Notes under the pieces: generated by a model
Seen by the model: the letters and a program-made list of their open reading frames with translations, nothing else
What the model was told of the DNA's origin: nothing
The model's database searches: none
Program-made: the position numbers and the translations under genes
Shown here: positions 1 to 64,000 of the stretch, in pieces
Numbering within the stretch: the stretch's first letter is position 1
Layout of the letters: the number at the start of each line of letters is the position of its first letter
DNA from: Marsupella aquatica
Taxonomy: Eukaryota > Plantae > Marchantiophyta
Direction: 5' to 3'
NCBI GenBank assembly: GCA_973895155.1
Contig: OZ316898.1
Location: forward strand, 15,468,330-15,532,329
Length of the DNA stretch: 64,000 bases

Positions 1-99
1 AGTGTGTGCACAACATGACTAATCTAACCTATTTTGTGACTAAGGTTAGCCCTAACTACGGTATAGTCGCTACTCTAGACCTAAGAGTACATCCTAACA
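1..99 (-). mobile_element. Terminal part of a Copia LTR (continues beyond window start)
   Basis: Reverse complement begins TGTTAGGATGTACTCTTAGGTCTAGAG...CGTAGTTAGGGCTAACC, similar to the start of the solo LTR at 976 (TGTTAGGTATTTACTCATGGTCTAGGG...CGTAGTTAGGCTAACC). Confidence 0.6.
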
Positions 100-124
100 G
101 TGGAGATAAGCATCAAGGATTGAG

Positions 125-400
125 ATGGGCCCCACCAGATGAGTATCATCAGCAATGAACAAAAACATGCACCCGGAAAGGCAAGCGACAAGGCCCAGAG
201 AGCACTAGTGTGCCATGGCAAACAAAGCCCCACCAATGGGATCCCCCTGTCGAGTACTTGACTCAGAAAGAATAGTCATGTAGGACCCATGACTGAGGCA
301 GTCAGGATAGAACAAAAGGGCAAGGGTCCCATACAGGGCCCGAACAAAAGGAATGAGGGAGACAATCTCACCACCCGCCTCTCGCAACTCCTCAAAAATA
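125..400 (-). pseudogene. Non-LTR retrotransposon reverse transcriptase fragment (possibly CRE-like)
   Basis: ORF 205..387 contains SESSTRQGDPIGGALF. Past a stop, the same frame reads FIADDTHLVGP. These match RT motifs QGDPL and (Y/F)xDD. Confidence 0.7.
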
Positions 401-975
401 TGATATTGGGATTACCAAGCTCTTTTATTAGTAGATCTGAGCAAATCATTTTACTGTAGGTCGAATGATTTGCTTCTCTATAAATACTTTAGAGCAAGAA
501 TGCTGGATGTTGAAGTATTATCTTGGTGACTATGGCATTGACTTGGGCAGGTGAGATCTCACGATCAAGGCTTGAGACTCCCCTTTGAGTGCATGAGGGT
601 TGTGATGGTGCTTATTTGCAGGGGTATGTGGGTGTATCGTGTGCATACACATCGCTACACAACATACATCACTTGTCACACACATCTAAGCATAGTCACA
701 ATCAACATCACAAACATAAGAGAATGGAGTACAAGTGGAACTCCTATCCACACATGTCCAAAACCCACTTTGAATCCACGTTACGTACACACAACCTAGA
801 CAGCCACACCATAGCCGCTAGAGCTTGTCCTCGAAAGGCTCAACATCAACAGATGAGACCTTTGAGCCAACACAAAGAGACATATAAGTATCCCTCACAA
901 ACATACACTAACCCTAAAACACTTAGATAACACACATATGAAAGCCTCAAACCTACATAGTTTGATATCCTATAC

Positions 976-1322
976 TGTTAGGTATTTACTCATGGTCTAG
1001 GGTTATGACATGTAATCGTAGTTAGGCTAACCATAGTCGGAGACGTGGTTAGGTTAACTAGGATGCACACTATATGCCAAACGGTGTTTGCTTGGATAAG
1101 TGGAACTTAGGCTCATTGTTATGGAGCCACTTTAGAGATGAGGAGAGCTTACACTGTGGAGACTTGGTATGGCCAACAGGCTTAGAGTTCAATAAAGCTC
1201 TCTAACTTGTGTGTTCCCATGGACGTAGCCTCGAGAAGGTGAACCACGTATCTCTTGTGTCGACTACTTGTGCATTGGATGTGTCATGTGCTTACCGTTA
1301 CAAGTGTCGTCTATGCTCAACA
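976..1322 (+). mobile_element. Copia solo LTR (347 bp), related to the Copia-1 and Copia-3 LTRs
   Basis: TG...CA termini, flanked by TATAC at 971-975 and 1323-1327. The 3' half matches the LTRs at 37043-37246 and 48524-48998. Confidence 0.9.
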
Positions 1323-1385
1323 TATACTACCACTCATAATGGTGTGACAGGTGTAATATGTGGTCGTAGTACATATTGTATATTG

Positions 1386-1605
1386 TGATAGATATTGCTC
1401 TTAGTCTTGTTGACTCATGAGCTAACTACAGTTAGTCCAACTTGGGTTATGACTTAGCTAATGTTAGTGGTAGTGCTGTTGTGCATATAGCCAGGGCTGA
1501 TGCCAGACCCTGGTGGAACTTAGGCTCATTGTTACAGAGCTAGTTGAGAGATAGGGAGAGCTTGTGTTGTGGATGCTTGGTATGGCCGGTCGGCCTAGAG
1601 TGCAG
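1386..1605 (+). repeat. Copia-1 5' LTR, 3'-truncated (U5 and PBS missing)
   Basis: Identity to the 3' LTR stops after ...GGCCTAGAGTGCAG at 1605. No TGGTATCAGAGC follows. Confidence 0.8.
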
Positions 1606-2417
1606 CGCCGGCCGGCAGCTGCCCTTACAAACGCCTGGCCTTTTTTTGCCCGTGCCCCCGCGCTCGCCCTCTGGACAACCCCCGTCGTGACCTGGCGCCC
1701 TGCCGGTCGCCTCGCCCTCCCCCTCCCTAGACGTGCCTCAAGCGTCTGCAGCCCGTATTCTCCCCCCTTTCGCCCGCGTACTCCCGTCTTTTTCCCGCCT
1801 TGATGCCCTGACGCCTTGTACACCCTCTGGCCCGCCTCGCATCGCCTATACGACGCAGATGCGCCTTTTCTTTATATACTTGTATTTTTGTGATAACGGG
1901 CTTTGCACACCATTCAGTTAGGGCCTCATTTCTGCCTCTTTTTCCTCCTTATTGGTTTAACCTTGGTGTCGGGACCTATCGCTCTCCGTTTTAACCTCTC
2001 CGATAGGGGAACGGCCCCCTGTGAGACCTGTCGGACTGTGCGGGAATATACCCAAAAAACAAAGAGCTATTTTTTGGCCGTTCAACAAAGATTCTGTTCG
2101 CCAAACGGTAACTTTTTTTGGTTCTTTTTTGGCGAGGTCGTAGCCATTGAAGTTAGCAATGCGACGCACCGATCATATTGCAATTTTGACGACGAGTTGT
2201 ATTGGGTATTTTGGTTGTTCTCCGAGGTGGTCAAAACGGGGGAGTTTCCCAAGGTTTTACCCACCCCGACTAAAATTTGAATAACTTTTCCGTCGAATTT
2301 TGATTTTGATTTCGGCTTTCAGTATTGGACTCCTAGCTTTGTGGGCTATGCGGCGGTGTTGAGTTTTGAGTTTTGTGAGAAGTTTTGAAAAAATATGTTT
2401 TTTCGTGATTGTCTCAT

Positions 2418-4715
2418 ATGAGTGACTTGGAGGATACTGGAAGAATTGGCGTCGGTGGAGCTTTAGGATTGCGACGGTCAGACAGAGAGTCTAAGGAGGA
2501 GCTGCTACCGTTTGAGGAGGAACTTATAACACCGGTACAATCATCAGTGCGGCGTGCAGTGGAGGAAGCTGTGTTACTACCAGAGCTGTTGGTAGTGGGA
2601 AAGAAGAGCGAGATGGCTAGATTTGGAGGAGTAAAGTTTGAGGTAGAGAAGTACGATGGTCGTACTGATTACTTACTCTGGGAGAAGCAAGTGAAGTGTG
2701 TTCTACGGGCCAAGGGCTTAGCTTATCTGCTTTCATCGCGAGAGCAGTATGATGGAGAGGAGGAGATTTTTGTGAGACAGTGGAGACAGGAGCAGGTGAT
2801 TATTGTCAACGCAGTGATGCTATATCTCAAGTCGCACATCATCTAGCAGCTGGATGATTATGCGGATTGCATGTCGCTATTCAAGGCTCTAAGAGAGAAG
2901 TACTATCGGGAAGATGCGTCAGACCGGTTGTACAAGAAGTCTCTCTTGATGAGCCTCAGGCTCAAAGAAGGGAGCAAGATGCAGGATCACCTGGATGAAT
3001 TTGACAGTCTAGCGGTGGATCTGTCAAACCTGGGAAAGGGAGTTGAAGATGAGGATAAGACCTTGCTTCTGCTAAGCTCCTTACCGCCGTCATATCAGGG
3101 CTTGAAATAGGTGCTCTTGTATAGAGATCTAAAGTTCATTTTGTATAATGAGGTGGTGAGCTCTTTATTGTCTGATGATTCTCAGAAGAAGTTGGGTCAA
3201 TCACAAACAGTATCTTCTTCTGGCACTGCGCTGAACATGAACCGTGGGAGAGCAGCACAACGCTCAAATGGGCAAAACAGGTTTAGATCTACATCACGGG
3301 GGAGATCTAAATCCAGAGGAAAATTGCAAGAGATGAAGCCTCTTGCATGTTGGAATTGTGGCAAGCCAGGCCACATGAAAAGGGATTGTTGAGTAAAGAA
3401 CCCTACTGCATCTGCTAACGCGGCATCGAGTTTGCATGAGGTAGATTTACTCGATGATGATGACATATTGTGATGCCAAGGTTATGCTCTCAACGCAGTG
3501 TCAAATCCAGGTAGTGATGACTGGATTCTAGATAGTGCATGTATTTTTCACATTTGCTCTAGGAGAGATTTTGTCAGTTCTTACATAGAGTCCAATGGGT
3601 CAGTGTTGATGGGAAATGGAATCCCATGTCAAGTTGTTGGACTTGGATCTGTAAGATTTCAGATGTTTCATGATGTTGTGAGAACGTTGAGGAATGTGAG
3701 ACATATTCCCAGCATGATGAAAAATCTCATTTCACTTGGAGTTTTAGAAGCAAATGGCCATCAGTGGAGTTCTGCTAATGGTGTTCTTCAGGTTTCAACT
3801 GGTACTAAAGTTGTATTGAAGGAAAAGAGACATAACAATCTATACGTTTTGGAGGGCAGTGTAGTCTGTGATGAAGCCAATGTAACCTTATCTCATGAGG
3901 AGATGGCCCGACTATGGCACTTCCGTTTGGGCCACATGAGTGAAAAAGGTTTGGTTATTCTTCAGAAGAAAGGATTACTTTCTAATTTGCAATCTTGTAA
4001 GTTGAAATTCTGTGAGCATTGTGTGTTTGGGAAGCAGCACAGGAAACCCTTTGGAATTGGAACTCACACCAGCAAGGAGGTACTTGAGTATGTACATAGT
4101 GATGTGTGGGGTCCAGCCCCTACTCCCTCACATTTTGGACGGTTATACTATGTCACGTTCATAGACGATTACTCAAAGTATGTGTGGATATACTTTATAC
4201 ACAACAAGTCTGATATTTTTGCCACTTTTAAGGAGTGGAAAGTCCAAGTAGAGAATCAAACTGGTAATAAGGTGAGACATCTTTGATCGGATAATGGCGG
4301 TGAATATAGTTCCGAGGAATTTAGAACATATTGTAAGGAGCAAGGGATTACCCCCATCTCATAATAAGTTATACTCCTCAGTAGAATGGTGTTTCTGAGA
4401 GACTCAACCGAACACTGTTGGACCGCTCGAGGAGTATGTTGAGTCAATCATGCTTACTACGTGAGTTTTAGGCTGAAGCTGTCAACACTGCAGCTTATTT
4501 GGTAAATTTTTCTCCATCCAGTTCTATTGGATTCAAGACGTCATTTGAAATGAGGTACGGGCGTCCAGCAGATTACTCACATCTGAGGATTTTCGGATGT
4601 GATGCTTATGTGCTTACACCTTCCCAACTTCAATCCAAGCTGGAGTCCAAGTCGAAGAAGTGCAATTTCCTTGGCTATTAGAAAGGTGTGAAGGGTTATA
4701 GGTTATGGGATCCAG
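2418..4715 (+). pseudogene. Copia-1 gag-protease-integrase, 5' part with multiple stops
   Basis: KFEVEKYDG gag motif, zinc knuckle CWNCGKPGHMKRDC, protease WILDSAC, integrase LWHFRLGH...CEHC, VHSDVWGP and FIDDYS. Interrupted at LWDP by the CACTA element. Confidence 0.9.
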
Positions 4716-4919
4716 CACTAGAAGGAAATCGGGATTTTATCACTACCTAATTCACTTGTTTCAGAGTGATAACGGACAATTTACAACTCAATGGTTTGAG
4801 TGCACTAATGTCAGTCGCTTTAGACAACTAGTCGTATTGAGCATGAAGTCATTTATAACAAGTACTCAAAATGTATGAGTGGTTTATGTCACCGTCGGTT
4901 TCAAACCCAACGGTCTTAA

Positions 4920-5460
4920 ATAACTAGAAAAATAACAGTTATTTAAATTTTGCCCAAAACAACTACTATGGTGATTGTTTTTGACAAATGATACTTAGAC
5001 ATGTGGCAGTCTCCACAATCATTGGGGGTGACATTTGCCAAAAGTCAATTGTGGTCAATGCACCTTGAACCTCAAACAACTTCTTTCATGACTAGAATTC
5101 AAGTAGAAACTATATAGCCCTTGCCACTATATGACTAGATTTTGAGTCTTAAAGATACTTTGTGTTAAATTTTTAATACTAGTTATATGACTAGAAAAAT
5201 AACAATTATTACATTTTGCCCAAAACAACTACTATGATGACTTTTTTTGACAAATGATACCTAAACATGTGGCGGTCTCCACAATCATTGGGGGTGACAA
5301 TTGCCAAAAGTCAATTGTGGTCAATGCACCTTGAACCTCAAATAACTTCTTTCATGACTAGAATTCAAGTAGAAACTATATAGCCCTTGCCACTATATGA
5401 CTAGATTGTGAGTCTTAAAGATACTTTGTGTCAACTTTTAATACTAGTTATATGACTAGA
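4920..5460. repeat. Subterminal tandem duplication in CACTA, about 267 bp x2
   Basis: Block ACTAGAAAAATAACA...TTTTGCCCAAAACAACTACTATG...TAATACTAGTTATATG occurs at about 4922 and about 5189. Confidence 0.85.
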
Positions 5461-6169
5461 ATTGAAATCATAACCAAATTACATTTACAACTTGTAGTGT
5501 CACTAAATTTAAAGTGATAACATGACATATTAGACACATGTAATACTTGCAGCTATATAACTAAGTTTGATATAATAAAGATATTATTTTGCAATTTAGT
5601 TCTTGATATATGTCTTAAATTGAAGTAGTAATTGTAAAGTTTTTGTTATTTGTTATATATGACTGTATTTACAGACCTATCATTCAGTCCATTATTACTT
5701 GCTATATGACTACATCTTCTTAAGTGTTATAGATTGCTACGTTACAACTTTAAAATGGGTGATGAACATTATATCTTTGATAACTATAGTTGCAGTAGTA
5801 TGACCATAGTCTAGTATTGATCACTTCAATTGTAGTGATTTGGGTGTACTATAGAACTTGAATGATAGTACATTGGAATGTCGAATCACTAGATGTAGAG
5901 ACATTAGTTTTAAAGTTCTAAACCCTAAATAGCAATAGCAAAAACCTCAAATGTCTCACATACACATTCAAATAAATTTGAGAAATGACACAATCTTAGT
6001 AAGTCATCATTTCAAACACCAACAAAATTCTAGAGTGATACACATCTGGGAATCCAAAAATTGAGAGCCATAGTTGCACAATAGTATCCATGCTACCTAT
6101 ATGGGAACCTATATACTTCTTCAATCACATGGATTCTCTATTGCAAGCTTTACTCCTCAATTACTAATC

Positions 6170-9141
6170 CTACTTCCTCATTAACTTCTGCCTCCACAAA
6201 AATGGGTGCCCCTTCACATGTTTGAGGGCTACCAAGCCTTCTGGGTGCTTTTCTTGGAGAGGTGCATCTCCATTCAAAATAGAAATAGCTTTGACAATCA
6301 AGAAGCCAGTAGGAACTGGGTTGTCATAATATCGATCAAGTCCACACACTCCATCAATTCTGGAAATAGCAATCACCTGCTGATCCACTGGTGATTTCAA
6401 TTTCACCATGTCTCCTACTTTAAACTGTCACACATCAACAACATAACACAACCATTTCATTACTTAGACTTGTTAATGACAAGTTACAGCAAATAAACAA
6501 ATAGGATATGTATTGAAAGCAATCATTTGCTTTTGCTCACCTTCAAGACAAAAGGTGAAGGGATCGACTTTGAAAACTCTGTAACAATGGCTTCTTCAGA
6601 TGACTTTGTCAAAACAACTTCAGGTGTCAAAGCTTCTATTATCTCCTGCAAAACAGATTAGGGTGAGACAACTTACATAAGCATGCCCTACCAGGTTCAT
6701 ATTACAAATTCATGGGATAATGAACACATTAATAGTACAAAGTTTAGGGTTTAGATGGTATTCCAACCTTATCTTTGCCTGCTTGATCATGCTGCGCAGG
6801 CGAACTGTATACCACCTCTGTTTCTTCATTGATCTCTTGCTTCACAATCACTGGGTCATAATTGTATTCCACAGCAGCATTGAGATCAATCCCCTGATCA
6901 TCTTCAACTGCCCATTAACATTTCAAGACATTAGAAAACATTCACTAATCCAAGTCATGCATGCTTGATTACACATACTTTAACTGTCCTCTGTAAAGAA
7001 CATACCTTCTTTGGTCAAGTCCACCAAAAAGTCTAGTTTCACAGCTGAAGTACTACGGCCTGAATGACTTTTCGGAACTAAACTCATTCGTGAGGGCATT
7101 GAAGACTGTCCCGGCCCAACTGGGACAGTTCTGGTTTCTTCCACATCTTGACTTAGGCTAGGTTTTGTCAAAACAGTTAACATTTTGTTAAACCCAACAC
7201 TCATCCCTGTACTTATTGCATTCACAATTGTACTCAACATACGCTCATCACGTCCTTCCTCGTCTCCCATCATAACCCTGGAACCTGGTGTCTGCAACCA
7301 TTGAACAATCATACAAAAGTTAGTGCATATCACCTAGACTTGGCAATTTGGAAATCAAAAATTGGACTTGTGAACTAATACTCACAATTGACTTTCTGCC
7401 TCTCCGATGAGATGGTGTGGTCTGTCCTGTGACAGATCTCACACTTGATACTCCAAATCTATCATCTTTTGAGCGTAGCTCAGACAGAGGTGGACTTTCC
7501 CCTCTTTTTCTCTTCTGAGCAATGAAACCAAACAATACATATTAGAATGAAACTTCTTGCTTCTTTACATACCAATTGCTAAAACAAAGGAAGACACATG
7601 CTGTAAGCCTACTTGTTGTTTACAAACATTCATAATAACTGTAAATGAATCTTGTATACTTACAAGGTCAGACTCCTTCCCACGGTAGCCACCTCGTCCA
7701 ACCCTTGATGGATTAATGACTTTAGATCTTGCATACTTCATCTTGTCAATGCTAGACATCCCTTCTGGAGACAACCACCACTCACACAATGCCTTCCAAT
7801 GTTCAGGCTTCACATTCTCAGGGGGCTTCTTGTCCAAGCGTCTTCCACCTTCCTGAAAATGTTTGTGGAGTCTTGCTCGCTGTGCTTTCATTACTGCTGA
7901 ACAATGAGACCTGAACTTCTTCATTGACAGAGTCCCCTGTACATACTCCCAATCGTTCTCCAACACAGCATAAACATGAAGAAGAATCCCTGAGTCTTGC
8001 TTCTTAATCTCACGGATAGAAGGATTCAGTTTACCCATACACACAGCACGAAGATCATCTCCCCAACATGCCCGATATGGATCATTGGGATCAACATCAT
8101 TGTTCCAAATCTGCACACAATGCATCATAAGAGACCAATAACAAAGGACAAACAATAAATCACAAACATGATCTTTCACAAGCAACATACAGTGATTGCA
8201 GCTTTCTTCATGCCCAACTTGCGACGCTCGCTTGTGTTCTCTTCCCATTGTTTCTTTGCAGCACGAGATGATTGTCGTACGTGTGTCTGTTCTGATCTTT
8301 CTGTGATAATTCCATCATCCAGATCACGAGCAGATGCTCTAGGCAAGGGTGTCACTACCACAACCAACCAAAGAGATTCTGTTAGCAAGTCAAACATTCA
8401 TGTAACTTGTGACAATCAATCTGCAACTGTGAGAATCTCTGAACTTAGGATTCACTTGGCAAGTCAAAAACAAGTTCATGGCAAGTGAGGTAATGAATAA
8501 ATTACTTACACACACTCACTTCCTTTGTCCTAGGATCCACATAATATTTAAGCCCTGACTTTCGGGGAGCCTGAGGATAACAGTGTGCACATTCAAGTAA
8601 TTAGTAACAGTAGCACCAGATTGAGATATACAGAAATTGGACAATTAATGCAATTAGCTTCAAGTGAAGTAGAAAATGACAATGAGTCTTCTCTTACCTT
8701 ACGTAGCTCTTGAACACCATCTGATTCAAAGCCATCACTTAAACCTGCCCCATAATTTGTCTCAGCTGATTTTTCAGACTCATCACTCCCACTGTTATCA
8801 CTCTCCATGATTTTCTCCAGGTGCCTGCCAAGTAATCGTGAACTCCTACGCTTTGCTATAGACGGCTGATTTTGTTCAGTCTTCTTTGACAACTTAGATA
8901 GACGCTTGACCCGTGCCTCACCCTGTAAACTGCAATCACCCTGGCAATGTCATGAGTGTGAACCATTAGTAATAAAGTCAAGGCATAAATTCAAAACTAT
9001 ATAGGGATAGAGTACATACTTTAAATCTCTTGCAGCAGTTCCTACGAACTGGTCAAGTATAGCTTGGTTGGCTGCTATGTTCTTATTCCTCTGTGCCTCA
9101 TAGGCATTCTCAGAACCTTTCACCCCAGACCGATCATGCAT
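6170..9141 (-). CDS. CACTA TnpA-like (ORF2) protein, multi-exon; exact exon structure not resolved
   Basis: Consecutive ORF segments with GT-AG borders: NAYEAQRNKNIAAN at the N-terminus, PPENVKPEHWKALCEWWLSPEG (Ptta/En-Spm Transposase_24-like) and a C-terminal segment VKLKSP...FLW. Lies downstream of TnpD on the same strand. Confidence 0.75.
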
Positions 9142-9214
9142 TTCAATTCAAAACTGCATAAAAAACACTATCACCAAAGAGCAATCAGTACTTCCTGCCC
9201 CTAGAGGCACATTC

Positions 9215-12200
9215 TCACTCTTCATCTGAATCTTCTTCATCTTCCCAGACATCATCATCATCACTATCACTTCTTGTCAACACTGCCATCTCCTGAAAAA
9301 CTACAATTTCTCCTTCATCCAAGGGCACTCGTCTGTTAGCTGCTGCAACAAGCTCAGCCTCAACAGCCTCATGACGATCCACAAGATCATTAAACTCAAG
9401 GTCATTTGTACCCTCAACAACTCGTCGAGACCTCCCTTCCTTATGGAGGACATGTCTCCAAGAGGCCCTGGCTGTGTTTGGGTAAAAGAAAACCTGCTCA
9501 ATCTGACTGGGCAAGACATAATCTAATTTCTCAGTTGAGGGATAAGGCATATTAAAATTGGCAAGCCATAGGCCAGTCTCATCATGTTTCATTGATGGAT
9601 TAGACCTGTCCTCTCCCCACTTAGACTGCACCCACTTTGCCTTCAAGATTATGGCTGGTTTAGAATGTAACATAGGTCCATAGTCAAGCACAAGTATCTG
9701 TGTCAGAACCCCCACATATGTAAGCTTGGCCAAATTCACCCCGGTTTCTTCCCTGATCTGCTCATGGAAAGTTGTGGCCACCCCGGAATCAAATGTAGCA
9801 TATCCTTGACAATCAGTGTCCCTAAGAGTGGACATCTCACGCCATTCGCCATTCCTATCTTTGCAGCGCATCACTCTATAATGGTTCCCAAAAGCCTTCA
9901 TTGAAATGTAAGACAAAGCCTTCTGGCTTGGTGGAAAAGAAATTGCAGTCAACAGCAACTTGTCCTCATTGTCATCCAGGTTAGCCTTGTGTATTGTATC
10001 CCTGAACCATACTCCAAAAGGAATGGAAGCAAATTCAACAGGACAGGCCATTGCTTGACGTCTGCCTCGTCGTCGTTCTGCATTATGCTGTCTTAGAACA
10101 GCTTCTCTTTCTATCCTTCGCTCCTCCTCTTCTGACTCATACAACCTTCCAAGCAAGCAAAGAACAATATCAGACACCACAAAAGAAAGACTGTCATGTT
10201 GTGACAATGCATTTAGAACTACATTATTGAACACTCAGACAGCCAGCAACAAAATGATGTAGTTATTTCATGTACCTGAGCCATGGTGCAACCTGTACAT
10301 GGTTCTGTAGGTAATAGGTGTGGGCAGCATCTCGATCAGCAACACTTAGAGACAGTTTACTTGAGGCCCCTTCCAGGACCACACCTTTAACCCCTGCCTC
10401 TTCTTCAGAGTCCCAGACCCGCTGCCGAGTTACTTCGCACTGAACCATATACTCTGTGAGAAATCCTAATGCCTCCTCTAGGATATAACCCTCAGCCATA
10501 GATGCCTCTGGTCGTGCCCTGTTTCTTACAAAACCCTTTAGTTTTTTCAAGTATCTCTCAATTGGATACATCCACCGTTGTGACACAGGTCCACATATAT
10601 CTAGCTCTTCCACTATATGCACCATCAAATGTGTCATGACATCAAAAAACGAAGCTGGAAAATGCATTTCCAGAGCACACAAAGTATGTGCCACATCTGT
10701 CATCAGTTCATCCTTAGTGCTAGGGTCCCAGACCTTACAGCAAATTTTATGCCACACACGACACACACTAATGATAGCCATTCGAGGTCCTGTTGCCATC
10801 AAGTCATTCAATGCCAAGGGAAGTATCTGCTGCATGAGGCAATGGTAGTCATGAGACTTGAGGCCAGCCAACTTATTGCTGGCTCTCACACACTTTGCCA
10901 ATGAGCTACCAAAATCTGTGGGAACCTTCAAGTTCTTCAAAGTGCCCAGGAACTCCTCCAGCTCTGGTTTGCTCATCACATAGGGCGCCTTGGGCTTCAA
11001 AAAATGGTCCTTCTTATTGTTTGGATGAGGCTTCATCCACAGCTGCTCGTGAATGCCTTCAGCCTCCATATCATTCCGCACAGCAGTGGTATCCTTCTTC
11101 CCAGAAGTAGTGTGAATCAAATTCTGAGCAATGTTCTTCTCTGTGTGCATGGGATCCAGCACATGGTTGATCAGAAGTTTCTGCATCCAAACAACAAAAA
11201 GCAGATCAGTCCAACTGCAAATTGACATGTGTGTACAATGCTGGTACTATGCAATATCTTAAAGTGAAAAAGGTGAATGCCAGTGCGATTTTACTCACCG
11301 ACCAGTATGGCAGTTTTGCAAGACCTTGTGTCCTCTTCACCCCATGAAGCTTCGAAGGACAGTTCTTGCTTCCTTGTTTGGCCCCAGGTGTTTTCAAGTA
11401 CTCTTCCACATCAGCAGCAAAGGCTAATTTTTGCTCACAAGTCATCCTTGGGGGAGGCCCCCGTGGCTCGCACTCCCCATCAAATTTTGCTGTATAACTT
11501 TGGGAGCGGTATTTATGGTTCTCCTCCAACCACCTTCGACTCCCCAGAAATACATTCTTGGATAGAGCAGCAGACCTTCTGCAGCTTACATTGGGACCAC
11601 ACACAATGCATCCATGATATCCTTTTGTGACTTGACCCAATATGAGACCCAAAGCTGGGTAGTCGTTCACTGTCCACAATAGAATGGCCCGCAGATTGAA
11701 CCACTTATTCAGGCCAGGCCTGTCAAGTGCATCAAAGCATGGAACTCCCTCCCAGAGCTCCAAAAGCTCCTCCAGCAATGGAGCCATGTAAATGTCAATG
11801 TTGCGGTCAGTCACTGAATCAGGCCCAGGGATCAGCAAAGATAACATAATGAAGAACTTCTTGGTGGACAACCAAGGGGGCAGATTGTAATTCAACAATA
11901 CAACAGGCCATGTAGAGTGCTTGAGGTTGTTTTCCCCAAAGGGGTTCACACCATCCAGAGCCAATCCAAGGTGTACATTGCGAGGCTCTGCTTCAAATGT
12001 TGGATCAATGGTTGTATCAATCTCCTTCCATGCCCTAGAATCTGCAACATGCCGGACCTTTCCATCTGTGCTTTTATTGTCCTTATGCCATGTCATCAAC
12101 TCTGAAATTGCCTTGCACCTGTACATTCGTTTCAACCTGGGTATGAGGGGGAAATGTCGAAGGACTTTCACAGGTTGCTTTGATTGTCCAACCTGCTTAT

Positions 12201-13064
12201 ACCTAGGCTTTTTGCACAGTGGACACTCTTCGCAATGAGCATGCTCCTTTCTGAATAGGACACATCCATCCTCACAAGCATCAATTTTGACATAATCCAA
12301 GCCAGCATGACTAATCAGCTTCTTGCATGCATACAGGTTTTTAGGCAGCAGATTCTTAGCAGGCATCAACTGTTTCCCCATCAACGAAAGCAGTTCATCA
12401 ACTCCAGAGTTGGTGAAACCATGATTATGGCATGTGTTTAGAAATGTCAACACAAATGACAATTGGGAAGTAGTGGACCCCTCATACAAAGGGCACACGC
12501 CTCTTCAAATGCTTGCATCATCTTCTCCTCTGCCTGTTGGTCCCAAATCTGAGGTGTTGCTTCTCCAGATGTACTATCCCCCTCTAGAAGATCATCCATG
12601 TTGAAGAGACCCTCTTCGCTTTCCTGCAGAGTGGGCTCCTCTGCAGTGGTTTCTTGGACAGGTTCACTGGCATTAGCAGTTTCACTTGGTATTGCCAGGT
12701 CCTCTAGTATCCCAGGGATATCTATGCCACAATCCATATCATTGGCAAGTTCCTCTGCACATCTTGCATTGTCCACAGGGCCCTCAAATGCACCATCCCC
12801 CTCCATGCAGCGTGCATTCCACTCATCATCATAAGAGTCACAGTCCTCTCCCCACCAATACCTTTGCGATGGGTGGCGAGAATTCTGAATGAGGTGCTTT
12901 TTGACTGTCCCTAGACTCACACGATTACCCCTACAGTTGCAAATGTAGCAAGGACATTTTATCTTTGTCATCCCAGCAGCTCTACAAGCTGCAGTCTGTC
13001 GACGCCATAACTTATCATCCCTCCTATTCAAGTCATCTTGACTACCACGAAAGTTCCTCAACAT
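9215..13064 (-). CDS. CACTA TnpD transposase; introns 11181-11298 and 10146-10275; one frameshift near 12495
   Basis: N-terminal CPCxxC...VKKHL domain, IDACEDGCVLF, LALDGVNPF, WPVVLLNYNLPPW, VNDYPALG, PYWS|KLLINHVLDPMHTEKN, LKSHDYH, RWMYPIER and a DUF4216-like C-terminus. Confidence 0.92.
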
Positions 13065-13422
13065 TGTTTCAGCCACTTCAAGTCAATCCAATCAATGTCT
13101 TCCACTCAATTTTCCAGAATGTAGAGGACCCACGTACCTTGCAACCTCTGCAAGCTCTTTGGATACTGCAATCCTCCACTCTAATGGTACCAGCACTGGA
13201 CTCCACACCTCTAGGCTACTCTACATGTACATCCATGACCATATCAGAATACAATGGTGTATAGTCATAGAATCCCACTCCACTAGCTCAGTGATATCAG
13301 ATCTGTGAATCTTATCAGATCAGTACAAATACCACTCCTGTGCTCGATGATAGTCAAGCCTCAGGTACTCAGGCAGGTACATTAAGTCATCTAAGTCTAA
13401 CCCAAGATCATGCCATGGTGGT

Positions 13423-13722
13423 CTACGATTTGTGCCTACAAGTAGTGGCTACTAAATCATATGGCAAAACATGTAGCAAACTACTACATTCCTCATCATC
13501 CTCTTCACACCCGGCTTCACACTCATCTGCCGAAAAGTAAACCTCCTCCTCATTTCCCCTACAATACTGTACAACAGATTCAAGGCTGACAATGATTCTG
13601 CCAGGTGGGGGTACAAATTGCCGGATTACCAAACCAACCAGCCAAACCACCACAACATACATCCATGTAGCCACCCGTATGAGGGGTCTACATATGGTAT
13701 GGCAATCTGGAAAAAACGACAT
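13423..13722 (-). CDS. Possible small CACTA cargo protein (99 aa; hydrophobic segment plus acidic/Cys tail)
   Basis: ATG-started ORF downstream of a ttgtag acceptor (~13765), on the same strand as the other CACTA genes. No recognisable homology. Confidence 0.3.
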   Translation of the reverse strand: MSFFPDCHTICRPLIRVATWMYVVVVWLVGLVIRQFVPPPGRIIVSLESVVQYCRGNEEEVYFSADECEAGCEEDDEECSSLLHVLPYDLVATTCRHKS

Positions 13723-14327
13723 ACCGAGTGTAGTGTTTCACCTCCAACATTCACTGGTGAGAACCTACAACATGGACACAACAGTAAGCTCAGCTCCCTC
13801 ATAATCTGTACTGTCTTGCCACTCTGTAGTTGTCTCTTTAAGTTCATACTGTGCATTTTTAGTTGCAGAAAGGTTTTACATTTTATCTCTTAAGTTTCAT
13901 GTGTTTAGGATACTTCTTTCAAACTTGAAACTCTATTGCTACCCACAGACAGTAGGTTGAAGAAAATATCCCGTTGACAATGCCCCATCCATGACAGCCA
14001 ACATCCAAGACAATCGTATAAACATTGGGTCCAAACAATTCAATCACATCCACAATATTGACATCCATGCATAAACATCAATGGGAATGTTCCTCATACT
14101 GGTATACAAAATAATTACCAAATAAATAAATAAAGTTTGAGTACTTTAGATGTTTTAGGAAGCCTTAGTCAATTAAACCGGGAGCACTGTCTCCATGCTT
14201 GTGCTAACCATTCACACAGTTCACAAAATGTGTGATTATGACAAAACATCATTGTTCCATTGATTAACTAACTGTATCGATGTCTACAGTAGTAATGATG
14301 TATTTGAACCAAAATGGACCAGGTGAA

Positions 14328-14981
14328 TCAAAGCCAGGAGATGTGATCATGAGCCGCTGTGCCTAGAGCAGGGTCAATAGGATGGTCAGGACAGTAAATC
14401 ATCCAACGTCCTTGGTCATGTGCAGTATGATGCCAGGGCACTCTGTCCGATGCAAAACCTTGACGCTTACTCTCGGCTAGGCAAGTACGATGCCAAGTTT
14501 TGGGACATCTCAAACACTGCACGGCCTCTGCCAGATGAGGGTCACCATGGTCCTGCTGGCATGCAACACATGTATGGATGGGGCAAGACTCCACATCAAG
14601 TGGCAAGCATCCATGACAATAAAAACGAACACAATATGGCTGGGGGCACTGCCTGGCAGTAGTAGAGACAATGCCACACTGAAAACACCTGTATGTCTTA
14701 TCCTTACACTCTGGACAATACCAAGGATCATCATCCTTGCCTGGTGCAATAAATACAGCAGGGCACCTGCCAACAACCTCACCAACTTTGGAAACATGGT
14801 GGAAGTGCCGATGGCAAGCCCCATCACACATGGCCAGATCTCCATGCCAGTCACAAATGCCACAAAGCTGGGGACTACACTGACGTTTCTCAACGTCTGA
14901 CCACAATTCAATCATCAACACATCTTCCTCCTTTCTCGTTCGAGTATCATTCTTTCTGGCTTTATGCTTGGTCCTAGCCAT
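14328..14981 (-). CDS. EDM2/NSD-like PHD-finger protein with histone-H3-like N-terminus (217 aa), CACTA cargo
   Basis: ATG at 14981 (context cataATGg), 8 nt after a tccag acceptor. Starts MARTKHKARK. Then CGIC...CDGACHRHFH...C...WYCPEC, RCFQC...CPQPYCVRFYCHGC, CPIHTCVAC...CLRCPKTWHRTC...MIYCPDHPIDPALGT..HDHI. Confidence 0.85.
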   Translation of the reverse strand: MARTKHKARKNDTRTRKEEDVLMIELWSDVEKRQCSPQLCGICDWHGDLAMCDGACHRHFHHVSKVGEVVGRCPAVFIAPGKDDDPWYCPECKDKTYRCFQCGIVSTTARQCPQPYCVRFYCHGCLPLDVESCPIHTCVACQQDHGDPHLAEAVQCLRCPKTWHRTCLAESKRQGFASDRVPWHHTAHDQGRWMIYCPDHPIDPALGTAAHDHISWL

Positions 14982-15739
14982 TATGACCACTGGACATGAA
15001 CAAGAAAACTTGAAGAGTTATTAAACTGTTAAATTGGTTGTCATAAAACACGTACTTACCACTTGCATATTGCAATCCAATGTGGGGCCAGAATGTAGAG
15101 GACTCACCAATTGTACTCAACCAAGAGGAAGGCAATGAAATTTGGAGATTGCCTTGATCGGTTTCAGATGTAGATCTCAATCCCCTCTCACGTCACAGGA
15201 TGTAAAAACAAGGATTCATAATCTGCAACAGCACAAATGTGACACAAAATATCATTTAAATGGAGCCACTACACAGAGCACTGGTTTGAGTTGGCAAGGA
15301 CTATGCATGGACAAACATTACATGGACACTCTTCAACTTTCTTCATTCACTGTACCCGATCTAGAGCCATAAGGCATATCTGCCAGGGGGGAGTGGGAGT
15401 CATTGACAGAGACTTTAACTATTGGATTCAACTTTCATTTAGCAATAGATTGTGGGCCTTCTGGAACAGAGTCATTGAACAGAGATGTTGAGTGGACTGG
15501 TGACATCTTAGATTAAAATGTTGTGCTTAGTAGATAGGGGTTTTGCAATGTACTTCAAAACTTTAATTCCACTGAGGTGTTCAAACCCTCAATACAAAAT
15601 TGTACGAATATATAGAAAAAGTCAAAACATAAGTTATTTCTCAGTGTTTAAGTTACTATTTCATCCAAAAATATGCCTTATCTCATTGCATCTTGGTACG
15701 TGCGTACTGTGTTAGAATTCCTGCAGGTGTAAACTAACT

Positions 15740-16192
15740 TCAAATCAAACATGATGTGTCCGAGAAACCCCCAATAGCGGGGTTTGGCAGGGCAGGACAC
15801 CTGAGATCACTATCCACACCATTCAACAATGCAAAGTGGTTCCAAAGGATGCATATCCTCCTACTTTGTTTAGCGGCTTTGTCAGCACCGACCAGGGTTG
15901 TTGGGTTCACCACCCTACAAGCAACGCAGTCATACTGGCAAGAATGGATACATCCATGCGCTAGGATGGCCTTGACGTGTGGCACTTCGCCAATAAGTGA
16001 CACATACACCACGGATGTGGGAAAGGGTAATGCCACAGGTGGAGGCCGGCTGTAGTCATTCTGCACTACAACTGGATAACGAAAATACCATGTAGAGTGG
16101 GCTGGCCATGTGCCACGTCTGACAAACTCTAGACGCAATCTCTCTACGGTGCCTGCAAGACTCTGAGAATGAGCGCTGCGAGTCCTCACCAT
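15740..16192 (-). CDS. Unknown CACTA cargo protein (150 aa, Cys/His cluster)
   Basis: ATG ORF after a tttcag acceptor (~16253). Starts MVRTRS and contains HGCIHSCQYDCVAC. Confidence 0.45.
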   Translation of the reverse strand: MVRTRSAHSQSLAGTVERLRLEFVRRGTWPAHSTWYFRYPVVVQNDYSRPPPVALPFPTSVVYVSLIGEVPHVKAILAHGCIHSCQYDCVACRVVNPTTLVGADKAAKQSRRICILWNHFALLNGVDSDLRCPALPNPAIGGFSDTSCLI

Positions 16193-19100
16193 AGCTATTC
16201 TTGATCACGTCCTGTGCTGCTTTGCTCACGTCCACAGCAGGTCCACTCGCTCCTGAAACTATAAGACCATGGTTAAAAAACTGGAGATTTCATGACTGAC
16301 CCTGAATTTCAGTTTATATACAGGGATGAATCCCTTCACGTTTTAAAGGACAAGCTTAGACAGGCTCAAGACTTTCCCAATGCCAACAATTGGTAATTCT
16401 ATTTACCGCGCACACAAACAAGACTCCATTAACCATACCAGAGTACAGAATAGGAGGCCGACCTAGAGAGCAGGTAGCATTGATCCAAGATTCATAGAAA
16501 GAGAAGCAACAGCACGAGACAAGATGAAGAAACTCAAAACAGACCTTGAAACAGAGTGACCACTCTTGACCAAAATGACAGGATCGTCAAGAAAGTAAAA
16601 ATGAAAATTTACAAACATCCACGGAAATACGAGACAATGAAGTGAGATCTCACTTCAGGGGCTTGGCATGGTGCATGATTCACGCCCTCGCTGGTAAGAA
16701 AAGTCTTGAGGTGTTCCAATTGGTGGCAATGAGAGAACCCTCAAGAAAAAGCACAAATGACAAGGATAGCGCCAATAAAATAGCATTGTCCACAAAAGAC
16801 CAAGGGGGGCAGTAGCCTACTTGTTACATGTAGAACCTCAATGTAAATTTGGAGACGTAAACCTTTCAGCCAGTAATAACAACTTTACGGCAATCTTGCC
16901 CCAGCAAAAACAGACAAAGGTCAAGAGTGTGAACGTCACTGGCTTTGAGCTACCACAAAGTCGGATACACGTATGTCAGCGCAACCAGAGTATTGAATCG
17001 GACAGCAAGCCAGACAGTAGGTAGCATTGATCAAGACAAACAGAACTCTGCTACTAGTATAGCAAGTAAAGAGCTTCTTCTCTACAACAAAACAAGTTTG
17101 TCTCTATTTCAACTGTGAACCATTAGTCTCTATTTAAACAGTTAACCCGGGACGTGGAGAGGACAAGACTATTAAATGACAAGACTAAAGAGTATTTCAT
17201 TCTTCCATTATGTACTCATCTATAGCAAACAGCAAGCAATATGTGACCAGTATGCTGAAGTAAGCCTTACAGACCAGCAATGATTCGATAGTGTTCCAAG
17301 AGACAAAAGGAGGGAAGGGTCTGTGGAGGCGCATCATCAGCATGGGCAGGTTATTTATTGCTATATTGCAAGCACATCCACGATAGTACAGGTACATCCG
17401 AGGCAGAGCACAGCAGGCGCCCTGCCAAACAAGGCAATGCACAAAACAGAGAGAGGAAGAGAGAGAATGAGCACATAGGATGAGCAGACGACAAGAATTC
17501 CTAGAGAAACTGTGAAGGTTTTAGATTGATTGCTTCAGATTGATTGCTTCAAAGGGGTCTATTGGATCGAGAATGTAACGGTCTAATCTGCAATACAGCC
17601 TCAACAATACATTCGGGAAGCCATCGCACAAAACAAACAAGACAAACAGCTGATTTCAGACCCGGATGTACTTGTAGCAGAGAGCAGCGAGCAAGTAAGC
17701 TCTGTTTGGGAAAGCTGAAAGAAATCAAGGGCATGGCCGGGAAGTGAAAGAAGCTGACAAACAAATGAGTGGCGAGTATGTTGAGCCAGATGAAAGCTGA
17801 CAACTGCCAACAAGGAGTTTGGCAGGTCCAGTGTCCACCACGCAGCGCCAAGGTCCGACCAGCAACCCTCCCCCGAGCTGTGACCTATGCTGCCGACAAG
17901 CTGTGATGGCCCGAGCTGCTCTGGCCAGCTCCTTTGCAACTCCAATGTGAACCAATAGGTCCACTATCCACAAATGAGCTCAACGGAAATCAGCTTGGTG
18001 GAAATCAGCTCAGCCATTTACGACTCTGACAAATAGCCCAAAGCAAATGAGAGCTCAAATCCCAGCAATGGTGACTAATTAGAAACTCCAACCTGCACTG
18101 TAGGTCGATGTCCACTATTGCAGCTTGCCTGTCTCCCTTCTTGCAGATTGCCCAGCTCCGCAATACCGCTGACAAGGAGTTTGGAGAGTCAGTGCCCACC
18201 ACGCGGCGCCAATGTCCAACGTACCGAAAACCCTGCTCCTTCACAACTCTGGCACCAAAACCTGACAATGCCTGATTAGCCTCGACGTTTCCAGTGGGGA
18301 AATGCACTCTGTTTGAGCTCCGACAGGCTACAGCTGAATCACAGCTCCGCACTCAATCGCTCTGCACTCAAACACAGTTTGTGGCTCTACAACTCTGCAG
18401 CTCTTGCCACTCCCACACTCCGCACTCGCGCACTCCCACAACTCTGTGCTCCCATAGCTTCGCACTCCCGTAGCTCCGCCGCGCAGCTCTGCACTCCACT
18501 TCAGAAAAAAGCCACGAGCCTTGATTGCAGCACTAACTCCAGTGCACCGTGCCCACATTCACTCCCGCAGCTTCGCACTCCACAGACTCAATCCATGAGG
18601 TGCGATCGCAGCCCTAAACTCCACAGCTCTGGAGGCAAAAAAAGCAGTGCAAGGTCCTTGCTAAACCCCTTTGCTCTCTTCTCCTAAACCCTTTGTGCTA
18701 GAGAGTAACCACAACATTCAGCGTTTCACCTCGATACTTTGTCGGAAGAGTGGAACGCTGCAACTCTTCATCCAACGTAAGGCGGGTGCAAATAGCCGTT
18801 TGGCGCGAACCCGTACTCTAGACTTACTCTGACATGGAAGCACCTAGGGTGATCTCAGCCATCGGATGAGGGTGATCTTAGCCATCTGAATCTACACCCC
18901 AAGCCCCCAGGCCATCCCATCCATCCCTTATGTTATAAAGCCAACCCACTCACCCCCCAGGTTTTTTTGAATGTAGTTTCACCCCAACGTTGCCACTTGT
19001 CTAACACCTACAAATAAGTGCTAAGTGGTGACTACCTGGCTCTTTCAAAGTGGTGCAAAAAATGAAGAACTTCCAATATGCCACCAACAATGTTACCTAG

Positions 19101-19781
19101 GTGGTATAATTACTTGGGTAGTAAACATTTAATTTCTCGCAATGCTTTTTAAAGTGAGAAATGACATTATCCATGTGAGTCCTAATGCGGGTCCTAATGC
19201 CAACCATTTATCCTAATTAAACCCACATTTTCATTTCTAGAGTACCCTATGTGAATCACTTTTTGTCTATTGCCAATTTTAATACCTTACTTACTCCTTG
19301 AAATTGTGTAAATCATACAAAGCTTTAGAAGTAATATATGCTAGTGGTGCTACAAAATAATACATTTTCTATGACACTCCCTTGCATTGAGAGATACGCT
19401 GAGTGTCTAGAAACCCCAAGCTTCTATGTACCCTAAACCATGTTCCGGCCAGGATGTTGTTTTAATTTTCTCTATGTTTTAATTACCCTTGGCACCATTC
19501 ACTAAACTTCTTTGGCAATTTAATGGCTCGCACTTCGGAAAATCACCACATTCCAAGTGCTTTTGCCAGTCCCCTCCGAACCCACTACCTGGTGGCAAGT
19601 GGTTTAAGCAATGTATCACTCAAATGTTGGTGACATAGTTGCTGCACTTTGGTGAGAGTCCGATACTACATCACTTGTAGTGGAATTTACAAGCTCTCCA
19701 TCCCTTACTTGATTGTAAGTTGTTTGTAAATTACAACATTTATGTCATTTATCACTACTGACTAGGTGATGGTAGTAGCGA

Positions 19782-22700
19782 CCACCACTTCATGAGAAGT
19801 TGTTTAGAAGGATGCATGATGTACCACCCCAGCCTGAGTGACAATGTTAGTCGCTAAAAATGAGGGCTTTGAAGCACATTGTTTTGAGTGGTTTCGGGAG
19901 TGACAAACTTACAAAGGATAATAAGAAGTGGACGGGGAAGTGATTCACCTTGCAACAATTCTCGGAGGGCCACAATTAAAGGAGGAGGGTTGGGCCGCCG
20001 CCATAACAATTCCTCTATGTTAGCCCCCCCATGGTGAAGCCGTGGGACACCCCCATCACGTGTGCCAACTAGTTATAGCAACGACAATGAGGTTTGTGAC
20101 AAAATGCCAAGGTGGAGAGATTTGAGGCACACAAGTGATGGAACATCATGAACTCCACACAAATCACTCCAAGACTCTACGGAATTACAAATATGGGGCT
20201 TATGTGATGCAACACACAATTCACTCCTTTTAGCACTAGTTCATGGTTTGGGATCACACTAAAGTGTGTTGCATCACTCAAATACGGGTGCAATTTGTAG
20301 TCGCCAAAAGGCGAGGGCCTCAAAGGACATTTTTCCGAGTCAATTGGGCGTGTACATATAAATACGCTTCATTGCAAGTGTTCGCACCCAATTTACTTCT
20401 CAACTCAAATAAAGGTGGTATCTTAAGTTGCATTTGCCCTAAACCCTAAAACCACCTCATTTGTAGCGGGGAACAACAATCACCCTTGGACTACCGCTTC
20501 AAGAGAAGTTATTTGGAGGAATGCGTGATGTACCACCCCAGCTTGAGTGATAGTATTAGTCGCTAGAAATGAGGGCTAAGTTGAAGAACATAGTTTTTAG
20601 TGATTTGGGGAGTGACAAACTTACAATGGATAATGAGAAGTGGATCCACCTTGCGGCAATTCTCGGAGGGCCACGATTAAAGGAGGAGGGTTGGGCCCGT
20701 CGCCATAACAATTCCTCCATGTTAGCCCCCCCATGGTGAGGTCGTGGGACACCCCATCACGTGTGCCAACTAGTTATAGCGACGACAATGAGGTTGTGAC
20801 GCACAAAATGCCAAGGTGGAGAGATTTGAGGCACACAAGTGATGGAACATCATGAACTCCACACAAATCACTCCAAGACTCTACGGAATTACAAATATGG
20901 GGCTTATGTGATGCGACACACAATTCACTCCTTTTAGCACTAGTTCATGGTTTGGGATCACACTAAAGTGTGCTGCATCACTCAAATACGGGTGCAATTT
21001 GTAGTCGCCAAAAGGCAAGGGCCTCAAAGGACATTTTTCCGAGTCAATTGGGCGTGTACATATAAATACGCTTCATTGCAAGTGTTCGCACCCAATTTAC
21101 TTCTCAACTCAAATAAAGGTGGTATCTTAAGTTGCATTTGCCCTAAACCCTAAAACCACCTCATTTGTAGTGGGGAACAACAATCACCCTTGGACTACCG
21201 CTTCAAGAGAAGTTATTTGGAGGAATGCGTGATGTACCACCCCAGCTTGAGTGATAGTATTAGTTGCTAGAAATGAGGGCTTTGAAGAACATAGTTTTTA
21301 GTGATTTGGGGAGTGACAAACTTACAATGGATAATGAGAAGTGGATCCACCTTGCGGCAATTCTCGGAGGGCCACGATTAAAGGAGGAGGGTTGGGCCAC
21401 CGCCATACAAATTCCTCTGTGTTGGCCCCCCCATGGTTAACCCATGGGACACCCCCATCACGTGTGCCAACTAGTTATAACAACGACAATGAGATTGTGA
21501 CGCATAAATTGCCAAGGTGGAGAGATTTGAGGCACCCAAGTGATGCAACAGCATGAACTCCACACAAATCACTCCAAGACTCTACGGAATTACAAATATG
21601 GGGCTTATGTGATGCGACACACAATTCACTCCTTTTAGCACTAGTTCATGGTTTGGGATCACACTAAAGTGTGCTGCATCACTCAAATACGGGTGCAATT
21701 TGTAGTCGCCAAAAGGCGAGGGCCTCAAAGGACATTTTTCCGAGTCAATTGGGCGTGTACATATAAATACGCTTCATTGCAAGTGTTCGCACCCAATTTA
21801 CTTCTCAACTCAAATAAAGGTGGTATCTTAAGTTGCATTTGCCCTAAACCCTAAAACCACCTCATTTGTAGCGGGGAACAACAATCACCCTTGGAATACC
21901 ACTTCATGACAAGTTGTTTAGAGGGATGCGTGATGTATCACCCCAGCCTGAGTGATAGTGTTAGTTGTTAGAAATGAGGGCTTTGAAGAACAAAGTTTTT
22001 AGTGATTTGGGGGGTGACAAACTTACAATGGATAATAAGAAATGGATCCACCTTGCGGCAATTCTTGGAGGGCCACGATTAAAGGAGGAGGGTTGGGCTG
22101 CCGCCATACCAATTCCTCTGTGTTAGCCCCCCCATGGTGAACCCATGGGACACCCCCATCACATGTGCCAACTAGTTATAACAACGACAATGAGATTGTG
22201 ACGCATAAATTGCCAAGGTGGAGAGATTTGAGGCACCCAAGTGATGCAACAGCATGAACTCCACACAAATCACTCCAAGACTCTATGGAATTACAAATAT
22301 GGGGCTTATTTGATGCATCCACACAATTCACTCCTCTTAGCACTAGTTCATGGTTTGGGATCACACTAAAGTGTGCTGCATCACTCAAATATGGGTGCAA
22401 TTTGTAGTCGCCAAAAGGCGAGGGCCTGAAAGGACCTTTTTTCGAATCAATTGGGCGTGTACATATAAATACACTTCATTGCAAGTGTTTGCACCCAATT
22501 TATTTCTCAACTCAAATAAAGGTGGTATTTTAAGTTGCATTTGCCTTAAACCCTAAAACCACCTCATTTGTAGTGGTTTGCCCCCCAATCATCCTAGGAC
22601 TACCACTTCATGAGAAGTTGTTTAGAAGGATGTGTGATGTACCACCCCAGCTTGAGTGACAATGTTAGTCGCTAGAAATGAGAGCTTTAAAGCACATTGT

Positions 22701-23280
22701 TTTGAGTGGTTTCCGGAGTGACAGACTTACAATGGATAATGAGAAGTGGATCCACCTTGCCGCAATTCTCGCAGGGTCACGATTAAAGGAGGAGGGCTGG
22801 GCCCGCCGCCACCACAATTCCTCCGTGTTAGCTCCCCCATGGTGAACCCATGGGATAGCCCCATCCCGTGTGCCAACTAGTTATAGCAACGACAATGAGA
22901 TTGTGATGCATAAATTGCCAAGGTGGAGATATTGAGGCACCCAAGTGATGCAACATCATGAACTCCACACAAATCACTCCAAGACTCTACAGAATTACAA
23001 ATATGAGGCTTATTTGATGCATCCACACAATTCACTCCTTTTAGCACTAGGTCATGGCAAATGATCGCACCAATGTGTGTTACATCACTCAAATATGGAT
23101 GCAGTTTGTAGTTGCAAGAAGATGAGAGCCCGAAAGGACCTTATGTTAAGTGGTTGGGCTGGTATTTACCAATGCACTTGATTGGAAGTTCAAACACATA
23201 ACTTTCCCAACTCAAAACATGGTGGTATTTCAAGTGACAGGTGCCCAAAACCCTCAAACTACATGTTCTGCAGTGGTTTG
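19782..23280. repeat. Tandem array of ~702-bp units (~5 copies) in the CACTA 5' subterminal region
   Basis: Same landmark at 20243, 20947, 21648 and 22350 (periods 704, 701, 702), with a degenerate fifth copy near 23050. Confidence 0.95.
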
Positions 23281-24309
23281 GGTACAATTTGTAAAAAAGA
23301 ATTATTTATCGCTGTAATTTTGGTGGCATGCATATCGTGGCTGAAAATGTGTGTTGCTAATGACATCATTGGGAGAGATTTTGGACATCACAAAATAATC
23401 CTTTCAATTTTCAGTCATTTGTCAAAACTATTCTGACACTCTAATGTTGATGGCATTTGTAGTTGCAAAATGTATTTAAAGAATGACATTATTCATAGTG
23501 ATTTTTGAGAATGAAAAATGATCTACTTCATTTCAAGTCATTTGCAAGGCCCTCCATTGACACTCTACTCTTAGTGGCATTTGGAGTCACTAAAATGTGC
23601 GAAGAGAATAACATTCTTTAGAGTGATTTTGGACCAAAAGAGGATGTGGCACTTGGTTTGTAGTTGCATCAAATAATATTTATTGGACTCTAATATTAGT
23701 GGCATTTCTAGTCAGACAATTTGTGATAATAATGACTTTACTTAAAGAGATTTTGTACATTGACAATTAATTCACTCAATCTTAAGTTGTTTGTAAGAAT
23801 TTCCTTGTCACTAAAATATTTTAAGTGATTTTGCCAAAATTCATTTATGACTCCACTATTGGTGATATTTATAGTAACAAAAGGTGTGCTCACAAATGAC
23901 ATTATTTCAAGTAATTAAGATCACTTGGAAAAGATTCACTTGATTGGGAATTGATTGAAAAAACACCTTTACCATTCAAATATTGGTGGTACTTGTATTT
24001 GTAGTGCTTTTGGCCAGTAGTAAAATCTTAGTTAAAAATAGAGTTGTAAACATTGACGGTGTAATGGACGGTGGATTGTAGTGATTTGAAAATTGTATAA
24101 TATACAACTCTAATTAAAGTGATCTAAGTTTTAGTGGCAAAAAAAAGAGTTGTAATTAGTGATTAAGGTAACATAGTTCTAATTAGAGTCACAAAATGCA
24201 GATTATTACAACCCATTAAAAAAACAGTGGTTGGCACCACGTATGAGTTGTTTAGGCAAAGTAGTTGCAAGGCCTGTAGTAGTAAAACACAGGTTTTCTT
24301 CTAGTGCAG

Positions 24310-26629
24310 TAACCTTTAAACTAATTGTCAGTAGAGATGTGTCCTTTAATGAATCCAGGTCATCAAAGGAGGGGGAGAGTTCTCAGGACTCCCATACTGA
24401 CAAGGGGAAATTTCCCATCCCGGATCGGGTTGAGGGGGAGATTAGTCATGATGTTGTTCATGACATGAGAGATGGAGAAGCTCCGGGCTTGGAGCTGGTT
24501 CCTGTGTTAGAACAAGAGGAGCAGATTGTTGCTAGGGTACCTCAAATTCAGCCAGCAGTAGCAGCAGATCAGTCTGAGTCATCTACTAGAAGAACTTCCA
24601 GTCGTTCTACTAGAGCTCCTACCAGGTATGGTCAATGGGCAGACTCATCTAAGCTAGATGATATTGACATTGCACCTGATGATAATGATATGGCTTTGAT
24701 CTTAGAAGAAGGAGAACCTTCTTCGTATAGTGAGGCTTGTGCTTTAGAGCATAAGCATGAGTGGAATGCAACAATGCACAGGGAGTTGCAATCTTTGAGT
24801 GACAACAAGGTATGGGAGCTAGTGGAGCTTCCAAGAGGTCAACAAATGGTGGACAGCAAGTAGATTTACAAGTTGAAGGACAGTCCTTCAGAGGGTGGAG
24901 ATAAGATCTACAAGGCAAGGCTTGTTGCCAAGGGGTTCACTCAGGAGAAAGAAATGGACTACAATGAGGTCTTTGGTCAATTGCAAGATTGAGGGGGGCA
25001 AAAGGACGCAAAAAGGATTAGCTCAAAAAGGAGAGAAAAATGACTCAAAGATCATAAAGATTTAATTGAACACCACTTCCATAAAGGTTGGACACACTTC
25101 CAAAATTGTTGGACACACTTCCAAGAAGATTGAGACTTCCTAAAAGCCTGGACACACTTCCAAAGACTTGGCATGCAAGATCTCACCATCCAATCTCAAC
25201 AAACTAATCCTAGCCATTTGGTGTAACACCTTGTCCACCCCTTGTAAATGGGGAAGGACTGGAATCCTTTTGGTGGAGAAATTGGACATCCTTTTTGCCC
25301 CTCTCAAGCTTGCAAGTGACCCTTTTCACCGGTGGCTAAGTATTCCACAATTCGGATCTTGTGTCAGCTTGTTGTGTTTTTTGGTCTAGTGATGGATCAA
25401 ATGGATGTTATTATTGCTTTTCTCTATGACAATTTGGAAGAGATGATCTTCATGAGACAACCACTAGGCTTTATGAATAGGGCCAAGAGAACTTAGTTTG
25501 CAGTTTGCTCAAGTCCTTGTATGGATTGAAGCAATTTCCCAAACAGTGGAACAAGCGGTTTGATGATTTCATGCTTGCTCAAGGTTTTACAAGGATGATG
25601 TATGATCCTTGTGTGTATACAAAATTATTCAACAATGATGTGTTTGGTTTCATCATTCTGGTGATCTATGTGGATGACATGTTGATTGTGGCTAAAGATC
25701 AATCTGAGGTTGACAGTCTCAAGGCAAAATTGAGTGTTGAATTCAGGATGAAGGATCTTGGTAAGGCCAAGAGGATCTTAGGGATGAAGATTTTTAGGAA
25801 CTCTGATACTAGACAGTTGTGCTTGAGTCAAGGCCAGTATGCGAGGAAAGTACTTGCACGATTCAACATGGAAAACTGTAAGCCAATGAGTATTCCTTTA
25901 GCTTCATTTTTCAAGTTATCATCGGTTTTCTCTCCTACGGATGCTATGGAGAAAGGCTGATGGCTAAGATTCCTTATGAGAAGGCAGTAGGCAGTCTGAT
26001 GTATTTGATGACTTGTACTAGGCCTGACTTGGCCCTAGCGATGGGCAAGGTTAGCAGATTCATGTCAAATCTAGGGAAGGTACATTGGGAAGCTATGAAG
26101 TGGATTCTCAGGATTCTGAAGGGAAAACTATGGATTACTATTTGATAACAGATCAAATAGAACGTTAGTTGGCTATGTAGATTCTGACTATGGAGGCTGT
26201 CTGGATACAAGGAGGTCTACAGCTGGGTTTGTATTTACTCTTGGAGAAGGGTGTATCAGTTGGAAATCTACCTTGTAGAAGTGTATATCTCAGTCTATTA
26301 CAGAAGCAGAGTATGTTGCAGCAGCAGAAGCAGCAAAGGAAGCAATTTGGTTGGATAAGTTGATCGCGGAGATGGGTTTAGAGCATGACAAAATGACTCT
26401 AAACTGTGATAGTCAGAGTGCTCTTCATTTGGCTGCTAACCAGGTGATGGATAGCAGGGTGAAGCACATTGATATCAGGTACCATTTTATCAGGCAAACA
26501 GTGTCTGATAAAACTTTTGAGCTAGTCAAGATTGATGGAAAGCTCAATCCCGCTGATGACTTTACCAAAGTGATTCCTTTGGAGAGTTTTTCAAGACACC
26601 GTGCTACTTTGCAGGTTTTGCAGTTGTAG
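24310..26629 (+). pseudogene. Copia-1 pol 3' part (integrase tail, RT, RNase H), with stops, frameshifts and a MITE
   Basis: YKARLVAKGF, LKSLYGLKQ, IYVDDMLI, TRPDL, KHIDIRYHF and NPADDFTK. Confidence 0.9.
24975..25321. mobile_element. 347-bp non-autonomous TIR element (MITE) with 4-bp TSD
   Basis: TIRs GGTCAATTGCAAGATTGAGGGGGGCAAAAGGA and (reverse complement) GGTCACTTGCAAGCTTGAGAGGGGCAAAAAGGA. CTTT duplicated at 24971-24974 and 25322-25325. Removal restores RT sequence EVFSPVAK. Confidence 0.9.
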
Positions 26630-26836
26630 TGCAAGTAGAGTTATTTAGCAATGTGTGACTATTTGTATATGGATTACTCATTCCTGTTTGGCTACAACTT
26701 AGTTCTAGTTAATCCTTAGTTAACCCTTGTGGTTTTTAGGGGGAGACCTGGTTTGGTGATTGTCTAGAACTTCCCGCTGAGTATTCCATATGGTTGCAAT
26801 TAGTCCAGTCCCCAAGACAAGAGTCAAGGGGGAGTT

Positions 26837-26978
26837 TGTTAGATATTGCTCTTAGTCTTGTTGACTCAAGAGCTAACTACAGTTAGTCTAACTTGGGTTA
26901 GGACTTAGCTAATGTTAGCGGTAGTGCTGTTGTGCATATAGCCAGGGCTGATGCCAAACCCTGGTGGAACTTAGGCTC
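26837..26978 (+). repeat. Copia-1 3' LTR, first part
   Basis: Follows the PPT and matches 1386-1527. Interrupted by Copia-2. Confidence 0.9.
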
Positions 26979-27683
26979 TATTGGGATATGATCTAGACCG
27001 AGCGAGACAACGTCAACGCATGTGAACAACATCCATAGACTCCGACAATGAAAGTACGTGGTTCACCCCGTCTAGGCTACATCCACGGCCGTGAGAGAAA
27101 TCCAATAATACACACCTATTACATCCGCCATAGCCAATATGCTAGAGCTCCTCCTCTCACTCCCTCACTCTGTCTTCTAAAGAGTGAACCTTCAAATGTG
27201 AGCACAAGTTTGTGTTACCCTTGGGTATACCCCCTTCCATGGTCTATGGGAACCTGGAACTCAAACTAGTGCTATCCTAGTATAGTGAAGTCTAGCTAGT
27301 ACTATGGAAGTATATAGGTTATACTAGAGGCATAACCTAACAAACTCCCCCTTGACTCTAGTCCTCAGCTAACTACCTGGTAGTGTTACTTCTAACTATC
27401 CGTATGAATCTCCTCGGGAAGTTCTAGAAGGTAAAACCAATGAGTTTTCCCTCTATACCTGAGAGCTAACTAGAACTAAACCGTAGCTGACAAAGTGTCA
27501 GATAGAGTAGACATACTTAGAAATAAACTACCTACCTAATACTAGCTCTTGTTACCCATATGTATCTCCTCGGGAAATTCTAGACAGAAAATCTATGTTC
27601 CCCCCTTCTCCATGAGGGTTAACTAGAATTAGACCGTAGCCGGTACATACCGGATAGAGAATACGTATACAAGAAAACTAACA

Positions 27684-30600
27684 CTAAGCATCCTTGTGCA
27701 AAATTTGAAGCCTTGCACAATGCTCCGTGAAGTTAGTCAAAGGAATGACTTTGGTTAACATATCAGCAGGATTGAGTTTTCCATCAATCTTGATTAACTC
27801 AATCTCTTTCTCAACAATAGCTTGCCTGAGAAAATGATACCTGATATCAATGTGCTTTACCCTGCCATGCGTCACTTGGTTTGCCGCAATATGTATAGCA
27901 CTATTGCTATCACAATGAAGATCCACTTGTTTTTGTGGAATCCCCAAATCATGAGCCAACTTCCCCAACCAAATAGCCTCCTTTGCTGCCTCTGCTGCTG
28001 CTATATACTCAGCTTCAGTAGATGACTGAGATATACACTTCTGCTTCATGGATCTCCAACTTACACATCCTCCTGCCAACGTGAAAGAATACCCTATAGT
28101 AGACTTTCGTTGATCCAAATCACCACCGTAGTCTGAATCCACATATCCAACAAGAGACATCGCATTGTTTGAATGTGCATCAAATAACAAACCAACCTTA
28201 GATGTGCCGTGTAAGTACCTTAGAATCCATTTGACTGCTTCCCAATGTACCTTCCCTGGGTTAACCATGTACCTACTCACCACACCCACAGCATGCGCTA
28301 TGTCTGATCGAGTACTAACCATAAGGTACATCAAACTGCCCACTGCACTGTCGTAAGGAACCTTAGATATCAACCCCTTTTCAATTGTATCTGTGGGACA
28401 AGATGCGGCTAAAAGCTTGAAATGTGCTGCCAGAGGAGTAGTTACATCCTTAGCACTTGCCATGTTGAACTTAGCAAGTACCTTCTTTGTATACTTACTC
28501 TACGTCAGCCACAATTTCCCCTTCTTCCTGTCTCTATGAATCTCCATCCCAAGTATGCGTCTGGCTGATCCTAAGTCCTTCATACTAAACTCTGAGCTCA
28601 ACTGAGTTTTGAGTTTAATAATCTCTGCCATATCCTTGGCAACAATGAGCATATCATCCACATAAAGAACCAGAACAATGAAACCAAACACTGCATTGCT
28701 TACCTTCTTCATGTAGACACAACAGTCATATTCACTCTGAACAAAGCCCAGTGACAACATAAAGGTATAAAACCTCTTGTTCCACTGCCTTGGACTTTGT
28801 TTCAGACCGTAAAGCGACTTCAACAGCTTACACACCAAGTGCTCCCTACCCTTAGCCACAAATCCTTGTGGCTGCCTCATGAATATCAATTCATCTAGTA
28901 GTCCATACAAAAAAGCTGTGACTACATCCATCTGCTGCATGCACAGATCAAACAGAACAACCAATGCCATAATCAAGCGCAAAGTAGCCATCGCTACTAC
29001 TGGTGAGAAGACCTCATTATAGTCCACACCCTTCCTTTGGGTGAATCCCTTGGCCACAAGCCTGGCCTTGTAGATCTTCTCTGCATGTTCAGAAGTGCCA
29101 TCCTTCTTCTTGAACACCCACTTGCTATCAATGACCTATTTACCTTCAGGAAGCTCAACCAGCTCCCAAGTCTTGTTCTTATGCAGTGACTGCATCTCTG
29201 TTTGCATGATAGCACTCCATTGTGCTTTATCCATAGAAGATATGGCTTCACCATATGTAGATGGATCACCATCTTCTGTAAACATAACGGCTCCAGAATC
29301 ATCAATATCATCATCACTCTCCAACTGGTCTGAGAGAAACCATGTACCATACCTTTTTGGAGCTTGAACTGGCCGTGAAGATGACCGCCTAGATGATTCA
29401 CGCACACCAGGAGAAACTAATTCTCCACTAACTATAGCTGCTGGTACTGGTGCCAATGGTACCGTCGGTGCTGGTGTTGGTCCATGAGCATACTCATGCT
29501 CAATCTCTGCCTCAATCGTGTCAACATCAGGACTATGTGGTATTTCTTCCCCCTCCTTCAATGATGGACCTTCATTGAAGGTAACATCCCTGCTGACTAC
29601 CAACTTCTGTGCCTCTGGGTCCCAAAGACGATACCCTTTTACTCCCTTCTGGTAGCCAAGAAACACACATTTCACAAACTTTGGGTCAAGCTTATTCCGT
29701 GAAACTGGAGGCAACAACGCATATGCCTCACATCCAAACACACGCAACCTCGTGTAATCTGCAAATCTCTTGTGCCACATCTCAAACGAAGTCTTAAGAC
29801 CAATACTGCTAACTAGAGACAATGTTAGCAGGTAAGTTGCTGTGTTGACAACTTCAGCCCAAAAGATCTTCGATAGACCTGCTTGGCTTAACATACTTCT
29901 GTACCTCTCCAATAGTGTCCTGTTCAGCCTCTCAGAAACACCATTCTGCTGAGGAGTATATGTATTGGTCAAATATCGGGTATGCCTTCACGCTCTAAAT
30001 AGAGATGAAACTCATTAGAGATATACTCACCTCCATTGTCTTAATGAAAAAATTTCACCTTCTTCCCTGTTTGTGTCTCAACCTGCATCTTCCACTTCTT
30101 GAAGATTGAGAACACCTCAGACTTCTCACGCATAAAGTACACCCAAATCATCCTTGAATAATCATCAATAAAAGATACGTAATACTTCATTCCTGATATT
30201 GAGAGCTCAGGTGATTCCCACACATCAGAATGAATATAATCCAAAATATCTTTAGAGGTACGACTGGCTGCTGAGAAACTTACACGATGCTGCTTACCAA
30301 GGACACAGTGCTGAAAAAATCCCAACTTGTACGATTTTGCATCTGGCAAGAGATTCTGTTTGCACAACACATTCAGCCATTTCTCACTCATGTGACCTAA
30401 TCGTGCATGCCACAATCGTGTCTGATCCACCTCTGATGAAATTGCATTGGCACTACCAAGAATTGTGGTGCCTACCAGGATATATAGATTACCCTGCTTC
30501 CTACCTTCCATCACCGCTGGAGGACCATGTGTGACCCTCAAAACTCCATTGGTTGTACTCCATTGACAACCAGATGTGTCCAATGCTCCCAAAGAGATCA

Positions 30601-31666
30601 AATTCCGCTTCAAATCTGGAATGTGACGAACGTTCGTCAACGTATGCACAATTCCATCAAACATTTGAATGCGCATTGTACCTATGCCAATGACTTGACA
30701 AGGTTGATCATTCCCCATCAAGACGTTCCCTGATTTTGGCTCATAGGTGCAAAAGACCTCTTTGTCATGACACATATGAAAGGAACATGCAGAATCTAAA
30801 ATCCACTCCGGTCCCCCACCCTGGGAATTGGTACATAAGGCAAAACCAGCATCATCATCAGTAATAACAAAACTCGTCTGACTTTGAATGCTACCACCAC
30901 TCCTGCAATTCCTTTTAATGTGGCCCTTTTGACCATATTTCTAGCACTCAACACCCTTCGAGTCACGTGACTTCGATCTAGCCTTGGTTTTACCAGAGGA
31001 GCCTGTAAAACGCTCTCGTGACCTGCCCCTGGTAACTGCTAGTGCTGATCCAGATGAAGAAGAAGAACCGCTGTGTATCTTCTTTCGCATTTCATCTGAC
31101 AGCAGAGTGTTCACTGTCTCATCATAGGTCAACGTTGTCTTGCCATATAAGATTGTCTGGACCAGGTTCTCATATGAGCGTGGCAAGGAAGTAAGCAAAT
31201 GAAGGGCCTTTTTCTCATCCTCCACCTTCTCATTGAGACTCGCCAACTCTACAACGATTAAATTAAAACCATCAATATATTCGTGCATAGTTTTACCTTC
31301 AGCCATCTTGAAGTTCGTCAACTTCAAGCTCGTGTATAGTCGATTTGTCAACGACTTCTTCTCATACATCAGCTTCAGTCGATCCCACAGCTTTGTAATT
31401 GTGTCCTCCGTCATAACCTGAAGTAAAACTTCAGGTGCCAAGTGGAGCCTAATCAAACTAAGAGCACGATTGCCAATGTCTTCCCACTCCTCATTGGTCA
31501 TGGAGGATGGCTTGGTGCTGAATGCTGAACCCAAGCCCTGGGAAACAAGAACGTCCTTCATTTGTACTTTCCATAACGTGAAGTTATTGCGCTCGGTGAA
31601 TTTCTCCACTTCATACTTTGCACTGGTCACCTTCCGGGATGCCAAGACAATATCCCCTACGAACAT
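27684..31666 (-). pseudogene. Copia-2 gag-pol with several stops and a frameshift
   Basis: KYEVEKF, WILDSACSFH, LWHARLGH, SFIDDYS, YTPQQNG, YKARLVAKG, LYVDDML and KHIDIRYHF across ORFs 30941-31666, 30041-30775, 29136-29972, 28500-29117 and 27684-28463. Confidence 0.92.
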
Positions 31667-32830
31667 GCAATGTATTCAATGTAAGCTACCAAGGTGCTTG
31701 TAAGGCTGCCAAACCGTATCGGACCCTCCAAGCAGCCTCACCCAAAAAATCACCAAAAAATGAAAGTGATCTAAATCAATAACTGACTTCACCGTCCTAT
31801 AGCCTGGAAGATAACCTTTCCAGAACGCCAAACAGCTCCACAAATGGACACTCGAGCCGAGAGTTATTAACCGCTGATCGCAAGGGGGTCAAAATGTCAT
31901 TTCGGACCCCCTCAAGGAATCTTTTTAATAAAAAATTCCATGCACCTCAGTTTCCTAAACCTATTTTTCAGGCCCCTCCCTAACTCCCCCGGGAACACAC
32001 CTGCAAAAAATCTCAGAAAACTGAACCCGTTTGCCTTGCCAAATCGCTTATTTACCACTGAATTTTAATGTTATGGAAATTGAGAATATAGGGAATAAAA
32101 GTATAGGGGGCGTTTGGCCCTGCGCAGGGGGCGAAATGCCCTGTGGCACTTGCCACAAACAGGACAACACCTATTTGCGTCGGGCCTCACCTCCCCAAGT
32201 GCCCTGCCGCTCCCCCTTCTGCCCTATCACCCTTCCCGTACCCGACCGAACGCCCTTCCCGCGCACTGCCACGCGGCCAAAGTCAAACCCGCTTTGACTG
32301 CCCATATCTCGGCCGTCTGATGTCCGATTTATCTATAATTTATATGGTTGGAATGAGCGCGACGAGATCTTTCCAAAAAGCCTATGGGCGACCCAAGATC
32401 ATGACTTTCGAAAATTGACCTAAATTCATACCATCGTACGACCATCACTTTGAGTTCACGGCTATGGCTGCTTGAGCTTAACAGCCAACTTCAAAATCAA
32501 GTTAGTGGCCGCACACACCACAAAAATGTTTCCCGTTCGTTGTAAACTGATCCTCTTCCCGTTTGTAACTCCCCGGATCAAATCAAACAACAAAAATGAA
32601 CAAGCAAAACCCGGATTGCGCTCACATTCAAGAAAACCGTCGAAAACCCGTCGAACACGAAGGAAATTCTTCCCACCTTCAAATTGGGCGCAATCTTCCG
32701 CCTCAACAACACAGGGATAGACCAAAGTCTGTGTTACTCCGCCTCGAAGATGATTCACACTCATATCCCGCACCGAATGCCACAAATCGGTCACGATGAG
32801 CCCCAAGCGCCTCTCAATCTCGGTCCCCAA

Positions 32831-32842
32831 GCTCTGATACCA
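32831..32842 (-). promoter_or_regulatory. Primer-binding site (tRNA-iMet) of Copia-2
   Basis: Reverse complement TGGTATCAGAGC, 2 nt inside the LTR end. Confidence 0.9.
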
Positions 32843-33833
32843 ATTGTTGGTATCGCACCCCTACCCTGGGCCTTAAATCCGGGTTAGTGTCGTGGTGCGA
32901 CCTCGACCACCAGTAGGGGTGAGGGTTCGGGCAAGGAGGTGTGTAGTGACCTTCAATAGCCCTAAGTCGGGCTAAGCCGCTATACTTACTGGTATAACAC
33001 TCGCATAATTCGTACTTGTCATAGGTATATTTGTTTTCCACCGCTGGAATTTTCCCTCAGTTAGTGACGCGGACTAACTCCCGACTTGGGGCTTTTCAAG
33101 CCATCGACGTGACAGGACCTTGTGACATGCAATGAGTGGCAATCCCTACCATTAGTCCGCACCCGGTACGTCCCTTAAAATGGCGCCTTTGCCCGGACAA
33201 AGCATACACACAACACCAGTTACTCTCAGAAACATTAAGGGGAAAAGACTACATTTACTCAGCGAAGCATCAGTTTACATGGTTGACTCGACTTCAAAGG
33301 GGGTCAACAGGCCCAACGGCAGTCGATGCCCAGTCTCTACGAGGCCCTGCCTCGCACTTGCCCAACAAGCTCAACTCTGGCTCTCACTCCTTGGTACGCT
33401 CTGACCCTACTCAGGCCGGGACTCCCCGTGCCTCGCCTTTCTTCTGCTGAGATAACTAAGCCTTCTCCCCCTTCCCATCGCGGAAGGGGAAGCCTAAATA
33501 CTACCATAGCGGAAGAGAACCGGAGGATACTACCTTCCGGGGTACTACCTACTGACTAACTAACTGCTGACTACCGGTCGCGCTGCACTGACCGGTTGAC
33601 CGTCGACTACGAGTGTGCCAACCGGAATGGCAGCGGCCAAGCCTACTGACAAACTCTAGTCCGTTGATGGACTCAATCCTACGTTGGCTGATCCTAACTG
33701 ACCGGCCCTAATTCTTCCTACTGCCGCTAATCGGCGCCTAATGACAGTCATTCTGTCATTACGCCTAACTAAAAGATGCCGCTGACTTAACCGCCTCGTG
33801 CGGCGCCTGCTTCTACCCTTCGCTAACTACCCC

Positions 33834-35357
33834 TTATGTGTGTGCAGTGGTTGGACCAGGGCTGGTCCCCTTGTCGGGGCGAGACCTCGAGCCGCCTTGA
33901 TCAGAGGTGGGCCCAGGTTTTCCCCGCTGGAGGACGAGCAGGGTGACACGGTCCTGCAAAGCCTTGTTGTCCCGTAATGCTTCCTCCGCCTCGTTTGCAG
34001 CTTCGTCGGCTTCAGTCTGGAGCCGCGCCACCTCCAAGTTGAGCTGGTCGATGGTGTCGCGATGGACCTGGTCCTGCGCTAGCAATTTATCTCGTTCGGC
34101 GGAGAGACTAGCCACCTGCTGTGCTGCCTGCAGGAATTGTTTGTTGAGGTCGGTTAGGCTGGTAACCCGAGCCGAAGATTCTGAGCGTAATTGAAGCACG
34201 GTGTCGTCCAGCTTCTTGAGTTCGGCCTGCGCTCCGCTTAACTCCTGGGTTAGTCCGTCCCTCTGTTTGACAGTGCGGACTAAATCCTCGCGGCGGGTCG
34301 TTGCCTCCTCCTCGAGGTGCTCTACCAGCATCTGGAGACGCCCGATCTCATTCCCCTTCGCCATGAGTTCTTCTTCCAAGCGGCTGACGATCCGTGGTTG
34401 GTGCTCTAACATGAAGAAGGCTGGCTGAAAGTACGCCGAGACTTGTTGTCCAATGTATGTCGCCAACTCCCCAGACATAGTCTGGCTAAACTTCTGGACC
34501 AGGTCGTAGGCCATGGTCCCCGGGGCTACTTGGTAGTCCTCCATCCTCTCGGGTACCGGTGGTTCCTCGGCAGGGGCAATGAGCTCCTCCGTAGTCAGCG
34601 CTGGGGAGGGGAAGGTTTCTTCAGGTGGTGGAGGGATTGGGGGTGGTTGTACTGCAGGTAGCGGAGGCTCAACGGAAGGAGGCGGTGGAATTTCCACAGG
34701 GGGCGGTTGCAGAGTATTAGTCGGGGCTTCCGGCTCGGGGTTTGTCCGAGGGACAGTAGTCCGCGTAGTCGGGGTTGCCTCCTCTGGGGCGGGGGTGACA
34801 TTACCCGGGGCTGAGGTGGCCGTATTCTTTCCTCTGGCCTCCCGCCGTGCCTTGTACCAGGCGAGGATAATGGCGATATGACTCCCCAAGTAAGTCTTCC
34901 CTCCAATAGCCATACCACCCTGAGCCCGCTTCAGCTCCCCCGAGAATCTTCGGTAGAAGAATTGGGCCCAGTTTCGTCGTTTGTACTGTTCCATCTGCAC
35001 TATCGTGCAGAGGGAAATCTCGGATCGTGGCTCAATCATGTGTAGGGTAGTCCGTATGAAGTTAAGCCGCTCCATACAGGTTAAGTTGGTGCACGCCCCC
35101 TGCTTGTATCCGTTGTCCGTCTTACCCTTGGGTTTGAAGTGCCGCGGCGTATACTCCTTATCCCGAATTCGGATTTCCACCGGCACCGGCCCGGTTGGTA
35201 GGCCGAAAATTTGCGTTAACCGATGCTCCGTGAGTGATAAGGTCTGCCCCGAAACCTTGGTGGTTGACGCATCAGTGTCGAAATTGGAGATGAACTCACA
35301 AATCTCCTTCGGCCCGGTGGCGCACGGCCTCCATAGTAAGTGGGCGAACCACTCCAA
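33834..35357 (-). CDS. Retrotransposon accessory protein: plant-transposon (Transposase_32/PMD-like) domain, Pro-rich linker, coiled coil
   Basis: 507-aa open frame with EFISNF...KVSGQTLSLT...LTQIFGLP, NWAQFF and YLGSHIAIIL, then a Pro-rich tract and long heptad region. True start unresolved; the frame is open upstream to about 35440. Confidence 0.7.
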   Translation of the reverse strand: MEWFAHLLWRPCATGPKEICEFISNFDTDASTTKVSGQTLSLTEHRLTQIFGLPTGPVPVEIRIRDKEYTPRHFKPKGKTDNGYKQGACTNLTCMERLNFIRTTLHMIEPRSEISLCTIVQMEQYKRRNWAQFFYRRFSGELKRAQGGMAIGGKTYLGSHIAIILAWYKARREARGKNTATSAPGNVTPAPEEATPTTRTTVPRTNPEPEAPTNTLQPPPVEIPPPPSVEPPLPAVQPPPIPPPPEETFPSPALTTEELIAPAEEPPVPERMEDYQVAPGTMAYDLVQKFSQTMSGELATYIGQQVSAYFQPAFFMLEHQPRIVSRLEEELMAKGNEIGRLQMLVEHLEEEATTRREDLVRTVKQRDGLTQELSGAQAELKKLDDTVLQLRSESSARVTSLTDLNKQFLQAAQQVASLSAERDKLLAQDQVHRDTIDQLNLEVARLQTEADEAANEAEEALRDNKALQDRVTLLVLQRGKPGPTSDQGGSRSRPDKGTSPGPTTAHT

Positions 35358-36268
35358 CTGATGCTCCTTGAGATAGTCCGCATGTTCGCGATCCAGACTA
35401 CCTCGGGGACGCGGATTACCTGTAATAATTTGGACTTCGGGTTATCTGGGGGCCGTCGGGTCTGGTTGGTCGGGGGGTTTGCCGGGGCAGGTGCAGGCGC
35501 GGCGTCGGTCCGTGTTGATTCGGGGGCCGTCGTAGTCCTTGACCGCTTACGAGGATGCTGTTCGAGTTGCGGACTAGCTCGCTCGGAACCCGAAGAACAC
35601 TCCGCGTTGATTACTGGACGGACTTGGGACTGGTTCGGCGGTACTCTGGTGGTCATCGGTTGAGGCGCTGGGGTAGCCATATCCCAGTTGAAGGCGTTGG
35701 AGCTTTCCTCGAGGAACGTGAGATTACGCGCCGCTTCCCGTTGTCTGCTGATGTCTTCTTGGCGCTTTTCGGCTGCGATCTGCTGGTCTAGGTACCCCGG
35801 AATCTTGTCAAACTCCGCTTGAGTAAGCCGCTGGTTGCCCTTCAGCTTAAAGAACTTAGCTGGAACCTCAAGAATCGCCTCTGCTACCAATCTAAGCCCT
35901 TCCTCGCTGAGATATAGTTCGGTGATGTAGTCTCGCAGCTCGTTATAGCTAGAATCCCTGGTGATGGCTGTCCTTTTGCAATTAATCAGTGCTACCTTGG
36001 TTACCAGCTTCGTGTACCTTCGTTCGTAAGCGGCTTTCTCGGGGCAAGAGTACCAGTAAGTCTCGGAGAACTTAGCACCTACCTTGCCAAACAAGGTCCA
36101 AAATCCCAAGGCTGTGAGGGTCATACTAACCTCGTAGTCCGGTTTGTTGCGTCCACGTTCCCACCTGGCTGGTCCTTTCTCGCGGAGGCCTCGCTCGTCC
36201 TGACTAAATCTCGCCACATTCCGCTCTTCTCCCTCGATAATTTCCTTGTAAAGGTCGACTGGATTCAA
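35216..36268 (-). CDS. Unknown protein (350-aa frame), possibly the N-terminal part of the same gene as 33834-35357
   Basis: Long open frame with a helical N-terminal region and a low-complexity linker. Overlaps the next ORF in another frame. Confidence 0.55.
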   Translation of the reverse strand: MNPVDLYKEIIEGEERNVARFSQDERGLREKGPARWERGRNKPDYEVSMTLTALGFWTLFGKVGAKFSETYWYSCPEKAAYERRYTKLVTKVALINCKRTAITRDSSYNELRDYITELYLSEEGLRLVAEAILEVPAKFFKLKGNQRLTQAEFDKIPGYLDQQIAAEKRQEDISRQREAARNLTFLEESSNAFNWDMATPAPQPMTTRVPPNQSQVRPVINAECSSGSERASPQLEQHPRKRSRTTTAPESTRTDAAPAPAPANPPTNQTRRPPDNPKSKLLQVIRVPEVVWIANMRTISRSISWSGSPTYYGGRAPPGRRRFVSSSPISTLMRQPPRFRGRPYHSRSIG

Positions 36269-37037
36269 TCAAAAAGGCGAGCGGATGGCAGCGTCCGTGA
36301 ATTCCAAAAAGGTAAACGTGAGCGAATGGCCCGCAGTGCCATCGGCTCCTCTCTTATGGGGGTGCCCGGACGAGCCCGAGCGTGAGAAGGTCAGGCCGTT
36401 TGGTCATTGATAACGAGCTGAAGTCGGCGTCTCGATCCAAGCGTGATTCTTCTAACTGATTTTTACTCCGCTGCCGCCACCGTACCTGGGTCGTGCGTAA
36501 TAATCCCCTTCCTGAACTTGTAATTATTCGGTTATCTTAACCTACTCCTAATCTAATCATAATGGCAACTTGATGGCTATACGTGCTATTCTACGCTATG
36601 GCTACGGTCCTAATGACCGTATAAGTCCTAATCTACGACCTGGGTTCGGTCAAGTGACACGTTACCCGTGTCACAGTTGGGATATGATCTAGACCGAACG
36701 AGACACGTCAACGCATGTTAACAACATCCATAGACTCCGAAAATGAAAGTACGTGGTTCACCCCGTCTAGGCTACGTCCACGGTCGTGAGAGAAATTCAG
36801 TAATACACACCTATTACATTCGCCATAGCCAACGTGCTAGAGCTCCTCCTCTCACTCCCTCACTCTGTCTTCTAAAGAGTGAACCTTCAAATGTGAGCAC
36901 AAGTTTGTGTTACCCTTGGGTATACCCCCTCCCATGGTCTATGGGAACCTGGAACTCAAACTAGTGCTATCCTAGTATAGTGAAGTCTAGCTAGTACTAT
37001 GGAAGTATATAGGTTATACTAGAGGCATAACCTAACA

Positions 37038-37246
37038 GGCTCATTGTTACGGAGCTAGTTGAGAGATAGGGAGAGCTTGTGCTGTGGATGCTTGGTATGG
37101 CCATTCGGCCTAGAGTGCAGTAAAGCTCTTGTGTGTTCCCGTGGACGTAGCCTCAAGTGGAGGTGAACCACGTATCTCTCTGTGTCGACTATTGTACGTT
37201 GGATGGTTCATGGGCTTGCCATTACGAATGTCGTCTATGCTCAACA
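37038..37246 (+). repeat. Copia-1 3' LTR, second part
   Basis: Resumes at GGCTCATTGTTAC and ends ...GTCTATGCTCAACA, followed by TSD TATTG. Confidence 0.9.
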
Positions 37247-38076
37247 TATTGCGGGGCCACCAAGAAGTGCTCTAAATGTCCAGAACCTAGATGTCAAATT
37301 AGTAGCTACTATGAGTCTTGTAACTCTGTCAAGAAGACATAAAGTAGGAGGGAAATCCACACTCCCAAAGCAACCTAAGACAAAGGAACACCAACAAGCA
37401 GATCCTTTTCAAGTGCTTCAACAAACAGGTTTGCAAACTTTTCAAGTGCTTAAACATATTGATGACAATTCTGGAAAGACTCCCATTGTTTATGAGGGCA
37501 GACAATAAAATAACCAAGGAAAGATCACATCAGCACAGGGGTTTGGTGATTAAGGAAGCAAGGCCTATACTTGTTGGAAGAGGGTTCTCATATGGGGACA
37601 ATATTGTCAGTGGGAAGGTCGCACCCCAAAAACCAACCAGGATCTGTAAACCAGAAACGATAAGGTGGCTGGCTACCCTAGGAGATCCCTTTTCCCCTAG
37701 TGAATTCTTTTGGATTGATCAACAATGGCTCCAATACATGTTTTTTGGCTGAAATGTGGCAAAGCACCCCCATATCCTCTTGGTGACTGGGGACTTTGCA
37801 CCCCAAAATACCCCTTTGCACCTGTCCATATAGGTTTGAGTGGTAAGGCAACTGACAAAACCAAATCTCTGATAAACAATATCTCACAAGATACTTGGAT
37901 AGACTGCCAAACCCACACATGGATCCCCGCATGGATCATCTTGAAATCATGCTACTTTTGACTCAAACAGTACTTTCCTTTTGTATGAATCATTCATATT
38001 TGTGTGTCAGAAAAGTAGTCTGATGACTAATGTGATATGCCACATATGTAAGAATTCTTAAAAAAGGAGGAAGAAA

Positions 38077-39819
38077 TGGTGAAATGACAAACTTTCAAAA
38101 CTTTTTGGAGCTTTTTGATTGCATTTAAGTCATTTGGTTACTTACAAAAGGATATCACTCAAGTTTAACAATGAATGTTATTGGATATCACCTAACATTT
38201 ACAAAGGATGTTTGTTAGTGGTGTCCAAACTTGTTATATGGGGCGCTTTCAAGAGGCCCTCAACCATTTGATAAAAGACGCCATTCAAAAGTGCCCAAGC
38301 CTAAGGCACTTGATATGTTTTTGATCCAAAACTCCTATTTATTTGAAAGTCTTCCAGAACTTCAATTCAGCTGGAAATTTGCAAGCATGATCTTTGGAGT
38401 ATAATCTACTTGCTGACACAGTTCAAGACTTTTTGGAGTTGGTTTACTTGGTTTTTGATCAAGTCTATGTTAGTCAATTGTTATATTCACATTTAATTAC
38501 ATCAAGTTTTAATTAGTTCTACTTTGTTTTACATATTAGTTTTCTTTGGAGGATGAAGAGGTATGTCTTTTCATCTTTCCAAGGATATCCTTAATATTTA
38601 TTTAAGTTAGTTTTGATTTTCAAGGAGTGAAAAGTTACACCTTTTCATTCCCTCTTGACCATCCTTGCTTGAGGCATTATATAAGGAAAGGTGATACACT
38701 AGTTAGGTAAGTTAGTTCTTGCATATCTTAGCTGAATAGATTGTCCATTTGACACTGATTATGGAGACATTTAAGACATATTTTGAATGTTGCTCCTTAG
38801 GTGAAGAAAATGAGACTAACTTCCTTCTGTATTAGATTCCATGAGGAATTTGGATATGGAAGTAAAACTACATAAATACATGTGATTTGTATCTTGGATC
38901 ATAGATAGCATTGGCTTGAGATCCAATATATGAAACTCTTTCCTTATGAAACTCTAGAGTTGTCCAAAATATCTTTGACCATGTATGATTGGTAAGAATT
39001 TGTGGAAGTCTAGAGGGGAATTAGTTTCAAGCTTTCTACGGTAAAAGTCCATTCTCATGAGTTTTAGTACCGCCATTGGTAAACAAAGACTAGTAGCATT
39101 CATACCAAGTTGCGCATCGCCAGAGTATTGACCTAGTATTGAATCCTGTTGTCGGCAGTTTACTAGTTGGGACTACGCATGATGTTCAAAAAGATCTTTG
39201 TGGGCTTGGTGAACTAATACTAGAAGGAAGAGAAATGAGAGTATAAATTTAGGAAACAGTCAGAGAGGGGTTTTGTGTACCTTTTAACATCTTAAAGTGG
39301 CCATATCCTTCCATAAGCGATGGTGATGGAGGTAGCGCAATGCTAAAGCCTGATTTAAAAAGTCCTAGAGTTATATTCTATGAAGGAGAATTATATTTCC
39401 TTGTCTTTTGTTAATTGTGCATTTTGGTTTCAAATGTGTAAGAGGTTGAGTTTACTCGTTAAACCACTCATTTGTGTTAAAACATTCCATTCCCTTGACC
39501 TTAGTACATCCAAACATCAGTTTTGGCAATTTACAAAACTTTAAAGCCATGCTCAGCTAGTCTTCCTGAAGTGCTAAAAAAAATATCCTGAACTTCCTGA
39601 CCAAGCTTGGAAACCACAGTGTCAAACTTTAGCCAGAGTCACTGAACCATAGTTTGACTCTGGCCAAACCATAGTCCTAAACCATTTCCACCTTGACTTT
39701 CTGAAGTGCTAAGGAAACTATACTGTTATGCACAAAATGGGATGAAAGTTGTACAAACTATTCTCATTTGGCCAAATTCATAGGACCAGTATACTTTGAA
39801 GGAACAGTTCCCAATCTCA
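38077..39819 (+). mobile_element. Possible old long LTR of an underlying retrotransposon
   Basis: Purine tract AAAAAAGGAGGAAGAAA before it, TATA-like TTATATAAG near 38677, and CAATTGGTAT (PBS-like remnant) after it. No second copy in the window. Confidence 0.3.
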
Positions 39820-39861
39820 ATTGGTATGATCTGTCCTTTTTGGCTTTGAGGCGCACTATTA

Positions 39862-40519
39862 GGGGGTCTCAAATATAGACCCATTTGGCTCTTCTACAGG
39901 ATAGGTCCAGTGCCCCTAACTTGGCCTGCGGGTGAGTTTGACTGGTGCACAGACTTTTGAGTTCAATTTTTTGGGTCCCCTAACAGCCAGGTTGTGTGGG
40001 GAAACTATTCTGTTCACCATAATTAGTGTTATGCAAGAATTAATGTTAGTACATAATTAGTGTTATTAACACTAATTTTGGTAAAAATGATTTTGAGCCC
40101 AAGTAACACTAATTTTTGTTGGTTTTCAAAACAGATTTTGTTCACTTTAGTATAAATTGCTTGTAAAAAATGGCTGATCCTTAGTCCAAAATAACACTAA
40201 TTGTTGAGGATTTTTTAAAATATTTTTTTTTAACTCTATTTTCTCACTTTTAAGACCATAGTAATACTAATTCATGTGCATGAAAATATTGTTAGCACAA
40301 AATTAATGTGACTAACACTAATTCGGGAGTAGACCCTGAAAATGGACGCTCTCAAATTAGTGTTAGTCACACGGTGAAGAGTGTAGCCATTTGGAAATGG
40401 TAGAAATCCCGGAACACTAGTGTGCGAGCTAGGCTTAGGGAGTGTTGGGTTGCGTCCCTCCAAACCTAATCGCGCCCACACTGCCGTGAGAGAGACTAAG
40501 GGTTATATTTGAGACCCCC
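39862..40519. mobile_element. ~660-bp MITE
   Basis: TIRs GGGGGTCTCAAATATA(G)ACCC and GGGTTATATTTGAGACCCCC. Flanked by TATTA on both sides. Many internal TAATTAGTGTTA/TAACACTAATT motifs. Confidence 0.8.
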
Positions 40520-42035
40520 TATTAGGTTGATTGATTACTCGACCCGCTTGTGACAAAATCATGTTGTCTCGGTGTGCATTTGGCTTCATGATGTGTCCAC
40601 CAGGATGAAGTTTGCTTCTTCTCTGCGGAGCGACCGACGTTCTAAAGACGAACGGGCTACGTGATGAGCAGTCGTAGATTGGTGGGTAAAGACATCGAAG
40701 GAACACAAGCACGAGGGCGATAATGAGGTGCAATGGGATGAGAGTGCAGTTATGGATTTTACTTTGGCAATTGTATAATGAATCCCACTCCTGTCAGCTA
40801 GCTCGCTTACCTTGGTGCAGGCATCACCGGTTGTAGGTACTTTGCAAGTTGGTGTAGCAAGCAAGCAGCCGAAAGGGAGAGCGGGGAAACCCACCAATAG
40901 GGCAGGATTTTGTGCGACAGCATGCAGAGAGCCCACATGGGTGTTCCATCAAGAATCGAGATAACACCAATAATTGATCGTATATATTTGTATTAAGACA
41001 AAGATGTTTTGTCCTCACTCGTCTGCCTCACCGTGCCTCCTCTGCAAGATGCACGAGTCCTTGGACGAGGAAAATGAATGCTTCAAGAGGATCGGATATG
41101 TATTAAACCACAGCTGCCAGTATAAGAGGCTACGGGTTACCCGTAGCCTCTCATTATACACAGAGGCAAGTCGCATTTCGCTAGGATCCGGAAAAAACGG
41201 AGGCACGCGGGCAGGATTGCCTTGGGGCAGCCCGGCTAGACAGCCGGGCTTCACAGGCCTTCTTACCGGGTTGATACATGTTTAGATATAGATGGGTCCG
41301 CAAATACAGGCATGACGTTTAGATAGCACATTGGTTGCATCGTCCCCTGCGAATCGAGACGTCGTGAGTTCAAAACTCTGCTTATTTTGGCTCTACGCTT
41401 GTGCGAAGGCCTTTGGCCAGGACGGGGTGGATGGGCAAGGAGATTCCCTGAGCAGGAGGGGGTCGGTGAAGTCTCCGAACTCACCAAACACCTGGTGACC
41501 TTGGCAGGATCAACGACACTTGGCGAGGGGAGGGCTGGCGCTTATGTGAGAGGGTGAGAGTTGATGGCCGCGCCGCAAGGAATGCCCAGGAAAGGAAAGC
41601 AAGCACTGGCATGACGGACACCAGGTGGAGAGAGCTTTTCTAAACTAAATAAATGGTCATATACTACTGGATTCCGATTTCAGTCGAACAGCCCGCATGG
41701 CTCTACTGGTTGTGGCCCTCTTTGGAGCGCAGGAGATCCTGGGATCGAGCCTCAGCGGCGCCGATGGTTGCGCGGCCCTTTCTTTTTGAATCTTGTCACT
41801 TACGGGAGAGCGGAGGTAGGTGGAAGGACCAGGGTGCCTCCTGCACTACCCTTGGCTGAAGCTGGCGCTGCGCTTCAGTATGAATACAAGTACTTACTCA
41901 CAATTTCCGAACAGTCCGGACGACTTCTTGGTAGTGCGTTTCCTTTGCGGGTGAGAGGTGTCGAGTTCAACGTCGGCAGACGTTGTTGCATACGCGTTAC
42001 ATTTTGTGGCGCACAAGGTGCAAAGGATTGTGCAC

Positions 42036-42171
42036 TACACAGCCGAAAGGAATGTGCCTAGTAGTATTGAAAGGAACGTGTGTCGAAAGGTCCAACGTGT
42101 GCTACAGTCGAAAGGTCCAACGTGCGCTACAGTCGAAAGGTCCAACGTGCACTACAGTCGAAAGGAACGTG
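42036..42171. repeat. ~22-bp minisatellite (TACAGTCGAAAGGTCCAACGTG-like)
   Basis: Several tandem, partly degenerate copies. Confidence 0.8.
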
Positions 42172-42318
42172 AGTTACGTTTTACCGTCATTTCAATTGTA
42201 AGTGCATGGTCGGAAGTGGGGGAGGCTTTCAACATTTCAATTGTAAGTGCATGGTCGGAAGAGTGGAGGCTTTCGACAATCTCCGTGTTTTTTAAATCAT
42301 TTTTTTTTAAACTGACCG

Positions 42319-43145
42319 ACACTCATGAGTAGGGGGCTAGCTACATTAGTGTTTTGACAATTATCTGCTTTTTCTAAATTGTGCAGAGTCACACTCATGA
42401 GTAGGGGGCAAGCTAGTATTTTGACAATTATCTGCTTTTTCTAAATTGTGCAGACTTGTAGAAGAAGGAGAGTCCTCTCGGCTCTCAACAATGTGACTGT
42501 GTTTTTAGAGAGAATTTGCGCTTGGTATGTGAGGAAGAGCTAAGATAAAGTATAATGGGGAGACCATGAGATAAAACCTATATCAATTGGCCACAACATA
42601 AAAGGGGAATGAAGAGCGAATGATTGAATCCTTTACATTATTTATGCACTGGTCACTACATAGTTTTTGTTGCATGTTATTATTTTTATATTCACATACT
42701 TTGCACACTTCTATGTTTGACATCTGTTTAGAGTCACACTCATGAGTAGGGGGCTAGCTACAGTAGTGTTTTGACAATTATCTGCTTTTTCTAAATTGTG
42801 CAGAGTCACACTCATGAGTAGGGGGCTAGCTAGTGTTTTGACAATTATCTGCTTTTTCTAAATTGTGCAGACTTGTAGAAGAAGGAGAGTCCTCTCGGCT
42901 CTCAACAATGTGGCTGTGTTTTTAGAGAGAATTTGCGCTTGGTATGTGAGGAAGAGCTAAGATAAAGTATAATGGGGAGACTATGAGATAAAACCTATAT
43001 CAATTGGCCACAACATAAAAGGGGAATAAAGAGCGAATGATTGAATCCTTTACATTATTTATGCACTGGTCACTCTACATAGTTTTTGTTGCATGTTATT
43101 ATTTTTATATTCACATACTTTGCACACTTCTATGTTTGACATCTG
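42319..43145. repeat. ~415-bp tandem duplication upstream of the Kolobok transposase
   Basis: ACACTCATGAGTAGGGGGCTAG...TATGTTTGACATCTG occurs twice. Each copy begins with an internal ~70-bp duplication. Confidence 0.9.
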
Positions 43146-43204
43146 ACCTTTTTTCCAGCTCATGAGATTTTAGGCAAATGCGGTAAAGACTATATTTGTG
43201 CACC

Positions 43205-46200
43205 ATGTCTACAAAGGATGACCCACGTCATCGTGTCTCAGACCAGCGGAAGCGGCCCCCTCAACGTGGTGGCCTTCCTCGGAAAAAATACCCTAGTGAT
43301 GATATAGACTATAAGAGGCTTCGGAGACCGGATGCAAGGCCTGCAATCCGAGTCCCGCTTCACTTGTGGAGTGAATGGGAGGAATTGAGAGTTTTACTTG
43401 GTGATGAACATACTACACACTCAGCTGTCATAGAGTGGTTGTTTCATGAAGTGCGAGATAGGGTTGAGCATTTGAGGACATGGCAAGCAGCGCCCGCTAG
43501 AATGCTACAAGATGAACTTGCATTAGCGACAGACATTGGAACATCGTCAACCTTTATGAATCCTAGGAGCAGTCAATGTTCAGAGGATCATTACCAGGAT
43601 ACAAATTTACATGATGTATGTTTAAATAGATAATTTTGTTATGTCTTTATATGTTTGTTTTTCATCTAGAACAGGCATACAAGATTTTAATCTTTCTTGC
43701 AAATAAAATTTCCTTTTTTGAAACTTGTGCTGTCTTCGGGGCTGTCTTGGGATAAGTTTCTCTTGGGGTTTGTAGATGTGGACTTTTTCAAGCCCTATTT
43801 TCCAAAACAATAACCAGTCCATAATGCTATTACATGTGTGGCTACTTTTGACAGAGTCAACAATCTGTAACAAGTGATGCACAAGTGGAAGAGGAAGAGG
43901 AATTGCAAGAGCATATTGTTGAACAATATTCATCAGATGCAGAGGATGAAGCCATGTATCGAGATGAAGATACAACCGTTCATTATGCTTTAGGAGCTCC
44001 CATACATGAGGATGTTGTGGAGGAGGTGCAACAACTTACATTCCCTACACATTTCTTTTTTCAAAGCATACTCTATTTTCACATATCACACTTTGTGTGT
44101 TTATTTCAATTCTTCTAACTATGTAAATATTTGTATTGAACTAGGAGGATGTAGTCTTGGATTCTCAATCACCAGAACGACCTGCCTTGCAACCATCAAT
44201 AGTTACAAACTCACAATCAATACCACCTAGTACCTCTGACCCACCAGTTTCACGTAGGTCTCTACCTCGTCGACCAGCTACAATAGCATTTTTTGAGCGA
44301 CACTTAATTCATAATTTTGTTCAAAGACTACTTCCTAGGTGTCATATACCTGCATGTTCATTGACTCCTATTGTGGAGCGTATTGGAGAGTTGCAACAAG
44401 TGTGGTCTATTAGGATTAGTTGTGGGCAAGCTGGACATGGGTGGACGTTTGTGACTGGTGAGAATGAGTCGGGAAGGAATTCACCATTGATTACTCCTAT
44501 GCTATATCATTCCACTTTATGTGCTGGTCTTACATTTACAGCTCTAGCCGCATTGACATCACATTTAGGTTTGCATGTCCCTTCTGCAACCCATTGGCAT
44601 GATTTTCAAAGTGGAAGACGACGACCTCAAGCAGGATGGATAGATGCTGTAAAGCAGCAATGGGAGGTAAACAAAAGTGAGGTGTGGGAAGATGTAAAAA
44701 CTCGACTCCAGCAGCAATGTGCACCTCATGAAGGTTTGTAAATGAAACTATTATACAAGAAAATTAAGCTTATATATAACTTAGTTAACTTGTTTCAATG
44801 AGGTTTGTACAACAAAAGCATGTTTTATTGTTATTTCGTGGTTTTGCTCTAACATGAACAACCTTTACACATTGGACTTTGATTGAATAAATTTTAGGTT
44901 TTTTGTGAATAATTTTATACCCAACATCATATATTCTTGGTTTTCTTGCAGATCCTGGACTAGTTGTGTTTCTAGATTGTCGTTGGGATTCTTCTCGGAG
45001 TGGGTATCATGGTACTTCTTCTATCATTGATAGCTACGATAATAGGGTCCTTCAGATGACCACTGTAAGTAGAAGAGAGGAGAGAAACTCTTGGTACATG
45101 GAAGAAATTGGGGCAAAGAGGGTACTAGATAGTCTCACGGATGCGGGAGTTGTTATAAAAGAGGTTATCCATGATGACAAAAGTACCATTGATAAAATCA
45201 TTGAGGACATGGGATTTATAAACCAGAAGGACTTATGGCACAAGGCTAAAAATTTGGTGAGGAAATTTGTGGACAAGTTGGCAAGTGCCACATTTACCCT
45301 AACTGTTGACATAGACACTGTGACATCTCGCTCTGATTTGCAAGCAGTTACAAATAAAAAGTTGAAAGACTGGTTGAAGGATAGGGGTATTAGAGGTTAC
45401 TCTAACTTGAGAAAGGAAGCGTTAATTCATCGAGTTGCGGATTTGCGTGGGCTTCCTGAGGAGGAGCTTGTACACATTGCCACCCGTGGTCTCAAGTTTC
45501 CAGAGTTAGCGGAGCATAATTTGGCAAGCAAATTTAAGACCTGGTTCTATGTGTGTTCAAGAACATGTAAAAATAGGTGTGCCATATTACAAAAGTATTG
45601 CACATTGCTTGAAATGCTACCTTGATTTATATAATCTTTGGAATACCTTGATAGATATTTTATAGATGAAAATTAATTTATAGCTTGTTTATAAAAAAAA
45701 TTCTCACTACTTTGCAATGCAGGAGTGGAGACAGTGAATCCTTGGCTTTTGAGTTAGGGAATTGTGCAGATCATTGGGCTGGTGACCATGAAAAGTGCAT
45801 GACACTATCTGATCGGCCTTGTCAGCATCTTGGAGAATCTAATGCCTTACAATTGGACTTGTACTATGAGAGAGGTAAAACAAATACTGTGCCACAAATA
45901 TTCAATGATTTTGCATTGAGACAAATTCATATTATGTTTTGGATGTTGCATGACATAGTAATTATAAGATAAATAACCAGTTTTTCTTTTGGAATGCAGA
46001 TGGGGAAACTCACAAGGCCATGAAAGCTTTCATGACCAAGTACATAAAGCCAGAAAAAATGCGATTTTATACCATGGCTCGTGAGAACTTTATGTCTGAA
46101 ACATTCCATTCTGTAATGGGCAAGTATGCCATAAAGCGTATTCATTTTCCAGCTACTCACGATGCGCGTTTATGTTGTACTGCTATGGACTGGAATGAAA

Positions 46201-46346
46201 ATATTAGGAGACATGTTTGGAAGGTTCGTGATCGTCGAGCAGTAAACACAGTTGTTCGTGATAGACCCTCTCGTTCACGAGTATTAGTGGATCGTACCAC
46301 AAGTTGGAAGGAGCAAACAAGTCTACGTATCTATGGAGTACCTTAG
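43205..46346 (+). CDS. Kolobok-like DDE transposase, 764 aa, 6 exons (43205-43615, 43855-44025, 44145-44733, 44952-45576, 45723-45874, 46000-46346)
   Basis: All five introns are GT-AG and phase-compatible (2295 nt, no internal stop). Motifs: DCRWDS...GTSSIID, SWYMEEIG, VIHDDK, QKDLWHKAKN, HWAGDHEKC, SETFHSVMGKYAIKRIHF, ARLCCTAMDWNEN. Confidence 0.85.
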
Positions 46347-47271
46347 ACCTAAACCAACATATATGAGGTAATTATATTTTGCCTATACAATAACATTTGT
46401 TTTTGTTTAGAGACATTGGATTGAGGGTGGGTTAAATGACTAGATACCTCAGTTTTTATGTATGTTGACAAGTGGTCTAATTGTTTCATGAATTGATTGT
46501 ATGTTATAATTGCAGAGGGTTGTTTCTTTGAAGACATGCAAGTAAGACCTGGGGATGTTTTACTTCCATTATGTTGTAGGGGGCACTTGGATTTTTTAGT
46601 ATTTAGCATGTAGAGCATTGTAACACACTGATGCAACTTTTGTCTCATAATATGAAAAGGTTTTACCTTTCCCACTATTTGTTTGTTATTGATTCCAAAT
46701 TTGTTGAAGATATAAATTTTGTCCAATATAACAAAAATATGGTACATAAAACCCTAATTTGTACACACAATTGTTTGGTAAGTAACACAAATCTTCTATA
46801 GAGAAATAAAACACAAAATGTTATTATGATAAAACAGACTATGCTTTGAATGTGTGTATCCAAGGTTGGAGAACCAACCATTCCCTAGACAAGCTTTTTC
46901 TTTTGGTATATGGGGTGTACTGCCAAACTAAAATGGATGAGAAAAGTTCATATGTGAAAAGTTTCCCAACAGAATACTCACAACATAGGTACAATTGAGT
47001 TGACAATTACTCCCAAGGGGGTTTGAACCCCTTTTTGTTGCCATCCAACAGGAGTTCCAACCCTAAGGATAAGGAAGGAGGCACAGGCCAAAAAAATATA
47101 AAATATGCTATAACAAATAACCCAGATAAATCCTATACTTGACAGAGTTAAGAAACGCTGAAGAAAGAGATAAAGTAAAAGAGAAGAAAAGAGAAGCAAA
47201 AAGTTAAAAACACATAAAACAACCAAGTACAAACCCAACTCCAAAATATGAAGAACAAAGTATCAACCATG

Positions 47272-47619
47272 CTACTCGCCAAGTGTCTTCCAGGTGGCAT
47301 GTATGGCAGATGTAAGATTCCCTGGAAGGGCTGTCGGTTCCAAGAATTTGGCAACTGATGCCAATTTCTCAGAAACAACATGACGCTGACGAGAAGGAAT
47401 GGCCTCAACATAAGACCAAGCCGCACACATGTGGAAGACTTCAGCATGCAATGGAGAATGAAGAGCAGCGTTGAGTTCAACAAGGTTGTTGTCAATGGCC
47501 TCACAAAATGCTAAGAACTTTGCAACAATATCATCATGCCTCAAAAGAAGAGCCCTCCTTTTCTGAGGTGGAGTGACCGGCCATGTTAAACGATACAATC
47601 CCCCACCGTAGGATACCAT
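47272..47619 (-). CDS. KolX-like paralogue B (115 aa)
   Basis: ATG after a tgtgtag acceptor (47645). Aligns by eye with paralogue A: FLAFC/FPEFC, CAAWSYVE/CAAYSYVD, IHATW/IKATW. Confidence 0.7.
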   Translation of the reverse strand: MVSYGGGLYRLTWPVTPPQKRRALLLRHDDIVAKFLAFCEAIDNNLVELNAALHSPLHAEVFHMCAAWSYVEAIPSRQRHVVSEKLASVAKFLEPTALPGNLTSAIHATWKTLGE

Positions 47620-48561
47620 CTCTGCAGGTCTATTTGGATCCTCCCTACACATGGTATGCCACAAAAAATAGCTGCAATTGGTAACAAATAATGAAAACAA
47701 TGGATAGGTAATGCAGCAAAATATCATGAATAAGAATTGACAAAGCAAAGATGAAATGAACCTTAGATAATTCATGTTGCCCGAAACGAAGAAGGTTAGG
47801 TTGGAAACCAAGCTAAGTACAAGGAAGACTAAAACATATGCATACATATGCATACATAGAATGAAAAAACTTTGGAGTGAGAATGAGTAGAAATAATTTC
47901 ATTACCACTTTGGGGTAAGATTGAGGACATGCTATGTTTAGAAGCAATAGCGACCAATCCTGCATTTACACAGGCCTTGGTTCTCACTTGACCTATACTT
48001 GGGGCTTACACAACCCTTGGCTCATACTTGGCCCATACTCAGCCCATACTCGGCCCATACTTTTGGCATGGAATAACTTATTACACCTAGGGACCAAAAG
48101 AGGTGGATTTTATTATCACGTGTGTGAGCAAAATACTCCCAAGGGGATTTGAACCCCTTGTGCTGCCGACCAGCGAGAGTTCAATCCCAAAGAAGGGATT
48201 TATTTATATTATAAGTAAGCAAAGGACATTACAATATGATAGACTAATATGGACGAAATCCTACAAATTCCTCATGTGGGTCATGCCATGTTGCTTTGAT
48301 GACTGCTTCCACTGCATCTGGGAACTTTGTTCGCTCTGCATAACCACATACCCAAGCCAAGTGCGTGTACACTTGGTAGCGTTTCCGCTTCATCACACTA
48401 TCCACATAACTATATGCAGCACAAATCAATATTTGTTCCAAAGGTACAACAGGATTGAGTGCATTGTGATATTGTGTGACGACACGACAAAACTCAGGGA
48501 AATCAGATCGGATCTCGTCTAAGTGTTGGGTATTTACTCTTACGTCTAGGTTAGGTATGAC

Positions 48562-48740
48562 GTGGTTGGTACAACAACGTGGGTTGGTACAACTACGTGG
48601 TTAGGTACAACTATGTGATTAGGTACAACTATGTGGTTAGGTACAACTACGTGATTAGGTACAACTATGTGGTTAGGTACAACTACGTGATTAGGTACAA
48701 CTATGTGGTTAGGTACAACTATGTGGTTAGGTACAACTAA
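48562..48740. repeat. 18-bp tandem array (10 copies) in the Copia-3 LTR; also at 53930-54108
   Basis: GGTACAAC core every 18 nt; unit G(G/A)TTAGGTACAACTA(T/C)GT. Confidence 0.9.
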
Positions 48741-49000
48741 GTTGCACACTATATCATAAGAGGCATGTGTGCTTGGAGAGGTAGAACCAAGGCTCATTGT
48801 TATGGAGCCACTTGAGAGATAGGGAGAGCTTACACTGTGGAGACTCGGTATAGCCGACGGGCTTAGAGTTCAGTAAAGTTCTCTTGTGTGTTCCCGTGGA
48901 CGTAGCCTCAAGGAGGTGAACCACGTATCTCTTGTGTCGACTATTGTGCGTTGGATGGTTCATGGGCTTGCCGTTGCGATCGTCGTCTATGCTCAACAAT

Positions 49001-49012
49001 TGGTATCAGAGC
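49001..49012 (+). promoter_or_regulatory. Primer-binding site (tRNA-iMet) of Copia-3
   Basis: TGGTATCAGAGC, 2 nt after the LTR. Confidence 0.95.
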
Positions 49013-49422
49013 ATGCTTGGGAGGTGACGTGTGTTCGTGACGGGATTTCATGACGGTTTTTCCAGCGTTGAGTGTTGGTGGATTTTCCAGAGTTCCATCG
49101 CATGGAACTTGGAGTTTATGGGCTCAACGGATAGATCAGGGCAAGAGCTTTCTAACGGTGTGAAGAAATCGTTGAACGGAGCTCGTGGTGCAGAGAGATC
49201 TAAGTTTTCGTCATTCTGGATTTTGTGAAGAAAGTTGGCAATCGACTCGGAGGGAGAAGCGTCAAGTGTTTTGACTCAACGGAGAGATTGAGGCAAGACG
49301 ATTGTTTTTGAGTCCGGGATTGGCTCTTTGATGCAAAGAGGAAGGCTAAGCAAAATCAATTACCTTGTTGGACTTGGTGACGGCACCAAGTGCAATTGAT
49401 CAACATTCGTTGTTGACAAGAC

Positions 49423-50427
49423 GTGGAACTTGAAGCACGAGGATCACCGCGGAGGTTTCAGGGGCAGAGAGAGGAGCAGGAGGAAGAGCACGTGACACCG
49501 ATACCATCACCGGTGCGGCGTGTGGTGGAGGAAGCAGTACTACTACCGGAGCTCACGGTAAAGAAGAAGATGGGGACTTTCAAGCTTGGGGGACCCAAGT
49601 ATGAAGTGACAAAGTATGATGGGCGCTCTGACTACTTGCTATGGGAGAAGCAAGTGAAGGGAGTGCTTTATGCGTCAGGGATGGGCCAACTGCTGAGCCC
49701 TCGTGAAGACGATGTTGATGAGAAACAATGGGACCGCATGCAGGAGCAGGGAGTGTGGTGTGTTACACTCTATCTCATGCCTCCCATCATCAAGCAGTTA
49801 GGTGCACATAAGGATTGCATGTCCTTGTTTGCGGAATTGCAGAGCAAGTATCACCGCAAGGAGTTGTCGAACCGGCTCTACACTTCCTACAAACTGATGA
49901 GTTTCAGGATGAAGGAATCTGGTACGAAGTTGCAAGACCATGTGGATGCTTTCAACGACATGGTCGTTGACTTGGAAAACCTTGGGGAGACTTTGAATGA
50001 TGAGACGAAGGCTCTGCAGCTTCTTAGTTCATTGCCTCCATCTTACCAGTCCCTATCACGAGTGTTGTTGCATCGTGATAGGGATACCATTTCATACAAT
50101 GACGTGGTAAGTTCTCTGCTTAGTGATGATCTTCAGCAGAAGATGCACATCACGTCATAGCCTTCATCATCTGGTGCTGCCCTCAATGTTAACCGTGGGA
50201 GGAGTATGCAGCGACCAACTGGGGACCGTAGAACCCAGTTTAGATCTAAATCCAGATCTAAGTCCAAGGGTAAATCCCCTCAGAGGAGGCAGGTGACATG
50301 TTGGAAGTGCAACCAAGTTGGACACTTCAAGCGAGACTGTAAGGGAAAGGCAGCGGAAACTTCATCGGCAAATGTGGCTAGGGCTGATGGAGAAGCTGAT
50401 TTACTCAATGATGAGTATGTTTTATGA
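49423..50427 (+). CDS. Copia-3 gag (in-frame TAG at 50158-50160; ends at TGA 50425-50427)
   Basis: KYEVTKYDG, LLSSLPPSY and zinc knuckle CWKCNQVGHFKRDC. Confidence 0.85.
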
Positions 50428-53400
50428 AGCCGGGGGTATGCCCTGTGCACGTCATCTAGGAGAGCAGATGATGTGTGGATTCTTGATTGTGCTTGCTCTT
50501 TTCATATTTGTTACATTCGTGAGTTTTTCAGTTCTTACTCTGTTTCAAACGGTTCAGTTCTGATGGGAAATGATCACTCCTGTCAAATTGAGGGAATTGG
50601 GTCTGTGAAGATTCAAATGTTTGATGGCGCTGTGCGCATAGTGTCCGGAGTCAGGTATGTACCTGGCATGCGTAAGAATCTGATTTCACTCGGTGTGTTG
50701 GATTCAAATGGTCATCAATGGAGCGTTATTGATGGTGAACTTCAAGTCAGGTCGAGAGAGACAGTGATTTTGAAGGGGAGTAGACAAAAGAATTTGTATG
50801 TGTTACAGGGCAATACTGTATGTGGAGAGGCCAATGTAACCAAGTCTCACGAGGAGATGACTCAACTGTGGCATTCACGGCTAGGCCACATGAGTGAGAA
50901 GGGTTTGGCTATCTTACGGAAGAATGGACTCATTTCTGATTTGCAATCTTGTAAATTAGAGTTTTGTGAGCATTGCATTCTTGGAAAGCAGCATCGTCGT
51001 GCTTTTGGTGTTGGAACTCATCGTTCCAAAGCGGTTCTTGAGTACATACATAGTGACGTGTGGGGTCCATCCCCGACTCCCTCACACTCTGGAAAGTTGT
51101 ACTATGTATCATTTATTGATGATTACTCAAGATTTGTGTGGATTTATTTCATGACGCATAAGTCTGATGTCTTGTCCATTTTTAAGAAGTGGAAGGCCCA
51201 GGTGGAGAATCAGACTGGAAACACGATCAAGTGTTTGGATACAAGGGTGAAGAGTCTGAGGTCAGACAACGGCGGGGAGTACACTTCAATGGAATTTGAA
51301 GAGTACTGTTCAGAACAGGGGATAACTCGCCATCTCACCACAATTTATACTCCGCAGCAGAATGGTGTCGCTGAGAGGCTCAATCGGACACTGTTGGAGC
51401 GGTCACGGAGTATGTTGAGCCAATCAGGTTTACCACAAGAATTTTGGGCAGAAGCTGTCAATACCGCAGCTTATTTGGTAAATCTTTCTCCTTCTAGTGC
51501 TATCAATTTCAAAACGCCGTTTGAGATGCGCTATAAGCGGCAAGCAGACTATCATGGCTTGGTAATTTTTGGAAGTGATGCATATGCTCTCACACCAAAG
51601 CAGAATAGGACCAAGTTGGATCCTACCTCCAGGAAATGTGTTTTTCTTGGGTACCAGAGTGGTGTGAAAGCCTATAGGCTATGGGATCCTATTGCCTGTA
51701 AGCTCGTTGTCAGTAGGGATGTTTCCTTCAATGAATCCAGATTATTGAAGGAGGGGGAGAATACTCAGGTCTCCCGTACTGACAAAGGAAAATCTCCTAT
51801 CCCGGATCTCGTTGAGGGGGAGATTGGTTATGAGATGCATGACCGGAGAGAAGGAGTTGCTCCAATTATGGAGCTGGTTCCTATGCCAGAGGAACCAGAG
51901 GAGTTTGTTGATGCTGGTGAGCAACAAGTGGATGCTGTTGAGCTTCAAATTGTACCAGCACACGCAGATCAACCGGAGTCATCGACTAGAAGAACATCTG
52001 GTCGCACTGTACACGCTCCATCAAGGTATGGACAGTGGGTTGATTCATCTCAACTGCAAGAGGATGATTTTACAGCTGATGATGAGGGTGATGCGTTAAT
52101 TTTGGAAGAAGGAGAACCTTCTTCATTTCATGAGGCAAGTGCTTCAAAAGAGAAGCAGAAGTGGACTGCAGCAATGCAAACGGAGATGCAGTCACTAAAG
52201 GACAACAAAACTTGGGAGCTTGTTAAGCTGCCTAAGGGTCAGCAAGTGGTGGACAACAAGTGGATTTACAAGCTGAAGGATAATTTCATAGGAGGTGGAT
52301 CGAAGGTCTACAAGGCTAGATTGGTAGCAAAGGGATTCACACAAGAGAAAGGTGTGGATTATAATGAGGTCTTCTCACCAGTTGCTAAGTACTCTACAAT
52401 ACGACTATTGTGTGTACTTGTTGTAATGTTTGGTCTGCTCCTAGATCAGATGGATGTTGTCACAGCTTTCCTCTATGGCACATTGGAAGAGGTGATCTTC
52501 ATGAGACAACCGCTAGGTTTTGTGAAGAGAGGACAGGAGGAATTGGTTTGCAGATTGCTGAAATCCTTGTATGGGTTGAAGCAGTCACCAAGACAGTGGA
52601 ACAAGCGGTTTGACGATTGGATTCGGTCACAAGGTTTTCACAGAAGTGTATTTGACCCTTGTGTGTATTTGAAACCGGTGAAGAATGTTGTCTTTGGGTT
52701 CATTGTTTTAGTACTTTATGTGGATGACATGCTAATTGCAGCCAAGGATAGGTCTGAGATTGTTAAGCTCAAGGCACTGCTTAGTGCAGAGTTTAAGATG
52801 AAGGACTTAGGGCCAGCTAAGAGGATTTTGGGTATGGAGATCACTAGGGACTTGGAGGCTGGCAAGCTATGGTTGACGCAGAGCAGTTATGCGAGGAAGG
52901 TAATTGCAAGGTTCAACATGGAGAATAGCAAGCCAGTAAGTACCCCGTTGGCTCCACACTTCAAGTTATCATCAGCGTTCTGTCCTACGGATGACACAGA
53001 GAAGGGGTTGATGTCAAAGGTTCCATATGACAAGGCAGTGGGGAGTCTCATGTATTTGATGACTTGCACTAGACCTGATCTTGCCATGACTATGGGCAAG
53101 GTGAGCAGGTACATGTCGAATCCAGGGAAGGTACACTGGGAAGCAGTGAAGTGGATTATCAGGTACTTGAAGGGTACCGTGGATCATGGTCTTTTATTTG
53201 ATGCGAATGCAAAGAATGCTAGATCATTGATTGGCTATGTAGATTCTGACTATGGACAAGATTTGGACCGAAGGAGATCAACAACAGGATACGTGTTCAC
53301 ACTTGGCGGTGGATGCATAAGTTGGAGGTCTACTTTGCAGAAGTGTATTGCTCAGTCTACTACAGAAGCGGAGTATGTTGCAGCTGCGGAAGCAGCAAAG

Positions 53401-53700
53401 GAAGCGATTTGGTTGGATAGACTTATCACTGAAATGGGATTGCCACAGGGGAATGTGAAGCTCCATTGTGATAGTCAAAGTGCGCTCCACCTTGCTGTGA
53501 ACCAGGTGATGGACAGTAGAGTGAAGCACATTGACGTCAGGTACCATTTTATCAGGCAGGCTGTGTCTGATAATTTGTTTGAGCTAGTCAAGATTGATGG
53601 TAAACTCAACCCGGCTGACGCATTTACCAAAGTGATTCCTTTGGAGAGTTTCTCTAGACACCGTGACGTATTGCAGGTTTTGCAATTGCATCACAAGTAG
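50428..53700 (+). CDS. Copia-3 pol (PR-IN-RT-RNase H), uninterrupted and in frame with gag
   Basis: 1075-aa ORF with WILDC, IHSDVWGP, LRSDNGGEY, YVDDML and KHIDVRYHF. Confidence 0.95.
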   Translation, partial: SRGYALCTSSRRADDVWILDCACSFHICYIREFFSSYSVSNGSVLMGNDHSCQIEGIGSVKIQMFDGAVRIVSGVRYVPGMRKNLISLGVLDSNGHQWSVIDGELQVRSRETVILKGSRQKNLYVLQGNTVCGEANVTKSHEEMTQLWHSRLGHMSEKGLAILRKNGLISDLQSCKLEFCEHCILGKQHRRAFGVGTHRSKAVLEYIHSDVWGPSPTPSHSGKLYYVSFIDDYSRFVWIYFMTHKSDVLSIFKKWKAQVENQTGNTIKCLDTRVKSLRSDNGGEYTSMEFEEYCSEQGITRHLTTIYTPQQNGVAERLNRTLLERSRSMLSQSGLPQEFWAEAVNTAAYLVNLSPSSAINFKTPFEMRYKRQADYHGLVIFGSDAYALTPKQNRTKLDPTSRKCVFLGYQSGVKAYRLWDPIACKLVVSRDVSFNESRLLKEGENTQVSRTDKGKSPIPDLVEGEIGYEMHDRREGVAPIMELVPMPEEPEEFVDAGEQQVDAVELQIVPAHADQPESSTRRTSGRTVHAPSRYGQWVDSSQLQEDDFTADDEGDALILEEGEPSSFHEASASKEKQKWTAAMQTEMQSLKDNKTWELVKLPKGQQVVDNKWIYKLKDNFIGGGSKVYKARLVAKGFTQEKGVDYNEVFSPVAKYSTIRLLCVLVVMFGLLLDQMDVVTAFLYGTLEEVIFMRQPLGFVKRGQEELVCRLLKSLYGLKQSPRQWNKRFDDWIRSQGFHRSVFDPCVYLKPVKNVVFGFIVLVLYVDDMLIAAKDRSEIVKLKALLSAEFKMKDLGPAKRILGMEITRDLEAGKLWLTQSSYARKVIARFNMENSKPVSTPLAPHFKLSSAFCPTDDTEKGLMSKVPYDKAVGSLMYLMTCTRPDLAMTMGKVSRYMSNPGKVHWEAVKWIIRYLKGTVDHGLLFDANAKNARSLIGYVDSDYGQDLDRRRSTTGYVFTLGGGCISWRSTLQKCIAQSTTEAEYVAAAEAAKEAIWLDRLITEMGLPQGNVKLHCDSQSALHLAVNQVMDSRVKHIDVRYHFIRQAVSDNLFELVKIDGKLNPADAFTKVIPLESFSRHRDVLQVLQLHHK

Positions 53701-56700
53701 AGTTTTCTTAAACATTCATTGTAATTACTGATATATGCTCTTCCTCATTCCTATGTATTAGGCTACGGCTTAGTTTTGGTTTGCTCTAGTTAGAGAGGGA
53801 AACCGGTTTGGTTTCTGTCCAGAACTTCCCGCTGAGGGATCATATACATTGGCAGTATTACTCTCCCCTAGACCAGAGTCAAGGGGAAGATTGTTGGGTA
53901 TTTACTCTTACGTCTAGGTTAGGTATGACGTGGTTGGTACAACAACGTGGGTTGGTACAACTACGTGGTTAGGTACAACTATGTGATTAGGTACAACTAT
54001 GTGGTTAGGTACAACTACGTGATTAGGTACAACTATGTGGTTAGGTACAACTACGTGATTAGGTACAACTATGTGGTTAGGTACAACTATGTGGTTAGGT
54101 ACAACTAAGTTGCACACTATATCATAAGAGGCATGTGTGCTTGGAGAGGTAGAACCAAGGCTCATTGTTATGGAGCCACTTGAGAGATAGGGAGAGCTTA
54201 CACTGTGGAGACTCGGTATAGCCGACGGGCTTAGAGTTCAGTAAAGTTCTCTTGTGTGTTCCCGTGGACGTAGCCTCAAGGAGGTGAACCACGTATCTCT
54301 TGTGTCGACTATTGTGCGTTGGATGGTTCATGGGCTTGCCGTTGCGATCGTCGTCTATGCTCAACACTAAGTTTGTCCTACGTTGGATGGGAGGAGCCTC
54401 GTGTTCAGCTTGGGCATTGTGCCAAAGCAATACAAAGGACCCATCATCGCATTGATTCAATGTGACCTTGGTCCTGTGCTTGTTGGCCATTGTTCGCGGA
54501 CTGCCATAAAGAAAGTAGATGTTAGTCAAAGTCAAGGAGTGGAATGACATAACAACAATTTGAGGTAAAAAAATTACCTCAAAGTATCACAACTCCTATG
54601 TTTGTTGCCAACTATCATCAATTGTTGTGAAGGTTTCATAAAAGGAACTGTCCAATAACGCCAATCTTTTTTGACATGTTGATTGCAAGCCATGACCAAC
54701 GTGACGATCCTGGTTCCATCTTCTTCCATTTGCAAGCACAAAACTCTGAAAAAGTAAACATTTCAACCAGAAGGTCACGATGATACTCTCTATAGTGGAA
54801 CTCAAGCTATAGTAGTACAATAAAGGGGGACCAGTTGATGTGGAGTAAGAATGGAATCACCCAACCCTTGGGTGAGAACCTGAAATGGTCGTGAGGGTAA
54901 GCACCGAGTAGCCTTCCTCCTCCTCTCCCTCGGCACGCAAACTATCCCGGCACGCAAACTATCCTTCCTCTTCCTGAAATAGTTGTGAGGGTAAGACCAA
55001 CTATCCTCCCTCCTCCTCTTCCCTCGGCCTCGGCGTCACGAATTGAGTTTGTACCTTTGAAAAAATATTTGGAGACAAGGTACAGTCAGAATTTTATCCA
55101 ACAACGAGGGCTCGATGTCCCAACAAATTTTGCTGTCGGTAGACACGATGATGTTGTCGACACTGCAGTTCAGCAGGCGCCGCAAGGAATCAAAAAGAAA
55201 TTGAATTCACATGTAGCTGATGACAGTCCCTGGTGACAACACCATGAGTGGAACTAGTTCCAATTCAACTAAAACGCAGCCGAATGTAGTGAACGATGCC
55301 AATCCGAGTAGCAAGATTGATTGATCCAAAGAAATTTGGAAGAAAAAGGTGGCGACAACTTTCGGGAAGCAACTGTGTATGAGTGGAAAAGCTCAAGGGA
55401 GGGCTGGGCAACGGCAACAACTTTCGAGAAGCACTGTGTATGAGTGCAAAAGCTCAGGGAAGGTCTGGTCAGCGACGCGCTACGTAATCACTCAAAAATG
55501 AGGGGAGAGATGGGCGTAAGCACTGGCTTCGTCAAGTGCTGTCGTCTGGACTACATTTTCACTCACACAGTTTCATGTGTCGGCCGAGCTCCCTGCTCTA
55601 CATCCAGGTCCACCTCCTACTCCTTCATACGTTCATAAGGACAGACACTTGTGAGAGCAAGAGACATTGCCCAAAATTCCCACGAAGGAGCTCCCTGCTC
55701 AGTGAAAATTTCCGCGCCGATGATTCTGTCCGTGCAGCCTCGTCTTGTTTTCAAGCAGTTGTAGAGGATCGGCAGAATTGGAAAGATTCAAGTCGGCATG
55801 AAATTCTCAGTCGAGCAGAGTTATCGAGAGGCTGGAGGTCGCCGGAGGAGAGCAGAGAATCCTGTCAAAGGGCGTCATTATGGAGAGGGCTCGAACTTAG
55901 AAGCGAATGCGCAGCCCGAAGGTTGTGAGATGACAAACGAGCTGTTTGACGTCATACCAAACTGGATGAATTGACGCACAGGCAGCAATTGATGCACTTG
56001 GATTACAACATTAGGTATTAATTTATGACGCGGTGCTCAGTGAAGCTCAACAAAAAGCTCTGGGAACGAACAATAGTCTAAATCTTGGTTTTAAACCCTT
56101 GGGAGGCTCTTGACCGGACTTGAACGTATCTTATGAGTGAATCATAAGATCATAGAAGCTGTTCCAGATACATCAACCAGGCAGGATGGGGTCTCGGAAT
56201 CCTAGAGTGATACGCCTATCCGAATCAGCTGGATGGCCAAGAGTCAAAGGAGGAGAAGAAGATGCAGTGTCGGTACTCGTGGTGCCAAATTGGAGTAGCT
56301 CATGTAGCTCATGGTCGATCGACTCACCTACTAATCGAAGGAAGGCAACATCTTCTCTAGGATCGAGTAGCTCATCGTCGACTGCTTATGGAATTGTGTA
56401 GAAACGAAGGTCCCAGATTTTCTGGGTGACAGGCAACGCGAGGAATGATGACTGAACTTTTGATTGTAAGTTGCAGCTATGGAGATTCTACAGTACTGAT
56501 GTGCAACGAAGAACACCACAGCCCAGCGTGAGCGTTGGAGGCAGCGTTGGAGAGGAATGAGGATCACTTGCCGGGTTGGAGAGGATTGCGGATCACTTGC
56601 CGGGCCGCGGAGCTATTCACCCGGGATCACTATACATCCGGGCAGCAAACAATGATGAGCCGGGCAGACCACGGGCCCTTTTATACTGGCAGCTGTGGTT

Positions 56701-58594
56701 TAATGGATGGACTGTGGCGCTCAAGTCGACACTCGTAAGGGAGATCATTACCGTTAGAGATTGTAACTTGAAATGAAACGAAACTTGAAATGCTTCATGA
56801 AGATTATCTGGCTTCAATTGACTTGGGAAGGAAGATAATGTCTCCAGTGCTGAAATTGGCATGGGATTTGGACCTGATTTGATAACCCGCCGTAGCAGTT
56901 ATCTTGAAACAATCTGTCTTCCTGGAGCAGGACCTCGTAAAGAATCCTGGAATCAAATCTCACTTCCTTCAACTGAACTGTTGTAGGATTCTTCACAACT
57001 TTGTTTTCTGCACATCATGGAAAGGAAATATGCGATCCGAGATGCGATCACCATGTAATGACTTCAAGCCAAGGTTACGAAGAATGTGAAAATAGATTCT
57101 CGATCAGCCCAGTCATTGCAGGTTTGCTTGACTCGCTTTCTTTTCTTTTCCTGGAAATTCTCACTCAATGACTGTAATACGAACGTGCTTGCTGCTCTTA
57201 GTCTTTTCGAGGAAATATCTGCTATTAGAGCGGAGCCTTCCTATCACGGGTGCTGAGATGTCAATGCTCACTGACAGGGAAGAGAACGGGAGAATTCCAA
57301 TCGAACAGATTAGTATTCAGGACGGCCAGGCACAACACAAGTGCTACGAATTAGCATTATAAAGCGTTGTCCTTGACGTTACGAACGTACACTTCCGTAC
57401 TACAGAAGTCCAGACCTAAAACTCCAGATCTGAGAACGGCAGAAACCTCGAATGCTATTGAATGTCAATCGAGATAGACGATCTAGGCAGCCTGAATTCG
57501 AGTTTTTAAGGATTGTTTAATTGTGTTGTTGGAATGGTCCCGACCATATTACATTTAGCAATTCGAATTGTCATCGCTCCTCCAACGTTTTACTTTCTAA
57601 CAAGAGATTTCCCTTCCCCTTCTGCTGTCGTGAAGGAAAGAAACGCCTTATCTTCTCCCTCGCTGTTTTTGCCCGTCCGTCTAGTTCGTTTCGTTTGCCT
57701 GCCCATTCGTTTTTTGTTTTTTTCCGTCGTCGTCCGTCTTTCAGAGGTTTTCAATTGCATTTCATTTCAGTCCAAAGAAGCCGATCGTTCCTCGAGGACT
57801 AAAACCTGTCATTATCTAGCAATAAAGAAAGTCCAGATTATCGACACTCGCGAACGGCATAGACCAACGTCAGAGGAATTGCCCCATTACTACAAGTTTG
57901 TTGTGGACGGAATGCCCTAGTGATCGTTCTTATCACCAATGTGAATGGTCACAGCGGGAAAGTTTAGGGAAGTTGGGAATTTTTGCTGAAGAGAATTGAA
58001 GGTGGTCAATGTCAAACAGTGAGGTTTAAGATTCACGGTGGTGAAAGATATAACAAGCATAGAGAGTCGATATGGGTTTTTACATGATCATTTCGTTCCC
58101 TTTGAATTAGGCATCTCTTGCCTTTGCGTTGTCGGGGCACAGAAAATTGCATGTAATTGTCATCTCTACGCGTTCAGGATTTTTATTTTCTTACCGAACC
58201 CTCCTTGCACAAGGCAGGAAGGTTCGGTGAGAAAAGTGAGCCAAGGTGCAAAACTTCCGAAACAGCTACAGTAGCTTCCCGTTGATCGGTCAGCACTTTC
58301 TTGGAATGTGAACCTTTGAAGTCGTTCGAAGCAAAAAATGATCAGTCAGGAGGCAGGGGCGGATATCTCGTCTGTCAGCAGTGAAGTTAAGTTCTTCGAG
58401 ACATCTGGACCTGATGGATAATTATTATCTTCTTCTTCTACCATATAATACTTGATCCCGCCAGTTTACATGTGGTGCAACAATGTGATCTCTAAGGCAC
58501 CTGACCAGTAAAAGTATTTTTAAGGTTTTTGGATTTTAGCTAGTGTGTCTAATGTTAGCATCTCTAAGGGAGTAGATGCTAAGAATATTAATTA

Positions 58595-61562
58595 TCAGTT
58601 ATGCTAAGAATATTAATTACGGGTCCTGTTAGAGACTTCTGTAAATCTGAAAATTCTGTCAAAATTCCACATCATCCTGTAAATATCCAGCCATTAGATG
58701 GTTTGAATCCAACCATCTACATCCATTTTGTGTGTGAAAACTCGTGTGAAGGCTCGTGTGGCCTCTCAACTGAAAATGAATTTTCCTACCATTAGATGTT
58801 ATTAATCCAACCATCCAGATTCATGTTGTGTGTGAATACTCTTGTGATCTCTTAGCTCAAAAAGAACTTTTACATCATTAGATGTTTTGAATCCAATGAT
58901 CTATGTTGCTTTTGTGTGTGAAACCTCATGTGAAGAGTAATGTCGCTTCTTGACACAAACAACTCTATTAAACTAAACCTATCCATGCTTGGATGTTGAC
59001 ATAACTAGATTATGCCCTTTATAGTGCCTAAGGAATAAGAAGAACTTGGACAGTAGGTCGGCTTTGAAAAAAATCGGCTTTGAAAAAAATCAATATTTGA
59101 AAAATCTCCAGTTTGGGTATTAGGTATATTTTAAAAGACAATTTAATTACAATAAAATAAAATAAGCTTGGTAAGCAACATATAAAGCATTTTCTCAACC
59201 TCTTGAAGCCATACAAGTAAAATGGGAAAGAATATTATAAATATAAGTAGGGGTGAAAGATCATGAGGAAGGTGGGGTGAATAAGCGAGGGTTTGATCAT
59301 GGGAAACTTACATTGAACATTAATGCCTTGACTTGTAACCTTCCTAGATAATCTAATTTTGATTTTGAAGTTACAACTAGGGTCAACCAGTACACTAACC
59401 CTTGTAGATGTGTGCACCATAATGTCTTAACTTGTAGTTACCTTATATTGATTTTATAAGTTACAACTGGGGTCAAAGAGTACACCGACCCTTGCAGATG
59501 TGTGTACCAAAATGTCTTAACTTGTAACTTTATATCGATTTTGAAGTTACAAATGGGGTCAAACAATACACCAACCCTTGCAGATGTGTGTATCAGAATG
59601 CCTTAACTTGTAACCTTATATTGATTTTATAAGTTACAATTGGGGTCAAACAGTACACCGACCCTTGCAGATGTGTGTACCAGGATGCCTTAACTTGTAA
59701 CTTTATATTGAAATTACAACTGGGGTCAAACAATACACCGACCCTTGTGAATGTGTGTACCAGAATGCCTTAACTTGTAACCTTATATTGATTTTGAAGT
59801 TACAATTAGGGTCAAACATTACACCGACCTCTGCATATATGTGTACTATAGTTTATTGCATTAACTTGAATAATATGATATGGACCTTATAATTATAGTA
59901 CCTGATTGATAATAAACTTAAGTGAATAATTCTAGGTACAAAGAGCTAACTTCTCCATTTTTGGAATCCAACAAAGGGCAAATTTCACTTTCTTAATCTG
60001 TAATGCCCTAAGATAACCCTAACAATATGAAACAAGATTACAAAAGACTCATCTACCTACCAAGAGCATTGCTTTCCACAAATAAATTGCAAATTACAAT
60101 TACTTATAGTTTTGTTAAGATTGCATAAATCTATTGTGTTGATTCAAATAAAAGGTAAGTGTTGTGGCAAATAATTAATATACTAATATTTGCACATCCA
60201 TATATGATAATGCTACAAATTTTTAGCTAATCTGATAATTTATTTGAAAATAAACACTATTATGATAAATATTACATATGTGAAAATTAGATTTTAAAGT
60301 GTAGATAGATTTCATGCTTGATTTAGCTTTATGAATGAACAACTTTAGCAATCACATTTATTCAACGAGGAATAAAGAGAGAAACAAACCTCTATTTCAA
60401 GCTTAGATGATAGCTTGGGGTTGTTTCTTAGTGATGCCATAATTTGTCTACAAATTCACACAAAATTGTTCATGTCAATTGAATGGACAAAATATCAAGT
60501 CACTTCACAAATAACAAATAAACACAAATTCTAGTCATAAAAACATGCACTGATATAAACATTTACCTTTATGGTAGTCACCATGAGAAATCTTAAATAA
60601 ATATCTTGTATGCCACTTGAGTGTAGCTCTCCCTAGGCCTTATTCAAACATATTCCTTGAATACACACCAAAAAAGTCATAAGCATATTAATGTCAAAAC
60701 TCACTTGCACATTCAAGACTAATCAACTATTCTCAAAACATTAAATTATTCTATTATTATAAAATCTCTACAAAAATAAGGCTATGACTTTCTATTGATT
60801 AGTAAAACATACATTTAAAAAACAGGAATGAAATTAGTATGTTTCTTCTCTTATGAAGGTACCTGTTTATAAAGTTATTCTCTTCCCAACATGATCATTA
60901 TGATTCTACACTTATGGGTTTTTTTTTGTTGCCATTTGCCATTAAAATTGATGAGAATTTTGTTTTTGTCATTATTAGACAAATCATGATGAATAAATTA
61001 CACTTTCCAAACAAAAAGTATACTTGTCTCCCAAAAAACAATTAAAAAACCAATGCTATAAATAGTTTTTGAGTTTATGAATTTGTTTGTTAGTGATGCC
61101 AACTTTTATTATGCAAACTTCAAATACTTTTAAAAACATCTCATAATTTTATAGACAAGTCCAATGCATAATTATCCATTGCACAAAAACATTGCAAGAC
61201 AATTAAGTGCAGGTGATTGTCTAGCTCCTTGTCTCCAAGATAGTACATTGCTCACCCTTGTGATGAATAATTTGTCACTCGAACAAGCCAGGTGATTGTT
61301 GCAATGAGGAGTTGCATTGTGAATTACATAGAGAGGTGAAAAAAACATGAGAGAGATGGAGACAAACAAAGGATGACAATATTATGTAGCACGCTAAAAG
61401 CTCCTTCCAAATTCTTGGCACTGTATTTGGGCACATCATAGAGTTTTGGCAGACTTGATAACCAGGAAAGACCAGGAGAGAGAGTTAGTAGGGGAGTTAG
61501 TAAAACAAACAAATACAATATTACCACTATGTTAAAAAAATTGAGCTGGACCCACATACTAG
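58595..61562 (+). mobile_element. Non-autonomous Helitron-like insertion (about 3 kb)
   Basis: Interrupts one copy of a ~305-bp host duplication. Borders can be read as A|TC ... CTAG|T. Repeated CCATTAGATG...ATCCAACCATC motifs near the 5' end. No clear 3' hairpin. Confidence 0.5.
59330..59850. repeat. ~86-bp tandem repeat, about 6 copies
   Basis: TTACAA(C/A)TGGGGTCAAAC...ACCCTTGCAGATGTGTGTAC...CTTAACTTGTAAC repeated at 80-90 nt spacing. Confidence 0.9.
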
Positions 61563-61780
61563 TTATCAGTTATGCTAAGAATATTAATTATCAGTTTTTT
61601 CGTGTATTATACATTGACTGTCAAATATCACTAGATTTACAAACTAAGGTTAGATTCTGGCTAATGGGGTCCATGATTGGTGTGAAAGTGACAAATGGCA
61701 TAAAAAAATCTAGCAAATTTTAGCCAAAAGTGACAAACACTCTTGGGAGAGGTGAAATTTAGCAAAAATTTGCACCTAAA

Positions 61781-62087
61781 CAACAATGTGATCTCGAAGG
61801 CACCTGACCAGAGTATTTTTTAAGGTTTTTTTATTTTAGTCAGTGTGGCTAATGTCTCTAAGGGAGTAGATGCTAGGAATATGCATTATCAGTTTTTCCT
61901 GGATTATATACTGCCCGTAAAATATCTCTAGAATTACCAACTGCCAGTAGATTATGGCTAATGAGGTACATGATTTGGTGTGAAAGTGACAAATGATATA
62001 CAAAGAATCTGGCTATTTGAGCCAAAAGTGTCAAACACTCTTTGGGGAGATGAAATTTAGCAAAAATTTGCACAATTTGCACCTAAA
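61781..62087. repeat. Second copy of a ~305-bp tandem duplication (first copy about 58479-58594 plus 61563-61780)
   Basis: CAACAATGTGATCTC.AAGGCACCTGACCAG...AATTTGCACCTAAA is shared by both copies. Confidence 0.8.
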
Positions 62088-64000
62088 AAATAAGCTGCTC
62101 TGCACGTCTGTTTCAGGACTGGATGTTATGCATACATCAATAAAATAGAATTGTCAATTCATGCTACCCGCGCACCCGCCTCTCCTGCTGGGTCAAATCA
62201 AGCTAGACAGCAATGGATTTTAAATAACGTCAAAGTTTCAGGAACGGGCGTTTGAGAGACTGAGGCATCTCAGTAGTTGGAGAGAGGGAAGGTCTTCGAT
62301 GCACCATGATTCCATTTTTGCGACAGCAACCGGTTGGGCACAACAACGACAGTACATCAACAGTCTTGCCCCAACCGGCGGGCCAGAGGAAACGGGGAGT
62401 GTAGTTGCCCAGTCGCAGGTTGGCTCAAAGGGAGTCCCGGTACGGCTGGCCGAGGAAAGAGGTCACTTACGTGCTCAATCGCGATTTGTACCAAATGTGG
62501 TAGGTAGAACCGGGTCAGCCGGACGGACACGTGGGTTTGTCATTGTGTGGGCAGGAAAAGTTGGTTTGGGTAGCAAGAAAGTAACATAGGAGATTGGGAA
62601 AGGAACACGCACATAAAAAGTAGCAAGAGTAGGTGTACTTTAATAGGTGGCAAATGTCCACAGTTTGAAAGGATTTTTCATACTATAAACCCAATTACTC
62701 TTTTATATCACATTCGAATGTTCTACTACATCACACGATATTAAGTCTTTCACACTATCTGGCTGTTGCTTTCGATGGTTCTTTATATTACACTCCACTG
62801 TTCTGATTTCTCTCCTGTACCACACTCAATTGTTCATTTCTATGACATAATGCTCTTCTTTTTAAGGATCGGGTTGTTGCTTTCGATGTGCAGTTACCAA
62901 AACCAAAGAATTGCTTTAAAAATGGCCAAATTGCTAGTATGTCCCGCATGTATATGTTTCCTTCCACGAGAGAAAGTGTTAGTATATACAAAAATGGTTT
63001 TTTTGTATTCCATCTGAGTTCCTCTGGTCCATCTCGGCATTGTGTCAACATGTAACTTCATGGAGGCTTTCAGTTTCCAGAAATGACATTTTTACTTTAT
63101 TTACATTTTCAGAATACTCAAACATCACACCCGCACAAACAATGATACGATTCTCTGCAAATTATCCAGTGATTTTCCGTTCTCCCCGAACAGTTGGAGT
63201 CATTTTTCATTCCCCCGAATTGGTTGGAGTGATTTCGCATTCTCCACTATTGGTTGAGTGATTTTGCAGTTGTGTTTTGTTTTTCTTTTCTTTTCTCTCG
63301 TGTGCAGAGGACCTAGAGCTTCTTCAATTATATACTCACAGTTGAGCCGTACTTAGAGCAGAAATATTTACTGTCATTATTGGATCCTCAATTTAATTTT
63401 CAACGGAACAACAACTACTGCGCAAGCAACTCAGCCTCCAAGACGACTACTGACTGTTAGTCTTCATAAGCTGCCTGCAGAGTACTTAGTGAGATTAAGA
63501 CACCCCACCAGAACCAGCACTTGACGCGGGATAGTAAACATAAGAAAAAAACAAATAGTTGATTACGGGAGTGAGATGGCACAACAGTTACAAATCAAGG
63601 TAGATCATTAGACGAGACAACACAACACCTCGGGAAACTGCACTGTCGTAAATTGTTGACTTGAAATATTCCACGGATCTGCCTAAAAATGCAAGAGTCC
63701 CCCAAAAGTTGAATCCAAACTGTCCAACATCGGAGCTCAACTAGTTACATTGAAATATCCCAGGGATCTACCTAAAAATGCCGAGTACGAGAACGTTGAA
63801 TCCAAACTGTCCAACATCGGAGCTGGAACCGGAATCACTGGAACGAGAGATCTCCAAAGAAAACCAGTGTCAATCACTATCAAGCTTACTGACAAATCTT
63901 TCAGATATCTAATTACAGATATGTACCAGTAAACTTTTGGTCGAATTTACAATTTATGCTCCCGATTCCTTCTCTAGCTACAACGATATAATCCGCAGTA

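What the first reader, a model, noticed from the sequence alone, without database searches (positions are those of the whole stretch)
41103..56703. Complete Kolobok-type transposon with an intact spliced transposase in a plant genome
Seen: TTAA TSD, perfect 19-bp TIRs, a six-exon 764-aa DDE transposase with no lesion, and small convergent genes on the opposite strand. Known: TTAA targets, this transposase motif set (DxRxDS, S..ME..G, D.WH..K, E.FH...KY..KR..F...AR...A.DWNEN) and a tail-to-tail KolX gene define Kolobok, described mostly from animals, protists, fungi and algae. It is not among the superfamilies usually listed for land plants. The termini here begin AC rather than the usual RR, and I see no THAP domain. 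Inference: a distinct, recently active plant Kolobok lineage.
Basis: partly seen in the sequence, partly recalled or inferred. Interest (0 to 1): 0.8.

Follow-up and report, generated by a model that had tools for sequence, protein, structure and literature searches.

The report
Liverwort Kolobok transposon, hit by Copia
This is a real TTAA-inserting cut-and-paste DNA transposon of the Kolobok superfamily in a liverwort-like plant genome; its transposase gene reads as intact, but a very young Copia retrotransposon sits inside it and has split one of its two small companion genes.

Summary
TTAA flanks both ends (41103-06, 56700-03). The terminal inverted repeats match at 19/19 and 22/23 bases. 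Six open exons joined by GT-AG introns add up to 764 codons, and every conserved catalytic motif is present.

The Kolobok assignment is supported.
- Relatives of the transposase are few and come from streptophytes: the liverworts Riccia and Calypogeia, plus Chara and Closterium.
- As a profile they align with an animal group at hhalign probability 99.9% over 423 columns.
- A scallop member of that animal group sits in a canonical Kolobok element: TTAA flanks, 5'-AG ends and a convergent KolX gene.
- A Riccia element has the same TTAA flanks, the same ACCAC...AGTATAAAAGG ends and the same left-end hairpin.

- 5.8 kb of the 15.6 kb is a nested Ty1/Copia element (48524-54366) with identical LTRs and a CTAAG duplication.
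- That insertion splits accessory gene B in frame, so the element is not lesion-free.
- The two small minus-strand genes are paralogues conserved in liverworts, but homology to KolX is not shown: no P2RX7_C hit, hhalign 5.7%, and one weak structural hit that the second model did not reproduce.

"Recently active" is untested. Distinctive traits are AC termini, no THAP domain and a SAP insert. The scan flagged this family before on other DNA of the same genome.

The parts
41103..41106 (.). left TTAA (putative target-site duplication)
   Evidence: TTAA also flanks the Riccia relative
41107..41129 (+). left terminal inverted repeat: 23 bp, the first 19 perfect, starting 5'-AC
   Evidence: 14/23 identical to the left end of the Riccia element
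41120..41159 (+). subterminal palindrome, found at the left end only
   Evidence: -15.6 kcal/mol, z -6.5. A hairpin lies at the same position in Riccia L004 (z -7.0) with a different stem sequence. Neither right end has one.
42319..43145 (+). about 417-bp tandem duplication just upstream of the transposase ATG
43205..43615 (+). transposase exon 1 (N-terminal basic/helical region; no THAP)
   Evidence: weak match of Riccia P0005 residues 3-29
43855..44025 (+). transposase exon 2 (acidic linker). This is the least certain exon: it has no homologue support.
   Evidence: only GT-AG sites and an open frame
44145..44733 (+). transposase exon 3, with the Cys/His-rich region C..C ... C....H.W
44952..45576 (+). 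transposase exon 4: first D (44975), S..ME, second D (IHDD), the D..H signature (DLWH) and a SAP-like insert at 45350-45445
45723..45874 (+). transposase exon 5 (DHWAGDHEKC motif)
46000..46346 (+). transposase exon 6: catalytic E (SETFHS), the KY..KR..F...AR...A.DWNEN tail and the TAG stop
47272..47652 (-). accessory gene A: 126 codons plus stop, a single exon, intact
   Evidence: orthologue P0175; model pLDDT 86
48244..48523 (-). accessory gene B, 3' part (ends ...VGFRPY plus stop)
48524..54366 (+). nested Ty1/Copia LTR retrotransposon. LTRs are 48524-48998 and 53892-54366 (475 bp, 100% identical, TG..CA). The 5-bp duplication CTAAG lies at 48519-23 and 54367-71.
54372..54490 (-). accessory gene B, 5' part (starts MANKH...). 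It is in frame with the 3' part once the Copia and one CTAAG copy are taken out.
   Evidence: P0170 spans the break without interruption
56677..56699 (-). right terminal inverted repeat (ACCACAGCTGCCAGTATAAAAGG on the minus strand)
   Evidence: 19/23 identical to the right end of the Riccia element
56700..56703 (.). right TTAA

Best explanation
The block 41107-56699 is one copy of a cut-and-paste DNA transposon of the Kolobok superfamily. It belongs to a lineage found in streptophytes and, within those, to a liverwort clade.

Likely mechanism (inferred from the superfamily, not tested here): the 764-codon DDE transposase binds the roughly 23-bp termini, excises the element and inserts it at TTAA with a 4-bp stagger, which duplicates TTAA. 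This transposase has a C/DxxH signature and a SAP DNA-binding motif inserted between that signature and the catalytic E.

The element carries two small paralogous genes, tail-to-tail with the transposase. These are conserved partners in liverwort elements. Their role is unknown; a transposition cofactor or regulator is a guess.

In this copy the transposase frame and both termini look intact. A very young Copia element has landed in an exon of accessory gene B. The copy therefore has one clear lesion, and if B is required it would depend on other copies for that function.
For: Ends
- TTAA flanks and terminal repeats matching 19/19 and 22/23.

Gene model
- Six open exons, all introns GT-AG, 764 codons, all family-invariant residues present.

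Relatives of the transposase
- phmmer with exon 4 against 1.84 billion representatives gave only 148 hits. The best are Riccia sorocarpa, Calypogeia fissa, Chara and Closterium.
- None of the best 30 that I named is an ordinary plant MULE.
- The streptophyte profile aligns with the animal profile at hhalign probability 99.9%, E 4.5e-35, over 423 columns.
- The animal member P0159 lies in an Argopecten element with TTAA flanks, 5'-AG termini matching 35/40, and a convergent gene that hits Pfam P2RX7_C at 4.9e-15. That is canonical Kolobok of the Kol0 group.
- Motif blocks match the published Kolobok alignment of Kojima & Bao 2022, PMC9587614.

Cross-species conservation
- The Riccia element L004 6876-15584 has TTAA on both sides, ACCAC... 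termini (19/23 identical to the window's right end), the same left-end hairpin and a convergent B-like ORF.
- In the tree, exon 4 falls inside a liverwort clade with SH-aLRT 96.

Gene B and the Copia
- Taking out the Copia and one CTAAG copy restores a 133-codon frame. The natural 133-aa protein P0170 spans that point.
Against: - The termini start 5'-AC, not the 5'-RR given for Kolobok.
- There is no THAP domain.
- The accessory genes are not detectably KolX.
- The nearest Pfam model for relatives is PF20700 'Mutator-like', mostly below threshold.
- TTAA is a palindrome, so a single copy cannot separate a duplicated target from a terminal-repeat extension. No empty site was found.
- Splicing is predicted, not observed. 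Exon 2 has no homologue support.
Confidence: 0.85

Rival explanations
1. It is a separate superfamily-level lineage of the C/DxxH group (the group that holds MULE, P, hAT, Kolobok and Dada). On this reading it is sister to Kolobok rather than a member, and acquired TTAA targeting and its own accessory genes independently.
For: AC rather than RR termini in two species. No THAP domain. No KolX. A SAP insert that the animal group lacks. In the tree the streptophyte rows form one clade apart from all animal rows.
Against: hhalign gives 99.9% over the whole core, including the Cys/His region upstream of the first D and the long tail after the catalytic E. Published Kolobok is itself very diverse, with several accessory-gene types and lineages that encode only a transposase. 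TTAA is shared.
Confidence: 0.1
2. It is a Mutator-like element (MULE) that happens to be flanked by TTAA.
For: Relatives give weak hits to Pfam PF20700 'Mutator' (16 of 148) and PF10551 MULE (3 of 148). The atlas neighbours carry PF20700.
Against: The window's exons hit no MULE model even at E up to 1. No 8-11-bp duplication lies outside the TTAA. The same weak Pfam hits occur in the scallop protein, which sits in a canonical Kolobok element with KolX. Abundant plant MULE and FAR1 proteins did not appear among the named best hits.
Confidence: 0.03
3. The copy is an immobile fossil. The open frame is not translated into a working enzyme, so the family is not 'recently active' here.
For: Gene B is destroyed by the Copia. 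The Riccia relatives examined are decayed or lack recognisable ends. An earlier follow-up on another copy in this genome reported a stop codon. Splicing is unverified.
Against: 764 codons without a stop across six exons. All invariant residues are kept. The terminal repeats match 22/23. The only lesion is an insertion whose LTRs are still identical, so it is very young. A natural intron-free 691-aa relative sits on a 2.4-kb JGI contig, which suggests that relatives are transcribed.
Confidence: 0.4

Closest known systems
Kolobok superfamily, Kol0 group (for example Kolobok-1_XT; here represented by the Argopecten irradians element L002 7766-22852)
   Same: DDE transposase with the blocks D..(W/F)DS, S..ME, D, D.WH.K, H...(G)DH..C and E.FH...KYA.KR..F...AR...A.D(W/Y)N.N. 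TTAA flanks. A small gene convergent with the transposase.
   Different: Termini start 5'-AC rather than 5'-RR. There is no THAP domain. A SAP motif is inserted in the catalytic domain. There are two paralogous accessory genes that lack the seven zinc-binding Cys and do not hit P2RX7_C. The host is a land plant.
Riccia sorocarpa element L004 6876-15584 (GCA_046195345.1, CM100796.1), unannotated as a transposon
   Same: TTAA flanks, ACCAC...AGTATAAAAGG termini, a left-end hairpin at the same offset, a SAP-bearing transposase and a convergent B-like gene.
   Different: About 40% protein identity. The Riccia copy is decayed: a stop in the B-like ORF, terminal repeats matching 16/23, and a 535-aa gene model.
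piggyBac
   Same: TTAA target. Some piggyBac families are reported to carry a Cys-poor protein resembling the KolX C-terminus (PMC9587614).
   Different: The transposase fold family is unrelated (no DDE_Tnp_1_7 hit), and the termini are not CCC...GGG.
MULE / Pfam PF20700 'Mutator-like transposase'
   Same: C/DxxH-type DDE core; weak sub-threshold Pfam similarity in relatives.
   Different: 4-bp TTAA flanks rather than an 8-11-bp duplication. No MULE, SWIM or FAR1 domains. Short terminal repeats.

Membership tests
Kolobok | DDE transposase homologous to Kolobok transposases | tested here: met
   hhalign probability 99.9%, E 4.5e-35, 423 columns, against an animal group whose scallop member lies in a TTAA/AG/KolX element. 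Motif blocks match the published alignment. No outgroup-rooted tree was possible.
Kolobok | [quoted passage not shown] | tested here: met
   DLWH at 45230-45241; W, H and K are nearly invariant in the family alignment.
Kolobok | TTAA target-site duplication | tested here: met
   TTAA lies on both sides here and in the Riccia element. Caveat: no empty site was found, so the duplication itself is inferred.
Kolobok | Termini 5'-RR ... YY-3' | tested here: not met
   5'-AC...GT-3' in the window and in Riccia. The scallop relative has 5'-AG.
   No THAP hit in exons 1-3 at E up to 1. Among the 148 hits, only the Ixodes protein has THAP.
Kolobok Kol0 group (KolX partner) | Accessory protein with the P2X7 cytoplasmic-ballast fold and seven conserved Cys | tested here: inconclusive
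   No P2RX7_C hit for the window pieces or the liverwort proteins, while scallop KolX exons score 4.9e-15 and 3.7e-7. hhalign against bivalve KolX gives probability 5.7%, P 0.0067, over the C-terminal 48 columns ending VGF. Rat P2X7 residues 506-594 ranks 12 of 48161 at Z 4.0 for the gene B-type model, but is absent from the top 50 for the gene A model. The Cys residues are absent.
MULE | 8-11-bp duplication, MULE/Transposase_mut domain, long terminal repeats | tested here: not met
piggyBac | DDE_Tnp_1_7 transposase and CCC...GGG termini | tested here: not met
Ty1/Copia (the nested element) | LTRs TG..CA, 5-bp duplication, tRNA-Met-type primer site, gag then protease-integrase-RT order | tested here: met
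   Retrotran_gag_2, gag_pre-integrs, rve, RVT_2; TGGTATCAGAGC follows the 5' LTR.

The most novel reading that the evidence does not exclude
Streptophytes, including land plants, carry their own old lineage of Kolobok transposons, apparently inherited mostly vertically. It has a SAP-bearing transposase, ACCAC termini with an asymmetric end hairpin, and a pair of accessory proteins of a fold not seen in solved structures. At least one liverwort still holds copies able to move. That would give plants a native TTAA-specific cut-and-paste system comparable to piggyBac.
Probability: 0.3. Interest if true: 0.7.

Novelty: new variant of a known kind. Interest (0 to 1): 0.55.

Why it matters
Kolobok is not among the DNA transposon superfamilies curated for land plants. 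The 2022 review of its range lists only chlorophytes and rhodophytes among plants (PMC9587614), and no held paper links it to bryophytes or streptophytes.

A structurally complete element conserved between liverwort species would do three things:
- extend the range of the superfamily to land plants;
- explain a set of 'SAP domain-containing' hypothetical proteins in liverwort annotations;
- offer a candidate native TTAA transposon for tagging in Marchantia-type models.

It also shows that the accessory-gene slot of Kolobok can hold yet another protein type.

Tried and rejected
- Pfam on each exon found no transposase family.
- Pfam on ten minus-strand open stretches gave only a sub-threshold DUF4272 hit, which I treat as chance.
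- Foldseek against the PDB with the accessory-protein model found nothing at E up to 0.001.
- hmmsearch of the accessory profile against PDB sequences gave no hits.
- hmmsearch of the transposase-family profile against the PDB found only SAP domains.
- hhalign of the accessory profile against a single scallop KolX exon gave probability 0.25%.
- A search for an empty site or a second copy of the flanks within the window found nothing.
- A scan for TTAA plus terminal repeats around the Riccia gene in L001 and the Closterium gene in L003 found nothing. Those copies may be decayed, domesticated or larger than the fetched flanks.
- The Yuan & Wessler 2011 paper is not held.
- Two literature searches were badly framed and returned irrelevant papers.
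- piggyBac and MULE readings were rejected on the membership tests.
The 764-codon figure is arithmetic on coordinates.
- The only joining done was in a script: the two halves of gene B with the Copia taken out, to check the frame.

Full report
**Observation**

The window shows gta|TTAA|ACCACAGCTGCCAGTATAAGAGG at 41103 and CCTTTTATACTGGCAGCTGTGGT|TTAA|tgg ending at 56703. The inverted repeat is perfect for 19 bases and matches at 22/23 when extended. The 19-mer occurs only at these two sites in 64 kb, against 0.01 expected by chance. No longer direct repeat lies outside the TTAA.

**Gene model**

Six stop-free stretches on the + strand can be joined by five canonical GT-AG introns of 239, 119, 218, 146 and 125 bp that keep the frame. 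The exons are 43205-43615, 43855-44025, 44145-44733, 44952-45576, 45723-45874 and 46000-46346.

Where several splice pairs were possible, I chose the one that fits tblastn alignments of homologues. Exon 2 has no homologue support and is the weakest part.

All searches used single exons by reference.

Positions 48524-54366 are a Ty1/Copia retrotransposon.
- It has two 475-bp LTRs that are 100% identical, with TG...CA ends.
- A 5-bp duplication, CTAAG, lies at 48519-23 and 54367-71.
- The primer site TGGTATCAGAGC follows the 5' LTR.
- It carries gag, integrase and reverse-transcriptase domains.

Without it the host element is about 9.7 kb.

**What the transposase is**

Pfam finds nothing in the exons. 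phmmer with the 219-aa exon-4 ORF against 1.84 billion representatives returned only 148 proteins at E up to 0.001. Some of those match only through a SAP motif.

The best named hits are 'SAP domain-containing' hypothetical proteins of the liverwort Riccia sorocarpa and proteins of the liverwort Calypogeia fissa. Next come Chara braunii, Closterium and a Pyramimonas/Prorocentrum transcript. More distant hits come from scallop, sea urchin and tick.

The animal proteins P0159 and P0168 carry the block pattern of the published Kolobok alignment in Kojima & Bao 2022 (PMC9587614).

A profile of 14 streptophyte proteins aligns with a profile of 7 animal proteins at hhalign probability 99.9%, E 4.5e-35, over 423 columns. 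The alignment runs from a Cys/His region upstream of the first D to the tail after the catalytic E. The only large gap is the SAP insert of the streptophyte group.

I then checked that the animal group really is Kolobok. The scallop gene lies in an element (L002 7766-22852) with TTAA on both sides and 5'-AG termini matching 35/40. That element also has convergent ORFs hitting Pfam P2RX7_C at 4.9e-15 and 3.7e-7. This is the KolX fold that defines the Kol0 group.

The window protein keeps every invariant or nearly invariant residue of its family.

**Cross-species support for the ends**

Around the Riccia gene P0004 I found an 8.7-kb unit (L004 6876-15584) with these features:
- TTAA on both sides;
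- termini ACCACCACTAACAGTAC... and ACCACCACTACAAGTATAAAAGG, the latter 19/23 identical to the window's right end;
- a convergent ORF homologous to the window's gene B (E 1.6e-14).

In both species the left end, and only the left end, carries a strong palindrome at offset 14-53. The z-scores are -6.5 and -7.0, against +1.1 and +1.3 for the right ends. The stem sequences differ, but the position and the GGGT(T/A)ACCC centre are kept. Conservation of this kind marks these as functional transposon ends.

**Tree**

In a quick maximum-likelihood tree of 31 rows (LG+G4, SH-aLRT support only, midpoint root for drawing), exon 4 falls in a liverwort clade with support 96 and is nearest to Calypogeia. 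The Chara, Closterium and animal rows lie further out. Rows not included: fragments shorter than about 230 aa and hits that match only by SAP.

**Accessory genes**

Gene A (47272-47652, minus strand, 126 codons) is intact and has an orthologue, P0175.

Gene B is split by the Copia. With the Copia and one CTAAG copy removed in a script, the minus strand reads an uninterrupted 133-codon frame from 54490 to 48247, followed by the stop at 48246-48244. The natural 133-aa protein P0170 (57% identical) spans the break.

A and B are paralogues: 33% identity, E 4e-13. The family is found in Riccia, Calypogeia and unnamed assemblies, and has no Pfam domain.

AlphaFold models are confident (pLDDT 82.8 and 86.1). 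Both show three strands followed by six helices.

Are they KolX? The evidence is mixed.
- Against: there is no P2RX7_C hit and no PDB sequence hit.
- Against: hhalign against 11 bivalve KolX proteins gives only 5.7% probability (P 0.0067). It does use the register I had seen by eye, the C-terminal 48 columns ending in VGF.
- For, weakly: rat P2X7 residues 506-594 ranks 12 of 48161 for the B-type model (Z 4.0, rmsd 2.8 Å, 69 residues).
- Against: the same chain is absent from the top 50 for the gene A model.
- Against: none of the seven zinc-binding Cys is present.

I rate true homology at roughly one in three. The safe statement is that they are positional analogues of KolX and form a liverwort protein family of unknown function.

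**Origin of the contig**

The rest of the window holds a CACTA transposase with DUF4218, further Copia pieces and a PHD-variant ORF. Together with the liverwort placement of both the transposase and the accessory genes, a plant origin, most likely a liverwort, is well supported. The species itself is not in the protein collections; the best identity is 43% to a named protein.

**Activity**

One copy cannot show recent movement. In favour are the open 764-codon frame, the conserved residues and terminal repeats matching 22/23. The only lesion is an insertion whose LTRs have not yet diverged. By inference, with plant rates near 1e-8 per site per year, that puts the insertion under roughly 0.1 million years old. 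Against are the disrupted gene B and the lack of copy comparisons.

**Earlier scan notes**

The scan flagged the same family at six other places in this genome. One follow-up reached the same Kolobok, liverwort-like conclusion for a copy with a stop codon.

**Verdict**

This is a real Kolobok-superfamily element of a distinct streptophyte/liverwort lineage. It is structurally complete except for a Copia-disrupted accessory gene. The KolX identity and recent activity are not established.

Noticed in passing
window 49423-53700: The nested Copia has a single reading frame (all ORFs in frame 1). It is interrupted by in-frame stops at 50158-50160 (before the zinc-knuckle segment 50206-50427) and at 50425-50427 (gag/pol boundary), although its LTRs are identical. 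This may be programmed readthrough or a very recent defect.
   Followed up: partly
window 48560-48739 and 53928-54107: Each Copia LTR holds about ten tandem copies of an 18-bp unit (ACGTGGTTAGGTACAACT).
   Followed up: no
window 42319-43145: A 417-bp tandem duplication (98-100% identical) lies directly upstream of the transposase start codon. It may be a duplicated promoter or 5' UTR region.
   Followed up: no
window 9218-12498 (-) and 14331-14990 (-): A CACTA transposase (Transposase_21 plus DUF4218), with a neighbouring ORF that has a variant PHD finger (PHDvar_NSD, E 4.6e-06).
   Followed up: no
L001 15054-15245 (-), Riccia sorocarpa CM100795.1: A B-like accessory ORF lies inside a called gene whose product carries a p450 Pfam hit (13950-15491). 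This is probably a fused or mixed gene model downstream of a transposase copy that has no recognisable ends.
   Followed up: partly
P0032 / P0150 / P0151: Proteins of one 90%-identity cluster of transposase relatives are attributed to both Pyramimonas sp. and Prorocentrum in a transcriptome collection. This suggests cross-contamination between those data sets.
   Followed up: no
P0003 (JGI contig of 2385 bp): A 691-aa relative is encoded without introns on a short metagenome-type contig. It is likely a transcript, which would mean relatives of this transposase are expressed in some environmental bryophyte or alga.
   Followed up: no
window 3498-4283 (+) and 27687-31666 (-): Further Copia-type integrase and SH3 fragments; the window is almost entirely transposable elements.
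   Followed up: no
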